Position numbers and translations under genes: made by a program. The notes beneath the pieces were generated by a model. The model saw only the letters and a list, made by a program, of their open reading frames with translations, did not search any database and had not been told where the DNA came from. A stretch of DNA of 63,921 bases, filler included, from Nemertoderma westbladi (Eukaryota; Animalia; Xenacoelomorpha): assembly GCA_032718475.1 (NCBI GenBank). It is 3 parts of 3 records of this genome, joined end to end, with 100 filler letters (N's around TTAATTAATTAA, not from the genome) between each part and the next. Parts side by side here need not be neighbours in the genome. Positions count along the whole stretch, not along the records: positions 1 to 28,763 come from JAUCBJ010002170.1; 2 more parts are not named here. One strand, written 5' to 3'. This document shows, one piece after another, positions 1 to 63,921 of this stretch; the stretch's first letter is position 1, and the number at the start of each line of letters is the position of its first letter.

Positions 1-3000
1 TCATTGTCCAGTAAATAATAGGACTCACTGGAATTAAGGATGGGCCAGTCTGGTTCAGCCAAACGAAGAAAATCCGGGCCATTAAGCCAATCAGTGGTTT
101 TCATAAATTTATGTGGTAATAAACCCCTACTCGCGTGGTCTGCAGGATTCAGTGCTCCAGGGCAATGACGCCACTGGTCTATGGTGGTATGCTCATGGAT
201 AATGCTGACCCTGTTGGCCACATAGGGTTTGAATCTACGAGATTCATTAGCTAAGTAAGCCAGTGTTACGGTTGAATCTGTCCAAAAGTTCATTGACCTA
301 ATGGGCAGGTCAATCTCACTACGCATTTTGACCGCGATTTCTACTGAAAGACGCGCGGCCTGGAGTTCTAGACGGGGTGTTGAGACATAGCGCAGAGGGG
401 CTGCACGGGATTTTGCTATAAGAAATCCCACGGTTAAGTCCCCATCTGGAGTAGTCGTTCTGATATAGGTAACAAAACCGTAACCTTTCTCACTAGCGTC
501 TGAAAAAGAATGCAATTCATAAACATTTTCTATAAAATAATTTGAAAAGTAAACTCTCGGTATACTTAGCTGGGATAAAGCAGAAAGTTGAAGCCTCCAG
601 TCGGTCAGCTGCTGCTCTAAAGTAACAGGAACGGGAGCATCCCATGATAGTTTCAATCGCCAAAGCTCCTGAAGTATGGTTCGAATGACAAGCGCAACTG
701 GTGCGATGAAGCCAAGGGGGTCGAACAGCGACCCGACAAGAGAGATAACTCCTCGTTTAGTTGAGCGCGTCTCTTTAATTCTCGTGTCTACAGAAAGGGT
801 GTCCGTTTCGGTGTTCCAGATGAGACCCAAGACTGTAGACACGTATGGAAGGTTTGGTTTGGGTGTCGCTAGCAGAGATGGATCTAGTTTATCAAGGAAT
901 TCTAGGCTGTTGGAGATGAATTTAACCAGTTGAAATCCACCCCTCGAAAGACAATCTACTAGTGAGTTCGCCAGACTGACTGATTCCCCCACGGTTGGTG
1001 CACCTGAACAACTGTCATCGTAGTAGAAATCTCGTTGGATCGCCTCATTGACGCGGGGGTCGTATAAGTGAGCATTGCCGCTTCCAGTTTTCCTGAGCGC
1101 GTCGAGTGCTACGGTTGGGGAATCTCCGGCTCCAAATATCCTGACCTCCATCCAGTACTCAGTTGGCTCCTTCGTTAAATCGCCTCCTTCCCACCAGAGA
1201 AATCTCAATGAATCTCGGTCCTGGGGATTAACGCGAACCTGATGGAACATGGCTCGAATATCTGCTGAGAATCCAATTAGGTGTTGCCTAAACCTACTTA
1301 AAACTCCGACTAATAAATTAGCTTGATCTGGGCCGTTCAAAAGGTTATCATTGAGTGATGTTCCTTTAAACATTGCGGAAGCATCAAAAACAACTCTAAC
1401 ACGGTTTGGTTTTTTGGGATGAAAAACTGGGTGATGTGATAAATACCAAGAGCGAGGGCCGTGATTTTCGGCCTCCTCTTGGGCTAGTTTTCTAGCGTAA
1501 CCTTGAGAAATATAATCCTCCACTTGTTCGGTGTACATAGCATGGAGTTCAGAATTAACAGCAAGGCGTTTTTTGAGCCAAGCTAGCCTTTTCTGAGCTT
1601 GCTGCTTATTACAAGGTAACGAGATGTTATCTCGTTTCCATAATAGCCCGGAGCTGTAATGTCCGTCTGAGGTCAGTTGGGCTTGGTTTAACAGTTTTTG
1701 TGCTCTGTGGTCTTCAAGGGAATAGTCATTGCCTAAAGAAGATGTTAAAGCGTCATGTTCCAAGAGTCGGCGCAAGTTCGTCTCTAGTTCATGTACAGTC
1801 GGGTCCAGGTCTTTGTCTGGGAGGTCTGTAGTCTGAGCTGAGTACCACTCGTTTGTTAGCGTCATATGCGCCTCCAGAAGTCTAGATGCAACAGATGAGT
1901 CCATTGGCGCAAGATTCGGTCCACAAACTACCCAACCAAATGGAGTTTTGACAGCATAAGGCTCATTATTGGGATCTGAGCCCCAGCGACTGTCGTATTG
2001 CTGCAAAGCAAGGGGAACATTCTGCCCAAGCAGTACGGTTACTTGTAGAATGTCTAAGTGAGGGTGGCTCAGGTCTATGTCGGACAAGTGTGGCCACTCT
2101 TCTACATCCCACTGTGTATAAGGGTTAAAGTTGTGTTTAAATTTGGAAATTACATCAAAATGTACGTCTCTAAAAAATTCACCTTTTGAATCCTGCGATG
2201 GATCGTCAACAGGTGAAACTGAACAAAGAACCTTTCCTACATCTAAGGATCTGTCATTATCTACACAGGTCATAAAAGAGACTGTTCTATGGTCTGTCGC
2301 TTTTAAGCCGAGCTCTGCAATCACATCGGCGTCTATAAAAGACGCACTAGAACCCGTGTCGAGCATACCATAGGTTGTTATTGTACGTCCTGTGTCAGTA
2401 TGCAAACGTATAGGAATTGTCTGCAACGCGGTATTTCTCGGCCGTTTATCTAAACAGACATTGGCTGAAATACTTTGTACATGTACAGTCTGTGAGTCTG
2501 TCACAGTTGGTTTGGATTGGGCTGTGGCGGTTGCATCTGACTTACTGGTACCAACATTAAGCCTACTCGGCTTTACACTTTCCTTAGTTTGTTCAGTAGG
2601 ATGTAGTAGAGTGTGGTGTCTCATGCTACAAACTCTACAACGAAATTTCGAAAGACAGTTAGGCGCAATGTGCCCTATTGCGAGGCAGTTATAACAAATA
2701 GGCTTAGAGTACTCGGATACAAACTTACGGCGTTCTGTTACAGAATTTGTAATAAATTTGTCACATCTATATAGCCTATCATGATCGCCCTTACAGCAAA
2801 TACAAAAATCAGAGCCCTTGTCTTTATCATGTCGAGTGGGCTGTACTGTATTTACTGAAGTCGTGTCTAGGTTGTTATTTGGTGTGTTACGAGAGTTTGA
2901 AGAGCTGTTAATGTCTGTACTTTTAACCTGTCTTTGCGCAGGGGGTTGGCTTGCAGGTGTGGAGCTTGGTCGTTGCTTGACCCTTGTAAATATCGGGTGG

Positions 3001-5813
3001 TTAAGCACCCGAGCTTCCTCTTGTACAAACGAGATTAGATCGGTTATGCCTGGGTTAGATTTATATCTGTCGTAATAACGACTTGCATGTCGTTGAAAAC
3101 GGTTAAACTGTTCATTAGGCATCCTTCCCGCGATAAGGTTCAGGTTCTCACCCGTGTTTATTTCTGCAGTTAAGCCGATGCTTTCAAGTGTGGTGTAACC
3201 AAGTAACAATTCGTCGGCAAACTTCAGTAGGTCCGCGGGTGTGTTGCTATAATTCGGGCCGCGTATAATGGTCGATAGCACAGACTTGACTACCTTTGAT
3301 GGGTGGCCAAATCTCTCGTTGAGGCGGGTCCACGCTAATGAATAACCATTGGCTACTCCTTGGAGGTTGTCTACAAGTTTACGTGGTTCACCTATTGTAT
3401 ACTGTACAAGGTACATTAACTTTTCGCAGTCCGTTATTGGCTTACACCCAATGAGACTTTGAAAGGTCTCTTTGAATCGCAAAATTTCAGTAGGCTTGCC
3501 GTCGAATTTGGTGGGGTCAGGAGATGGAAGAGACAGTCGTAATAGTATGGATTGGTCTAAGCTACTGGGGACTGAGCTGTCGGATCCTACGTCTGGCGTC
3601 GCTCGCAAATGTCCTGTACTGTCAGTCGCAGGTGTCTCGAAATGACCCACCGTCGGCAGAGATTGTGTCTGAGTTGGATTCAAATTTTGGGGGTAGCGCT
3701 CTGGGACAAAGGCCTGGCGAGTCTGAGAATGATAATGTGGTCTATAAAAGGGATGTGGTGTTGTGTTTCTAGGCTGAAACTGTACACTGGGTTGTCTATA
3801 ATATTGAGTGACAGCTGGAACCCTGCTCGTACGTCCATGGTGAAACTCCACCATGCTATCTAGTGAGGGATGGTTAAAAGTGGGTTCTACGGCAGGATGG
3901 GATAGGTCTGCTACAGTAGAATAAATGGTTCGAGGGTTATACTCTGGTACATGTGGATTTAATTCGGATTGGGCACGACTGTTAACTGTGTCGGCATATA
4001 TTGGAACTGTCTGATACTGCGTAGTATTAACTACAACTGGTATTGACTGCTTGACGGAAGAACATATATTTATGCTATTACCAGAAGCCTTGTCTACTAC
4101 AGTAGAGTGGATGGTTCTAGGGTTATATTCTGGTACATATGGATTTAATACGGATGGGACACAGTCGTTAACTGTGTCAGTATATATCGGTACAGTACGA
4201 TACTGCGTAGTATTAACTACTGGTACAGACTGCTGGACATTTTCTGGGACATTTGCTGGACAAGCCTGGTCTGCAGCAATTGTACTACTTATACCTACAG
4301 TATTACTCGCACTTACTGTATGAGTACCCGCTATATTAATTGAGCTAGTGACTGGAGGGGTTATACTGGTAATATTTGGACAGGTACTATCAGGAGGTAC
4401 AAGTAAATATGCGCTGCTAATAGGAGTTGCAGTAGTATTACCAGTAAGTTCATTTTCGTAAAATTGAGACTCAAGCTCTGCCTCGTCGTGTTCGATTTCT
4501 CGACGTAGTTGCCTCTGTCGAAGTTGTCTTTGTCGTAGTTCGGTCTGAATTTGGTCTAGTTCTGCGTCGCGTTGTAAATGCAGTTTAGATTTTTGTAATT
4601 TTAAACGCGCCGCACGAGCGATTCCGCTGAGTTTGGAACTCGAAACGGAAGAAATTCTACTGTCCTTGGTTTTGTTGCTAGTATTAGATGCTATATTACT
4701 TACAGAATCGTCGGGGTGGACATCGTCGCCGTGGGGATCGTTCCGGGATCTCCGTGTTTGACTCGCCGTGGGGTGACGCTCCTGGGTCGCTCTGAGACGA
4801 TTATAGGTGCCCTGTCGGCCCTCAGTCGGGTGGGTATTCGTTTCTGAACGAGGCCAATCTCTTCGGTGCAGAGCTGCACCTTGCTGACGGTCGCTACCGG
4901 TACTCGCTGGCGGGATAATAAACTGGGCTGTGTTATATTCCTGTTCTGATACCTGTAAAATAGATGGCACAGCAGTATCTCGGCTACTCGACAAAACGCT
5001 GCCTACTGCACCTGTGGTGTTACGGTGAAAAGGCTGGTTTATGTCTTGCGAAATTGACTGACTTTCCTGTGGTGAGATTGATGTTGTTGAATGTGTAGGT
5101 CTATCAACGCATGTAACTAAAGAATTATCAAAATTCGTCAAAGGACCATACAAACCATCTCTAGTTGCGTCCATTAGAGATTGAAAGTTGTCTCCTAACT
5201 GGGATGGTTGGCGAGCAGAAATCTCGCCAGTATTACCGATAGTGGACTCAGGAATAATTGTTGGATCTGCAACTAAATTAGCAGGATTATTACCGGTAGC
5301 TTGTAGGCCTACCGTTACAGCATTAGGATGAGAGTCCGTTGTACCGGTACATTTAATTATAAATAGTTCGTATTCGCGTTTTAACATTTCAAAACGGAAT
5401 TTTACATCCGCAGAGACAGACCAAATTTGGTCAACCAAAGGTATTTCACTAGGATTGCTGTGTCCTTTGGATAATGTTAGAATGCATAACTTGGATTTTT
5501 CTAGAAGTTTAGAAAATGATCTGTTTAAGGCCATCCAGAGTGCACTTACCTGCTGGGCGTCGTGTTGTGTAAATTCGTCACAATCGGCGATTGCGGCTAT
5601 TAGCGCGTTCTCACTCCGGGTGAATGCCGCCTTGTAGCCACCCCAGCTCCTGCCGATTGACAGCGACAGGACGGCTTGCCCATCGGTTGGGCTTCGGCCC
5701 GACGTCTCATTGTTTAACGGTGCGTCCATCGTCTCAGCAGGGAGGGTAGTACCGGTAGTTGACGGGCTCGTAGTTAATGTAACTTGTTCGTCGGTAAGAA
5801 GTGTCCGATCCAT
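1..5813 (-). CDS. BEL/Pao retrotransposon Gag-Pol polyprotein (element C), running off the left edge of the window
   Basis: ATG at 5813 (MDRTLLTDEQ...) is in the same frame as the RT motif at ~1020 and the window start. Hand translation shows zinc knuckles (CICCKGDH, CYNCLAIGHIAPNC, CRVCSMRHHTLLH, ~2600-2810), protease MLDTGS (~2350), RT FYYDD (1014-1028) and RNase H LHSFSDASEKGYG and DQWRHCPGALNPADHASRG. Its absence from the ORF track is consistent with no stop codon inside the window. Confidence 0.93.
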   Translation of the reverse strand, partial: MDRTLLTDEQVTLTTSPSTTGTTLPAETMDAPLNNETSGRSPTDGQAVLSLSIGRSWGGYKAAFTRSENALIAAIADCDEFTQHDAQQVSALWMALNRSFSKLLEKSKLCILTLSKGHSNPSEIPLVDQIWSVSADVKFRFEMLKREYELFIIKCTGTTDSHPNAVTVGLQATGNNPANLVADPTIIPESTIGNTGEISARQPSQLGDNFQSLMDATRDGLYGPLTNFDNSLVTCVDRPTHSTTSISPQESQSISQDINQPFHRNTTGAVGSVLSSSRDTAVPSILQVSEQEYNTAQFIIPPASTGSDRQQGAALHRRDWPRSETNTHPTEGRQGTYNRLRATQERHPTASQTRRSRNDPHGDDVHPDDSVSNIASNTSNKTKDSRISSVSSSKLSGIARAARLKLQKSKLHLQRDAELDQIQTELRQRQLRQRQLRREIEHDEAELESQFYENELTGNTTATPISSAYLLVPPDSTCPNITSITPPVTSSINIAGTHTVSASNTVGISSTIAADQACPANVPENVQQSVPVVNTTQYRTVPIYTDTVNDCVPSVLNPYVPEYNPRTIHSTVVDKASGNSINICSSVKQSIPVVVNTTQYQTVPIYADTVNSRAQSELNPHVPEYNPRTIYSTVADLSHPAVEPTFNHPSLDSMVEFHHGRTSRVPAVTQYYRQPSVQFQPRNTTPHPFYRPHYHSQTRQAFVPERYPQNLNPTQTQSLPTVGHFETPATDSTGHLRATPDVGSDSSVPSSLDQSILLRLSLPSPDPTKFDGKPTEILRFKETFQSLIGCKPITDCEKLMYLVQYTIGEPRKLVDNLQGVANGYSLAWTRLNERFGHPSKVVKSVLSTIIRGPNYSNTPADLLKFADELLLGYTTLESIGLTAEINTGENLNLIAGRMPNEQFNRFQRHASRYYDRYKSNPGITDLISFVQEEARVLNHPIFTRVKQRPSSTPASQPPAQRQVKSTDINSSSNSRNTPNNNLDTTSVNTVQPTRHDKDKGSDFCICCKGDHDRLYRCDKFITNSVTERRKFVSEYSKPICYNCLAIGHIAPNCLSKFRCRVCSMRHHTLLHPTEQTKESVKPSRLNVGTSKSDATATAQSKPTVTDSQTVHVQSISANVCLDKRPRNTALQTIPIRLHTDTGRTITTYGMLDTGSSASFIDADVIAELGLKATDHRTVSFMTCVDNDRSLDVGKVLCSVSPVDDPSQDSKGEFFRDVHFDVISKFKHNFNPYTQWDVEEWPHLSDIDLSHPHLDILQVTVLLGQNVPLALQQYDSRWGSDPNNEPYAVKTPFGWVVCGPNLAPMDSSVASRLLEAHMTLTNEWYSAQTTDLPDKDLDPTVHELETNLRRLLEHDALTSSLGNDYSLEDHRAQKLLNQAQLTSDGHYSSGLLWKRDNISLPCNKQQAQKRLAWLKKRLAVNSELHAMYTEQVEDYISQGYARKLAQEEAENHGPRSWYLSHHPVFHPKKPNRVRVVFDASAMFKGTSLNDNLLNGPDQANLLVGVLSRFRQHLIGFSADIRAMFHQVRVNPQDRDSLRFLWWEGGDLTKEPTEYWMEVRIFGAGDSPTVALDALRKTGSGNAHLYDPRVNEAIQRDFYYDDSCSGAPTVGESVSLANSLVDCLSRGGFQLVKFISNSLEFLDKLDPSLLATPKPNLPYVSTVLGLIWNTETDTLSVDTRIKETRSTKRGVISLVGSLFDPLGFIAPVALVIRTILQELWRLKLSWDAPVPVTLEQQLTDWRLQLSALSQLSIPRVYFSNYFIENVYELHSFSDASEKGYGFVTYIRTTTPDGDLTVGFLIAKSRAAPLRYVSTPRLELQAARLSVEIAVKMRSEIDLPIRSMNFWTDSTVTLAYLANESRRFKPYVANRVSIIHEHTTIDQWRHCPGALNPADHASRGLLPHKFMKTTDWLNGPDFLRLAEPDWPILNSSESYYLLDN

Positions 5814-7408
5814 GACTTTGCGGTTGCGGTTTTCCCTGTTTCTTTTACTACAGTACGGTAGGTAGGCCAGTACAGCAGTAAGTACTGAAGTACCGGTAGA
5901 CCGGTACGGTAAAACAAAGGTATCGTGTTTCACGCTGTTGTAGCGGCCAGGCTACTGTGCGGCTGACCGCGTTAAAATTTTGGTGCGGCGGGTTGAAATA
6001 TTGCAGTATGGCGGTGTTTTGTATTACGCGCACAATCGAGCATACTAGGGTTGAAAATGACTTGGGTGTGATTAAGTTCAGTTTTATTTATTATCAATTA
6101 TTGTAGGGCGATAGTTCATTATTTTCAATAATTCGATAAAATATTATTATATAATTTACAATTTACCGGTAATTAAATAGAATTGTTTGAAAACTGCGTT
6201 AATAAACTGTTAAATAGGGGTATTATCAAAAGGTTGGGAAAAAATTCGTCTGTTTTGGTAAAGTATTGAAAATGAAAAATAGGTGAACCGGTAATGGTAA
6301 AAGTAAAACAATAAATTTAAGGTCTGAATAAGGGGCAAGGGGGGGACTCGATTGAGCGGTGAAACACGCTGCCTAACAACCGACCAAAATTATCAGTGAA
6401 AAGGATCCCTTAATAAAGATTCTGAGCTTTTTTATAGTAATTTGTGCATTAAGGGGGTTCCCGATATATTACTCGATAATTAACGGTCAAAGTTCAAACA
6501 CTGGCATCTGAATGATATTGCTGAATTAATAATTACGGGTATAGCCAATAGGATGGCTGGGGAGCCTATACATGGGGATAGCCTCACTGTGTCAACTGCT
6601 AAATCAGGGCAATGCATCTATATTGGATATAGTGAATGCTCATACTACGCTAAGTTGCATTCTAAGTACAGTGATTGGATCGGTCATTCAAAAAAAACCC
6701 ACAAAGAATGAATGAATGTAAAAATACATGAGTTTGTTTGAAGGTAATCCAATCCAATTAAGGCGGCCCTTCTGATGAAATGATAAATGATATTGAAGGT
6801 AGTCCAATCCCGTCAAGGTGGCCCTTCTGATGGAATGAAACGATATGCGGGATTGAATGAATAACCAAACCAAGAACTGCACAATAAAATGATTGTATGC
6901 GTGGTAAGGGCAGAATAATTGGCAATTTAATTCATTTTATCTATGTGAAACTGCCCATGTACAAACTTCCCAGACACCGGGAGGGTGCCGAAAATTTCAG
7001 GTCTGCCGTCATTCTAATGCCTGGAAAAGGTTAGTGATCAAAATGGTAACGGAATAGCCCAAAATGCACAAAAATAACTATAAATAAATATCATTCTAGC
7101 ATTTTAGAAGTTTGAGTTTGGCCGTCGGCGCAACGTGAATCGCTAATTAAGAGGGTTCTGAGCGGATTATTAAATACAGTATATACGTGGATATTAAATG
7201 CTTAAAGATAAGAATAATTTAAAACAAAATACAGTATATGACGTTATAATAATAATAAAATAAATAATTATATGTACTGGAAAAAGGTTAATTACTGTCA
7301 TGGGTAAAGGGTTCGGTGGCAACATTATAGGGAAAATGGGCTTAAAGCCGCAACACGCATAGTGGGCAAAGCCGCAACAAAAGGATAATGGGCTCTACCG
7401 CCGCAACA
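1..7408 (-). mobile_element. BEL/Pao LTR retrotransposon C (5' LTR, leader and partial gag-pol)
   Basis: Gag-pol as above. A likely LTR start TGTTGCGGC lies on the minus strand at 7408 (gccgcaaca motif repeated three times, 7345-7408). The inner LTR boundary could not be fixed. Confidence 0.75.
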
Positions 7409-7664
7409 ATGGTCACAACTACTACTGGTAGGTTACGAAACTGAAAGTAAATAAATAAGGGGCCTAAATAAATAATAAATAGAAATACGATTAAATATTG
7501 GATGAAAGTGGATAAATAAAGAGGATAAATGGGACAGACGAATTTAATTGCAGCTAAATTTTTGATGTGCTGAGCGTTAGCCTACAAACCCTTATTTAAA
7601 AAAATTGTTACTATCGATATTTTTACTCTCGATATTTTTCATCTTCATATTTTTACTCTCGATA

Positions 7665-8820
7665 TTTGACTTCTTCAAGGCCTTTGATTCAGTCTCTCGC
7701 TCACGTATGTTCAGCATACTTTCATTATATGGGATTCCTGATGAAATTATTGCAGCAATCAGATCAGTATACGATGGTTCAACAACATTTGTGTCTACTG
7801 TTGACGGTGACACAGAACCATTTGAAGTGTTATGGGGCGTCCTCCAAGGAGACACACTTGCACCATTCTTGTTCATTATTGTGGTTGACTATGTTCTACG
7901 CATGTCCTTAGATCATCATAATGATGATGGGGTGATGATAACTCCACCTACTGGCTCCAGAAGTCGAGGAAATCCTGCCAAGTACCTAACTGATCTAGAC
8001 TTTGCTGATGACTTAGGAGTACTCTCAGAATCATTAGAGGGAGCCCAGCGGCTCCTCAGCTCATTAGAACATGCTGCTTCTAGTGTTGGTCTTTTTATTA
8101 ACTCCAGAAAGACCAAAATTCTGACAGTTAACTTTGAAAGTCCTCAGCAAGTCTCTGATCGGATGAGCATAAGCTCAAAGGATGGTATGCTTGAGCATGT
8201 GGACGACTTCTGTTACCTGGGATCATGGATCCGGAAGTCAGGTGAGGACCTTCGAATACGTAAGGGAAAGGCATGGGCAGCCTTGAATAGGCTTTCCAGG
8301 ATTTGGAAGTCACCTAGAATTAATCGGAAACTTAAGGTCCGATTATTTAGAGCAGCAGTAGTTCCAGTACTCCTCTACGGGAGTCCATGCTGGGCTCTAA
8401 CTGCTGAGGACACCAAATCTCTGGATGGCACATTCACAAGAATGCTACGCCGGGTACATTGTGTCAAGTACAATGCACACATCTCCAACCAGACACTATA
8501 TAACATTGGAGGTGTCTCATTGGTTCCCCCAAGCTTGACACTAGAACAAAATCGGCTCCGCTTTGCAGGACATTGCTTTCGCCGTGAGGACCAGCCAGTG
8601 CATAATCTTGTACTTTGGCAGCCTCATGGAGTGAATAAGCATGGTGGACAACCCATGACTTTCTTGAGACGCATCTTAAAGGACACTGGCCTTGAAGATG
8701 CGGATGATCTAGCAAATGTCATGGGTGATAGGGAGTTGTGGCGGTGCGATTTTGTCGATAAGCCGGCACAGCATTCTTAAAAATGCAGCTGCAATGCAGC
8801 ATGCCGATCCTAGTAGTAGT
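7665..8820 (+). mobile_element. 5'-truncated RTE-clade LINE with open RT C-terminal ORF and (TAG)n tail
   Basis: DFFKAFDSV, GVLQGDTLAPFLF, LDFADD, FCYLGS and RLRFAGHCFR motifs; stop at 8780; tail tagtagtagt; flanked by a 59-bp direct repeat (7583-7641 and 8820-8878). Confidence 0.92.
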
Positions 8821-8849
8821 ACAAACCCTTATTTAAAAAAATTGTTACT

Positions 8850-9220
8850 ATCGATATTTTTACTCTCGATATTTTTCAACACTCGATATTTTTCAACACT
8901 CGATATTTTTCAACACTCGATATTTTTCAACATTCGATATTTTTCAACACTCGATATTTTTACTCTCGATATTTTTCAACACTCGATATTTTTACTCTCG
9001 ATATTTTTCAACACTCGATATTTTTACTCTAGATATTTTTCAACACTCGATATTTTTACTCTCGATATTTTTCAACACTCGATATTTTTACTCTCGGTAT
9101 TTTTCAACACTCGATATTTTTCAACACTCGATATTTTTCAACACTCGATATTTTTACTCTCGATATTTTTACTCGCGTTATTTTTATTCTCGATATTTTT
9201 CATGTCTCGATATTTTTCAA
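8850..9220. repeat. Minisatellite of 15-17-bp units (tcgatatttttcaacac / tcgatatttttactc)
   Basis: Tandem units directly visible. Confidence 0.95.
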
Positions 9221-9224
9221 TATA

Positions 9225-10284
9225 ACCATCTAAGGTTATTTGTGTTACATACGGTGCATCTAAGTTTAGCCGTGTTACAAACGGTGGTACATCTAAGGTT
9301 TTCTGTGTTATAAACTGGTACATATAACGTTAGCTTATGTCACAAACGGAACATCTAAGGTTAGTTGTGTTACAAACGGTACATCTAAGGTTATCTATTT
9401 CACAAACGGTACATCTAAGGTTATCTGTGTGACAAACTGATGTGTGCGTGTTGATCTGTGACAAAATGTGTGTAAGGCGGGGTAGCTCAGTTGGTTGAGC
9501 GCCGGGCCTGCAATCTATTGGTTGTAGCTTCAGCTCCGCCAGGGTCCACTCAGCCTTTCATCCACTGGGGTCGATAAAATGAGTACCAGTTAAATAACTG
9601 GGAGCAAATTTTGGGATAGGAGTAGCGCCCACCCTTACCCTCGGGTAGAAGCTATCGAAAGAGGAGCCTTTGGGTCGCCTCCGGCTTTGGCCGACTGTTT
9701 GCTTTTGCTTTTGTGTGACAAACGGTACATCTAAGGTTATCTATGACACAAACGGTACATCTAACGTTAGTGGTGTTACAAACGGTACATCTAAGGTTAG
9801 CAGTGTCACCAACGGTACATCTGGGGTTAATAGTGTCACAAACGGTACATCTGGGGTTAGTAGTGTTACAAACGGTACATCTAAGGTGAGTAGTGTTACA
9901 AACGGTACATCTGGGGTTAGTAGTGTTACAAACGGTACATCTAAGGTTAGTAGTGTTACAAACGGTACATCTAAGGTTATCTATGACACAAACGGTACAT
10001 CTAAGGTTATTAGTGTTACAAACGGTACATCTAAGGTTAGTAGTGTTACAAACGGTACATCTAAGATTACCAGTGTCACAAACGGTACATCTGGGGTTAG
10101 TAGTGTTACAAACGGTACATCTGGGGTTAGTAGTGTTACAAACGGTACATCTGGGATTAGTAGTGTTACAAACGGTACATTTGGGGTTAGTAGTGTTACA
10201 AACGGTACATCTGGGGTTAGTAGTGTTACAAACGGTACATCTGGGGTTAGTAGTGTTACAAACGGTACATTTGGGGTTAGTAGT
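9225..10284. repeat. 30-bp minisatellite (acaaacggtacatctaaggttagtagtgtt), interrupted by a SINE
   Basis: 30-bp periodicity visible at 9721-10284; more degenerate units at 9225-9438. Confidence 0.95.
9476..9712 (+). mobile_element. tRNA-derived SINE (possibly Meta-SINE type)
   Basis: tRNA-like head ggcggggtagctcagttggttgagcg with A box, a TGC anticodon-like loop and a degenerate B box. Central gtccactcagcctttcatcc...aaatgagtacc segment; (ttttgc)n tail; tgtgtgacaaac repeated on both sides. Confidence 0.8.
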
Positions 10285-12835
10285 CCTCGCATAATGAACA
10301 GTGGACGTAATAATTTAAAATTTCTAATATGTAACTACATACATTAAGTATTAAACATATAGTAAACATATGGGTCGTATTATATTGATTTTAGAGGGCG
10401 ATTGGAACCTAATAGAATGCGACCTGAGGGTATACACATACACCACACTGCTATAGAACCTCAGGGTTACCAAGCGTCACAACCTGGTGCGATAGGAGCC
10501 GGAACTACGCCAACATACGCCCCCTTGCAGCTGGACCAGCACAATATAAACAAAGACACTACTACTCAACGACACGGAGACCCCTACACACAGGTTATTT
10601 AGTCGCTATATTTCCAGAGCCGTATTATACTAGTTTACCTTTCAGCAGGGACTTGTTACGATACAATAGAATAATGTTAAATAAATACGATTCGATAGTT
10701 CGATGGCCTACGGTGCGTACTAATTTGCTTTTTATACGATACGATCTGTTATGTAGGCTACCTTGTGCAGCATCCTGGTTTATGTACCTTCAATGGATCT
10801 TCTGAAGTAAAACCCTACAGGGACTGCCGCAAAGAAGCATACATTAAGCACAGGTTCTAATGCTGCTCGGAATAATCTTACATTTCGAGAATGTTTGATT
10901 CCAAGCGATTTCCATATCCATGATTAGGTATTTAATGTATTGCAGACCATGCCTTGCCATTTGGTATTTGAAGGTGTTAAGAAAATCTCCGTTATCATAC
11001 TGTAGGTACCAGAAATCTTCCATGTGACCGAACAAGCCCGGCCAACGAAGAAGCCTACAAAGATGATGTGTAAATAAATAAATGTCTTTCCTCGTAAATA
11101 AATTAAATGATCATGATCAGTCCTTCAACAGGATCCTTTATACGGTTCAATACAATATTTTATTAAATAGCTTAGTTACATTCGAAATCTGACTGATTCC
11201 ACTATATATGAACTCTACAGTCTTATCTTACCTTTCCAGAGACATTATCTAACCTAATGTCTTGTAGTGCGATGCGATCTTTGCGCAGTACAGGTCTTGG
11301 GCAATGGGATGGATTAGTATCATCCTATGACCTTTGACCTATGATTTTATGTTAAGTGCTCTCATTTTATGGTACAGGTTGTGACAATTTTGTATGGGTT
11401 AACTACTGTAGCATCAGACTATTTGGACGTGTATGTAGGCCCTATTAGTTATTGTATATGTATTATTACTGTACCACAGTAACTATACTGTATATTTGGT
11501 GTTGTTGCGATCTGCCGTGCTACAGAACCGATGAGAGACCCATCTTTCTGTAACATCCATACAAAAAAGCCTTATTTCCATATTAATCTCAACGTACCCA
11601 GTGGCCTTGACTTGGTGGCTGAATGAAAACTCAACATCGGTCGGAGCAACAAGCATTCCAATTATGTAAAATTTCATCTTGTGATGGTTCTCCCACATCA
11701 ACACGTTTCTATCCAATAACATTGGCCTACATTCGTTGGCTTATTATGGATACATTCGGATGCTGTGGTGTTCTCTTTCTATCAACTTGAGCTGCGTGTA
11801 TTTCCATGTGCTATTTGTTCTGTTTTTATTATTCGTCCTCATTGAAAACAATATTCACTCTGCAATGAATTAGGCGGTAGTTAAAAATTATTTCCAGGTT
11901 AATGATACTATTCACTTCAAGCTTCAAGGATGGCTTACCACTCTCTTCATCTCCTAACTTCCGAACTTATTCGCACTCGGATTTTATATGTGATAATTGT
12001 CAACAATTTTCCTCGAATGTAGGTGTATCTCTACTATCATATGATGACTATCTCTACTATGGTATTTCATATGTTGATCCATTAAACAATGTTTTTTGCC
12101 TAATGCACTGACGTAATTCCCACTTCACACGCTCTCATAAATCAGTTATCCATAATATTCACAACTACCTGCATTCAATACCATCGACCACAATATCCTA
12201 GAATTAACAAAAATAATTTGTGTCACAACCATACAATCTTCAAGGCTACAGTAACTAAAATATAGGTATATAATATAATATACTGTGATTATACTGTAGT
12301 ATTATCACGCATCAACACAGCTCGGAACGCATACTTTTCAATGGTACTATACAACCAAATTTAGAAGTTATACATAATTATTTGCGTTGTTAGATAATAA
12401 CTAATGGGGAAAATGTATATTGACCACATAATCAGAAAATTTCTCTAACATCCGGTCTTTTCTATAAACTAAGACATATTTTATCCTTTACCCCTATTAT
12501 TATTATAGGCCTACTTCTCTCTAGTTCAACCATACCTACTTTACGGTATCTTTCTATGAGGAAAAAACACATTCATCTACTCTAAAACCACTTCGCTCTA
12601 AAGTTAATAAATTACTACAACTGTAGGCCTACTTTGCTTCACCTTTTCTCACTACAGAGCACGGCATCTGCACCCACAGTTGTGTGTGTAGGCCTATTTA
12701 AAAATATAAACATTATACCATGTCTAATTAACGCAGGCTACTATATTCCTATGCTCCTCTCAAAGATCCATAAGTTTTCAGGGCCCAGCAATATGGAACT
12801 TACTTCACTTGAAACTTAAAAAATAATGTAATAAC

Positions 12836-13467
12836 TATTTACATACTCGTGTGTAAAGTAGCACTTTACAGTGTGATGAACCGAGTGGCTTTGTTACACG
12901 AACGAACGTTAGTGAGTGAGTGAAAATAAAGCCACGAGGATCAGAACACTGTAAAGTACTTTGCAACAAGTATGTATGTAGTTTTATTCCAAAATTTTAA
13001 CATTACGAAATGATTGTACTGTACATATACATTATAAGTGATAGAAACTGCACAAATTAAATTATTTGCTGTATAAATAAATGTGAAAATGACATAAATT
13101 ATGTTATAAATAAGTTAGCTTATATTTATGTGGCGTTTGGAGCCATGTTATAATAATATAGCTAAGCCCTACTGGTTATTAATAGCTATACCCCGCCTAC
13201 CGGTAGGTAATGCAGTAGGCCTATCTGGCTATCAGGCCAATTTCTACCTATTGTTTACGTGGTATCCAATGTCGGCGTTAAGTAATGTCCCCTTAGTGGA
13301 CATTACTTAACGCCGTCTTGGGTTACCACGTAAACAATAACACCAAATAAAATACTAAATGTACAGGCCAATACAATGCTGTAATGTCCTCTAAAGTTGT
13401 AAAGTGCTAAATAACAACTCGCTGTTAATACTAGCGGCGTTGAGTAGTGTTACAATTTTGGAATAAA
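12836..13467. mobile_element. Non-autonomous element with a 5' hairpin, an internal palindrome and asymmetric inverted repeats (Crypton- or Helentron-associated type)
   Basis: Imperfect foldback at 12840-12980; tttattccaaaatt (12983) inverted as aattttggaataaa (13454-13467); ~90-bp palindrome at 13249-13339. Confidence 0.55.
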
Positions 13468-14079
13468 CACTATAATTGTCACCTTCTAAATAACTTAAAC
13501 AATTGAACTTAGGCCTACAGGACATTGTATATTTTACCAATGTTTCATAATCTTTAAACTAAAATCCAAATATTGTATTTTATTTATTTTCCTAAAACCG
13601 CCCGTTAGGGCGAATTTTATCTTCTTGGATCAGCATCGGAACTGCAGTGAACTATTCAAAGCATATTAGAGTACCGGTAGCCTAATCTGGTGCCGCCGCT
13701 TGGAACTTGATTTTTGTTGAAACTTTAAGATAAGGGTGGCTCATAGTTTAAGTGGGTTGCATACAATTTTATTGCAAACTTTAAATCCAACTTAAAAGTT
13801 AAAATTTTAAGGTCACCCCCTACATACCTTAACTACACTAAGATCAACTTATCTCGTTTTTGAGTAATTAATTTAATAGTAAATAATTTAAATATAATTT
13901 TTTGAAGTTTATACTGTAGGATGCAATTCAGCCAAACTATAAAAACAAGTCAAACAGGGATTTATTAAATCCATTGTAGGTAGAAGTATAAATTATCCAT
14001 CGTGAGAACCTCTTACGTATTTTATTTATGAAATTTATGAAATATGGAAAGAGGAATTGTTTCTACTTTTCCGAGTACA

Positions 14080-14694
14080 TAGGGTACAGAAACTGACAGA
14101 TTCTTCGCGAATTTTGCAAACGTCGCGAAATTCGCAAACGTCTGAAAGTTTTTGTTACGTAAAATGGACACTCCTTCAACAAAAGGTTCCCTACTTCGCC
14201 CTGTGGACACCCCCAGCCATTTTTTCACCAGTCCTTTTTCAGAGGTTTTTAATGTTTTTGGTATTGGTGAATGTTCAAGAACATTAGTAGATATGTTTTT
14301 TATGATAGATAGTGTTTTTTGCTAGCTAATATTTTTGAAATTATAAAAAATGTGAAAGCATGATATATCAGGTTAAACTGTTGCAAAATTATTAATGACC
14401 AAAATAATTTTCAAAAATTAATAGCTAGTAAAAAATACTACAGTAACTACCATAAAAAATCTACTAAGGTTCTAGAACATTCACTAAAATAAAATAAGCA
14501 CTCAAAAACAATATTATATTCTAGAACATTCATCAATATAAAAAAGTACTCAAATACACAAAAAAATAAAGATTAAAAAACTCCTTTGGGACCCTTTTAC
14601 TTTAAGGAGTCAACTTTGTAGAAGAAATTCCCGACGTTCGCGAATTTCGCGACGTTTGCGAAATTCGCGAAGAATCTGTCGGTTTCTGTGTCCT
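14080..14694. mobile_element. Foldback MITE with ~60-bp terminal inverted repeats (TIRs)
   Basis: tagggtacagaaactgacagattcttcgcgaatttt... is mirrored by ...aattcgcgaagaatctgtcggtttctgtgtccta; further internal inverted repeats at ~14270-14490. Confidence 0.8.
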
Positions 14695-15014
14695 AATAAT
14701 GACTTTTCCGCCAAATAAAAACAACTGTTGACACGATACCCGTAAATTAAATGAGTACCACAAACTGAGACTAAATTCCTTAGATGCAAGAATATGCATG
14801 GTAAATATTTAGAATGTTGAACAAGGTGGGACCTTTTAAACGAAACTCAACAGGACAGGTTACAATTTTGTTTTTGCGAGTAATCAGTTGTTATTTGCGT
14901 CGATTTTTCCCTGGAGAGGGATCAATTTTGATTGTGTCGATAATTCAATTGCAATTACTGTAGGCCTACTTATCTATAATTGGATATCGATTGAGATTTT
15001 TGTATTTATTTCAG

Positions 15015-15575
15015 GTCGACCAATATAAGTATTGGAAATACGGCGGAATCGGCGACAACCAGAATAAAACTGAAATCCGGAACCGTGGAGAAGCCGGGAG
15101 TAAACCGACGGAAATCCCACCGATGCCAGTTGGCGAAGAGACAACTCGAGGTTCACAAAGTCGTGGCTCGGATCGCTCTGTACAGTTCCGCGACACCGTC
15201 TCCATGGCTACAGGAGGAGGCGACGAACCGATGCGAGTGGAGAGCCGCGTACCGGAACGAAGTCCGTGTCGGGACGAGCCGACGTTGTACCGGGATTACT
15301 CGCCCGGGATGGCGACGTCGAACTTTAGCGCGCACGCGGGACCGGACGATGGCCGGTTTATGTACGGGACGGAGCAGCGAATCAACCACGGACTGCTCGC
15401 CGACCTAGATCGACCACAATCCCGGGTCCTCCAACTAAAGAACAACTTCCTTCCTTCCTCCGTTCGCGATGAGTTTAACTCGAGTTACCCGGACACTCCA
15501 CCAGACCTCCGAGAGAACTCCTCACAGGGCCGAAGACACAACTTTTACGGTTACAACTCGTATTACTTTCATTAA
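15015..15575 (+). CDS. SPMIP4: Terminal coding exon of a host gene, C7orf31/SPMIP4 (DUF4555)-like ciliary/sperm microtubule inner protein
   Basis: GC-rich open frame following the acceptor tatttatttcag (phase 0). C-terminus VLQLKNNF...DLRENSSQGRRHNFYGYNSYYFH* resembles, from memory, the C7orf31 C-terminus ([24 protein letters not shown]). Upstream exons were not identified. Confidence 0.7.
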   Translation, partial: VDQYKYWKYGGIGDNQNKTEIRNRGEAGSKPTEIPPMPVGEETTRGSQSRGSDRSVQFRDTVSMATGGGDEPMRVESRVPERSPCRDEPTLYRDYSPGMATSNFSAHAGPDDGRFMYGTEQRINHGLLADLDRPQSRVLQLKNNFLPSSVRDEFNSSYPDTPPDLRENSSQGRRHNFYGYNSYYFH

Positions 15576-15677
15576 CTACATTATTATTATTGATTGTTAT
15601 CACAACTATTCGTACTGTACTTACGCCATGTTCGGGAATATACAGTAGTGTAGTGTCTAAATTCAAGTGACCCCCAA

Positions 15678-15708
<31 letters not shown>

Positions 15709-17212
15709 TGTTTTACAAATACTAGATTACCTACATGAAAATTGAATCATATTGTTTCACCTCCCTCCAGAATTTCTATTGTCTCTTTCATTACAGGTGT
15801 CTCATATTATACCGCAATTATTCGTCAAACCAACTTACAGTTGAGATTTGTTTTGTTAGTAGGTACCAGTAAATAGAGTTAATGTTCCTAGAAGTAAAAA
15901 TTTTAAGGTAAACTGTGTTCCTAAATTTAGTTTGTTGTTTTGGTTAGAAAAGCCTGCCATTATAACCTCTAATTTCCTTTAAAAGGTACCATAATTGGTG
16001 AATATCGAAATTATCGAAAAATATCGAAAATAATCGCGAAATTAAGTTAATGCACACGGTAGCCAGTCTGCCTTCCGGTCAGTCAGTCAGTACTGCTACT
16101 GTAGTAGCCTAGCGCTGTACTAAATCTACCCTTACTGCTGTACTGTATTAGTGAATGTATATTTCGCGAAGGTTTATTTGAAATTAAACAGCAATTATTT
16201 AAAAGCAATTATTTGAATTTGAGCCCATATCTTTTTTGTTCATGAATGATATCGGACGTTAAAAGTGCGAAATGTGCCCCCTATCATTAAAGGGATAGCT
16301 TTCACCCCAACTTTAACAGTTTCGATAGCTTTCCCATAACTTTCGTTAGCTTTCGGTAATTGTCCTCTTTCAGAACTATTCATTAAACACCCGAGGTTGT
16401 TGTACTGTATGCCTGTATATGAATGGCACAATGGTTGGTCACGCGAGTTTTAATTTAAGTAAACTAGACAGGTTTGAGCTAGTAAGAGTTAGAAAGAGAA
16501 AGGTGTATAGTTTGAGAAACAACGTAGAATGAGATAAGGTAATGTTACTATAGCCTACTGTATGATTGAAAGATTATGGCTGACACAAGATATCTCTACA
16601 GTAAGACACATTTGGAGAGGGGGGGGGGCTGTTCCATTACTCCATGTCACTGAATTACTACACTACAGTATATAGGCTATTCTTGGACATGGTGTAAGTA
16701 CAGTACAGTTGTTGATGTTATGACAATAAATAACTACAACTGTTATACTATAGAGTATGAGTCAATTACATTCTCTTAATTATTGTAATTTTCACATCAT
16801 TTAATGTTCATATTTTGATTATATTATTATATATAATAATAATATTTCGAGAATTTGCTTAGGCAAAAACGGCTGCAATCTAATTTTATCAACGAAATGC
16901 AATTTTTTCCAACTACCTACTGTACTTGTATCAATTGATTTACATTACATCCTATGTGTAAATAATGGCCAATGAGACCGTTTATAATACGTAATACTGC
17001 AAGAATAATATATTACAGTACTTACTCGAGTACTCGATCAAATATAATTAATTAACACACAATTAAACATAGTAAAGTAAAGTATAGAGAACAGTATACT
17101 GTATAAGAATACACGATCCAGCACTCACTTCTTAACGCTTCGTTGACCTACTCTTACCAATTCACCATTGAAAGAATTAACCATAGAAATTATTCCGGTT
17201 TATCTTTTGATA

Positions 17213-18795
17213 TCAGGGGTGGTATGCACCAAGCGATCTAATTAGTCTGAACTAGGTAACCTGTTCTAATTAGAACCAGCTCAGTCTAATCATTATGCAC
17301 CAACTTTAGACTAGCCTAATTTCTAGTCGAATTAGAATAGAAATATTAGACATCTAATAGGTGTCTAATTTTCTAGTTTCTGCTCAGCTGCTGATATGTT
17401 TCCAATAGTTACGAGCCAAACAATCAGCAGATTTGATATTCTATTCTGTTATTAATAAGGTTGAGTAATGAGTGGACAATATATACAGTATTGCACATGT
17501 ACTGCCGTAAGCGGTAAGCCATACATAAAACTTAGCAAAAGAACTTTGTAAAAGTTTGATATTAGTGCAATACATTATTATGGGTGAGCCGAGCGTGTCA
17601 AATATGTATTGTGTTTGTGAAAATGCTTAGAACATCTTTCTAACACGCTATTAACTTTCGATTTCACGTAAAAACTATTTACAATAACGGTCATGGGAAC
17701 AGCTCGCTACCCCCACTATATCGAATATTGGGCATAATCATTTAATGGCTGCTGTTAGAAACAAAGATAATTTGATAACTTTATCACTCAAAATATCATA
17801 GTTTATTGAGCTTATAGTGCTCAAAATATAATAATTCGAAAATAACAGGCTGTTTATTACGGTGGCCCTCAACGGACACAGTTAATAAAGAAATATCCTC
17901 AATTCGCGGCATCTTTAGTTTTGCCGTGAAATTTCGCGGCACGTTTAGTTTATGCCGTGAAATTTCGCGGTAGGTATAGTTTATGCTGTGAAATTTCACA
18001 GAACGTTTAGTTTGTGCCGTGAGATTATATCTCTGACCGGTGCATACATTTTGGAACAAAAACTACAAGAATCGATAGAGGAAAACTCTTAGGAAACCTC
18101 CACCTCTAACCTTTAATAATTAAAATACAAAACTGAATTCGAATGCCCAGAAAAATCTGCTTAAGCTTAAAATAAACAAATTTTGAAAACAAAAACCAGG
18201 AATATGATATTTTCTAATTCATTCAAAATTTGATCAATTTATGAAATATGAAGGGGGGCATAAATAGCGCCAGAATTTTAGAATGTTTTCAAAACTGTCT
18301 GCCACACATAGTATCAACATTCTGTTAATATTTTAGTCATTTTTTGAAGGTATTTATTCAACTAAAACCATGAATAGCAAAAATCCCCATTCAAATATCT
18401 TAATTTATTCGCAAAAAATGTGACGAATTTCTGATTATGCCCATATGCAAGCCATATACAATGAAGAAACCAGCACCACACAACACAAAACCAGCATAGT
18501 ACTGTAGTATTAATTAAGGTAACATCCATACAGTGCTAGACAGATAGCCAATTAATATTAATAATAGCCTTTAAAAGAAATGCTGATCTGTGATTGGATT
18601 TGATACAATTGGAGCTAATCATTGTATTGGTTCTTCGACTCTAATATAATTAGACTGAACTACTGTAGGAATAGAATAGACTGGAAAATGTTGGTGCATA
18701 TAGAAATTAGACTGATCTAACTCTATACTGAGTCTACACTAATTAGTGAACTAATTAAACTCATTCTATTCTAAATTGGTGCATATCACCCCTGA
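17213..18795. mobile_element. Non-autonomous TIR element, PIF/Harbinger-like
   Basis: TIR tcaggggtggtatgcaccaa / ttggtgcatatcacccctga, subterminal atgcaccaa and tagtc repeats, and an internal ~30-bp gccgtgaaatttcgcgg array at 17900-18020. Confidence 0.7.
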
Positions 18796-19639
18796 TGATG
18801 AATCTAAATAAATGAATCTAATTTAATTAAATGTGGAATTCACATTTAAATGTACTGTAATATTGCATGGGGCCTACGAAATTAATTATAAAATTAGAAT
18901 AAATATATTACTGTTTATTGTTAATTTTCGCATATTGCCACGGAAACTAGGTAAAATTATAATCGTATAATTTTAAAAAAATGTTCTATAAATGTTGTTT
19001 TTTCCTAAAATTATACTCTTTTCTTAGAAATTGCTCTGATAAGGGATTCTAGAAAATATATGTTGCAGTATATTCATATAATTTTATGTATTATTCTATG
19101 GTACAGCAATATACCAAACTTGCTACGGTTTCTTTCTATAATGTACTGTAGCTATATATTTCACATTAAGCAAAATGACCATCTCAATAAGATTCACAGA
19201 TTGGCACTTTAAATTCTACTCCAGTATTCGTAAGAATTATAACTCTTATTACACGTTCGTGGGGCCTTCGCGCAGCACGAGGCCCAGTTATGAGATACAA
19301 ATTAAAATTGTGCGACTGTATCACAAAATCAGGTTATGAGAGATTAACCCACACCACCAATTAATCAAAGAAAGGGGGACAGTACGTGTTCACCCCTTTT
19401 AATCTGCACCCCCCCCCCCCTCCCTTCCCACCCACCAATACATAACCGCGACATCTACCACCCACGGAAGGGTAGCACGAACTTATTTCCAAACGCACGT
19501 TCAATATGCAAAGCCAGGTGGTTTATAGGAATATAATCAATGAAGTACTCGTCTTCATTATAAGCCTCTTTGCGTTCGACCTGTTTTGTATTAAAATATA
19601 TTTATTAAACGCAGGCTGACGCTCTTTATAATAATAATA

Positions 19640-19981
19640 CCTAGGGATGCCAGCTTCCAGACTTTCAATATTTACTGCCGCGCAAACCCCGCAGAGGAAG
19701 TTTTGGTTTAAGAGATCAAGCCCATCGGCAATTGGTGTTTCAATTTCGGTCCAGGAACTCTGACAATGGGAGCATTCAATCTTAGCTGTGGTCCATTCCC
19801 GTGGTTTCGGCTTCCTTTTCTTCGTCCCAATGACAGATTCTTCTGAAGACGTTCGATTTGCTTTCAGTTTATTGTTGGCGTTTGTGTTTTGAAGTTGCAT
19901 TCGAGTGGACAGTCGCGCCGGTTTCGAGGTAACCATACCGACCTGTGATAAGCGTTGGTTTTGTTGAGTACCGGTATTCAT
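19640..19981 (-). pseudogene. Truncated ORF with a CxxC...CxxC zinc finger, possibly a LINE ORF1 N-terminus
   Basis: KKRKPK basic patch, then CSHC...FLCGVC...IESLEA; composition changes abruptly to AT-rich at ~19640. Confidence 0.4.
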
Positions 19982-20399
19982 CTTCTTTCACCTCTTCAAT
20001 GTCAGATGTTGCAAATACTGATAACACGAATAACGGTATATATTTCAATACTTGTCAATAGTAATATATATAATTTAGATAACTATTTTATATCTGTATT
20101 GTTGAGCAAACTCTACATAAATTCCAACCTGTGTATCGCCGGTAGTGCTGTTGCTGTGCAAGTGCTGAAGTGCTAGTTGCCACCGGTCAGCTGGTACCGG
20201 TAGTAGGGTGGTACCATGGCCTACTACACACAGGCCATGACAAGGACTTTGCTGTGAAATTAGCGTAGGCTGACTGCTGAATTATCAAATATTATATTTT
20301 CCACGAATGCAGGGTCCATATTTAAAAGAAGATGACTAGATTTTCGTAAGTAATTTAATTGAAACAGTATTTAATAATTAATTAATTAATTATCGCTAG

Positions 20400-20700
20400 A
20401 GTTCCTGCAGCTTTTATTTGTTTGTGGCTGCCTCTGGCTATGTTTGTGGCAGGAATGTTTGAACGCTTATAAGTCAGTCAATCAAGGATGAAATGGAACC
20501 AAACTTGGTACACATGTAGTCTATAAAAAATTTTGAAATTCTACACACAGACAGACTTCTACAGTTCCCTGTCTGCCGCTAGGGGGCGAATTAACAGAAA
20601 CGTAAAAATAGCTGTAATATTTAGTAGTAGTTACCTAAGAGCATTGCTTAATTAGAAATTCTACAGAGACTTTTACAGTTCCTGTCTGCCGCTAGTGGGG
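20400..20700. repeat. Fragment of a probable Helentron-associated non-autonomous repeat
   Basis: gaaccaaacttggtacacatgtag and a duplicated ctgccgctagggggcg segment, motifs typical of such repeats. Confidence 0.35.
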
Positions 20701-20780
20701 AATTGTTAAAGCTCCAGTTCAACGTGCTTAGTACGGTTTAATAAACAATAAATTAATTATTTTATTCAATACAGTAATTA

Positions 20781-21488
20781 CAGTACAGGCCACCAGAAAA
20801 AGCAGATTTCATCCAATGTGATCACATGTGAACACATTTGTTCAAGTCATCTGATTGGCAGGTTATGGCGAGTTATCTTCTAGATCACACAGCAGGAGGC
20901 TAACTTGCTGGGACCGACAAAGGCTTTGTGTGTGGTGCGCCTGTATGTCTGATATCAGGTAGATGAGAGAGCCCCCAGGGCGTAACATTGCGGACATGGG
21001 CTGTATTGGTAGAGAGAGAACTACATACAAGACCACATGGAGGTTCATGGAGTGTATGGGAGTGCGGATGGGTATATGGATTGAGGAACCTAGACCATTG
21101 AATAATTAATTTAGTGCAGGGAGATGTCGCGCCATTAGTCTGACACCGAGAGGGCACAGAGAAACACCAGAAGATGCCTTACATCACTAACGATAGGCCT
21201 GCCTACTAGACACTATTAACCGCACACTATAAAGGTAAACAAAATCCTTATCGCATTTCCAGCTGCAGTGAGTGACAGTCGCGGCAAACTACAGAGAGTT
21301 TCCAGCTTACTAAGCGTTTCAAAAGTATTCAATTGTATCCTTTGGAGAAAAAATTCTGGTTGTTGCCAATTCAATTATGTTCAATTATGTTCAATTGTCC
21401 CGTTCAACAACATTACATTACACTGGTACACATTTGATAAAATGTGTTCACAATTGTACAAATCTGCGTTTTCTGGTGGCCTGTACTG
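20781..21488. mobile_element. Tc1/mariner-type MITE
   Basis: TA|cagtacaggccaccagaaaa...ttttctggtggcctgtactg|TA; imperfect TIR of ~60 bp. Confidence 0.85.
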
Positions 21489-21540
21489 TATAACAGTAAA
21501 ATGCAATGTATTCTATTTTTTAGTAAAATCAAGAGACAGG

Positions 21541-21789
21541 AGGGGGGTGGGACTGGACGCAAATCCCATCTTGGCGAATTAATATCCCGCCTCAATATTA
21601 ATTTCTCAATATTGGGAAAGGAGCAGGTTACAGTGGCACGTTATTTTAACTAAAACAATAAAGTAAACACAATAGAACAGGTTACAGTTTTATTTTTGAG
21701 AGTAATCAGCTGTTGTTATTTGCGTCCAATTTCCCCTGGAGAGGGATTAATTTTTATTGCGTCCAGTCCCCCCCCCCCCCCCCCCCCCT
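21541..21789. mobile_element. MITE with G-run TIRs; relatives at ~14850-14940 and ~34700-34995
   Basis: gggactggacgcaa / ttgcgtccagtccc; the internal ctggagagggat segment recurs in the other copies. Confidence 0.65.
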
Positions 21790-21993
21790 ATCTTGAAATC
21801 AAATACCAAAAATATATTTATTATATGAACAATCTATTTAGAAATTGATAGATAATTGCCGTATTTAGTGGTGCGATATAACGGTATATAGGCTGTAACA
21901 CGGTACCGCTAATTTTGACATCGTTACATCTGAACATCTCTGTAATAATTTTAATTATTTAATATAAATGCTTGAAGATCATTACACAATTAT

Positions 21994-24002
21994 GTGATTA
22001 TGTCGCAAAGTTCCCAGCGATGTTGCGGCTGCGTGGTCGCATTATGCGGCCCCTCCACCAAGTGCCGGTGCGTCCGCGCGGGTAGTCCATGCACCGGGTG
22101 CAAACCATCGGACGACGGCCGGTGTGGGAACCCCAACAACTTGTCGGTTTCCACCGCGTTAACGAGCGAGGGAGAAGAATCGGACTCGGATTCGTTTGCG
22201 AGTGCGGACTCGTACACGAGGAGTGGCGTGGTAACCCAGATCCCGGTACTCCGCGCAGACGAAACCGACAGTGGTGCTGGAATGATGCCATCGAACTCCT
22301 CCTCGTTGGCTAACGATCCGGATCCCGCAGCAACTCCCTCTCCTCTTCCATCGGAGCCATCGACGTCCAACCGACTGGAGGCTGCCTTCGATGGGCCGTG
22401 GCTTAATGCCCCCGGTTCGTCGACAGATCCGGACTGGGAGGCTCGCCACGCCCGCCTCACCCGGGTGGTCTGTCGCCAGTACACGGTGCCAGGCGGCAAC
22501 GTCGGGCGCAAAGTGGCGGACGTGCTCGCAAGCGAGGTGGAGAAGTTGACTGAGGGGGTCTACCCCTCGGAGAGACCCCTATGTTTCCTTGCCACGATGT
22601 TCCAGCGGGACCCCGATGTGGTGAAGGGGGCGGACATCCGGCGGACCATCCTGCGTCGACTCGGGATGTGGGAACGGGAGGAGTTCCGTCAGCTCACAGC
22701 TGAGGCGGAGCGCTGCAGCGCGAGATTCGCCCGCTCCCTTCGCTCAGCCCCACCTAACATGGCCAGGACATACAACCGGAAGATCTTGGCCGGTCAGAAC
22801 CGGTCCGCGGTCCGCCTCGTAACGGACCGGGACAGCGGCGGAGTGCTGGACCCCGAGTCCCAGGCTGAGGGTCAGCCGGTCGGTGTAACGGTTCGCGACG
22901 TCCTCGCCGCGAAACACCCGGCTCAGCTGGACGTCTCGCCAGACGCATTCGACCCGTGCGACGAGTTGCCCCCCTTCGAAGCGGTGGACATTACGGGGCA
23001 ACTCGTCTTGAAGGTATCGCGGTACCTTAGTGGTAGCGCCGGGCCCATTGGTGGTGACGCCGAACTGTGGAGCGCCCTCCTCACCCGCTACGAGGCGCAC
23101 AGCTCCCGCCTCCGCGAGGCAGTCGCTGGGTTGGCTCGACGCCTCGCCAACTCGGTGGTCCCGTGGGGGGAAATCCGGGCGCTCCGAGCGTGCCGCCTCG
23201 TCGCTATCGACAAGGAGCCCGGAGTCCGGCCGATCGGGATCGGTGAAGTTCTGTACCGGCTCACCACGAACTGCCTCACCTCGGCCACTAAAATGGACTT
23301 TATAACTGAGTGTGGGGCGGACCAGCTCTGTGCGGGAGTGAAGGCTGGGATTGAAGGCGCGGTCCACGCGATGTCGGCGATGTTTGAGCAACCCTCCACC
23401 GAGTGTATGCTCCTCGTTGACGCCGCAAATGCCTTCAACAGCCTGAGTCGCCCTGTGGCCTTGTGGAATGCGCGCGTTTACTGGCACCGGTGCTCCCGGT
23501 ACCTGTATAACGCTTATAACGGCCACGCAGCCCTCTACCTACAGGGGTCTAGCAAACCACTGTGGAGTAGGGAGGGCTATACGCAGGGCGACCCGGCCGC
23601 CATGCTGGGCTACGGCTGTGGGACTCTCCCCATGGTCCGCTCGCTGAGGGAAGTCGGATCGCTAACGCCCCCTAGTGATCCATCACCCTGCAACCTGCCA
23701 CTCAGACTCAGTGATCCGCCACCCGGTGACCCGCCATCCAGCGATCCGCCACCCAGAGACCCGTCGTCTGGCGTCCCGCAATCCGGCGACCAGAAATCCA
23801 GAGATCCGTCGTCAGACGACCCGCATTCCGGCGAACCGCCACCCGGAGACCAGCCACCCTGCGACCCGCCACCCGGCGACACGCCACCCTTCGACCCGCT
23901 ACCCGGCGACCCGCCACCCGGCTACCCGCCACCCGGCGACCCACCAGCTGTCGACCCGCCACCCTGCGACACACCACCCATCGACCCGCCACTCGGCGAC
24001 CC
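21994..24002 (+). CDS. CRE-clade non-LTR retrotransposon ORF (Cys-rich N-terminus plus RT), interrupted by BEL element A
   Basis: CRCVRAGSPCTGC; ACRLVAIDKEPGVRPIGIGEVLYRL; QLCAGVKAGIEGAVHAM; LVDAANAFNSLSR; GYTQGDP. No YxDD before the LTR starts at 24003. The final VKAFAELPRY... residues of the ORF-track entry are LTR-derived. Confidence 0.82.
23665..24002 (+). repeat. 15-bp coding minisatellite (gacccgccacccggc = DPPPG)
   Basis: About 20 degenerate units, in frame with the CRE RT. Confidence 0.9.
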
Positions 24003-25216
24003 TGTAAAAGCCTTTGCTGAATTGCCCCGTTATTTTTATTATCTTTTACATTAAAATACTCTGTAGTTGATTTAATAAGTGTAAGAGACCGTATTATTAC
24101 TGTATCGGTGTTTTTAGAGGATCTAAGACTTATTTCCTTCGTATGTGTATTGTGAAAGGTATATTTTTATGATTCTATGGCAATTCGTGACGCAAAGGAG
24201 TGATAGCTACTCTTGAACAGTAGTTACTATGACTACGGTTAACAGCTGACATTCATACGTGTTGATTTCCTTTGTTCTACGGCGTCTCTCAGCTCAGTCA
24301 GCCAATGAGAGCGTTTTTGTGGCTCCTTGTACAGAGAATTTCCGAGAAATGACGCAATGCCTATGTGCAGTGTTTATCATTCAGTCTTGAGCCAAAGAAA
24401 GAACGGCTTAGAAATATTTTGTGCTGTACTGCTTTTTAGTCGTACACTAGTAGGTTTAATTATAAAGGGCATATATCCTTTAACTGCAAACGGACTGACG
24501 GAACTGCATGCCTATGTGCACTGACATACCGGTGCTGATTTGTTGTTTTATACTGCTATTTGCTGTCAGTTCTTCATAATATGGTTGATGAATTATTATA
24601 TTTGGAATAACGATAAACAACCCCGAAACCCAATGTTCTTGATATACCGAAGGTAAGAGAGAAGGTTACAGATAAACGATTGTGACTTATGTTAAAGTGG
24701 GTTGAAGTGAATCTAATGTTATTTGATAGACCCTACATGAGTCAGCCTGTGTTCCTTTTATATGTGACTAAAATCAGTGAAGATTGGCAGATTAGTGTGC
24801 AGTATTGTGCAGCATAGTGTATGAGTGAGTCTGTTAAAGAAGCAATTCCTAAAGAATGCGCCATATATGTGGATTATAATTAAGCCATATCGTTGCGAGT
24901 AGTTTAAGTCATAACTCTGTTTATGTAGATAAAGCGCCACGTCCTAAAGGAACTGTTAATATTACCGAAGGTGAATAATATTGTCAGAGATTATATAATA
25001 CTGTCAGTCGAATAATACATTAGGCTTACATAGCAATAAAAATTAAACCGTCGAACCCAATCTCCCGGGAATATCCAGCGGGTGAATGGTCGCGCACGGA
25101 TTGGTTTCGACTAGTGTAGTGAATCAAATACTTGTCATAGACTAAAAAGCGATTTATTATCTAGAAGACATTCTAATTTGGCGGGTTAAACTGCCAAAGG
25201 TCTGAAAGCGCGAACA
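24003..25216 (+). repeat. 5' LTR of element A
   Basis: Begins TGTAAAAGC and ends GCGCGAACA like the element B LTRs; CCAAT at 24302; AATAAA at ~25035; shares the taacagttcctttaggacgtggcgcttt block with B in reverse complement. Confidence 0.85.
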
Positions 25217-25228
25217 TTAAAGGATATA
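25217..25228 (+). promoter_or_regulatory. Non-tRNA PBS-position sequence, complementary to own LTR 24472-24483
   Basis: ttaaaggatata is the exact reverse complement of tatatcctttaa. Confidence 0.7.
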
Positions 25229-27412
25229 GCTTCTTATTGCAGTAAGCAATAAAGTTAAAAGTACCGGTCAACCGGTACATCTGTAGGTCAGTAGGCCCAA
25301 CTGCCAGAACCGGTACCAGTAGGCCTGACTGCCTGATCATCCGGACCGGTACCTACAGCAGTATTATTCGATTTTGATAATTATATACCGGTAGGCCTTA
25401 ATAATTAATCAGGGAGGGCCCGCCCTGGTTTTTTATTGAGATTTTACTTATTTCTGTCAAGTTTTATTTATTTGTAGGCCAGTATTGAACAGAAGGCGTG
25501 TAAACCTGATCAGATTGTACAGACAATTTGTAGGCTGAGCTGTTGTCTGATTGCTGTTAAGTCTGAACGGATTGCAGTGTGTGTAGAGCAACTGTCCGAT
25601 TAAGTACGGTTAGGAAGTTTGGGCAGCCAATGCAGTAAGGTAAACCCCAATTAAAGAATAAGTCGTACTACTGGGTTAGAACGCATACTCTCTAATCATT
25701 TCGGAGTCTGCATGTACTGTGGTTTATTTAGACTTGAGAGTAGTCTGCCATCGTTTGGTCTGTACTTTGTTTGTGTAAGTCTGTACAGGTAGCGTATAAT
25801 TTTATTTAGATAACTTGTAGGCTGGATAGTTGTCTGGCTGTTATTAAGTCTGAACGGATTGTAGTGTGTGTAGAGCATCTGTCCGATTAAGTAAGGTTAG
25901 GAAGTTGAGGCAGCCAATGCAGTAAGGTAAACCCTCAATTAAAGAATAAGGCGTACTACTGGGTTAGAACGCATACTCCCTAATCGTTTCGGAGTCTGCA
26001 TATACCGTGGTTTGTTTAGGCTTGATAGTAGTCTGTCAGTATTTAGTCTGCATTTTGTTTAAGTGGTTTGTACGCGTTGCGTAATATTTATTATTCAGAG
26101 TTTATGCGATTATTCGCAACATTCATGTCCCCAAGTTTGTTCCTACAGTAATTGTGTTTGTTATACATACCGCTATAGTTAAATTAACCCGGTACTATAC
26201 GGGCTGCTCGGCGTAGGTAAAGACTGGTGATTTTGTGCATCGGTCACTCCAGCAGATGCCGTGGTTCTTTTAGCTGTTCAAGTATATTTAACTGCTGATT
26301 ATTTGTTGTACAAGTACTCGTACCTAATTTAGGGTTTAGTGTACAGTGCTTTCCTGAAGTAATTAGTGTAGACATTATATTTGTGTTGTAAAGTGGTTGA
26401 TAGGCACATTCGATTAGCTCTATTAACTTCTAGGTAGGAACACTCCGTGATACATAACGTAGAACCTATAGCGATACGGCTATAGGTCGTCAGGCGGTGG
26501 TATTTTCCTATCTAGACAACGCAGTGTATTTACTACTACTTATTATTTCAAATACCGTAGTACCCTGTCCGCTGTAATAATCAGTTTTCTAACCCTTTGT
26601 TAGGCTGGTTTGTAGACTTCTTGTAAAATTACCCTAAAAAATTCGTATTTGCGTTTTTGTAAATTTTTGCATTTATTTAGAGATTGTAATCTCACCCGAA
26701 TTGTACGTAATTTGTAGTATTAAGTAACTTAGGTAAATTAGAATTATTTGTTTTAGTGTCCTATACGTAACACTTCACTGAAAGCGCACCGCTTTGTGTA
26801 GTGATTACTCCCCAGAAATAATAACATTTATTTCAAACATTGACAAAACCCACTAAAACGGGTATATATATATTATAAATCAAATCTAACGATTTATAAA
26901 TCGTAGGCCTACCATACAACCATTAGGTCTCAATATCAGTTGGATTACTGCTCAAATAACGGTAATAAAGTAAGTTAAAGTAACCAAGTAACCCTAAAAT
27001 ACAGAAATTCAATTATTTAAAATAATTGATATACCGGTATTTACGATAGGCCTATTATCTTTATTTTTATAAATCTAGGTTGAAATTATACCGGTACTTG
27101 TAATTAATTATATTTCAGAATTATATATCCTACAAACTGTAAGCTGTATACCGGTATTCCGATAGGCCTATTATATATTTATATATATTTGTGCTAAAAT
27201 TATACCGGTATTCTGTGATAAACCTAGTCTGTAATAATACTTATATAGTTATATATACTATAAGTATACCGGTATTCTAATATATTATATATATATCACG
27301 CTACACTGAGTAGCAGTAACGGTAATTAATTACTAGGCTAGCGGTTCATACTGAGTTATTAGACTTACTCAGACTGTAATACAGCAGTAGACATTCAACG
27401 GTATACATAGTC

Positions 27413-28763
27413 ATGTCTGATACTAAGCAGAACCTGTCAGACAGTTTATTAGATGTAACTATCTGCGACTCAGATAGAGACGTACAAACGTCTGGTCGTA
27501 AATCCAGTTCACCTCCCACTGTGAGGAAGGTCATCCCTCCAGTAGTAATAACAGAACCTAGGCTGGTCCAACATCGTAGGTCTATCATAGGCACTCGAGC
27601 TCAGGTCAAGCGGGACCAAAAGGCAGCGGAACAGCAACAACCCGCTAGTCAAGAACTTATTCCTCAGCGGCCCAGCAGCTCCAGTAGTGAGGATACTGTA
27701 GAGCTGACACCAGAGAGCGGAGCAGAGATGACGGATGCGGTTTATACGGATCCCCTTCTCATCCTTCCTGCAGCCGTGCTCGCTGGGTTATTGATCGCGG
27801 TGGAAGAACACCAGATCGATTGGGCGAGAAGTCAACGGTCAACTAGAGATAGCTACGCGGGCTACACTAGTGAAGAACTGAAGTCTATTGTCGAGTCGCA
27901 ATGGAACTTCCCCGGACCCGGACTCCCGTTTGATTTATCAGAAGCTGCCTGGGAAGACATACACCGGATGGGAGTAGCCAAGGAAACCATCGATCCAGCT
28001 GTGTGGAAGAGGTCCGCAGCCGGATACGCACAGGGATTCTTCAGCTCTATGGAGCGAATAGAAAAGCAACTTTTTCAACAACCTCAAGGACCTCAAGAGC
28101 AGGGATCGCTGCTTTATCAAGTTAGAGAAAGAGTTCTGCGGATTAGGCTAATCTTATCCGCCTTTGAGGAGGCTTCTAAAAGAAGGCAAGACACGTCGTT
28201 GCAAGTTGCCGTAAAGACTTGGTTTCAACGGGTGAGTTGCCAGGTTCAAGGAGCAGCTCAGTGGAAGGCTCAGTTGGAGGAGCGCTCAACCCATGGAGAA
28301 TCAACAGACGCTACTTTTTCCCAAGTGGAAAGTGAAGCGACGGCAGAGAAACCGCATAAGAAGGATGCCATTGATATCTATCTGTCAGACTATCAGCGTT
28401 TTGTGGGAGATGAAGAGTTGAGGAGAAGGCTAGAGGGACTTAGCCCTAATAGTGAAGGAGCCCAGCGTGTGTTAGATGCAATTGATGTGGATAGGTTAGC
28501 GGCGAACCAAGCTAAATTCGATGAACAACTCCGCATCGCTAGAGAAAAGGAAGAACAAGTAAAGAAAAAACGTATAGAAGACAGAAAGGCAGCGGCAGTA
28601 GCAGCAGCAGTGGCAGCTGCAGAAGCAGAAACAAAGGCGGCAGCGGCAGAGGCAGCGGCAGAGGCAAAAGCGGCAGCGGCAGAGGCAATGGCAGAGGCAA
28701 AAGCGGCAGCGGCAGAGGCAGCGGCAGAGGCAAAAGCGGCAGAAGCAGAAAGAAAGGCGGCAA
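27413..28763 (+). CDS. Gag N-terminal region with Ala/Glu/Lys coiled coil (element A), partial
   Basis: Aligns along its length with ORF 44554-46254, which leads into the BEL gag core; ends in a gap. Confidence 0.85.
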
Positions 28764-28863
28764 NNNNNNNNNNNNNNNNNNNNNNNNNNNNNNNNNNNNN
28801 NNNNNNNTTAATTAATTAANNNNNNNNNNNNNNNNNNNNNNNNNNNNNNNNNNNNNNNNNNNN
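28764..28863. other. Artificial contig linker (N44-TTAATTAATTAA-N44)
   Basis: Six-frame stop linker inside Ns; identical to the one at 50978-51077. Confidence 0.97.
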
Positions 28864-29754
28864 CCCCCCTTTCCCAACATAACATGTATGTGTTAATATA
28901 ATATACCCTACATTGATGTGAGGAGCTGTGTAATATAAATATTAGTAAGCCAGCACTATGACAGATGTGTACTATACTGTACCATACCTAACATGTTGTT
29001 AGATGAAGTGTTAATTAACAGTAATAACCATGTTGTTGTAGTGGCCAGTTGCAAGTCATCATAAATCTTAGTTAGAGCCGATCCGCTGAACCCCCCTCCA
29101 TCCCGTCTAATATACCCGAAAAACATGTTCATGTACCAGCTGTTCTGCTGCACTAGTACTGTACCCGACCTATCATGTTGTAAGGTCATGTGTAAGTAAA
29201 TGCTTAAATGTGATGAATCAAAGAATAGATCTAGTCGTGTAACTTTGGCTCAACTTTGGAATATAATAATATACTGTAGCAGTAGCCCACCATCTGCATA
29301 ACATTTATGGAAAAGGGACGATAGTGTTGATGGCTAAACAATAAACCCAAAGAATAATTATAGGTTGGTAATCATTAAACAGATATTGATGCGAGTGGCC
29401 GTCCAACATTAAATGTTTGTGTGCCAGCTGGTTTGCTGTACTGTACCCAATCTAACATGTTGTTAGGTCATGTGTAAATCTGATGACTCATTAAAGATTA
29501 GTTCGTATGTATATTTCTGTATTTGACCATACTGCCAATGTAATTGTTCATGAGCAAGCTTGATGACCGTTGTATTAATACTGCCGTCCTATCTTGTTGT
29601 TAGATCAGGTGTGAAGGGGGCGGTTTAATTAAAAGATTCGGAAGCATACTACAGTACTATGTATGATTATAAGGCAATATAATGTACTCTACCTAACATT
29701 TTCTTACCTAGTGGAATTGGGATATGCTATCAAAAGGCTAAATGAGCTAAAAAG

Positions 29755-30400
29755 GTAAAATTTGTAATGGAAGCCTATAGGAGCGGACCAACTATCGGTA
29801 GTATATACATAATTTACGTTAATTATTTTAGCTATTTTATAAATTATTAATTCCATATGTTGGATTAAAGAATATAATTATTATTATATACATACTCCTG
29901 GTATTTGGTCCGCTGGTCCGCACTATGGGATAATTAAATACCCGCGCTATTAGATTTTTAAACACCAACCCCAAATCATTCCAAGCCCCATTTTTTCTGA
30001 TTTGGCCCCCAAAGAAACCCTTTTCCCGGGGGATCTTCCCCCAGAACAAACACAAATGCTGCTAAATGATTTAGAAATAAGCGATTACCTATATATAGAC
30101 TACTGGTATTTGGTCCGGGCTAATGCTTTCCAATGTAAAATTTGTAATGGAAGCCTATAGGAGCGGACCAACTATCGGTAGTATATCATACTCCTGGTAT
30201 TTGGTCCGCTGGTCCGCACTATGGGATAATTAAATACCCGCGCTATTAGATTTTTAAACACCAACCCCAAATCATTCCAAGCCCCATTTTTTCTGATTTG
30301 GCCCCCAAAGAAACCCTTTTCCCGGGGGATCTTCCCCCAGAACAAACACAACACTGTTCAGCTGTTGCTAAATGATTTAGAAATAAGTGTTTGCCTATAG
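29755..30400. repeat. Tandem duplication of a ~335-bp dispersed repeat; further pieces at 37040-37263 and 50160-50203
   Basis: Near-identical blocks; the ORF track gives the same peptide at 29837 and 30172. Confidence 0.85.
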
Positions 30401-31730
30401 GGTGAGTGAGGGAGACTTGAACCCCAAAATTTATAATTGCTCTAAAGAACAGATAAATGAATTTTTCAATGCCGTTTTAACTTTTTCACATTAGGCCTAC
30501 CTGATTACATTTATGATTGTTATCATTATGTGAGAGTTTGAGAATTTCTTTTTTAGAACTTTTTTAATCTGTTAATTAAACCAATTATTCGTATTTTCGA
30601 AAAAGCGTCAAGTCTCCGTCAATGGGGGGCGACTTGACACCTAGGGTGGGAGACTTGAACCCCACCTCTCATTCTTGTAGATTCTTTCAAAAATGCATAA
30701 GAAGTGTAATAATTACATGTTCGACATGTCTATTTTATTTTATACTGTTATAGTAGAGCAGCAAACGGGCAAAAAATACGATTATTAATTTGTCAAATTA
30801 TTATCCCAAATTTTGTACAAATTTAGGTGGTCATTCACATGGGCCTGGTTCTCCTAACAAGAAATAAATAAATTATAGTTATTTGAAAGAACCGCAATAA
30901 AATTTAACAGTTTAACGCGGGAAGGTACTGTTTATTAATGAATATCTTGTATAATTTTCAATCCAGGCACCAGGAGTTGGAGCACTTTAATTGTTTTCCT
31001 TCTAATTCTATTGATGTGTGCCGCTTTCTGACGTACGGCATTTTGTTTAAGTTGTCAATCACCAAGTTGGCGGGCTGCCACATTGCAATGAGGGGAAGGA
31101 AGAGTTGTTGGTTGGCTTGGCTGGGTTTGGTTTAATCTAGAGAGGGGCTAGGGTTAACTCTTCAAATTCCGGACAAATCAAATTCCGGACACCATGGTCA
31201 AATTACGGACAAATTTAAATTTCATTGGTACAAACTATAGAATTAATATCTGATTTTGTACAATAGCCAGAATAGCCTATAGACTTTGATCACTGATGAC
31301 TTAGAGGTACTGTCAGAATCACTAGAGGGAGCCCAAACTGCCAAAGGCTCCTCTGCCAATCGGAGCAGGTTGCTTCTAGTGTCTGGTCTTTTTGTAAATT
31401 CTAAGAAGACCAAAATAATCACAGTCAACCTAGACAGCCCTCAAGAAATGTCTGATTGTAAGGGCACCAGCTCTACGGGCAAACGGATGGCTTTCTTGAG
31501 CACGTGTATGACTTCTGTTACTTCGGATCATGGATCATAAAGTTAGGCAGTCAGGTGAAGACCTTCGGATACGTAAGGGGAGGGCATGGGCAGCGTTAAA
31601 TAGTCTATCCATGATTTGGAAGTCCCATAGAATAAAACATAACCTTAAGGTTTGATTATTTAGAGCAGCAATAGTACCAGTGTAGTCTTATGGGAGTCCA
31701 TGCTGAGCTCTACCTAGCTTGACTCTTGGG

Positions 31731-34373
31731 CAGTCAGGGAGATCATCAATTTTGGGGTTACCCCAAATTTCGAATTCTGGTAATAGACTGTCGAAAATTG
31801 GGGTTTTTTGTTCAAATTTGAGGTATTTTTAGGCTCATAATATCGAGTGTTGCTGCGACTTAGGGAAACTATTGGAGCAACTTCTACTTTTAATATGTTA
31901 AAATATAATGTAAAATAAGAACTTTTATCGATGCAATAAAATATTTCACCGATGCAAACATGCTTTTATTGGGGGCGAAAATTGAAATTTGAGGTTAAAC
32001 CTCAAATTTGAGACAAAACCTCAAATTTCGCCAGCCTGTACAACATCACCAGCCTGTCAGCAGTAGGGTGTAGCAGTAGGCTTTGCTGCTTAGTGCTTAT
32101 AGAGCTTGGTGAGAATGGGTGACCAGTGTAACCTGTGACATGACATGTATGCAGGGTAGGCTTAACCTTACAGCACAGTAACTTACAGTCAATAACTTTA
32201 ATGATTGTTAACTCCGTTAGTGATTGGTGAGAAAAATGCAGAAGACTAGAGAAATTCTCTATCCTTACAGCCTTACTGTTGGTAAGAAGAACAGTAGACC
32301 AAATCCTCACTGTTGCGAGATTCAAGCTCACACAGCTGCACAGTCACAGACTCAGGAAGACCTACTATATCTTGTGGATGTTGAATCAATTCCAGAATTT
32401 GGAAGTTTACATATTCTGGCATTCATCTGTTCTGTTCATCATTCATATCACACATCTTCGGAAAAAAATATGTTTTCTGGTTGTTGATGTCCTCTTTAAC
32501 ACTTTGTATATCAAATGAAGCCATTCCTCTCCTGATAGCCTGAAGACTTATGTAATATTCGCCTGTCCTAGCTCTATCTGTCAATTGGAATACTGTACCA
32601 TCAGTTTGGAGCCCAGACAAATGTTGCCGCAAAGGTTGACAGGTTGACGTGGTTTATACAATATATGTGGACTTGATTCTTTTGTTAGTTATTCTATATG
32701 ACTGGCAACTGGAGACTCTAAAGTTGGAACCACCACCTACTGCAGTATACAATAATACATCAATTAAAGTTCAATTTGATAATGTGCTTTAAACTTATAT
32801 GTAAAGATCTAAACCTGATCCTCCATTACAACAATGTGCAACATAATATCCCAGCCAGACATCCAATGCAATCATGACCTGGCCATATATATAAAATTAT
32901 GAAGCAAAGGCCAAGCCCCGCCCATCTGCCCATGCTGCCATGTCTGGGTCTGCTTTTTCCATACATCACCTCTTCTTTATCAGGGTCATTAACATATGGA
33001 ACATGCTGGACCTGGAACACAGTAGAAACATCATCATCTCATCACTAATCGCTAGTCTTTTAAACAGTCTTTAGACTCTGCTTTCTTATCAAGACATCTG
33101 AAATGTTTTAGAAATCTAAGTGACTGTTTGTTTATAGGCCTACTATACATACATAAATCCTTATAAATTGACCTTATGAGGAACCAGAATCATTTATAAC
33201 TTGGGCAAAAAGTATAACCTTTTTCACCAACCTATTCTCGAGGCTTTATCTCATTTCTGGAGTAAACCTTGCAGGCACTAAAGTTGCATTGCAATAGTCG
33301 ATAGTGTGTAGGGATGGATTTTGCTTTTTATTCCAAAATTTTAACATTACGAAATGATTGTACATATACATTTCGATCAAAAATTTTGATCAACACTTTC
33401 AATGAAATTTTAGAAATTCCACCAAAAATATTTTGGCACTTGTGTCAAATCAAATAGGTGACCCTCCTAATCTGCTAATCCTGAAATCACCAGCTAATGC
33501 TGAAATTTAGTGCAGGTGATATCAATATTCCTAACTCTTGTTTATTGTTTTTTGGTTACTTTCAACTCACCTCTGTAACCTGCTCCTTTGCTAACCCTGT
33601 AACCGGACACTAGTGAAAGTGACTTTAGTTTTGGTGATTTCAGGATTAGCAGAATAGGAGCTAGGAGGGTCTCCTACAGCCCTATTTGACACAAGTGCCA
33701 ATGTTTTATTTTACTTTTTTTACCGGGAGAAAAAGTAAAATCAATGCAAAATTATGGCTCTATGGTGCATTATTATGTGGCAATATTATTCAATATTATT
33801 GCAGGTTGCTGTTGTTGCCGACTTTGCAAAAGCTGTGCCCAACAAAAAGTTACAATATTCAGATATTACGGGGACAACTTTTTCCCTACTAGTGGGGAAA
33901 AAAAGTAGGCCTACTACTTTTTCTCCCGATTTTAGGGCATATTCAAGCAAAAAAGTAACAATATAAAAATAGCTGAAGTTCTTTAAGCTCTGTACTTCGT
34001 TTTATATGTCTACCATCTGATCAGCCACCCCACTGCACCCCTACCAGTAGCCTTTTTAAGTATAAGCCTTTTTAAACTAATACTGAATATGTTTTAATTT
34101 TAAATATTATATTTCACAACACTCAGACACTACCCTAGGCCTACATCAGTTTATTTTTTTACCTTTGCAATACAGTAACAAGCTAACAACTACTGAACTA
34201 GGGCAACTATGACTTCTGTCTGTATCTGACTATGCTGCTATGAAATTCAAATTTGGGGTATAACTCAAATTTAGAGAATTAACCTAACCTTGTATTAAAA
34301 TTGAGGTAATTCCAAAATTGGGTCTATAATTTGAAATTTGAGGTATTCTCAAATTTGATGATCTCCCTGACTG
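31731..34373. mobile_element. 2.6-kb DNA transposon with CAGTCAGGGAGATCATCAA TIRs and a 5-bp TSD (TTGGG); hAT5-like
   Basis: ttggg|cagtcagggagatcatcaa ... ttgatgatctccctgactg|ttggg; subterminal aaatttgagg repeats; decayed exon-like stretches on the minus strand. Confidence 0.85.
33457..33674. mobile_element. Small MITE
   Basis: ggtgaccctccta..tctgctaatcctgaaatcacca is inverted at 33632-33674; TA flanks. Confidence 0.7.
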
Positions 34374-35044
34374 TTGGGCGGAGCCGCCTCCGCTTTGCAG
34401 GACTGCATAGACAGATTCCAGATTCAAGGAGAGTAACTGGAGCAGTGTATTCTGTTACTATTTTCTACAAGATATTTTAGTTATTTTAGAGTAATACTGT
34501 ATACAAATTAATTGTTGTATATAGTCCAATCAGGCCAATAGTCAAGTCCGTCTATCATATACATTTAGTGGGCCTATAATTTTGTTATTATTGTATACCA
34601 ATTATTATCATTAAGCAATCCAATGCTGCAATGCAGTTAGTTCATTTAAACAAAAATATTTTAAATAACACGGGTAGTGGGTGGGTGAGACGGGATGGGC
34701 GTGGGGGGGGGGGGGGGGGGGGGGGGCAACAGCCCCCCCTTCGCAAATCCCATCTTGGTGAATGAATATTTCGCTTCAATGTTAAATTCTCAATTTAGGG
34801 AAATGTCAAATGACACGAATGAGCAGATTATAGTGACACGTATTTCTAACCAAAACAATAAATGGAACACAATACAACAGGTTATAGTTATATTTATGAG
34901 GAGTAGGCCCTAGTCGAACTGTTATTTGTGTCGAATTTCATGGAGAGGGATGCAATATTATTGCTTTGTACAATTGAAAGTCCCTTCACCCCCAATCTGG
35001 GGTGGGTATGCAAAACATAAAGCATTGCATAACTTCATTACATA

Positions 35045-36008
35045 ATGTTCTACGCATGTCCTTAGATCATCATAATGTTGATGGGGTGATGATAACTCCA
35101 CCTACTGGCTCCAGAAGTCGAGGAAATCCTGCCAAGTACCTAACTGATCTAGACTTTGCTGATGACTTAGGAGTACTCTCAGAATCAATAGAAGAAGCCC
35201 AACGGCTCCTCAGCTCATTAGAACATGCTGCTTCTAGCAGTCTAGTGTTGGTCTTTTTATTAACTCCAGAAAGACCAAAATTTTGACAGTTAACTTTGAA
35301 GTCCTCAGCAAGTCTCTGATCGGATGAGCATAAGCTCAAAGGATGGTATGCTTGAGCATGTGGACGACTTCTGTTACCTGGGATCATGGATCCGGAAGTC
35401 AGGTGAGGACCTTCGAATACGTAAGGGAAAGGCATGGGCAGCCTTGAATAGGCTTTCCAGGATTTGGAAGTCACCGAGAAATAATCGGAAACTTAAGGTC
35501 CGATTATTTAGAGCAGCTGTAGTTCCAGTACTCCTCTATGGGAGTCCATGCTGGGCTCTAACCGCTGAGGAAACCAAATCTCTGGATGGCACATTCACAA
35601 GAATGCTACGCGGGTTCATTGTGTCAAGCACAATGCACACACAGACACATCTCCATCTCCAACCAGACACTATATAACATTGGAGGTGTCTCATTGGTTC
35701 CCCAAAGCTTGACACTAGAACAAAATCGCCTACGCTTTGCAGGACATTGCTTTCGCCGTGAGGACCAGCCAGTGCATAATCTTGTACTTTGGCAGCCTCA
35801 TGGAGTGAATAAGCATGGTGGACAGCCCATGACTTTCTTGAGACTGTGAGACGCATCTTAAAGGACACTGGCCTTGAAGATGCGGATGATCTAGCAAATG
35901 TCATGGGTGATAGGGAGTTGTGGCGGCGCAATTTTGTCGACAAGCCGAAGCCGGCAATAATAATTAAATAATGCAGCTGCAATGTAGCATGCCGATCCTA
36001 GTAGTAGT
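35045..36008 (+). mobile_element. 5'-truncated RTE LINE copy, frameshifted
   Basis: Near-identical to 7892-8820; 32-bp TSD gtatgcaaaacataaagcattgcataacttca at 35006-35037 and 36539-36570. Confidence 0.92.
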
Positions 36009-36532
36009 CCAGGCTGCAAATGGAGTGCAAAAATCGCAACGCGTTGTGCGCGGTAAAAGTGCGCGGAATTGAAATAAAAGTGCGCGGAATTGTGTGAAAA
36101 CACCAAAAGTGCGCGGTAATCTGTACAAAATATTAAAAGTCAAAGTGCGCGGATGGGGTGTAAAAAAAGTTATAAAGTGTGTGCAAAACTGCAATTTAAT
36201 GGGAAAAATACTGAAATAATTAGCCATAAAAAATTTTACTCGCTTCGCTCGCGTTTCTTTTCCATTTTACATTGTTAAAATGAAAAATTTCGCTCACGTT
36301 TTTTTTCATTTTGCATTGCCTAGATTTATTTTTTTATTTCTTTACGTTAATAAATAATACCTTTTTTGATTTATTTATTTATTCGTATGTTTGTGTGAAT
36401 TGAATTGTTTTTCAGTGTGGTGTGTGCGTTTTTTCAGTCAATGCGCGGTATATTGTCAGACAGTCAGATATTGCGCGGCTGAAAAATTGTGCGCGGGCGT
36501 TGTGCGCGGTTCAGTGGTGGTTTGCAGCCTGG
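36009..36532. mobile_element. hAT-like MITE inserted in the LINE (TAG)n tail
   Basis: gtagtagt|ccaggctgcaaa ... tttgcagcctgg|gtagtagt (8-bp TSD); subterminal gtgcgcgg repeats. Confidence 0.88.
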
Positions 36533-37349
36533 GTAGTAGTATGCAAAACATAAAGCATTGCATAACTTCAGAACTGAGTACATGAGTAATATATGGCTGT
36601 ATGTAATACACCCAGATACCTAAACTAATCTGCTAATGGCTGAATGGAAATAAAGTTTAATTTAATTATTAAAATAGGCCTAATATCAACCCTCACATCA
36701 ACTCTCACATCTAATAAAAGGCATTGTCCGGAATTATATACATGTCCGGTATTTTACCAGGTAGTCAAATTCCGGACAGTCAATTTATAAAATGAAAACC
36801 ACCCAGTTACAACTAAACAGTTGAACTGAGTGGTAACAATTTGGTTTTATAGTGAACTACAATAGCATCTTGTACAGATGCAAACATAATATCACGAATT
36901 AAAGCAATTTAAAGTGTCCCAAATTAAAAAAAAATGAAATTTTGTCCGGAATTTGAATAGTCAACCCTACTCCTACTGCATGAAGCATAGCCATCCATTG
37001 ATAGCTGCGTCGGTGTAAGTGCCAATCAACTAGTTTTATGATTTGGCCCCCAACATAACAGCCCAAAGAACCCTTTTCCTTGGGGAAATTCCCCCAGAAC
37101 AAACACAATACAGTTGCAAAATGATTTAGAAATAAGTGATTGCCTATATACTACTGGTATTTCTGTATTTGGTCTTGCCTAACTGCCTAATGCTTTCCAA
37201 TGTAAAATTTGTAATGGAAGCCTATACAGCTATAGGAGCGGACCAACTATCGGTAGTATATACGGTATTAGTACGTTTGAACGACACTAGCCAAACAATC
37301 ATGAAATCAGATAGAAACTGATAAAAATTGTTACCTGTACCTGTTACCT

Positions 37350-37829
37350 AATTATGGGACGACAGTGGATGGGCCGTGGGTGTTTGGACTGGTATGGAAA
37401 CGTCCAGATAATAAAGTCGACATCCGCCTCAACCACGTTTTGCATCGTGATGCAGACACCCTCCGTCCTATTTTGGAGAAACATGTCGCCGGTGGAACCA
37501 AGATACAGTCCGACGAATGGTCTGCGTATTGCGGTGTGAATGTTGGCATAACAAACGCCACAAACCCGTGGTCTGCTACCAATGGAACAGGGACCTACAT
37601 ACACGAAACCGTCAATCATTCGGTAGAGTGGGTGAGTGCGACTGGCACCCACACTCAACGTATAGAGTCGATGTGGGGCCACTTAAAGACGTCAGTCATC
37701 CGCAATAAGAAATGCACAACACCGCAACTTATTGCTGGCCACCTGGCAGAATTTCGGTGGAGACTTATAAATCGCGACCGACCTTTCTCAAATCTCCTTG
37801 CACTTTTCAAACATTACTACCCTTGCTGA
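37350..37829 (+). pseudogene. Merlin / IS1595 (ISXO2-like) DDE transposase, C-terminal part
   Basis: GPWVFG, GTKIQSDEWSAY, HETVNHS, TGTHTQRIESMWGHLK, HLAEFRWR; N-terminus missing. Confidence 0.88.
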
Positions 37830-37902
37830 ATGTCTATACTGTACCTTATACCTTAACCAACCCAAACGGCCCTTTTCAGGGCCAACTACTGTACGACCTG
37901 AA

Positions 37903-39104
37903 TGTTCGCGCTTTTAGACCTTTAGCAGTTTAACCTGCCAATTTTAATTGTCTTTTTGTATATCAATTATTTAATGTACTGAAGTTACATCAGCCGAAGC
38001 CAGCCTGTGCGCGACCATTCACCCACAGTTAAGGGAGACTGGATTCGGATGCTTTGATAGTGATTGCAGTGTAGACCTACTGTATTATTCGATTGATCGT
38101 TAATATATATTCTCTGACAATATATTTACTTTCGGGGAAATATTAACAGTTCCTTTAGGACGTGGCGCTTTAAGTATAAAACAGAGTTATGACTTATACT
38201 AATCACAACTGGATGGCTACTGAGTTTCGTAAAAAGCGCATTCTTTAGGAGATGCTTTATTAACCTTCACACTACTTCACACGACTTCACACTACTTCAC
38301 ACTACTGCGCACTGATCTGCCGACCGTCACTGAATTTGATCATATATAAGGAGGATCGCAACTGACACATGTAGGGATTATGAAATAGCATTCAATTCAC
38401 ACAAAAACCACTATAATGTAAGTCGCAGTTGCTACCGTTAAACCTGTTCCTCTAACCTTTAGTAATCAAGAAGATTGGGGGTTTTATGATTATTCATCGG
38501 TATTCTCCAAATATATCAGCATTATACACCAACATAACACCAATTAATAACAGAATCAAATAATGCGGTGAACAGTCAGTATGTGTTACTTATGCAGTGT
38601 TCCATGTGCAGCAATGCATGAATTGCGGTGTGATGCGGTAGTTGAATCGCGTTGCGTAGTGCCGCGTTAATAGTTTTACGTTCTTGTAATCAAAGCCATC
38701 TGATGTTTCTGATGTTTAGGTCAAAGTCTGAAACTTCCAACACAGAAGTACAGAAGAATTTCCAAGCAGTTGTTCTCGCTCAGAAAGGTAAACAAAGACC
38801 GTAATGCATTGCGCGGTTTTCCATAGGCCTCTGTACAAGATAAAATGAAAATCGCTCTGATTGGCTGAGCTGAGCGAGCTGAACAAAGAAGTTCCACATC
38901 GACAGTAAATCAGCTGACAGATTTCGTAATCTGAACTACAATCTATTTAGAGTATTAAGCGCATTGCGGTTAAAATGGCTTGTTATGTCCGCTAAAGCAC
39001 CTATACTGCGCATTGCGGGGGAATTGGCTTGTTATGTCCGCTTAAACACTTACACAGTAAATTGCGGACAAAAATGACTCGTTATATCTGCAAAAGCTTT
39101 TACA
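37903..39104 (-). repeat. 3' LTR of element B
   Basis: Near-identical to 48246-49434. Confidence 0.95.
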
Positions 39105-39130
39105 CTGCTCCCAGAAAATGGGATTTAATT

Positions 39131-40738
39131 CTATAAAATATAAAAAATCACAGTTTCTAAAATATAAAAATACTCTAAACAGTTAGTCTTTCTTACGCGA
39201 ACGGCGTTTACGCAGTTTTTTGAGGCTAGCAAGAGTCCTTTTCTCTTTGGGGCGAGCCACTTTACTAGGAGGGCTATAACTCCTGGGTGAAGGGTGCTAT
39301 ACAATTGCATTGGAAGGTTTAGGGTTACAGTTGGTGTATCCGCCGGTCGAGGTACCCGGTTGATCGGTATCAACCTCAGTGGAATAAGGTCGAACAACCT
39401 TGAGAGCGCGTTTTAAGACAGCAGCTCTTACTGGTCCCTGATGGGTCGTTTGCACGAGAGCGGTAAGTGGACCGTGTGTAGTGAGAAATTTCCTCGGTTT
39501 GATGGTTCTTTCCAACTCGCGTTCTCGGGCTCTGTTGAAATCGATATGCTTCTCCTCGAGCTGATTTTCCTCCGCTTGTCGTTGGAAGCATTCGTCCAAA
39601 ACTCTTTCAGAGAGTAGGGTCGTCCAAGTTCGATATCTTCTTAGAGATCCGAATCTGAGATCCGATCGAACTGAGATAAAGCTAATTCGTTTACCACTTG
39701 GACTTGCTGCTGCAATTTACGTTTCTCTAAACAATCGTAGGTTCCTTTTCCGATCTTTTATCGAATAGTGTCTAACGCGTTGCGTACAATTTTCTCCTCC
39801 ACCTCGGTGACAGGTTGTATCGGGTTAAACTGGGACGATTATACGGGTTGAACGGCGATATTAGGTGTCCGCGTCCCAATCCGCCTAGGTAAGATGGGCG
39901 AATATCTAGGGAGCCCACAACCGGAGTGCCACCGACTAATTGTTCGGGTAACACTAGATCTTTGAACAGTGTGTACAGCTCAGGAGGATCTGTCATACTA
40001 TTAGGATCAAGAGTCTGAGGTTTCACCAGGGAATGAGGAGGTCTGACCGAGTATTCCGGAACTCTGATCATAGGTTTATTTAAGGATCGTTTGAGTCGAG
40101 CGAGTGTAGGTGATACGTCGAAAAAGTTTCGCTCGAAACTCCCGTAAATATAGCGAGTAAAGCTGTGTTTAGCACAACGTCTCCGCGGATGTTTATGTCT
40201 TTCCGTTTGTTGGTTGGGTCTAGGGCATTCATCGTAATAATACCAAAGACGCACGTCTTGTAGGGGAAACGCAGGTGATCTTTCTCCAGTTTTACAATAT
40301 CTCTCTCAAGAATTCCAAATATACGTTGAAGTCACTGCGTTTATCCGGTTCTTTAACGTCTTCTCTTTCGAGTTGGTTTCGAATAGAATTTTAGTGTTCG
40401 ATTCTCAGTTTATCGTTCCGACTCCGCTGGGTATGATATTTAAATAGGATCATTTCCCTTTCGGTGTCTACATCGTCCATATCGAGTAAATCGATAGGAT
40501 GACCAGTAGTTAAGAAGTCCATATACGTACCATTACGATGCGTATAGCTAGCGGTGAATTTTCTATAGTCCAATTCACTCGTGAGCTGTTCCTTTGACAT
40601 TAGCGGTTCAATATAACGGCCATCGTCCTCCGTAGTAGTTGGACTAGCTTTGCCGCGTATTAAGCTATCAACAAACGCTTGCAATGGTAGGGTATATCGC
40701 TCCCTGATACCAAGATCATATTCTATCAACTCAGTCAT
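39131..40738 (-). pseudogene. Fragmented additional ORF of unknown function between pol and the 3' LTR
   Basis: Successive same-strand ORFs 40738-40391, 40254-39772, 39599-39297 and 39397-39131 starting at ATG 40738; no motif recognised. Confidence 0.5.
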
Positions 40739-41199
40739 AGCTGCTATATGAGTTTATCGATATTATAATTAATTATAATTTAGGCTAGCGGTCGTTGCTG
40801 CCTCCCCCTCAATGCCCCCGGACAGCGCAAGCTCCTCAGCGCTGATGTACTGTCGCCGCTGTGTCTATCGCCAACGTAGTAGCTGCACAACGACAACAAC
40901 AACCAGCGCGAGTCACTCCACTGTCAGTCCCAAGGGCTTAGATTTACTTCAGGTTCTTACTGCAGAGGTAGGGCTACTTTCACAACTGCGACTCGCTACT
41001 GTAAACACACTTTAGTAGTAACATTCACCTATAAACGCACAAATTCCACACAACTGTCACAAATTGTACACATTCGGGCCATTTGTCCGTTAGTCAAGTG
41101 CCTTCCTGAATGCCACGTTATTATTATGTATCCCTGGATACTAGCAGTGCGCTATTTATTCCATATGCTATTCAATGGGGCAAGCTTTTTATTGTTCTT

Positions 41200-41922
41200 T
41201 TAACTCACTTCTAATTCTAGCGTGGTTGTTGCCATGGTGTCTTTCCAGTCTCTTTCCAGTAAACATAAACGACCAACTGGGGGATTGAGTTGTTGTGTTT
41301 CGAATACAATTCCAGGTTTTCTCTTCGTCCTGGAATAGTGACGATGGAAACATCGCTTCAAATACACGACAGCCTTACAAAGCCGATTCCAGGAGCTAGA
41401 GTGATTTATCGCTCTCTGCAGGAGAGGTGAGAGTCCCTGCGTGATGTATGGTGTTCCAGATTTCCAGTCCCTTTCTCTAATTTCCACGACAGATTTATTT
41501 GTGGCGGGGGAGTTTAGATCCATAGCGTCGTCCCCTGAAATGTGTAGTACAGACAGATCAATCACGGGTTTAAATAACTTTGATTTACTCGTCCGGGTTT
41601 TAGGTTTGACTTTCTCCGCTCCCTTGGCTTGTCTAATCTCAGCTGTGGTGAGATGAGGAGGCCATTCATCCTCTTCTTTACTTAGGAAGTCGGGTCCACC
41701 TAACCAGTCTGGAGTATCTGTCAGTTCTTGAGGAGTTGCTCCTCTGGAAGCGATGTCGGCTGGATTAATCGTCCCAGGGCAATGTCTCCATTGATCTACA
41801 TTAGAGTTAATATCGTCATTATCTGAGGAGTATGGTGTTCCCTCAGTTGTGTTCTCTCCCTCACTGATTTCTTCTTCCCATTCACTCACCTGATCTACTT
41901 GGTCGTTAGGTAATCTTTCCAT
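41200..41922 (-). pseudogene. Pol remnant: post-protease linker fused to the end of RNase H
   Basis: DQWRHCPGTINPADIASRG...WLGGPDFL...SSWNRLCKAVVYLKR; no RT or integrase motifs. Confidence 0.85.
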
Positions 41923-42069
41923 GAGTGTTCTACGGGAAGGTCCAGTGAAGTACCAACCTACTCTCGTTCTTCCCGCATATGTTTGTAATGGTTGCGGTCG
42001 AGCAGGCCGTTTTTCTAATGTCTCTAGCGCCTCATGCGCATTTTGGCCAAAGAGTATCTGTACTCATGG

Positions 42070-42915
42070 TTAGTCGGTGTTGAATCTAGGGATATCATGC
42101 TGCTGGGTAAAATCGTCTTCATCCCAGTTGTAAGGTTCCACTGGGCTGGTAGCAAAGTTCTTTATCGCCACCATCTTTACTGACCTTATGCTGTGTTCTC
42201 CTAGTTCATCCTGGGGAGTGGACAACGCTCCTACATAATAGTCTGTAGCTACTGTGGACTTCCAAACCTGCATAATTCCTGAAAGGTTCAACTGAGTTCG
42301 GAACTTGGGTTGTCCAGCAAAGATATCTTCGGCTAGTTCTTTGTCGATGAATGTTCCTGTGCTGCCGGAGTCCAGGAGGGCGTTGACTATAAAACTCTTA
42401 CCTGATCCATGGACTCTCAGCTGAACTACGGGGAATTCCCGGATTCCGACGTTGGAAGTTGGCGCTTTCCAAGATGGTTGTCGGTCAGGAATAGCCGGGT
42501 GCGCTTCGTTATCGGTTTCAGTCTCATACGTAAGCGCTCGATACACCGCGGTGTTTGTCATATAACAGGATTCGTTTTCGTCGGAGAATTCGTCGGTGTA
42601 GAATCCTTCCATCTCGGAGCTGTGGTCAGTGTCGTTCACATCACTGAAATGGACATGTAGTTCGGGCTCACTTACCTGACTCGTTCGGGTTCTTTCAAAT
42701 TCTGTGTGCAGCAAGATATGATGTTTCGCGCCGCACTTAGCATACCTACCATCTGAGTAACAGGTCCGCCGTTGGTGTCCACATCTGAGACAATTATAAC
42801 ACAACCGCTTATCCCACATGACATCACGTCTATCCTTTCAGGATTTCTTTAAGAATTCATCACACACACTTAAACGATGGGGCCCATCGCACAATGCACA
42901 TTTTGGTTTGATGTT
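42070..42915 (-). pseudogene. Gag zinc knuckles and aspartic protease, frameshifted
   Basis: CALCDGPH, CYNCLRCGHQRRTC, KCGAKHHILLH, ALLDSGSTGTFID. Confidence 0.88.
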
Positions 42916-42922
42916 ACTTACT

Positions 42923-44578
42923 TTACCTTGGCACACCGTTGTGCACACTCGTTCTTTCCTCGGGCTTTCTTCCATGAATTCTCTTAGGAGACGTAGGAGG
43001 AGTTTTTGTTACCTGTTCTCTCCTGTCACTGGTTCGAGACTTGAATTTACTTACGTCTTTAGGTGCTTTGTTGACATAGTAAGATCTTTCGGTGTCTTTC
43101 CCGCTGTTCTCCTCTTGAGAGGTTTGGCTTTCGCCGTCGTCTGTATAACACACTGGTGTTACTTTTCTCCTAGAAACGGGTTTTTCACTCACCTCACTTT
43201 CAGGAGTCTTCTCTCTAGACTGTTTCAGGAGTTGTAATCTTACCTCTCGGTTTAAGAATGACAGAAGGTCCGTCATGGTTGGATCTCTATGTTGTTGGTC
43301 CATCAAATAGAGAACCCTTTTGTCCCAGCGAGTACCTACTTCACCCTTTGGCAAAGCTGATGCTAAGGCTCCTACAACCATAGAATTCTGGTATTCATGA
43401 GACTTACCTAACCAATCTAGTTGTCTACAGATCTCCTGAATCTCATCGGAAAACTCTATAATCCCGCTGCTAAGGAACTTTCGGGGCGCTACCAATTTCG
43501 CATACAAATACCTAGCTATGTTAGTCCTATTACCATACCTGATGTTTAGTGTATCCCAAACTTGTCTTAATCCATCTGGATGTCCAATAAACTTCAACGC
43601 CATTAACTTGGGAGATCCTTCCAAGCACTCGATGAGGAATCTAGGTTTCTCTCCGTTAGATAGCACAGATTTCTGTATGTTATCTTTATAATATTCATTA
43701 AAAGGTAACCATTTCATCTCATCTCTGTTGAACTTGACGATCTCTCCCACCTTTACCGCTTGACGGGCTTCGGTTCTAGCCATTTGACACGTAAAACTTT
43801 CTTGGGCCATCGTATTATTTAATATCGAGTTATCGGTATATAAATTTCTCGGATTATGATCAGGTCTATATGGAATATCATTATCAACAGGTTTATAATT
43901 ACCCTTAATAGGGTTTACTATAGGAGTTTCTACTTCACTAGCAGTATAGATGCGTGTAGGCTCCACACCTTGCACATGAAATACTTCAGACCTAACAGGT
44001 TGACACATTGTTACAGGGGGTGGTGGTATACCCCTTTGTATATTTACTAATTTATCGCGTTCTAACGCGATACTCTGCTGCACTTCTTGCAGTTCTAACC
44101 TACCCTCTCTTACTGTTCCCTTTAACTGCTGCACAGTCCCTTCCATTTCTCGGACGTGCTGGGAGGAACGTAGACGCTGTTCCTCTAATTGTCCGAGCAG
44201 GATATCCATCCCCCGCCGTCCCTCATCCACCCACTCGACCGCCGAAGCGGGAGCCGCCAACATAGTAGCGGGTAGACGAGGGACGACGGGCGATAAATCG
44301 TTGATGTCTCGCTCGGCGTCCAAGACTGGGACTGTTTCTGTGGCTATTCTATTGGGCACAGGTAATTTAGTACTGTGCAAAGGGAATTTAGAGTTAGGTT
44401 CTGGAATTACAGGTGTCTCTATCACCGAAGGGGTGGCTTCGAGAACAGGCCTAATTATTTCAGGCTCATCTACTATAGTAGGGAGTCTTTCTACTCTAAT
44501 AATTTGGTCTGTGGGTTCTGTACTACCTAAGTCTGCACTAGCTAGTTGCCTTCTCACAGCTGGGGGCAAATTAAGCAA
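42923..44578 (-). CDS. BEL gag core (DUF1759-like)
   Basis: KFNRDEMKWLPF...EKPRFLIECLEGSP...WDTLNIRYGN...DLLSFL pattern typical of BEL gag. Confidence 0.8.
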   Translation of the reverse strand: MLNLPPAVRRQLASADLGSTEPTDQIIRVERLPTIVDEPEIIRPVLEATPSVIETPVIPEPNSKFPLHSTKLPVPNRIATETVPVLDAERDINDLSPVVPRLPATMLAAPASAVEWVDEGRRGMDILLGQLEEQRLRSSQHVREMEGTVQQLKGTVREGRLELQEVQQSIALERDKLVNIQRGIPPPPVTMCQPVRSEVFHVQGVEPTRIYTASEVETPIVNPIKGNYKPVDNDIPYRPDHNPRNLYTDNSILNNTMAQESFTCQMARTEARQAVKVGEIVKFNRDEMKWLPFNEYYKDNIQKSVLSNGEKPRFLIECLEGSPKLMALKFIGHPDGLRQVWDTLNIRYGNRTNIARYLYAKLVAPRKFLSSGIIEFSDEIQEICRQLDWLGKSHEYQNSMVVGALASALPKGEVGTRWDKRVLYLMDQQHRDPTMTDLLSFLNREVRLQLLKQSREKTPESEVSEKPVSRRKVTPVCYTDDGESQTSQEENSGKDTERSYYVNKAPKDVSKFKSRTSDRREQVTKTPPTSPKRIHGRKPEERTSVHNGVPR

Positions 44579-46254
44579 TTTCTGATGGTGAGGCGTTCTT
44601 CTACGTCTGTTGGAACGAGATCTGTTTCCTCCGCCTTCAGGATCTGTTGTATCGCCTTCATCAGATGATGTAAATCCTTGTCTCTTGTCTCTTTATTGAA
44701 GTAGTCTTGCTTCTCTTGAAGATTTTCCAACTCTAGTTGGACTGTCTCTTCAGATGCCCTCCGTTCTGCTGCTGCCACCGCCTCTGCTGCTTTTCTTTCC
44801 GCTTCTGCCACTGCTACCTTTCTTTCAGCCTCTGCCTCTGCCGCTGCCTCTTTTCTTTCAACTTCTGCAGCTGCTGCTTTTCTTTCAGCCTCTGCCACTG
44901 CCGCTTTTCTTTCTGCCTCTGCCACTGCCACTGCAGCTGCTGCTTTTCTTTCAGCCTCTGCCACTGCCGCCTTTTTTTCTGCCTCTGCCACTGCCACTGC
45001 AGCTGCCGCTTTTCTTTCAACTTGTGCCGCTGCCGCTGCTGATGTCTTTCTGTCTTCTATCCGTTTTTTCTTTAATTGTTCTTCCTGTTCCCTAGCGATG
45101 AGGATGCTTTCATCGAATTTATCCTGCTCTACAGCTAACATTTCCGCATCTAATGCGTCTAACACAAATTTGGCTCCCTCACTAGTAGGATGAAGTCCAG
45201 CTAGCCGTCTCCTTAGTTCTTTGTCGCCTATAAATCGTTGATAGTCTGACAGATAGATGTCAATGGCGTCCTTCTTCTGAGGTTTCTCTGATGTCGCTTC
45301 GCTTTCCACCTGAGAAAAGGTAGCATCTGTTGATTCTCCGTGGGTCGAACGCTCAGTTAGCTGAATTTTCCATTGGGTCGTCCCTTGGACTTTAAGACTC
45401 ACCCGTTGGAACCAAGTCTTTACGGCAACTTGCAACGACGTGTCTTGTCTTCTCTTCGAGGCTTCCTCAAAGGCCGATAGTATTAGTCGGATTCTTAGGA
45501 TACGTTCTCGAACTTGATAAAGCAGCTCTCCCTGCTCTTGAGGTCCCTGGGGTTGTTGGAACAGTTGTTCTTCTAATCGCTCCAAAGAGCTGAAGAATCC
45601 CTGTACATATCCTGCTGCCGACCTCTTCCACACAGCTGGATCTCTAGTGTCCTTTACCACTCCCATCCTGTATAAGTCTTCCCAGGCAGCTTCCGATAAG
45701 TTAAACGGGAATCCGGGTCCGGGGAAGTTCCATTGCGTTTCGACAATAGACTTTAGTTCCTCCCTTGTGTATCCCGCATAACTGTCCTTGGTCGATCGCT
45801 TACTTCTCGCCCAATCGATTTGATGTTCCTCCACCGCAATCAATACCCTAGTGAGTACGGCTTCAGGAAGAATGAGAAGTGGATCCGAATAAACTGCTTC
45901 TGCTATCTTTGCTCCGCACTCGGGTGTCAACTCTACAGTATCTGAACTACCGGAGCTATCGGGCCGCTGAGAAATAAGTTCTCGGCTCGGGTGTTGCTGC
46001 TGTTTAACAGCTGCCTCTTGGTCCCGCTTGACTTGAGCGCGAGTGCCTATGATAGACCTACGGTGCTTCACTAACTTCGCAAATTGCGAAATTGCTTCTA
46101 CTAACCTAGGTTCTGACACAACTACTGTAGGGGTTGCCTTTCTTACAGTAGGAGGGGACTTGGACTTCGGTCTCAGATGTTCTGCACTCCTATCTGAGTC
46201 GCAGACTGTTCTTTCTAGTAGACTATCTGACAGAGTTTGCTTTGTGTCAGCCAT
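44554..46254 (-). CDS. Gag N-terminal extension with (AEAERKAAA)n coiled coil (element B)
   Basis: 566-aa ATG-initiated ORF overlapping the gag core in another frame; homologous to 27413-28763. Confidence 0.82.
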   Translation of the reverse strand: MADTKQTLSDSLLERTVCDSDRSAEHLRPKSKSPPTVRKATPTVVVSEPRLVEAISQFAKLVKHRRSIIGTRAQVKRDQEAAVKQQQHPSRELISQRPDSSGSSDTVELTPECGAKIAEAVYSDPLLILPEAVLTRVLIAVEEHQIDWARSKRSTKDSYAGYTREELKSIVETQWNFPGPGFPFNLSEAAWEDLYRMGVVKDTRDPAVWKRSAAGYVQGFFSSLERLEEQLFQQPQGPQEQGELLYQVRERILRIRLILSAFEEASKRRQDTSLQVAVKTWFQRVSLKVQGTTQWKIQLTERSTHGESTDATFSQVESEATSEKPQKKDAIDIYLSDYQRFIGDKELRRRLAGLHPTSEGAKFVLDALDAEMLAVEQDKFDESILIAREQEEQLKKKRIEDRKTSAAAAAQVERKAAAAVAVAEAEKKAAVAEAERKAAAAVAVAEAERKAAVAEAERKAAAAEVERKEAAAEAEAERKVAVAEAERKAAEAVAAAERRASEETVQLELENLQEKQDYFNKETRDKDLHHLMKAIQQILKAEETDLVPTDVEERLTIRNCLICPQL

Positions 46255-48234
46255 GTTTGATTGTATAGTTGAATGCCTACTACTATAACGACAGTTAAAG
46301 CAAGTCTAGTAATTTAGTAACAACTGTAAGCCTAGTAATGAATTACCGATACCGTTACTCAGTGTAACGTGATATATATACAACTGTACAATATTAGAAT
46401 ACCGGTATACACTTATAGTATATATAATATATATAAGTATTATTACAGACTAGGATTTGTCACAGAATACCGGTATATAGTTTCAGCATAAATTTATATA
46501 AATATATAATAAGCCTACCGTGAATACCGGTATACAGCTTACACTTATAGTATATATAAGTATAATTATAGACTAGAATTAATTACAGAATACCGGTATA
46601 TAATTTCAGCATAAATTTATATAAATAAATATAATAAGCCTATAGTAAATACCGGTATGTCAATTATTTTTATAATAACTGAATTTCTGAATTTTAGGGT
46701 TACTTTACTTTACTTTATTGCTGTTATTAAGCAGTAGTCCAACTGATATTAAGACCTAATTGATGGATAACAGGCCTACTATTTTATAAATCGGTTTGAG
46801 TTGATTTATAATATATATATACCCGTATAATGGGTTTTTGTCAATGTTTGAAATAAATGTTATTATTTCTGGTGAGGAGTCACTACACAGAAGCTGAACG
46901 CTCTCAGTGGAGTGCTACTTGTTGGACACTAAAACAAATAATTCTACTTGACTAAGTTACTTATTACTACAAATTATGTACAATTACTGGGTGAGATTTC
47001 AATCTCTAAATAAACACAAAAAATTACACGTACAAATTTTAGGGTAATTTTACAGGAAATCTACAAACCAGCCTAACAAGGGGTTAGAATTTCTGGTTAT
47101 TACAAACGGACAGGATACTACGGTATTTGAAAATAATTAAATAGTAGTAAATAAATTACGTTGTCCAGATAAGAAAATACCACCGTCTGACGACTTATAG
47201 TCTTTAGCTGTACAGCTCTATAAGTACTACATTATGTACCCCGAAGTGTTCTTACCTAGAAGTTAATTACCGCAGCCAACCAGAGCTAACGTGCCTATTA
47301 ACCACTTTACAACACAAATATACTGCCTACACACTAATTACCTTCGGAAAGTACTGTACACTAAACCCTAAATTAGGTACAAGTACTTATACAACAAATA
47401 ACCAGCAGTTAAAAATACTTGTATAGCTAAAAGAACCACGGTATCTGCTGGAGTGACTAGAGCATAAAATCACCAGTCTTTACCTACGCCAAGCAGCCCT
47501 GATGTAGTACCGGGGTTAATTTAACTATAACGGTATATATAACAAGCACAATTACTGTAGGAATTAACTTGGGGATTTATGTATGTTGCGAATACTCGCA
47601 TAGACTCTGAATAATAAATATTACGCTACCCGTGCAGACTACACAAACAAAATACAAACCAAACGCTGGCAGACTACTATCAAGCCTAAATAAACTACAG
47701 TATATGCAGACTCCGAAATGGTTAGTTAGTATGCGTTCTAACCGAGTAGTACGACTTATTCTTTCGGGGGGGGGGGGGGGGATTTACCTTACAGCACTGG
47801 ATGCCCCCACCTTCCTAACTAGTACTTTATCGGACATACACTCTACACACACTGCAATCTCTTCAGACTTAACAACAGTCAGACAACAATCCAGCCTACA
47901 AATTATTTGTACAATCTGAGCAGGCTTACACGCCTTCTGCTCAATATTACACTTACAAATAAATAAAACAGACAGAAATAAGTAAAATCCCAATAAAAAA
48001 CCAGGTGTCCCTGAAATATCAAGACCTACCGGTATATAATTATCAAAATCGAATAATACTGTTGTACCTGTAAGTACCGGTTCGGGCAGTTGGGCAGTTA
48101 GGCCTACAGCTTACCATTCGACCGGTACTTTCGACTTTATTGCCTACGGTGCAATAAAGTATCTAAAAATCTATTATTGTTCTTACCAGAACAATAGACA
48201 AAATATTTATTGCCTACGTGCAATCAAGAGTTTA

Positions 48235-48245
48235 AAAACTATTAA
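48235..48245 (-). promoter_or_regulatory. Non-tRNA PBS-position sequence, complementary to own LTR 48997-49007
   Basis: Minus-strand ttaatagtttt pairs with minus-strand aaaactattaa. Confidence 0.7.
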
Positions 48246-49434
48246 TGTTCGCGCTTTTGACCTTTAGCAGTTTAACCTGCCAATTTTAATTGTCTTTTTG
48301 TATATCAATTATTTAATGTACTGAAGTTACATCAGCCGAAACCAGCCTGTGCGCGACCATTCACCCACAGTTAAGGGAGATTGGATTCGGATGCTTTGAT
48401 AGGGATTGCAGTGTAGACCTACTGTATTATTCGATTGATCGTTAATATATATTCTCTGACAATATATTTACTTTCGGGGAAATATTAACAGTTCCTTTAG
48501 GACGTGGCGCTTTAAGTATAAAACAGAGTTATGACTTATTCTAATCACAACTGGATGGCTACTGAGTTTCGTAAAAAGCGCATTATTTAGGAGATGCTTT
48601 ATTAACCTTCACTACTTCACACGACTTCACACTACTGCGCACTGATCTGCCGACCGTCACTGAATTTGATCATATATAAGGAGGATCGCAACTGACACAT
48701 GTAGGGATTATGAAATAGCATTCAATTCACACAAAAACCACTATAATGTAAGTCGCAGTTGCTACCGGTAAACCTGTTCCTCTAACCTTTAGTAATCAAG
48801 AAGATTGGGGGTTTTATGATTATTCATCGGTATTCTCCAAATATATCAGCATTATACACCAACATAACACCAATTAATAACAGAATCAAATAATGCGGTG
48901 AACAGTCAGTATGTGTTACTTATGCAGTGTTCCATGTGCAGCAATGCATGAATTGCGGTGTGATGCGGTAGTTTAATCGCGTTGCGTAGTGCCGCGTTAA
49001 TAGTTTTACGTTCTTGTAATTAAAGCCATCTGATGTTTCTGATGTTTAGGTCAAAGTCTGAAACTTCCAACACAGAAGTACAGAAGAATTTCCAAGCAGG
49101 TGTTCTCGCTCAGAAAGATAAACAAAGACCGTAATGCATTGCGCGGTTTTCAGTAGGCCTCTGTACAAGATAAAATGAAAATCGCTCTGATTGGCTGAGC
49201 TGAGCGAGCTGAACAAAGAAGTTCCACATCGACAGTAAATCAGCTGACAGATTTCGTCATCTGAACTACAATCTATTTAGAGTATTAAGCGCATTGCGGG
49301 GGAAATGGCTTGTTATGTCCGCTAAAGCACCTATACTGCGCATTGCGGGGGAATTGGCTTGTTATGTCCGCTAAAACACTTACACAGTAAATTGCGGACA
49401 AAAATGACTCGTTATATCCGCAAAAGCTTTTACA
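48246..49434 (-). repeat. 5' LTR of element B
   Basis: Minus strand reads TGTAAAAGC...GCGCGAACA; direct repeat of 37903-39104. Confidence 0.95.
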
Positions 49435-49640
49435 CTGAATTCAACCCAAACTGCCAAACGGCCCTTTTCAGGGCCAACTACTGTACGACCTGACTTAACC
49501 AACCATTATTAACCAACCAACATATGAAAAAAACAACCGTATCGCAACAGCGTTATTAGTTTGTAATATTTTTTTACAATAAGATACACCCTCAGTCGGG
49601 GTAAATATTAATTATAATATTGGAAATATGTATGTACGGT

Positions 49641-49840
49641 AGTGCTGCGAACTGAAACTGAAACCGAACTGGAACTGAAATCGAACTGAAATTGTTTTTG
49701 GCATTTTTTCTGAACTGGAACTGAAACTGGAACTTAAACTTTAATTTTTTTTAAACTGAAACTGAAACTAGAACTGAAACGTGATATATTGAAATACTGG
49801 AACTAGAACTAGAACTGAATTCCTGAAAATTGAAAACTGG
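49641..49840. repeat. (aactga/aactgg)n array, probably the end of an hAT-type MITE
   Basis: 6-bp repeats following tagtgctgcg. Confidence 0.6.
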
Positions 49841-50708
49841 AAGTAATAAATTGAAAATAAATGTAAACATAAATTACAATATTCCCCCCCCCCCCCCCCC
49901 CCCCCCAGGGAATAAAAAAACAAAAGATATGTCACTTAGGCCTATATCAAAACCAGTTTTTGTTGATTTGGAAACTACATGGGCACGAGAGATTCTCCTT
50001 CTCCAGTTGAAACTTTTGCCTTCTTTACGGTTGTTAAATAATCATCTAAAGTTTGAGCTTGAAGTTTGGATTTTTTTACTGCCTCTGCTTCTTTTATACT
50101 TAATATGTCTTTCTCAGCCGATTAAAATTTCGGTAGTATATATTAGTAGTATACTGTATACCAACTATCGGTAGTATATACATATTCCTGGTATTTGGTC
50201 CGGTCTTAAGCAATCAGTTGGTTGTAAGTCAATGATTGTACTGTAATGGACCAAATACTTGTCGTGTTTCAATACGGCTTCATTAATTGATTTCATTCAT
50301 TGGTGTGTTGAGGTAATCAGATGTGGTATTGGCAGATGAAGACCAAACAGCTGGCCTTTAAGTACTGTAGGTACAGTTCATCTGGCACTAGCTAGTCATG
50401 TTCAGTACTACTGTACTAATTTTTAGCCGGATCAAATCATTAATTACAGGTCCTGAGAGTTAGAATATGTGGACGAGATTAATTACAGTAAGTGTACAAG
50501 CAGGTAGTCTTTGCTGTAAGGTCAGAAGTTTTAATAACATTGCCACCCCCAGACCCCCCGAAAAAGTATTTGGTCCGCGGACCTAATACCAGTATATGGC
50601 CTTTTTTTAATCCCACGGGCACGGGAGCACAGTTACATGAAACCCTCATGGCCACCCCTAGGAAGAAACCTACACATCTCAGCTATATATTAAACTTTTG
50701 AAACCCAT

Positions 50709-50933
50709 CTATTACTAGGATCGGCATGCTGCATTGCAGCTGCATTTTTAAGAATGCTGTGCCGGCTTATCGACAAAATTGCACCGCCACAACTCCCTAT
50801 CACCCATGACATTTGCTAGATCATCCGCATCTTCAAGGCCAGTGTCCTTTGAGATGCGTCTCAAGAAAGTCATGGGCTGTCCACCATGCTTATCCACTCC
50901 ATGAGGCTGCCAAAGTACAAGATTATGCACTGG
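50709..50933 (-). mobile_element. Short 3' fragment of the RTE LINE
   Basis: Reverse complement of ~8594-8818, including the tail. Confidence 0.9.
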
Positions 50934-50977
50934 AATTTTCCAATTATGTTAACATAAATACTGATGTACAGTCTGAC

Positions 50978-51077
50978 NNNNNNNNNNNNNNNNNNNNNNN
51001 NNNNNNNNNNNNNNNNNNNNNTTAATTAATTAANNNNNNNNNNNNNNNNNNNNNNNNNNNNNNNNNNNNNNNNNNNN
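50978..51077. other. Artificial contig linker
   Basis: N44-TTAATTAATTAA-N44. Confidence 0.97.
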
Positions 51078-52456
51078 AGCTTATATTGAATACAGGTATT
51101 GTTGGAACGAAGAATTTGTGTGCCATAGTACTGATATGACCCAGCAACGAATTCATCGTTCACAACAATATTATTATCGATATCCTTGAAGGCTAATCCT
51201 AAATCTAAGAGTGACTCCAGGAAGGTGTCAGAGTAGAGGTTTTCTTTTGGGACAAAAATTTTGATTTTCCTAACTCCTGATATTTAGTGTATCAGCCAAT
51301 TGGTTATCCATTTTTATCAGTGCGTTTTTTACACCACGCCCCCACACTGTTGCAGTTATGTGTTTGTAAGTTTTGTAAGTGGTCCTAAAATTTATATTTA
51401 TCCTGTACATCTCATACTAGCCCCTCTGTAATCAGATTGTCGAAATCAGTCCCAAAACAGGCGTGAAACAAACTTTTCGATTGCCAACAAATTCTGCAGA
51501 GGGATGTTTTGGTGTCCTCTTATGCAGTGTGATGCCCATGTGTGTGTACGTGAGGTTTATTGCTTATATATTTGAGGGTCAGTGGTTTAAAACACGCCGT
51601 TGAAAAGATAAGGATTTAAGTTCTTCAAGTGGATCAAGGCATGATTCCGGTTCAGGTGAAACCTCCATAATAACATATTCAAGATTGAGAACTTCTGATA
51701 GCCCCCTTCATTCTATTGGTTATTATTACTACTAGTTATACTACTTTTTAATTTTTAATTTTAATATGCTCTCCCAATGAATAAAATCTATAAAAATCAA
51801 GGGAGCATCCATTTTACCCACTGATTAGCTTATCTTTATACAGTTTGTCATGAATCAATATCAGGTGTTCTTGGTAACATTTAAGTGAGCTAAATAAAGA
51901 CGAGCAGATATAGCATTCAATCACAGCCTAACACATAAGTACACAGCCAACCAATAACTAAACTAATGATAAAAAGTATATATATAATAAAATGATACTG
52001 CCTAAAAATTAAAATATATTGCCTGGATCACTATCCTTAAAAGTATGGTATATTCAATCTATATGCAATAATGATGCCATACTTTTACCAAAATAATTGA
52101 GCTGCAGATAGGAGATAAATAAGATTTAAATAAGAAAAATAGGGATAAATAAGATATAAAATAAGAAAAATACAAAGTCAGAAATATAATATCAAGTTAT
52201 TCAGAGTCGCAACTTAAATCTCGCTACTCCCTGTTATTATGAATAATATTAGACATATTTTTTATTAATTGTTATGCTGTTATGTTATAAAATTTGTGTG
52301 ATTTATTTGATTAAAGGAAATTGATAGAAAAAATAACCGAAGAAAACCTGGAGGTATCTCCACCGACGCCCACGACCTCGTACTAAAAATATTAATCCTT
52401 GGATTGTGGCCGTTAATATTTATTCGGTCCATGTTTATGGTGTAGGTATGCTTAAT

Positions 52457-52664
52457 AATCAATTTGGTGCACACCACTTGTTTGTTTTTTTAAATAGCGC
52501 ATTTAGAGGAAAAGGAACAGGTTACAGAGGCGGGCTTTTCTAAACAAAACAATAAACGATCACTTTTCCGTTTGAGGGAATCCATATCGTCAGACAGTCA
52601 GTAGTCACTATATGCTCTATAACCAAAAAAATCGGGCAGTCAAGTGGTGTGCACCAAGTTGATT
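52457..52664. mobile_element. Small inverted-repeat element
   Basis: aatcaatttggtgcacaccacttg / caagtggtgtgcaccaagttgatt. Confidence 0.65.
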
Positions 52665-53494
52665 TGTGCCGGGTATTAGATTAGTATTAGGATTACAGTA
52701 TTAGCAATTACAGAATTAATTATACTACTAAGCACAACAAATCACACCAAACAGCCAAATCACAAACCAAATCACACACCTAATCACAAACCAAATCATA
52801 AAAAATAACCCCAAACAAAACCAATTAATTGTCTGGGTGTGACGACCCAACGATTCTAATATCATGTACGTGGTTAACAGTACAAATAGGTCGGACCGGT
52901 AGAGGTATAATATAAACTTATTGAATTATAAACTGAGTTTGATTTAATATGATACAGCGTTCCGTGTATATAGAAAATTGTAAACAATATTGATGGTGGA
53001 GACAGTTGTTAATTCAGTGTGGGTGGTTACGGGGTACATGTGATAATTAGTACCATAATGGATATTGGTTTATAAATGTGCTGCAATGCAGTTGTTTCTT
53101 GAAGGCTGTTATTAGAACTACCTTCCAATCGAATAATACCATTTTTTTTTTTTATTGGTAATAATTCCCTGGGGAGCATCCCCAACCCAAGCCTTCTCAT
53201 TGGTCGTTACATTGAGTTATTCTAACTGTAGGGTACAGTAATATTCCTCTGGCAGTTCTGTTGGCGGGTTGTGATTGGCTTACTGAATGTAATTGGATCT
53301 AGCTTCATTCAGTTCATGAGCTATATAATTAAATATTCAGTTGCCATACGTCATTCATTATTGAATTTTGTTATCTTGCAAATATTTGGCAAATTATAGA
53401 TAATTATTTGCGTATTTTTTCTCCGTATTAACAATAAAACTTCAAAGGTAAGAAAGGCCCGTATCATAATATCTGGGGGGGGGGGGGGGGCAGA

Positions 53495-53940
53495 GGGGTT
53501 AGAGATTTGGTCTATTTTGTCCAATGCTGCATGTGCAGTTGGATTCATCGAAAGACCAATTCCACCATTGCCACTATCATGTGCTGAATGCGAGGGTGAG
53601 TCGCCAACCGCCCCCCATGTCCTTAATCAGAACCTCATCAGTCTGTCCAGTCTGCATTCGGTGCTCTTGGAACACCAACTGCACTAAGAGAAAGCTTATC
53701 TGCCAAGGCAGTCAGCTCACCTTGTCGCATTGGGGACCCGATTGTTAGGGTGTTTACTGAGGCTAGTCTAGTGACTTGCCTCAGATTCACCAATGGCTTT
53801 GTTGGTCGGGGTGGAACATGAGAGTAGCCTCCAACTCCAGAATCCCTCTCCCCCTCACAATCTGGCCTCTCTGGTGACCCAGGGTTTGGGCCAGAAAGGA
53901 AATCAGTAAAGGGACTCACAAAATTGTTGGCAGCAGTCAT
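53495..53940 (-). pseudogene. RTE LINE 5' fragment: APE endonuclease N-terminus, frameshifted
   Basis: RLASVNTLTI...ELTALADKLSLSAVGV/QEHR...SGNGGIGLSMNP. Confidence 0.75.
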
Positions 53941-54420
53941 CCCACTCCATACCACATCCCAAAAAAATAGCAGGTGAATGGTCATCAATTATTGTCAAAC
54001 TTTCACTAATTATTAGATTATGTTTGCATAAAAAACAAACATTAAGAAAATTTGGTTAGTATAATTATAAGAAAATTTATAATTAAAAGTATTAAAAGTA
54101 AAAAATTTATAATTAAAAGAAAATTATAGGGAAGAGAGGGTTTCCGAAAGAATTACTTTTCAGTAGCAGTTAGAAACATGAATTAATATAATATAATAGT
54201 AATAATAATCATAAAATATGTATTTAATTTCTTCAAACTTACTTCTAAATAAATTGAAGTGATAAAATGTGTCCTTCTTTATGATGGATGTTGTTATATG
54301 GAACCTGACAGGTTCTACCTGCTCCGTAGCTGCATCTATTACAGCAGACTGAGCCCATCCAGATATCACCCAACCACCGCGATATCTTTTCAGTTCATTA
54401 CGGATGTGATTCCGTGCCTC

Positions 54421-54947
54421 ATCATGGAAAGGCATGGGCAGCCTTAAATAGGCTTTCCAGGATTTGGAAGTCACCGAGAATTAATCGGAAACTAAAGGTC
54501 CGATTATTATTTAGAGCAGCAGTAGTTCCAGTACTCCTCTATGGGAGTCCATGCTGTGCTCTAACTGCTGAGGACACCAAAACTCTGGATGGCACTTTCA
54601 CAAGAATGCTACGCCGGGTTCATTGTATCAAGTAAAATGCACACATCTCCAACCAGACACTTTATAACATTTGAGGTGTCTCATTGGTTCTCCCAAGCTT
54701 GACACTAGAACAAAATCACCTCCGCTTTGCAGGACATTGCTTTCGCCGTGAGCACCAACCAGTGCATAATCTTGTACTTTGGCAGTCTCATGGAGTGAAT
54801 AAGCATGGTGGACAGCCCATGACTTTCTTGAGACGCATCTTAAAGGACACTGGCCTTGAAGATGCGGATGATCTAGCAAATGTCATGGGTGATAGGGAGT
54901 TGTGGCGGTGCAATTTTGTCGATAAGCCGGCACAGCATTCTTAAAAA
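54421..54947 (+). mobile_element. RTE LINE 3' fragment lacking the tail
   Basis: Near-identical to 8265-8783, with stops and frameshifts. Confidence 0.9.
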
Positions 54948-56390
54948 CATTACATAAGGCTTCATTATAGGTATCTGTACGCACTGATATGGGATTTGCG
55001 TCCAGTTTCTCACCCTCTCCAATCTCAACAAGATACTAAAATATATGCCCGAGACCAATCTGATTGTGTGTATATTTACTTTGGAGTTAATGTTAATCTT
55101 TATTTGATATATATACCAAATCTGTTACTTGAAGCTTTTAGCTATTTTCTTATAATTGAGGAAGTCAAATAGGAATCTTATGTTCTGGTAAGTAAGACTT
55201 ACCGATTCTTGCACAACGTTGCGGCCTTTGTTGGCATTACCCCAACGATTGAATCAAACGTATTTCCCATTAAATGCTTTTATTTCTATTTCTATTTCTA
55301 ACACTCGAGACTCCACAAACTCTTACCCGTAGCCACTGTTACGTATGGGGTGGGTACACTGCTAGTAGAGCTACTGCTTAATGGCGTCATTTTTGGTTGT
55401 GGCAGTTTCACAGATTCCATCGACAAATTTTTTGAAATATTAAGTGTAAAAATAATCAATAACATTGCGCTAAAACAATGCACGAAAAAATATGAAATAA
55501 TTAATTAACCCGAATGATGAAATAAAGTATTTTACGACGTATTTATAATATAATGATGGGCTATCGGGATAACAGGTATATTTTAACCACTCAACCGGTT
55601 TAATCGCTATTGTCCTGAGATATTTTTTTTTTTAAAAACTTCCTAAATTTCAATGGAAATATTTATTTACGCTTAAATTGGTTGACGTAAGTGGTAACAG
55701 CTTTGCGGTGGCGATTAATGCGACCGATATAAATTTCTATAGACACACCCCCGAATTTCTACAGAATATTCCTCACGGTTAAATTGATTGACGTCAACTG
55801 TATTTGGCACGTTCCACGATAACGTCAACCAAGGGCTCATTTCTAAAAATTAGGTATGGTTGGCTTTTGTTAACTTTTACTAGATCGAAATTTATCGCAG
55901 AATACGAATCTGAAACTATAAATTTCAAATATATAAATTTTAGTATCGTAAATTGCTCTGGTAGCTGGTGCGTTAAAATTTAAACTTTTTTTTTAAAATT
56001 AGAGACATTTTGTTTTTTGAAAATTTGATACAATGCATACAGTTTTGCTATTTTCAGCCTTTTCAGATGGAATATATACATTTTGGGAATGCAATGCCAC
56101 GTTGTTCATGATCTAAAACGAGTTGACTGACTAATACTTTTGATTTTTGTATGAGGCAATTTGAATGTCACGTACTTTACCAAAAATATGTATTATTTTA
56201 TTTTATAAAGTCAAATTTAGCTCTAAGGTAACTAAAAGTGGAATCTACAATATTAAAGTATATTACATGTTTTGCGTTGAACATTTCTCGAAAATTCTGT
56301 GCTTTTGACACATTTACAATGGTAAAGTACGTGACATAAAAATGTTTTTTCGTAAAGAACATGACATAAAAATATTTTTTTGAAAAGTAG

Positions 56391-59100
56391 GTGACAGTTG
56401 TATGGACTATAACTGACCACTTAAGCAGTGCCAGCGCATCACACACTGTGAATCCTGCCCATCAGGCCACCTGGACTACTTCTGAAAGAATAGCAATATT
56501 TCACAGTAATAGATGTTGTGGGTTGTCTCGCCCGAATTACACCTACCACAGTTACGCACTATCCTGCCCGATGTGCTCTGATGATTTTGAAAACTTTTTT
56601 TCATATATCGAACATAGTTGCCATCAAAACCATTACAATTCCCGCAAACGCAAACATAACCAAAAACAATCAGAACCGACATTTCAACCGGATCTCAACG
56701 TTGGTTCGCCTGTAAGCATTACAAACAGCTCAGATACACCCAACGAAGGTTTTCATCTCTCAAAAACATGTCACGAATCTCGCATTCAGGAATTTACCCA
56801 TAATGTGCCATCTAATGAGATGTATCCAGATGCGCCGAATTATTTAAATTATATGGGGATATATGCTTCACGCACTTTTAACACGACTGCATCGGCTTTT
56901 ATTGATATGTTTTATAAAGTGTGTGTGATTGCTTCGGTGATAATGGAACGTGATGATGCTAATTATACTTTACAAGATGAATTCCATTTTACTTCGATTG
57001 GTACAGATAATTATATTGAAAATAGCGCGGATTTTGACGAATGGTACTACACAGTCATTTCCCATATCGGTGAAAAAATATCGCAATTTATTAGACAGGG
57101 TAGCGGTTGGAAACTTGTAACTGTATCGTGCATCAAACTTACTATTGCGTCATACTTGCGATTGGTATATCGTTTTGGACATAGTGGCGATGCCAACCAA
57201 TCAATCCCAACAAAATTAAAAAATAAACATTGTATAATAAATGTGCCGTGTAATGAAGGTGAATGTTTTAAGTGGGCGGTCCTGACATCAAAATTTTCAA
57301 AACATATATCGGATGATCACACACGTTTCACGATCACACACGATCATGTTTCACGCCAAAGTTCTTATAATCAGTATTTAGGGTATTTTAATTTAAGCGA
57401 ATTAGATTCTACCCTATCATGGAAACTAAATATTCTAAATTTTGAAAAAAATAATCCAAATTATTTAATAAATTTATTGTATTTTGATAGAAGTAGCAAG
57501 AAAATTTCCTTTCTACGACAACCGAGCGCTAAAAAAGCCGAAGGTAAAAGATTGCTAAATTTATTGCTTATTGAATGTCAAAATTTAACCTCAACAAATC
57601 ACATCGTCGGGGTTTCCAACTTAAATAGATTATTTAATGGTCGCGGGGAAAGCAATAGCGACACTCATTGTCTTCTTTGTGAGCGGTGTATTCGGGGGTT
57701 CTACGGTCCAAATGCGCTAGAATGCCATAGATTGGGGTGTTGGCAAGGTGGACGTCAAATAGAGGAGATGCCATCTAAAGTGAATTTACGCTTTACTAAT
57801 TACTATAAGTCTGTGAGTACACCTTTTATAGTATATACAGATTTCGAAGTGGTACTAGCCCCAACAAATAATGTAAAAAAATATTATATTGCCGAACATC
57901 TCCCGTCGGCCGCTTCATATTTGATTGTCCCCAATAGCAAATTAATTAACCCACCAAATTATTTTTTGTCTACATTTAGACAAAATATTGATAATAACTC
58001 AGTACAGAATTTTATCGATAGTTATGAATGGTCTACAACACACACCACCCCAAACACCTGGATCACACACAATACCAAGCTTATATGCGTACCACAAATT
58101 GCTTTAATTGTAAATCATTTTTTCGGGAAGATATAAATCCAAGTGTAATGCATCACAACCATTACAACAGGGCTTTCATTGGTGCGGCATGTATTTCCTG
58201 TAATAAACGTCACCTATTCCCAGTTGTCTGTCATAATTTTTTTTTATGATTCACATTTAATTTTACAAAAAGGGTTTGCCGGTAGTAAATATAAAAACTG
58301 GAACATTGAAACCATTGCAAAAAATACTGAAAGATATATCTCACTTCGCATAGATATTCCAATGTCAGAAGTACTTAGCGTGCTCGGTTATGCTATTCCG
58401 GAAAAGGACTTAAGAGGGCTCCCAACCAGCAAATCAATAACTATACAGTTTATTGATTCATTTGCATTTATGGGATTTTCCCTTTCTGCTTTGGCTGGGT
58501 TTTTGACAAAAGATGTGTCAGATTTAACAACCGTTATCCCGCACACTGTGAAGCAAATGAGAAAATTATATCCAAATATTACCAACAAAATTTTACGTCG
58601 TAAGTCAGTTTTTCCTTACGAATATGTCGATTCCTTAATTGGGGGATACTAAATTACCGCATCCAAAAGAGTTTTACAGTGAATTAACATTATCATCTAT
58701 TAGCCCTGAAGAATATACATTTGCACATCTTTCGTGGGAACAATTTGAATGTGAGACACCTTTTGATTATTTGGAAGCTTACTTACATCTTGAAGTGTTG
58801 CTGTTAGCTGATATTTTTGAAAATTTCCGTGCTTATTGTACTAAACATTATTCGCTTGAGGTCTCGAACTATTACACGATGGTGGGAGTTAGTTGGGACG
58901 TGGCTTTGAGATTTTCCAAGTCACATATTCGTCTACTTGCAGACCATGAAATGTATTTAACATTCGAAAATTCCATTAGGGGTGGAGTTTCTTACACCAA
59001 CCTTCATATGGCAAATGCGAATATACCAGGCACAGAAACATACGACCCTAATAAACCTGAAGCTCATTTATATAATTTAGATTTCAACAGTTTATATAGT
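56391..59100 (+). pseudogene. Polinton/Maverick-type protein-primed DNA polymerase B, frameshifted and truncated
   Basis: GSGWKL, IINVPCNEGECFKWAV, PFIVYTDFE, HHNH...GAACISCN (EndoVII-like), YDSHLI, FIDSFAFM, RKSVFPYEYVDS, FYSEL, VLLLADIFENFR, SIRGGVS, LDFNSLY, spread over ORFs 56391, 58028, 58179 and 58639. Confidence 0.9.
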
Positions 59101-59159
59101 AAAAATATTATAGTAAAAATAAATATAGTAAAAATATATATTAAAAATTCTAGGAATTG

Positions 59160-59520
59160 GGATGAGGGAAAATAAATTAAACTTTAGCGAGATCGATTCT
59201 CGAAAAAAGGTCAACGAACTGGCCGCTCTGACTAAGGACGGACCCTGGACCTACGTTATTACATTGACTTGTAATGACAGTGAGACACCCGGTGTGTCGT
59301 ATCAGTACGCTGCTATGGCTAACGATTTCTTCATCCTAACAATACCTCGGCTCTTTGTGTTAATACGCGCCTGTACAAACGTCCTTACTAAGCTTACTGA
59401 ACGTTGGTTGTTACATCTGCAACAACGGCCTCAAAAATAAATGTAGGATGCGTAACGTGGTATTCCAGATCGCCTGCAACCTGACCAATCACCCCTTTCA
59501 ATTGATGGAAAGGAGCAGGT
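59160..59520 (+). pseudogene. Possible decayed Helitron-like Rep fragment
   Basis: GPWTYVITLTCND resembles Helitron Rep motif 1 (PxxFxTxTCN); downstream motifs are degenerate. Confidence 0.35.
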
Positions 59521-60187
59521 ATATTTTTTCTACCAAAATGTACCCTTTGCCTTACATTGAGGTACTGAGTTTATGGGAAGACATCAATCAGGCACCGATC
59601 TCGCCAGTAGTAGTTTGTGTACTTTGGTATCTATTATTTCGGCCCAATCATTGGGATTTTACAGTAGATATTGTACAGCAGTCACTGGATTCTACAATGA
59701 AAATATTTACATCTTGAAATATTGTGTGTATGATAATTTATAATAGTTAGAATGTTGTTATTGCTTCGATACAGTATAGTATACCATCCATCTGTTGCAA
59801 TATACAGCAGAGCTGCTTGCCGGCTATCATGCATTATAGTATACAGTAAATACATAATGAGGCATTCTGCTGTTGTAATGTCTGACAAAGACTCCATAAC
59901 TTCGCTTGTGGTTTGGGCTGTAATATCTCTATTTAACCCCACTTTTACAACACTGCACTTTAGGTTCATTACTTAGTGTTTTGACTATCCCGTTCTGATG
60001 GTTCCATTAACAATATTGATTTTATCTTTACATTAATATAATTGTGTAATGAAAGGATATCCTCTGTAAGTGGAAGTTCATCAACTTTATTAAAATGGGA
60101 TTTCTTCACTCTATACAAAGAAGAAGATGAGATTTTGACATGCCACTTGTACAGTTACATGAAGTTGTTTACCAGTGCTTGAATTTC

Positions 60188-60190
<3 letters not shown>

Positions 60191-60253
<63 letters not shown>
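60191..60253. repeat. (GA)n microsatellite
   Basis: Directly visible. Confidence 0.98.
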
Positions 60254-60257
<4 letters not shown>

Positions 60258-61242
60258 TATCCAACTGGCAGTTGTGCTAACATTTGGCTATCAAAAATGG
60301 CAGTTGTGGTCACAAAAAAATAGTGGTAACAAGTTGAGCTGACATTTGATCAGGGACATGTGTCTGACGTTTTGATCGGGTCCCCATGTACTCTTTGTAA
60401 TGTTAGCACAAGTGCCACTTTGCAATACCTGAAATGTGAGGGAAAAAAATCGTGTATCCCTTTAGCGTCCTCTTCTTGAACATTCAAAAATCATTGACTA
60501 GAGTTCTGCTAACATGTAATAGTTGTGCTAACATCAAACAAATGACACCATCAATATTGATTAAAATTATCTCATGGAATTTATAACACCAGTTGTAGGA
60601 ACATTTCTCCTCTGCAGTTAGGCAGCGAATTCGTGCTGTCTATAAAATATTCTAGAACATTTAATTATTTACATGGAGTGAACGGCGATGCCATTGTTAG
60701 AGAAGGCAATATATCGAGCTTGAAGGCGAATATATGTCTGCTGGCCAGACAGTAGTGTAGCTAATGCAATGGATGGGGCAGCCGACTACGGCGATATTGA
60801 TTTGTGATGTAAATAGGAAGGCCCCTTGCCCCACAAATTCGGGTTCATAATAATTCGGGGTAATGTAAATTTATCTGTGAATATGAAACACTACTGGAGT
60901 CAATATTAAGGGTACTCTTTCACTTGCTTCCTTCTCTTGTTTTTACGTACAAGGCAAGGGGGACTGGACTCCACACTAACTCCAACGGATGAACACAGTG
61001 GATGATCTTATATACATATTATATATTGTGCTGTGCGAGGGCCGTATTTCGATTTTGAATCAATTTTTTGCATTACAAACAAGATTTATTAATCCTTAAT
61101 AAAACCAAATAATTTGATGACCATATAGGTTTTATGGGATGCTGATCACGAACATGACACTCAAAAATATCGTTATTATCCAACCAAAATTTCGAAAAAA
61201 TCGAATTTTGGCGTTTAAAATTTTACGCTAACTTGTATTTTT

Positions 61243-61585
61243 CGTCCCACCAGACAAGCACCAAAAATGATTGTTGCGTTACCACAAATTATTTTTAACG
61301 AGTTGTATCGTGATCAGCGACCTTGAAAATCGGTACAGCTTCAGAATTACCAAACCCAAGGCAAAATTTAACAGTTTATAATTTTGTGCTATTTGTACTT
61401 TTCGTTCTGGGGCACCAGAATGGCACGAAAAATGGGTTTGCTTTATCAGAAATATTTGTAACTAGTTTCATCGTGATCAGCGACATCGAAAACCCGTATA
61501 CCTTCAGAATTATCAAACCAAACACACCATTTTTTAGTTTGACATTTTTTTACTTATAATATTTTGAGTTTGCAGCTATTAGTAT
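61243..61585 (+). repeat. Dispersed DNA-transposon-like repeat, copy 1
   Basis: Homologous to 63575-63915 (cgtcccaccagaca...cagcgacatcgaaaacccgtataccttcagaattatc...gagtttgcagctat). Confidence 0.8.
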
Positions 61586-62054
61586 ATAGAGTAGTAGTGT
61601 AGTATATAATCTTTTAACGCTTTTTTATATTTTATTTTATGCTTTTGCATATATCAAGCAATGAGGCGAATGTATGTACGGGAAATACAGCACATATAAT
61701 GCGATGAATGGAAAAACGGCAGGCGGTGATATGAGTCGTGTTGTTAATATGACCCTACACCCACACACTTATCAGGAGTTCGCCGAATATATAAGAAATA
61801 TTTAATTACAATTTTAACTAATTATATAATCTCGATTACTGAAAAACAAGTTAAGTGTTTCAAAACAGAAAGACAAGGGTTGCACTATATGAATGGAAAT
61901 ATCCGGGCCCAGTTGTACTAGACTCTCAACATCTAATTGTTACAGTGTTGTAGTTAGTAATATATTATTGTTATTACCATTATACTCAAAAATAATCTGA
62001 CAGGCAACTATTTTACCAAAAATAAACGCCCTTGTGATCCAATTAATATGAAAC

Positions 62055-62846
62055 ACGATATTCCAACGGACTATATAACGGCACTTAACTCATTATATAA
62101 CGACTTTCTTACTGGCTATATAACGATATTCCAACGGACTATATAACGGCACTTAACTCATTATATAACGACTTTCCTACTGGCTATATAACGATATTCC
62201 AACGGGCTATATAACGGCACTTAACTCATTATAAAACGACTTTCCTACTGGCTATATAACGATATTCCAACGGACTATATAACGGCACTTAACTCATTAT
62301 AAAACGACTTTCCTACTGGCTATATAACGATATTCCAACGGACTATATAACGGCACTTAACTCATTATATAACGACTTTCCTACTGGCTATATAACGATA
62401 TTCCAACGGACTATATAACGGCATTTAACTCATTATATAACGACTTTCCTACTGGCTATATAACGATATTCCAACGGACTATATAACGGCATTTAACTCA
62501 TTATATAACGACTTTTCTACTGGCTATATAACGATATTCCAACGGACTATATAACGGCATTTAACTGATTATATAACGACTTTCCTACTGGCTATATAAC
62601 GATATTCCAACGGACTATATAACGGCACTTAACTCATTATATAACGACTTTCCTACTGGCTATATAACGATATTCCAACGGACTATATAACGGCACTTAA
62701 CTCATTATATAACGACTTTCCTACTGGCTATATAACGATATTCCAACGGGCTATATAACGGCACTTAACTCATTATATAACGACTTTCCTACTGGCTATA
62801 TAACGATATTCCAACGGGCTATATAACGGCACTTAACTCATTATAT
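62055..62846. repeat. 68-bp satellite, ~11.6 copies, each made of three tatataacg-containing subunits
   Basis: cgatattcc recurs at 62056, 62124, 62192 and onward. Confidence 0.95.
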
Positions 62847-62862
62847 CATTACATTGCATTAC

Positions 62863-63122
62863 GTTGCTCATTGTTGCTCGTTCTTGTACTTTATTATTGC
62901 TTGTTGTTGCTCATTGTTGCTCATTGTTGTTCGTTGTTGCTCATTGTTGTTCGTTGTTGCTCATTGTTGCTCGTTCTTGTACTTTATTATTGCTTGTTGT
63001 TGCTCATTGTTGCTCGTAGTTGTTCGTTGTTGCTCATTGTTGCTCGTTCTTGTACTTCATTATTGCTTGTTATTGCTCATTGCTGCTCATTGTTGCTCGC
63101 TGTTGGTCATTGTTGCTCGTTG
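62863..63122. repeat. Degenerate (ttgttgctca)n low-complexity repeat
   Basis: Directly visible. Confidence 0.9.
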
Positions 63123-63574
63123 TGCATTTTAGCACCTACCAACTATGGGAACAGCTACGGATATAATTACGCGTGATATTTATAATTTACCTGGAGGTAT
63201 CAGTCCCCCGCTGCTGCTACCACCTAAAATACAATAAATAGTAATTCTATAAATTAAATAGAAGAGCACGAACTCTTGTTCTCTTAATCAGCCTAATATT
63301 TAGCCTTATTCGTATTTCAGATTTGCCAGGAATGGCTATGGCTAATTAATTAGCTGCGAAGGATAAATAGAACTTCGCAATGTGAGAATGTCAATTTCAG
63401 AATTTTCAGTCAGAAAGGCATAACCTGTCATCTGATAACCATCATCTGATAAAACATTACTTAATTCAATATCAATATCGGAAAATGTTTTTCCCTTATG
63501 GACTCCTATTTTACCTTTAGCAATAGCAATTAATACTTTCGATACCTGGGATATTTATAGTATCCGTATTTATC

Positions 63575-63915
63575 CGTCCCACCAGACATGCAGAAAAAAT
63601 GATAGTTGCGTTAGCACGAATGATTTTTTACGAGTTATATCGTAGTAATCAGCGACTTTGAAAACCAGTATAGTTATTTATAACCAAAGTCAAAATTTAA
63701 CACTTTATAATTTTGTGCTACTTGTAGTTTTCGTTTTGGGGCACTTGAATGGCACCAAAATGGGATTTGCACATGCACATACCAGAAATATTTATAACTA
63801 GTGTCATCCTGTTCAGCGACATCGAAAACCCGTATACCTTCAGAATTATCAAACCAAACACAACATTTTTCAGTTTGACTTTTTTACTTATAATATTTTG
63901 AGTTTGCAGCTATAT
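63575..63915 (+). repeat. Dispersed DNA-transposon-like repeat, copy 2
   Basis: Homologous to 61243-61585. Confidence 0.8.
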
Positions 63916-63921
63916 ATATAT

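Follow-up and report, generated by a model that had tools for sequence, protein, structure and literature searches.

Candidate self-priming BEL/Pao retrotransposons in the genome of Nemertoderma westbladi

BEL/Pao elements at the locus

In this study, we analyzed a stretch of 63,921 nt from the Nemertoderma westbladi assembly (hereafter, the window) and examined three retrotransposons within it, designated A, B and C. Only B, on the minus strand, displayed both a TG...CA LTR pair and a target duplication, whereas A and C each had one LTR in the window. The 5' LTR of B (48246..49434, 1189 nt) and its 3' LTR (37903..39104, 1202 nt) were 97.4% identical (BLAST), and the 5-bp target duplication TTCAG flanked the element on both sides, preceding the 5' LTR and following the 3' LTR. 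Coding remnants in several frames, interrupted by stops and frame changes, were found at 41200..46305 (minus strand): a gag with zinc knuckles and DUF1759 (PF03564, E = 2.2e-9, above the cut-off), a protease and, directly behind it, the C-terminal motif of RNase H (41835-41659), all four matches of which carry PF05380. Neither tblastn with six polyproteins nor a profile search detected an RT, an RNase H core or an integrase in the 9.1-kb interior. Judged by this coding content, B is non-autonomous; because these enzymes are missing, it would need a helper, and any RNase H cut would be made in trans. Comparison of the gag and protease ORFs of B with longer proteins gave no match, and a protein search against a representative set yielded 49 weak matches, none of them at 1e-10. 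The polypurine tract of B (39105-39135, minus strand) was short and atypical: purines occupy 8 of the 10 nt that precede the 3' LTR. The element sits in a short tandem repeat with a unit of about 57 nt, present at both ends (37860-37902 and 49435-49500).

Element A lies on the plus strand. Its 5' LTR (24003..25216, 1214 nt) has the ends TGT...ACA, and its 3' boundary rests on homology to both B LTRs because the window, with a gap at 28764, holds no second A LTR. The first gag-region ORF (27380..28819, plus strand) was 76% identical to that of B over 421 aa; it enters the gap, which the interior of A reaches before the integrase region. At position 24003 the element breaks an open frame of a non-LTR retrotransposon (21976-24002, plus strand), which was recognized by eye from RT-like motifs and a proline-rich repeat and had no Pfam match at 0.01.

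Element C (minus strand) was located by tblastn with Pao polyproteins; neither C nor the loss of RT, RNase H core and integrase from B had appeared in the initial annotation of this DNA. An open gag-protease-RT-RNase H frame of 1983 aa (3..5951) with YYDD, DAS, PRLEL and TDS motifs runs off the window start, and C leaves the window before the integrase region. The gag region matched Pao polyproteins, and the alignment with Pao polyprotein P0010 covered 1191 columns (E = 1e-177). The LTR end at 5936 was proposed by a scan for self-complementary sites after CA, ahead of any boundary data. It was then fixed by public contigs, which had loose ends with mixed flanks exactly at 5936 in three of four runs (3, 4 and 3 contigs). 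Contig cover of this 5' LTR (5936..7560) continues to 7560, where a LINE fragment follows, and the 5' start was not found. A second candidate in C, a 12-nt match at 6256/7545, was dropped, as the contigs place the LTR end at 5936. The C LTR showed no blastn similarity to those of A and B, whereas its leader had an ACCGGT hairpin in common with A (18 of 20 nt).

The BEL/Pao identity first assigned to A and B was borne out by the DUF1759 gag, the Pao-type protease and the RNase H C-terminus. The protease-RT-RNase H order, with Pao-type RT and RNase H, was present in C, and B keeps only the protease and the RNase H C-terminus. By their proteins, TG...CA LTRs and 5-bp target duplication, the elements resemble canonical BEL/Pao (Belpaoviridae; Tas, Achilles), and all three belong to this family.

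Complementarity between the LTR and the primer-binding position

According to the ICTV, BEL/Pao elements have an 18-nt primer-binding site (PBS) for tRNA-Arg or tRNA-Gly and their replication is poorly understood (PMC8742986); a tRNA-Tyr PBS is given for Achilles in a passage of PMC4580426. Unlike these canonical members, A, B and C had no TGG within 3 nt of the LTR end, and thus no PBS for a tRNA 3' end, in agreement with what had been noted for A and B. Because the tRNA-type PBS is absent, we classed the three as a BEL/Pao variant.

Directly after the LTR of A, positions 25217..25228 (plus strand) are the exact reverse complement of a 12-nt stretch of the same LTR (24472..24483), the predicted self-primer site, which lies 733 nt upstream of the LTR end. 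Likewise, the primer-binding position of B (48235..48245, minus strand) is the exact reverse complement of 11 nt at 49007-48997, which lie 751 nt upstream of the LTR end and are identical in the 3' LTR. In C, 10 exact pairs join 5933-5924 to 6368-6359, and one bulged base extends the helix to the LTR end (primer-binding position 5924..5935; predicted site 6356..6368; minus strand). In each element the 10-12-bp complement has the priming orientation and ends at the U5 edge, with the bulge in C. The coordinates, polarity and register originally reported for A and B were all correct; in either element the match begins directly at the LTR end (offset 0).

The complementarity of A and B is real and far above chance. 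In a dinucleotide shuffle test that allowed offsets of 0-3 and a match anywhere in the LTR, a match as good as the real one arose in 1 of 4000 shuffles for A and 18 of 4000 for B. Among real window positions, a reverse match within 1200 nt upstream was found at 50 of 17,799 for 11 nt and 35 of 17,799 for 12 nt. Because these figures admit any place in the LTR, a match at the same place in both A and B would be far rarer still. When the LTR of A was compared with the primer-binding position of B, and the reverse, at most 5-6 nt matched. Duplex energies agreed: -12.4, -8.0 and -16.6 kcal/mol for the cognate pairs and -2.7 kcal/mol or weaker for all six crossed pairs. For C, 10 exact nt occurred in 13 of 3000 shuffles and 12 nt with one bulge in 0 of 3000, the bulge test having been chosen post hoc. 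Taken on its sequence, C is a weaker case than A and B but an independent one, and it places the signature in an element that encodes RT.

The A and B sites had been described as homologous, and they aligned without gaps, with 28 of 61 columns invariant. Within the site itself, 7 of 11 positions were identical and the other four had changed on both sides of the helix, none on one side only, just as the first reading held; three of these double changes were A-T/T-A flips without a G-U intermediate. Under independent drift, a toy model assigns this pattern a probability of about 1e-7 to 3e-6. The surrounding LTR blocks were 70-82% identical, so that the site diverges at the pace of its surroundings. 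By comparison, two other helices shared by A and B had one-sided changes only, and a third, short one had one double change in 6 pairs. Templated copying fits better than selection on an ordinary helix, because the site changes by double flips at LTR pace whereas the neighbouring helices change mostly on one side. This covariation comes from a single pair of elements, A and B; the sequence support as a whole consists of that covarying pair plus the weaker case of C.

Folding of the RNA gave a variable picture. Mean helix probability in whole-leader folds ranged from 0.00 to 0.34 for A (10 folds) and from 0.00 to 0.86 for B (10 folds). In C it was 0.74-0.95 in all six folds starting at most 16 nt from the site and 0.03-0.38 in four folds starting at least 33 nt upstream. 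An earlier fold had given 0.65-0.97 for the A helix and had placed the B site in an LTR-internal stem. The outcome thus depends on the chosen end points, and folding neither shows nor excludes the long-range helix, because the program cannot model crossing helices. Several flanking helices were drawn. A 13-bp LTR-leader helix (25006..25018 with 25361-25373 in A, plus strand; 48436-48424 with 48059-48047 in B) would, like its counterpart in the Tf1 pretzel, cross the primer helix and had one-sided G-U changes only, and a U5 hairpin common to A and B (25177..25198, plus strand) had two one-sided G-U changes. The leader helix was equalled in 55, 70 and 123 of 1000 shuffles for A, B and C, and the U5-end helix in 389, 164 and 696 per 1000; neither was significant alone. 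The pretzel was therefore rejected as an established fold, since none of its helices, although drawable in both A and B, clearly beats shuffles. Similarly, the imperfect pairing proposed to extend about 10 nt beyond the exact match could be drawn but not established, because a local hairpin right after the A primer-binding position (25234..25252, plus strand), possible in B too, uses the same bases of the leader and competes with it. A search of 23900-27400 against Rfam at E up to 1 returned nothing, so no known ribozyme supplies a cut there. The A and B LTRs also share identical blocks of 18-34 nt (24895-25110 and 48548-48337) with several possible hairpins and no Rfam match, which could be a packaging or translation element.

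Probable self-priming and its alternatives

We consider it probable that the minus-strand DNA primer of A, B and C is a piece of their own RNA, cut from the LTR site independently of tRNA in the manner of Tf1. Self-priming in either form, by a cut primer or by the RNA 3' end, appears more probable still. Under the rule for predicted self-primers, which asks for an LTR complement of at least 10 bp starting 0-5 nt after the 5' LTR (as given in passages of PMC6317226), the values were 12 nt at offset 0 in A, 11 nt at offset 0 in B and 10 nt at offset 2 in C. With a cut primer, the transcript would start at the LTR site or slightly upstream, and folding of the RNA would bring the site to the primer-binding position across 420-750 nt; the pairing is seen in the sequence and the folding is predicted. 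By analogy with Tf1, a cut immediately 3' of the helix, for which RNase H is the most likely enzyme, would free a 3' end that abuts the last U5 base and from which RT would extend. C encodes RT and RNase H motifs of its own, whereas B, and probably A too, lacks RT, RNase H and integrase and would borrow these enzymes from an autonomous relative. With regard to the predicted start, A has a TATAAA at 24461 that B lacks, and reading it as a TATA box would place the transcription start downstream of the self-primer site; in C, a TATAAA lies 68 nt upstream of the site. These TATA-like words give no indication of a start at the site itself. A strong splice-donor-like word occurs downstream of the site in the A LTR (24651-24658) and is weaker in B; a 2.2-kb leader follows, and RNA spliced there could lose the primer site.

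Retroviruses copy their primer into the PBS during plus-strand synthesis. If plus-strand synthesis copied the self-primer in the same way, it would rewrite the PBS, and a change in the LTR site would thereby be transmitted to it. In Ty1 and Ty3, however, the primer sequence is not passed on to the PBS (according to a passage of PMC5371799), so templated copying is not universal and this step is one that we infer.

The initial annotation had put forward a self-primed, tRNA-independent BEL lineage. The BEL/Pao identity, the missing PBS for a tRNA 3' end, the polarity and register, the full compensation and the third, independent element C all speak for such a lineage, and at the level of sequence the proposal appears to be partly supported overall.

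One alternative, which we regard as unlikely, is that the helix serves a structural or regulatory pairing (packaging, dimerisation or a translation switch) and that something else primes. The LTR and leader are indeed full of possible helices (276 and 304 of at least 7 bp, with 38 matched pairs between A and B), and folding was unstable to the end points. Nevertheless, a structural pairing leaves unexplained why the LTR end is the exact limit of the helix in A and B, why the elements have no other primer site and why the site changes by double flips when neighbouring helices mostly do not.

The RNA 3' end might also prime by itself, if the site were the cleavage and poly(A) position in the 3' LTR and the end annealed to the primer-binding position without an RNase H cut. 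This seemed improbable to us. Both the A and the B site end in AA, the TATAAA of A, a possible variant of a poly(A) signal, stands 17-22 nt before the end of the site, and 427-469 nt of LTR lie upstream of the site. However, B has no such hexamer there, the C site does not end in A, and each of the three LTRs has AATACA (25014, 48428 and 6025) as well as AATAAA on the downstream side of the site; moreover, a poly(A) tail would need to be removed.

Priming by a host tRNA fragment, such as the half-tRNA of copia and Ty5, or by a different small RNA of the host, in which case the LTR match would be secondary, was judged highly improbable. Such half-tRNA priming exists (described in parts of PMC5371799 and PMC6317226), but the three differing primer-binding positions would call for three host RNAs and a coincidental LTR match for each, and without a TGG there is no pairing with a CCA end. 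In addition, none of six 10-mers occurred in seven supplements of PMC13524379, including a table of 12-nt tRNA PBS types. The idea that the match arose by chance in AT-rich DNA, or by conversion between inverted repeats at the DNA level with no part in replication, can practically be dismissed: the A and B sites are AT-rich and 11-nt matches do occur elsewhere in the window, but the pairing stands at the same place in two families, at offset 0, with four compensated changes and a third, GC-richer case. Two further candidates were rejected. If these inverted repeats belonged to a nested DNA transposon, that element would extend across the LTR end, which the B 3' LTR and target duplication fix. 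As for a primer built by splicing, in which the match appears only after removal of an LTR intron, A and B match contiguously, no GT/GC-AG junction gives at least 11 nt, and in C junctions add at most 2-3 nt.

To compare family copies, we used public contigs. Over 1.4 kb, B-family pieces numbered 6236, 3649 and 2093 in three runs that carry one organism label, and a second organism contributed 69 in one run; the B family is very large. Among the 13 contig joints listed for it, four fell at 48996-48998, and one more was found at 48998, which is the 3' edge of the site; the letters beyond differed. In the second organism, three contigs agreed on the letters after the LTR end, which do not start with TGG and differ from those of A and B, with the LTR site unread in these contigs. 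No substitution fell inside the site or the primer-binding position among the 40 of 235 listed for the B family or the 40 of 58 listed for C, and the same was true of the 12 of 41 indels listed for C. The contigs were too short to link the LTR site with the primer-binding position in one copy, and the low contig cover over the site and the region after the PBS was not used as evidence. An exact scan for a 23-nt LTR motif gave no loci in metagenome and viral contigs, and protein-based scans of such contigs revealed no relatives.

In the B leader (48249-48137, minus strand), the unit of LTR end and primer-binding position occurs a second time with about 78% similarity, preceded by a spacer that folds back on the unit. 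This second PBS-like unit, seen at 48177-48165, had no complement in the B LTR. One B-family contig, in which the LTR site is unread, seems to join the LTR end directly to it, and the go-back joints of contigs at 48227-48165 point to a tandem repeat that varies within the family. In the C LTR, a long predicted stem (6391-6346 with 6041-5976, minus strand) overlaps the primer site, and some family contigs skip its loop (joint 6047-6349).

Relation to known elements and other features of the window

Tf1 has been shown to self-prime, Tj1 and the Tf1/sushi group have been proposed to do so (parts of PMC4600332 and bioRxiv 10.1101/2022.12.06.519325), and self-priming is predicted for Tcn1 and the copia TAR lineage (passages of PMC6317226). 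Like Tf1 and Tf2 of S. pombe, Tj1, Tosmo, Tf1/sushi and Tcn1, which are Ty3/gypsy chromoviruses, A, B and C have an LTR complement of about 11 nt right after the 5' LTR and no tRNA site. The perfect pairing of 11-12 nt in A and B, and its register, match the 11-nt primer of Tf1 (as stated in part of PMC7175516), and it is possible to draw flanking helices that cross as in the pretzel topology of the Tf1 group (parts of bioRxiv 10.1101/2022.12.06.519325). Unlike that group, they have Pao-type proteins and no chromovirus membership, LTRs of at least 1.2 kb and 420-750 nt between the site and the primer-binding position. In A, B and C the start at the site and the RNase H cut are predictions and the flanking helices lack significance; B contains neither RT nor an RNase H core. 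Priming in these BEL/Pao elements is thus likely Tf1-like, yet outside the Tf1/sushi group. Self-priming of the TAR lineage (Houba and Osr-1, plant Ty1/copia) was deduced by the same sequence rule (passages of PMC6317226), but A, B and C belong to another superfamily and another host kingdom. The fungal GalEa (Ty1/copia) also has no tRNA PBS and carries a self-pairing sequence in its place; there, according to the authors in a passage of PMC5445492, the pairing is a local palindromic hairpin and there is no LTR complement, whereas the partner in A, B and C lies far inside the LTR.

What is new here is likely the occurrence of a known self-priming mechanism, in variant form, within BEL/Pao, which would contradict the standard description of the family as tRNA-primed. 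No report of self-priming BEL/Pao was found in the titles, abstract openings and passages of the open-access literature. A term search for primer sites gave nothing in PMC554778, PMC3118150, PMC2774666 and PMC6238403, and passages of PMC3286476 did not mention a BEL PBS.

We also advance, tentatively, the broader idea of a widespread BEL/Pao lineage without any tRNA priming, in which autonomous and very high-copy non-autonomous families self-prime over a loop of 400-750 nt. The primer would rewrite its binding site in each cycle, the pair, as a lock and key specific to its family, would be free to drift, and the RNase H of a helper would cut non-autonomous RNAs in trans. If this were true, self-priming would occur in all three main superfamilies of LTR retrotransposons, and tRNA independence would have arisen or persisted in a third one. 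This would bear on the question whether hairpin or self-priming came before tRNA priming, hairpin priming having been proposed as the older form (in a passage of PMC3601003). Annotation tools that require a tRNA PBS would overlook such elements, and the claim specifies the coordinates at which RNA 5' ends and cut sites are expected. One route of silencing uses 3' tRNA fragments aimed at the PBS, and such elements would evade it.

Elsewhere in the window, copies of a LINE-like RT family, 76-98% alike, were found at 7581-8820, 35045-36011, 50709-50933, 54426-54947 and 31280-31715, with PF00078 at 7581-8780. One of these copies adjoins the C LTR; an exact repeat of 59 nt and tandem arrays of 15-17 nt and 30 nt lie on its flanks. 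A 581-aa frame with cysteine/histidine clusters and no Pfam match lies at 56391-58136 (plus strand); we take it to resemble a Polinton-type DNA polymerase frame in its N-terminal part. An ARAGORN search of the window detected no tRNA. Finally, the gaps at 28764-28863 and 50978-51077 each consist of 44 N, a 12-nt linker and another 44 N.
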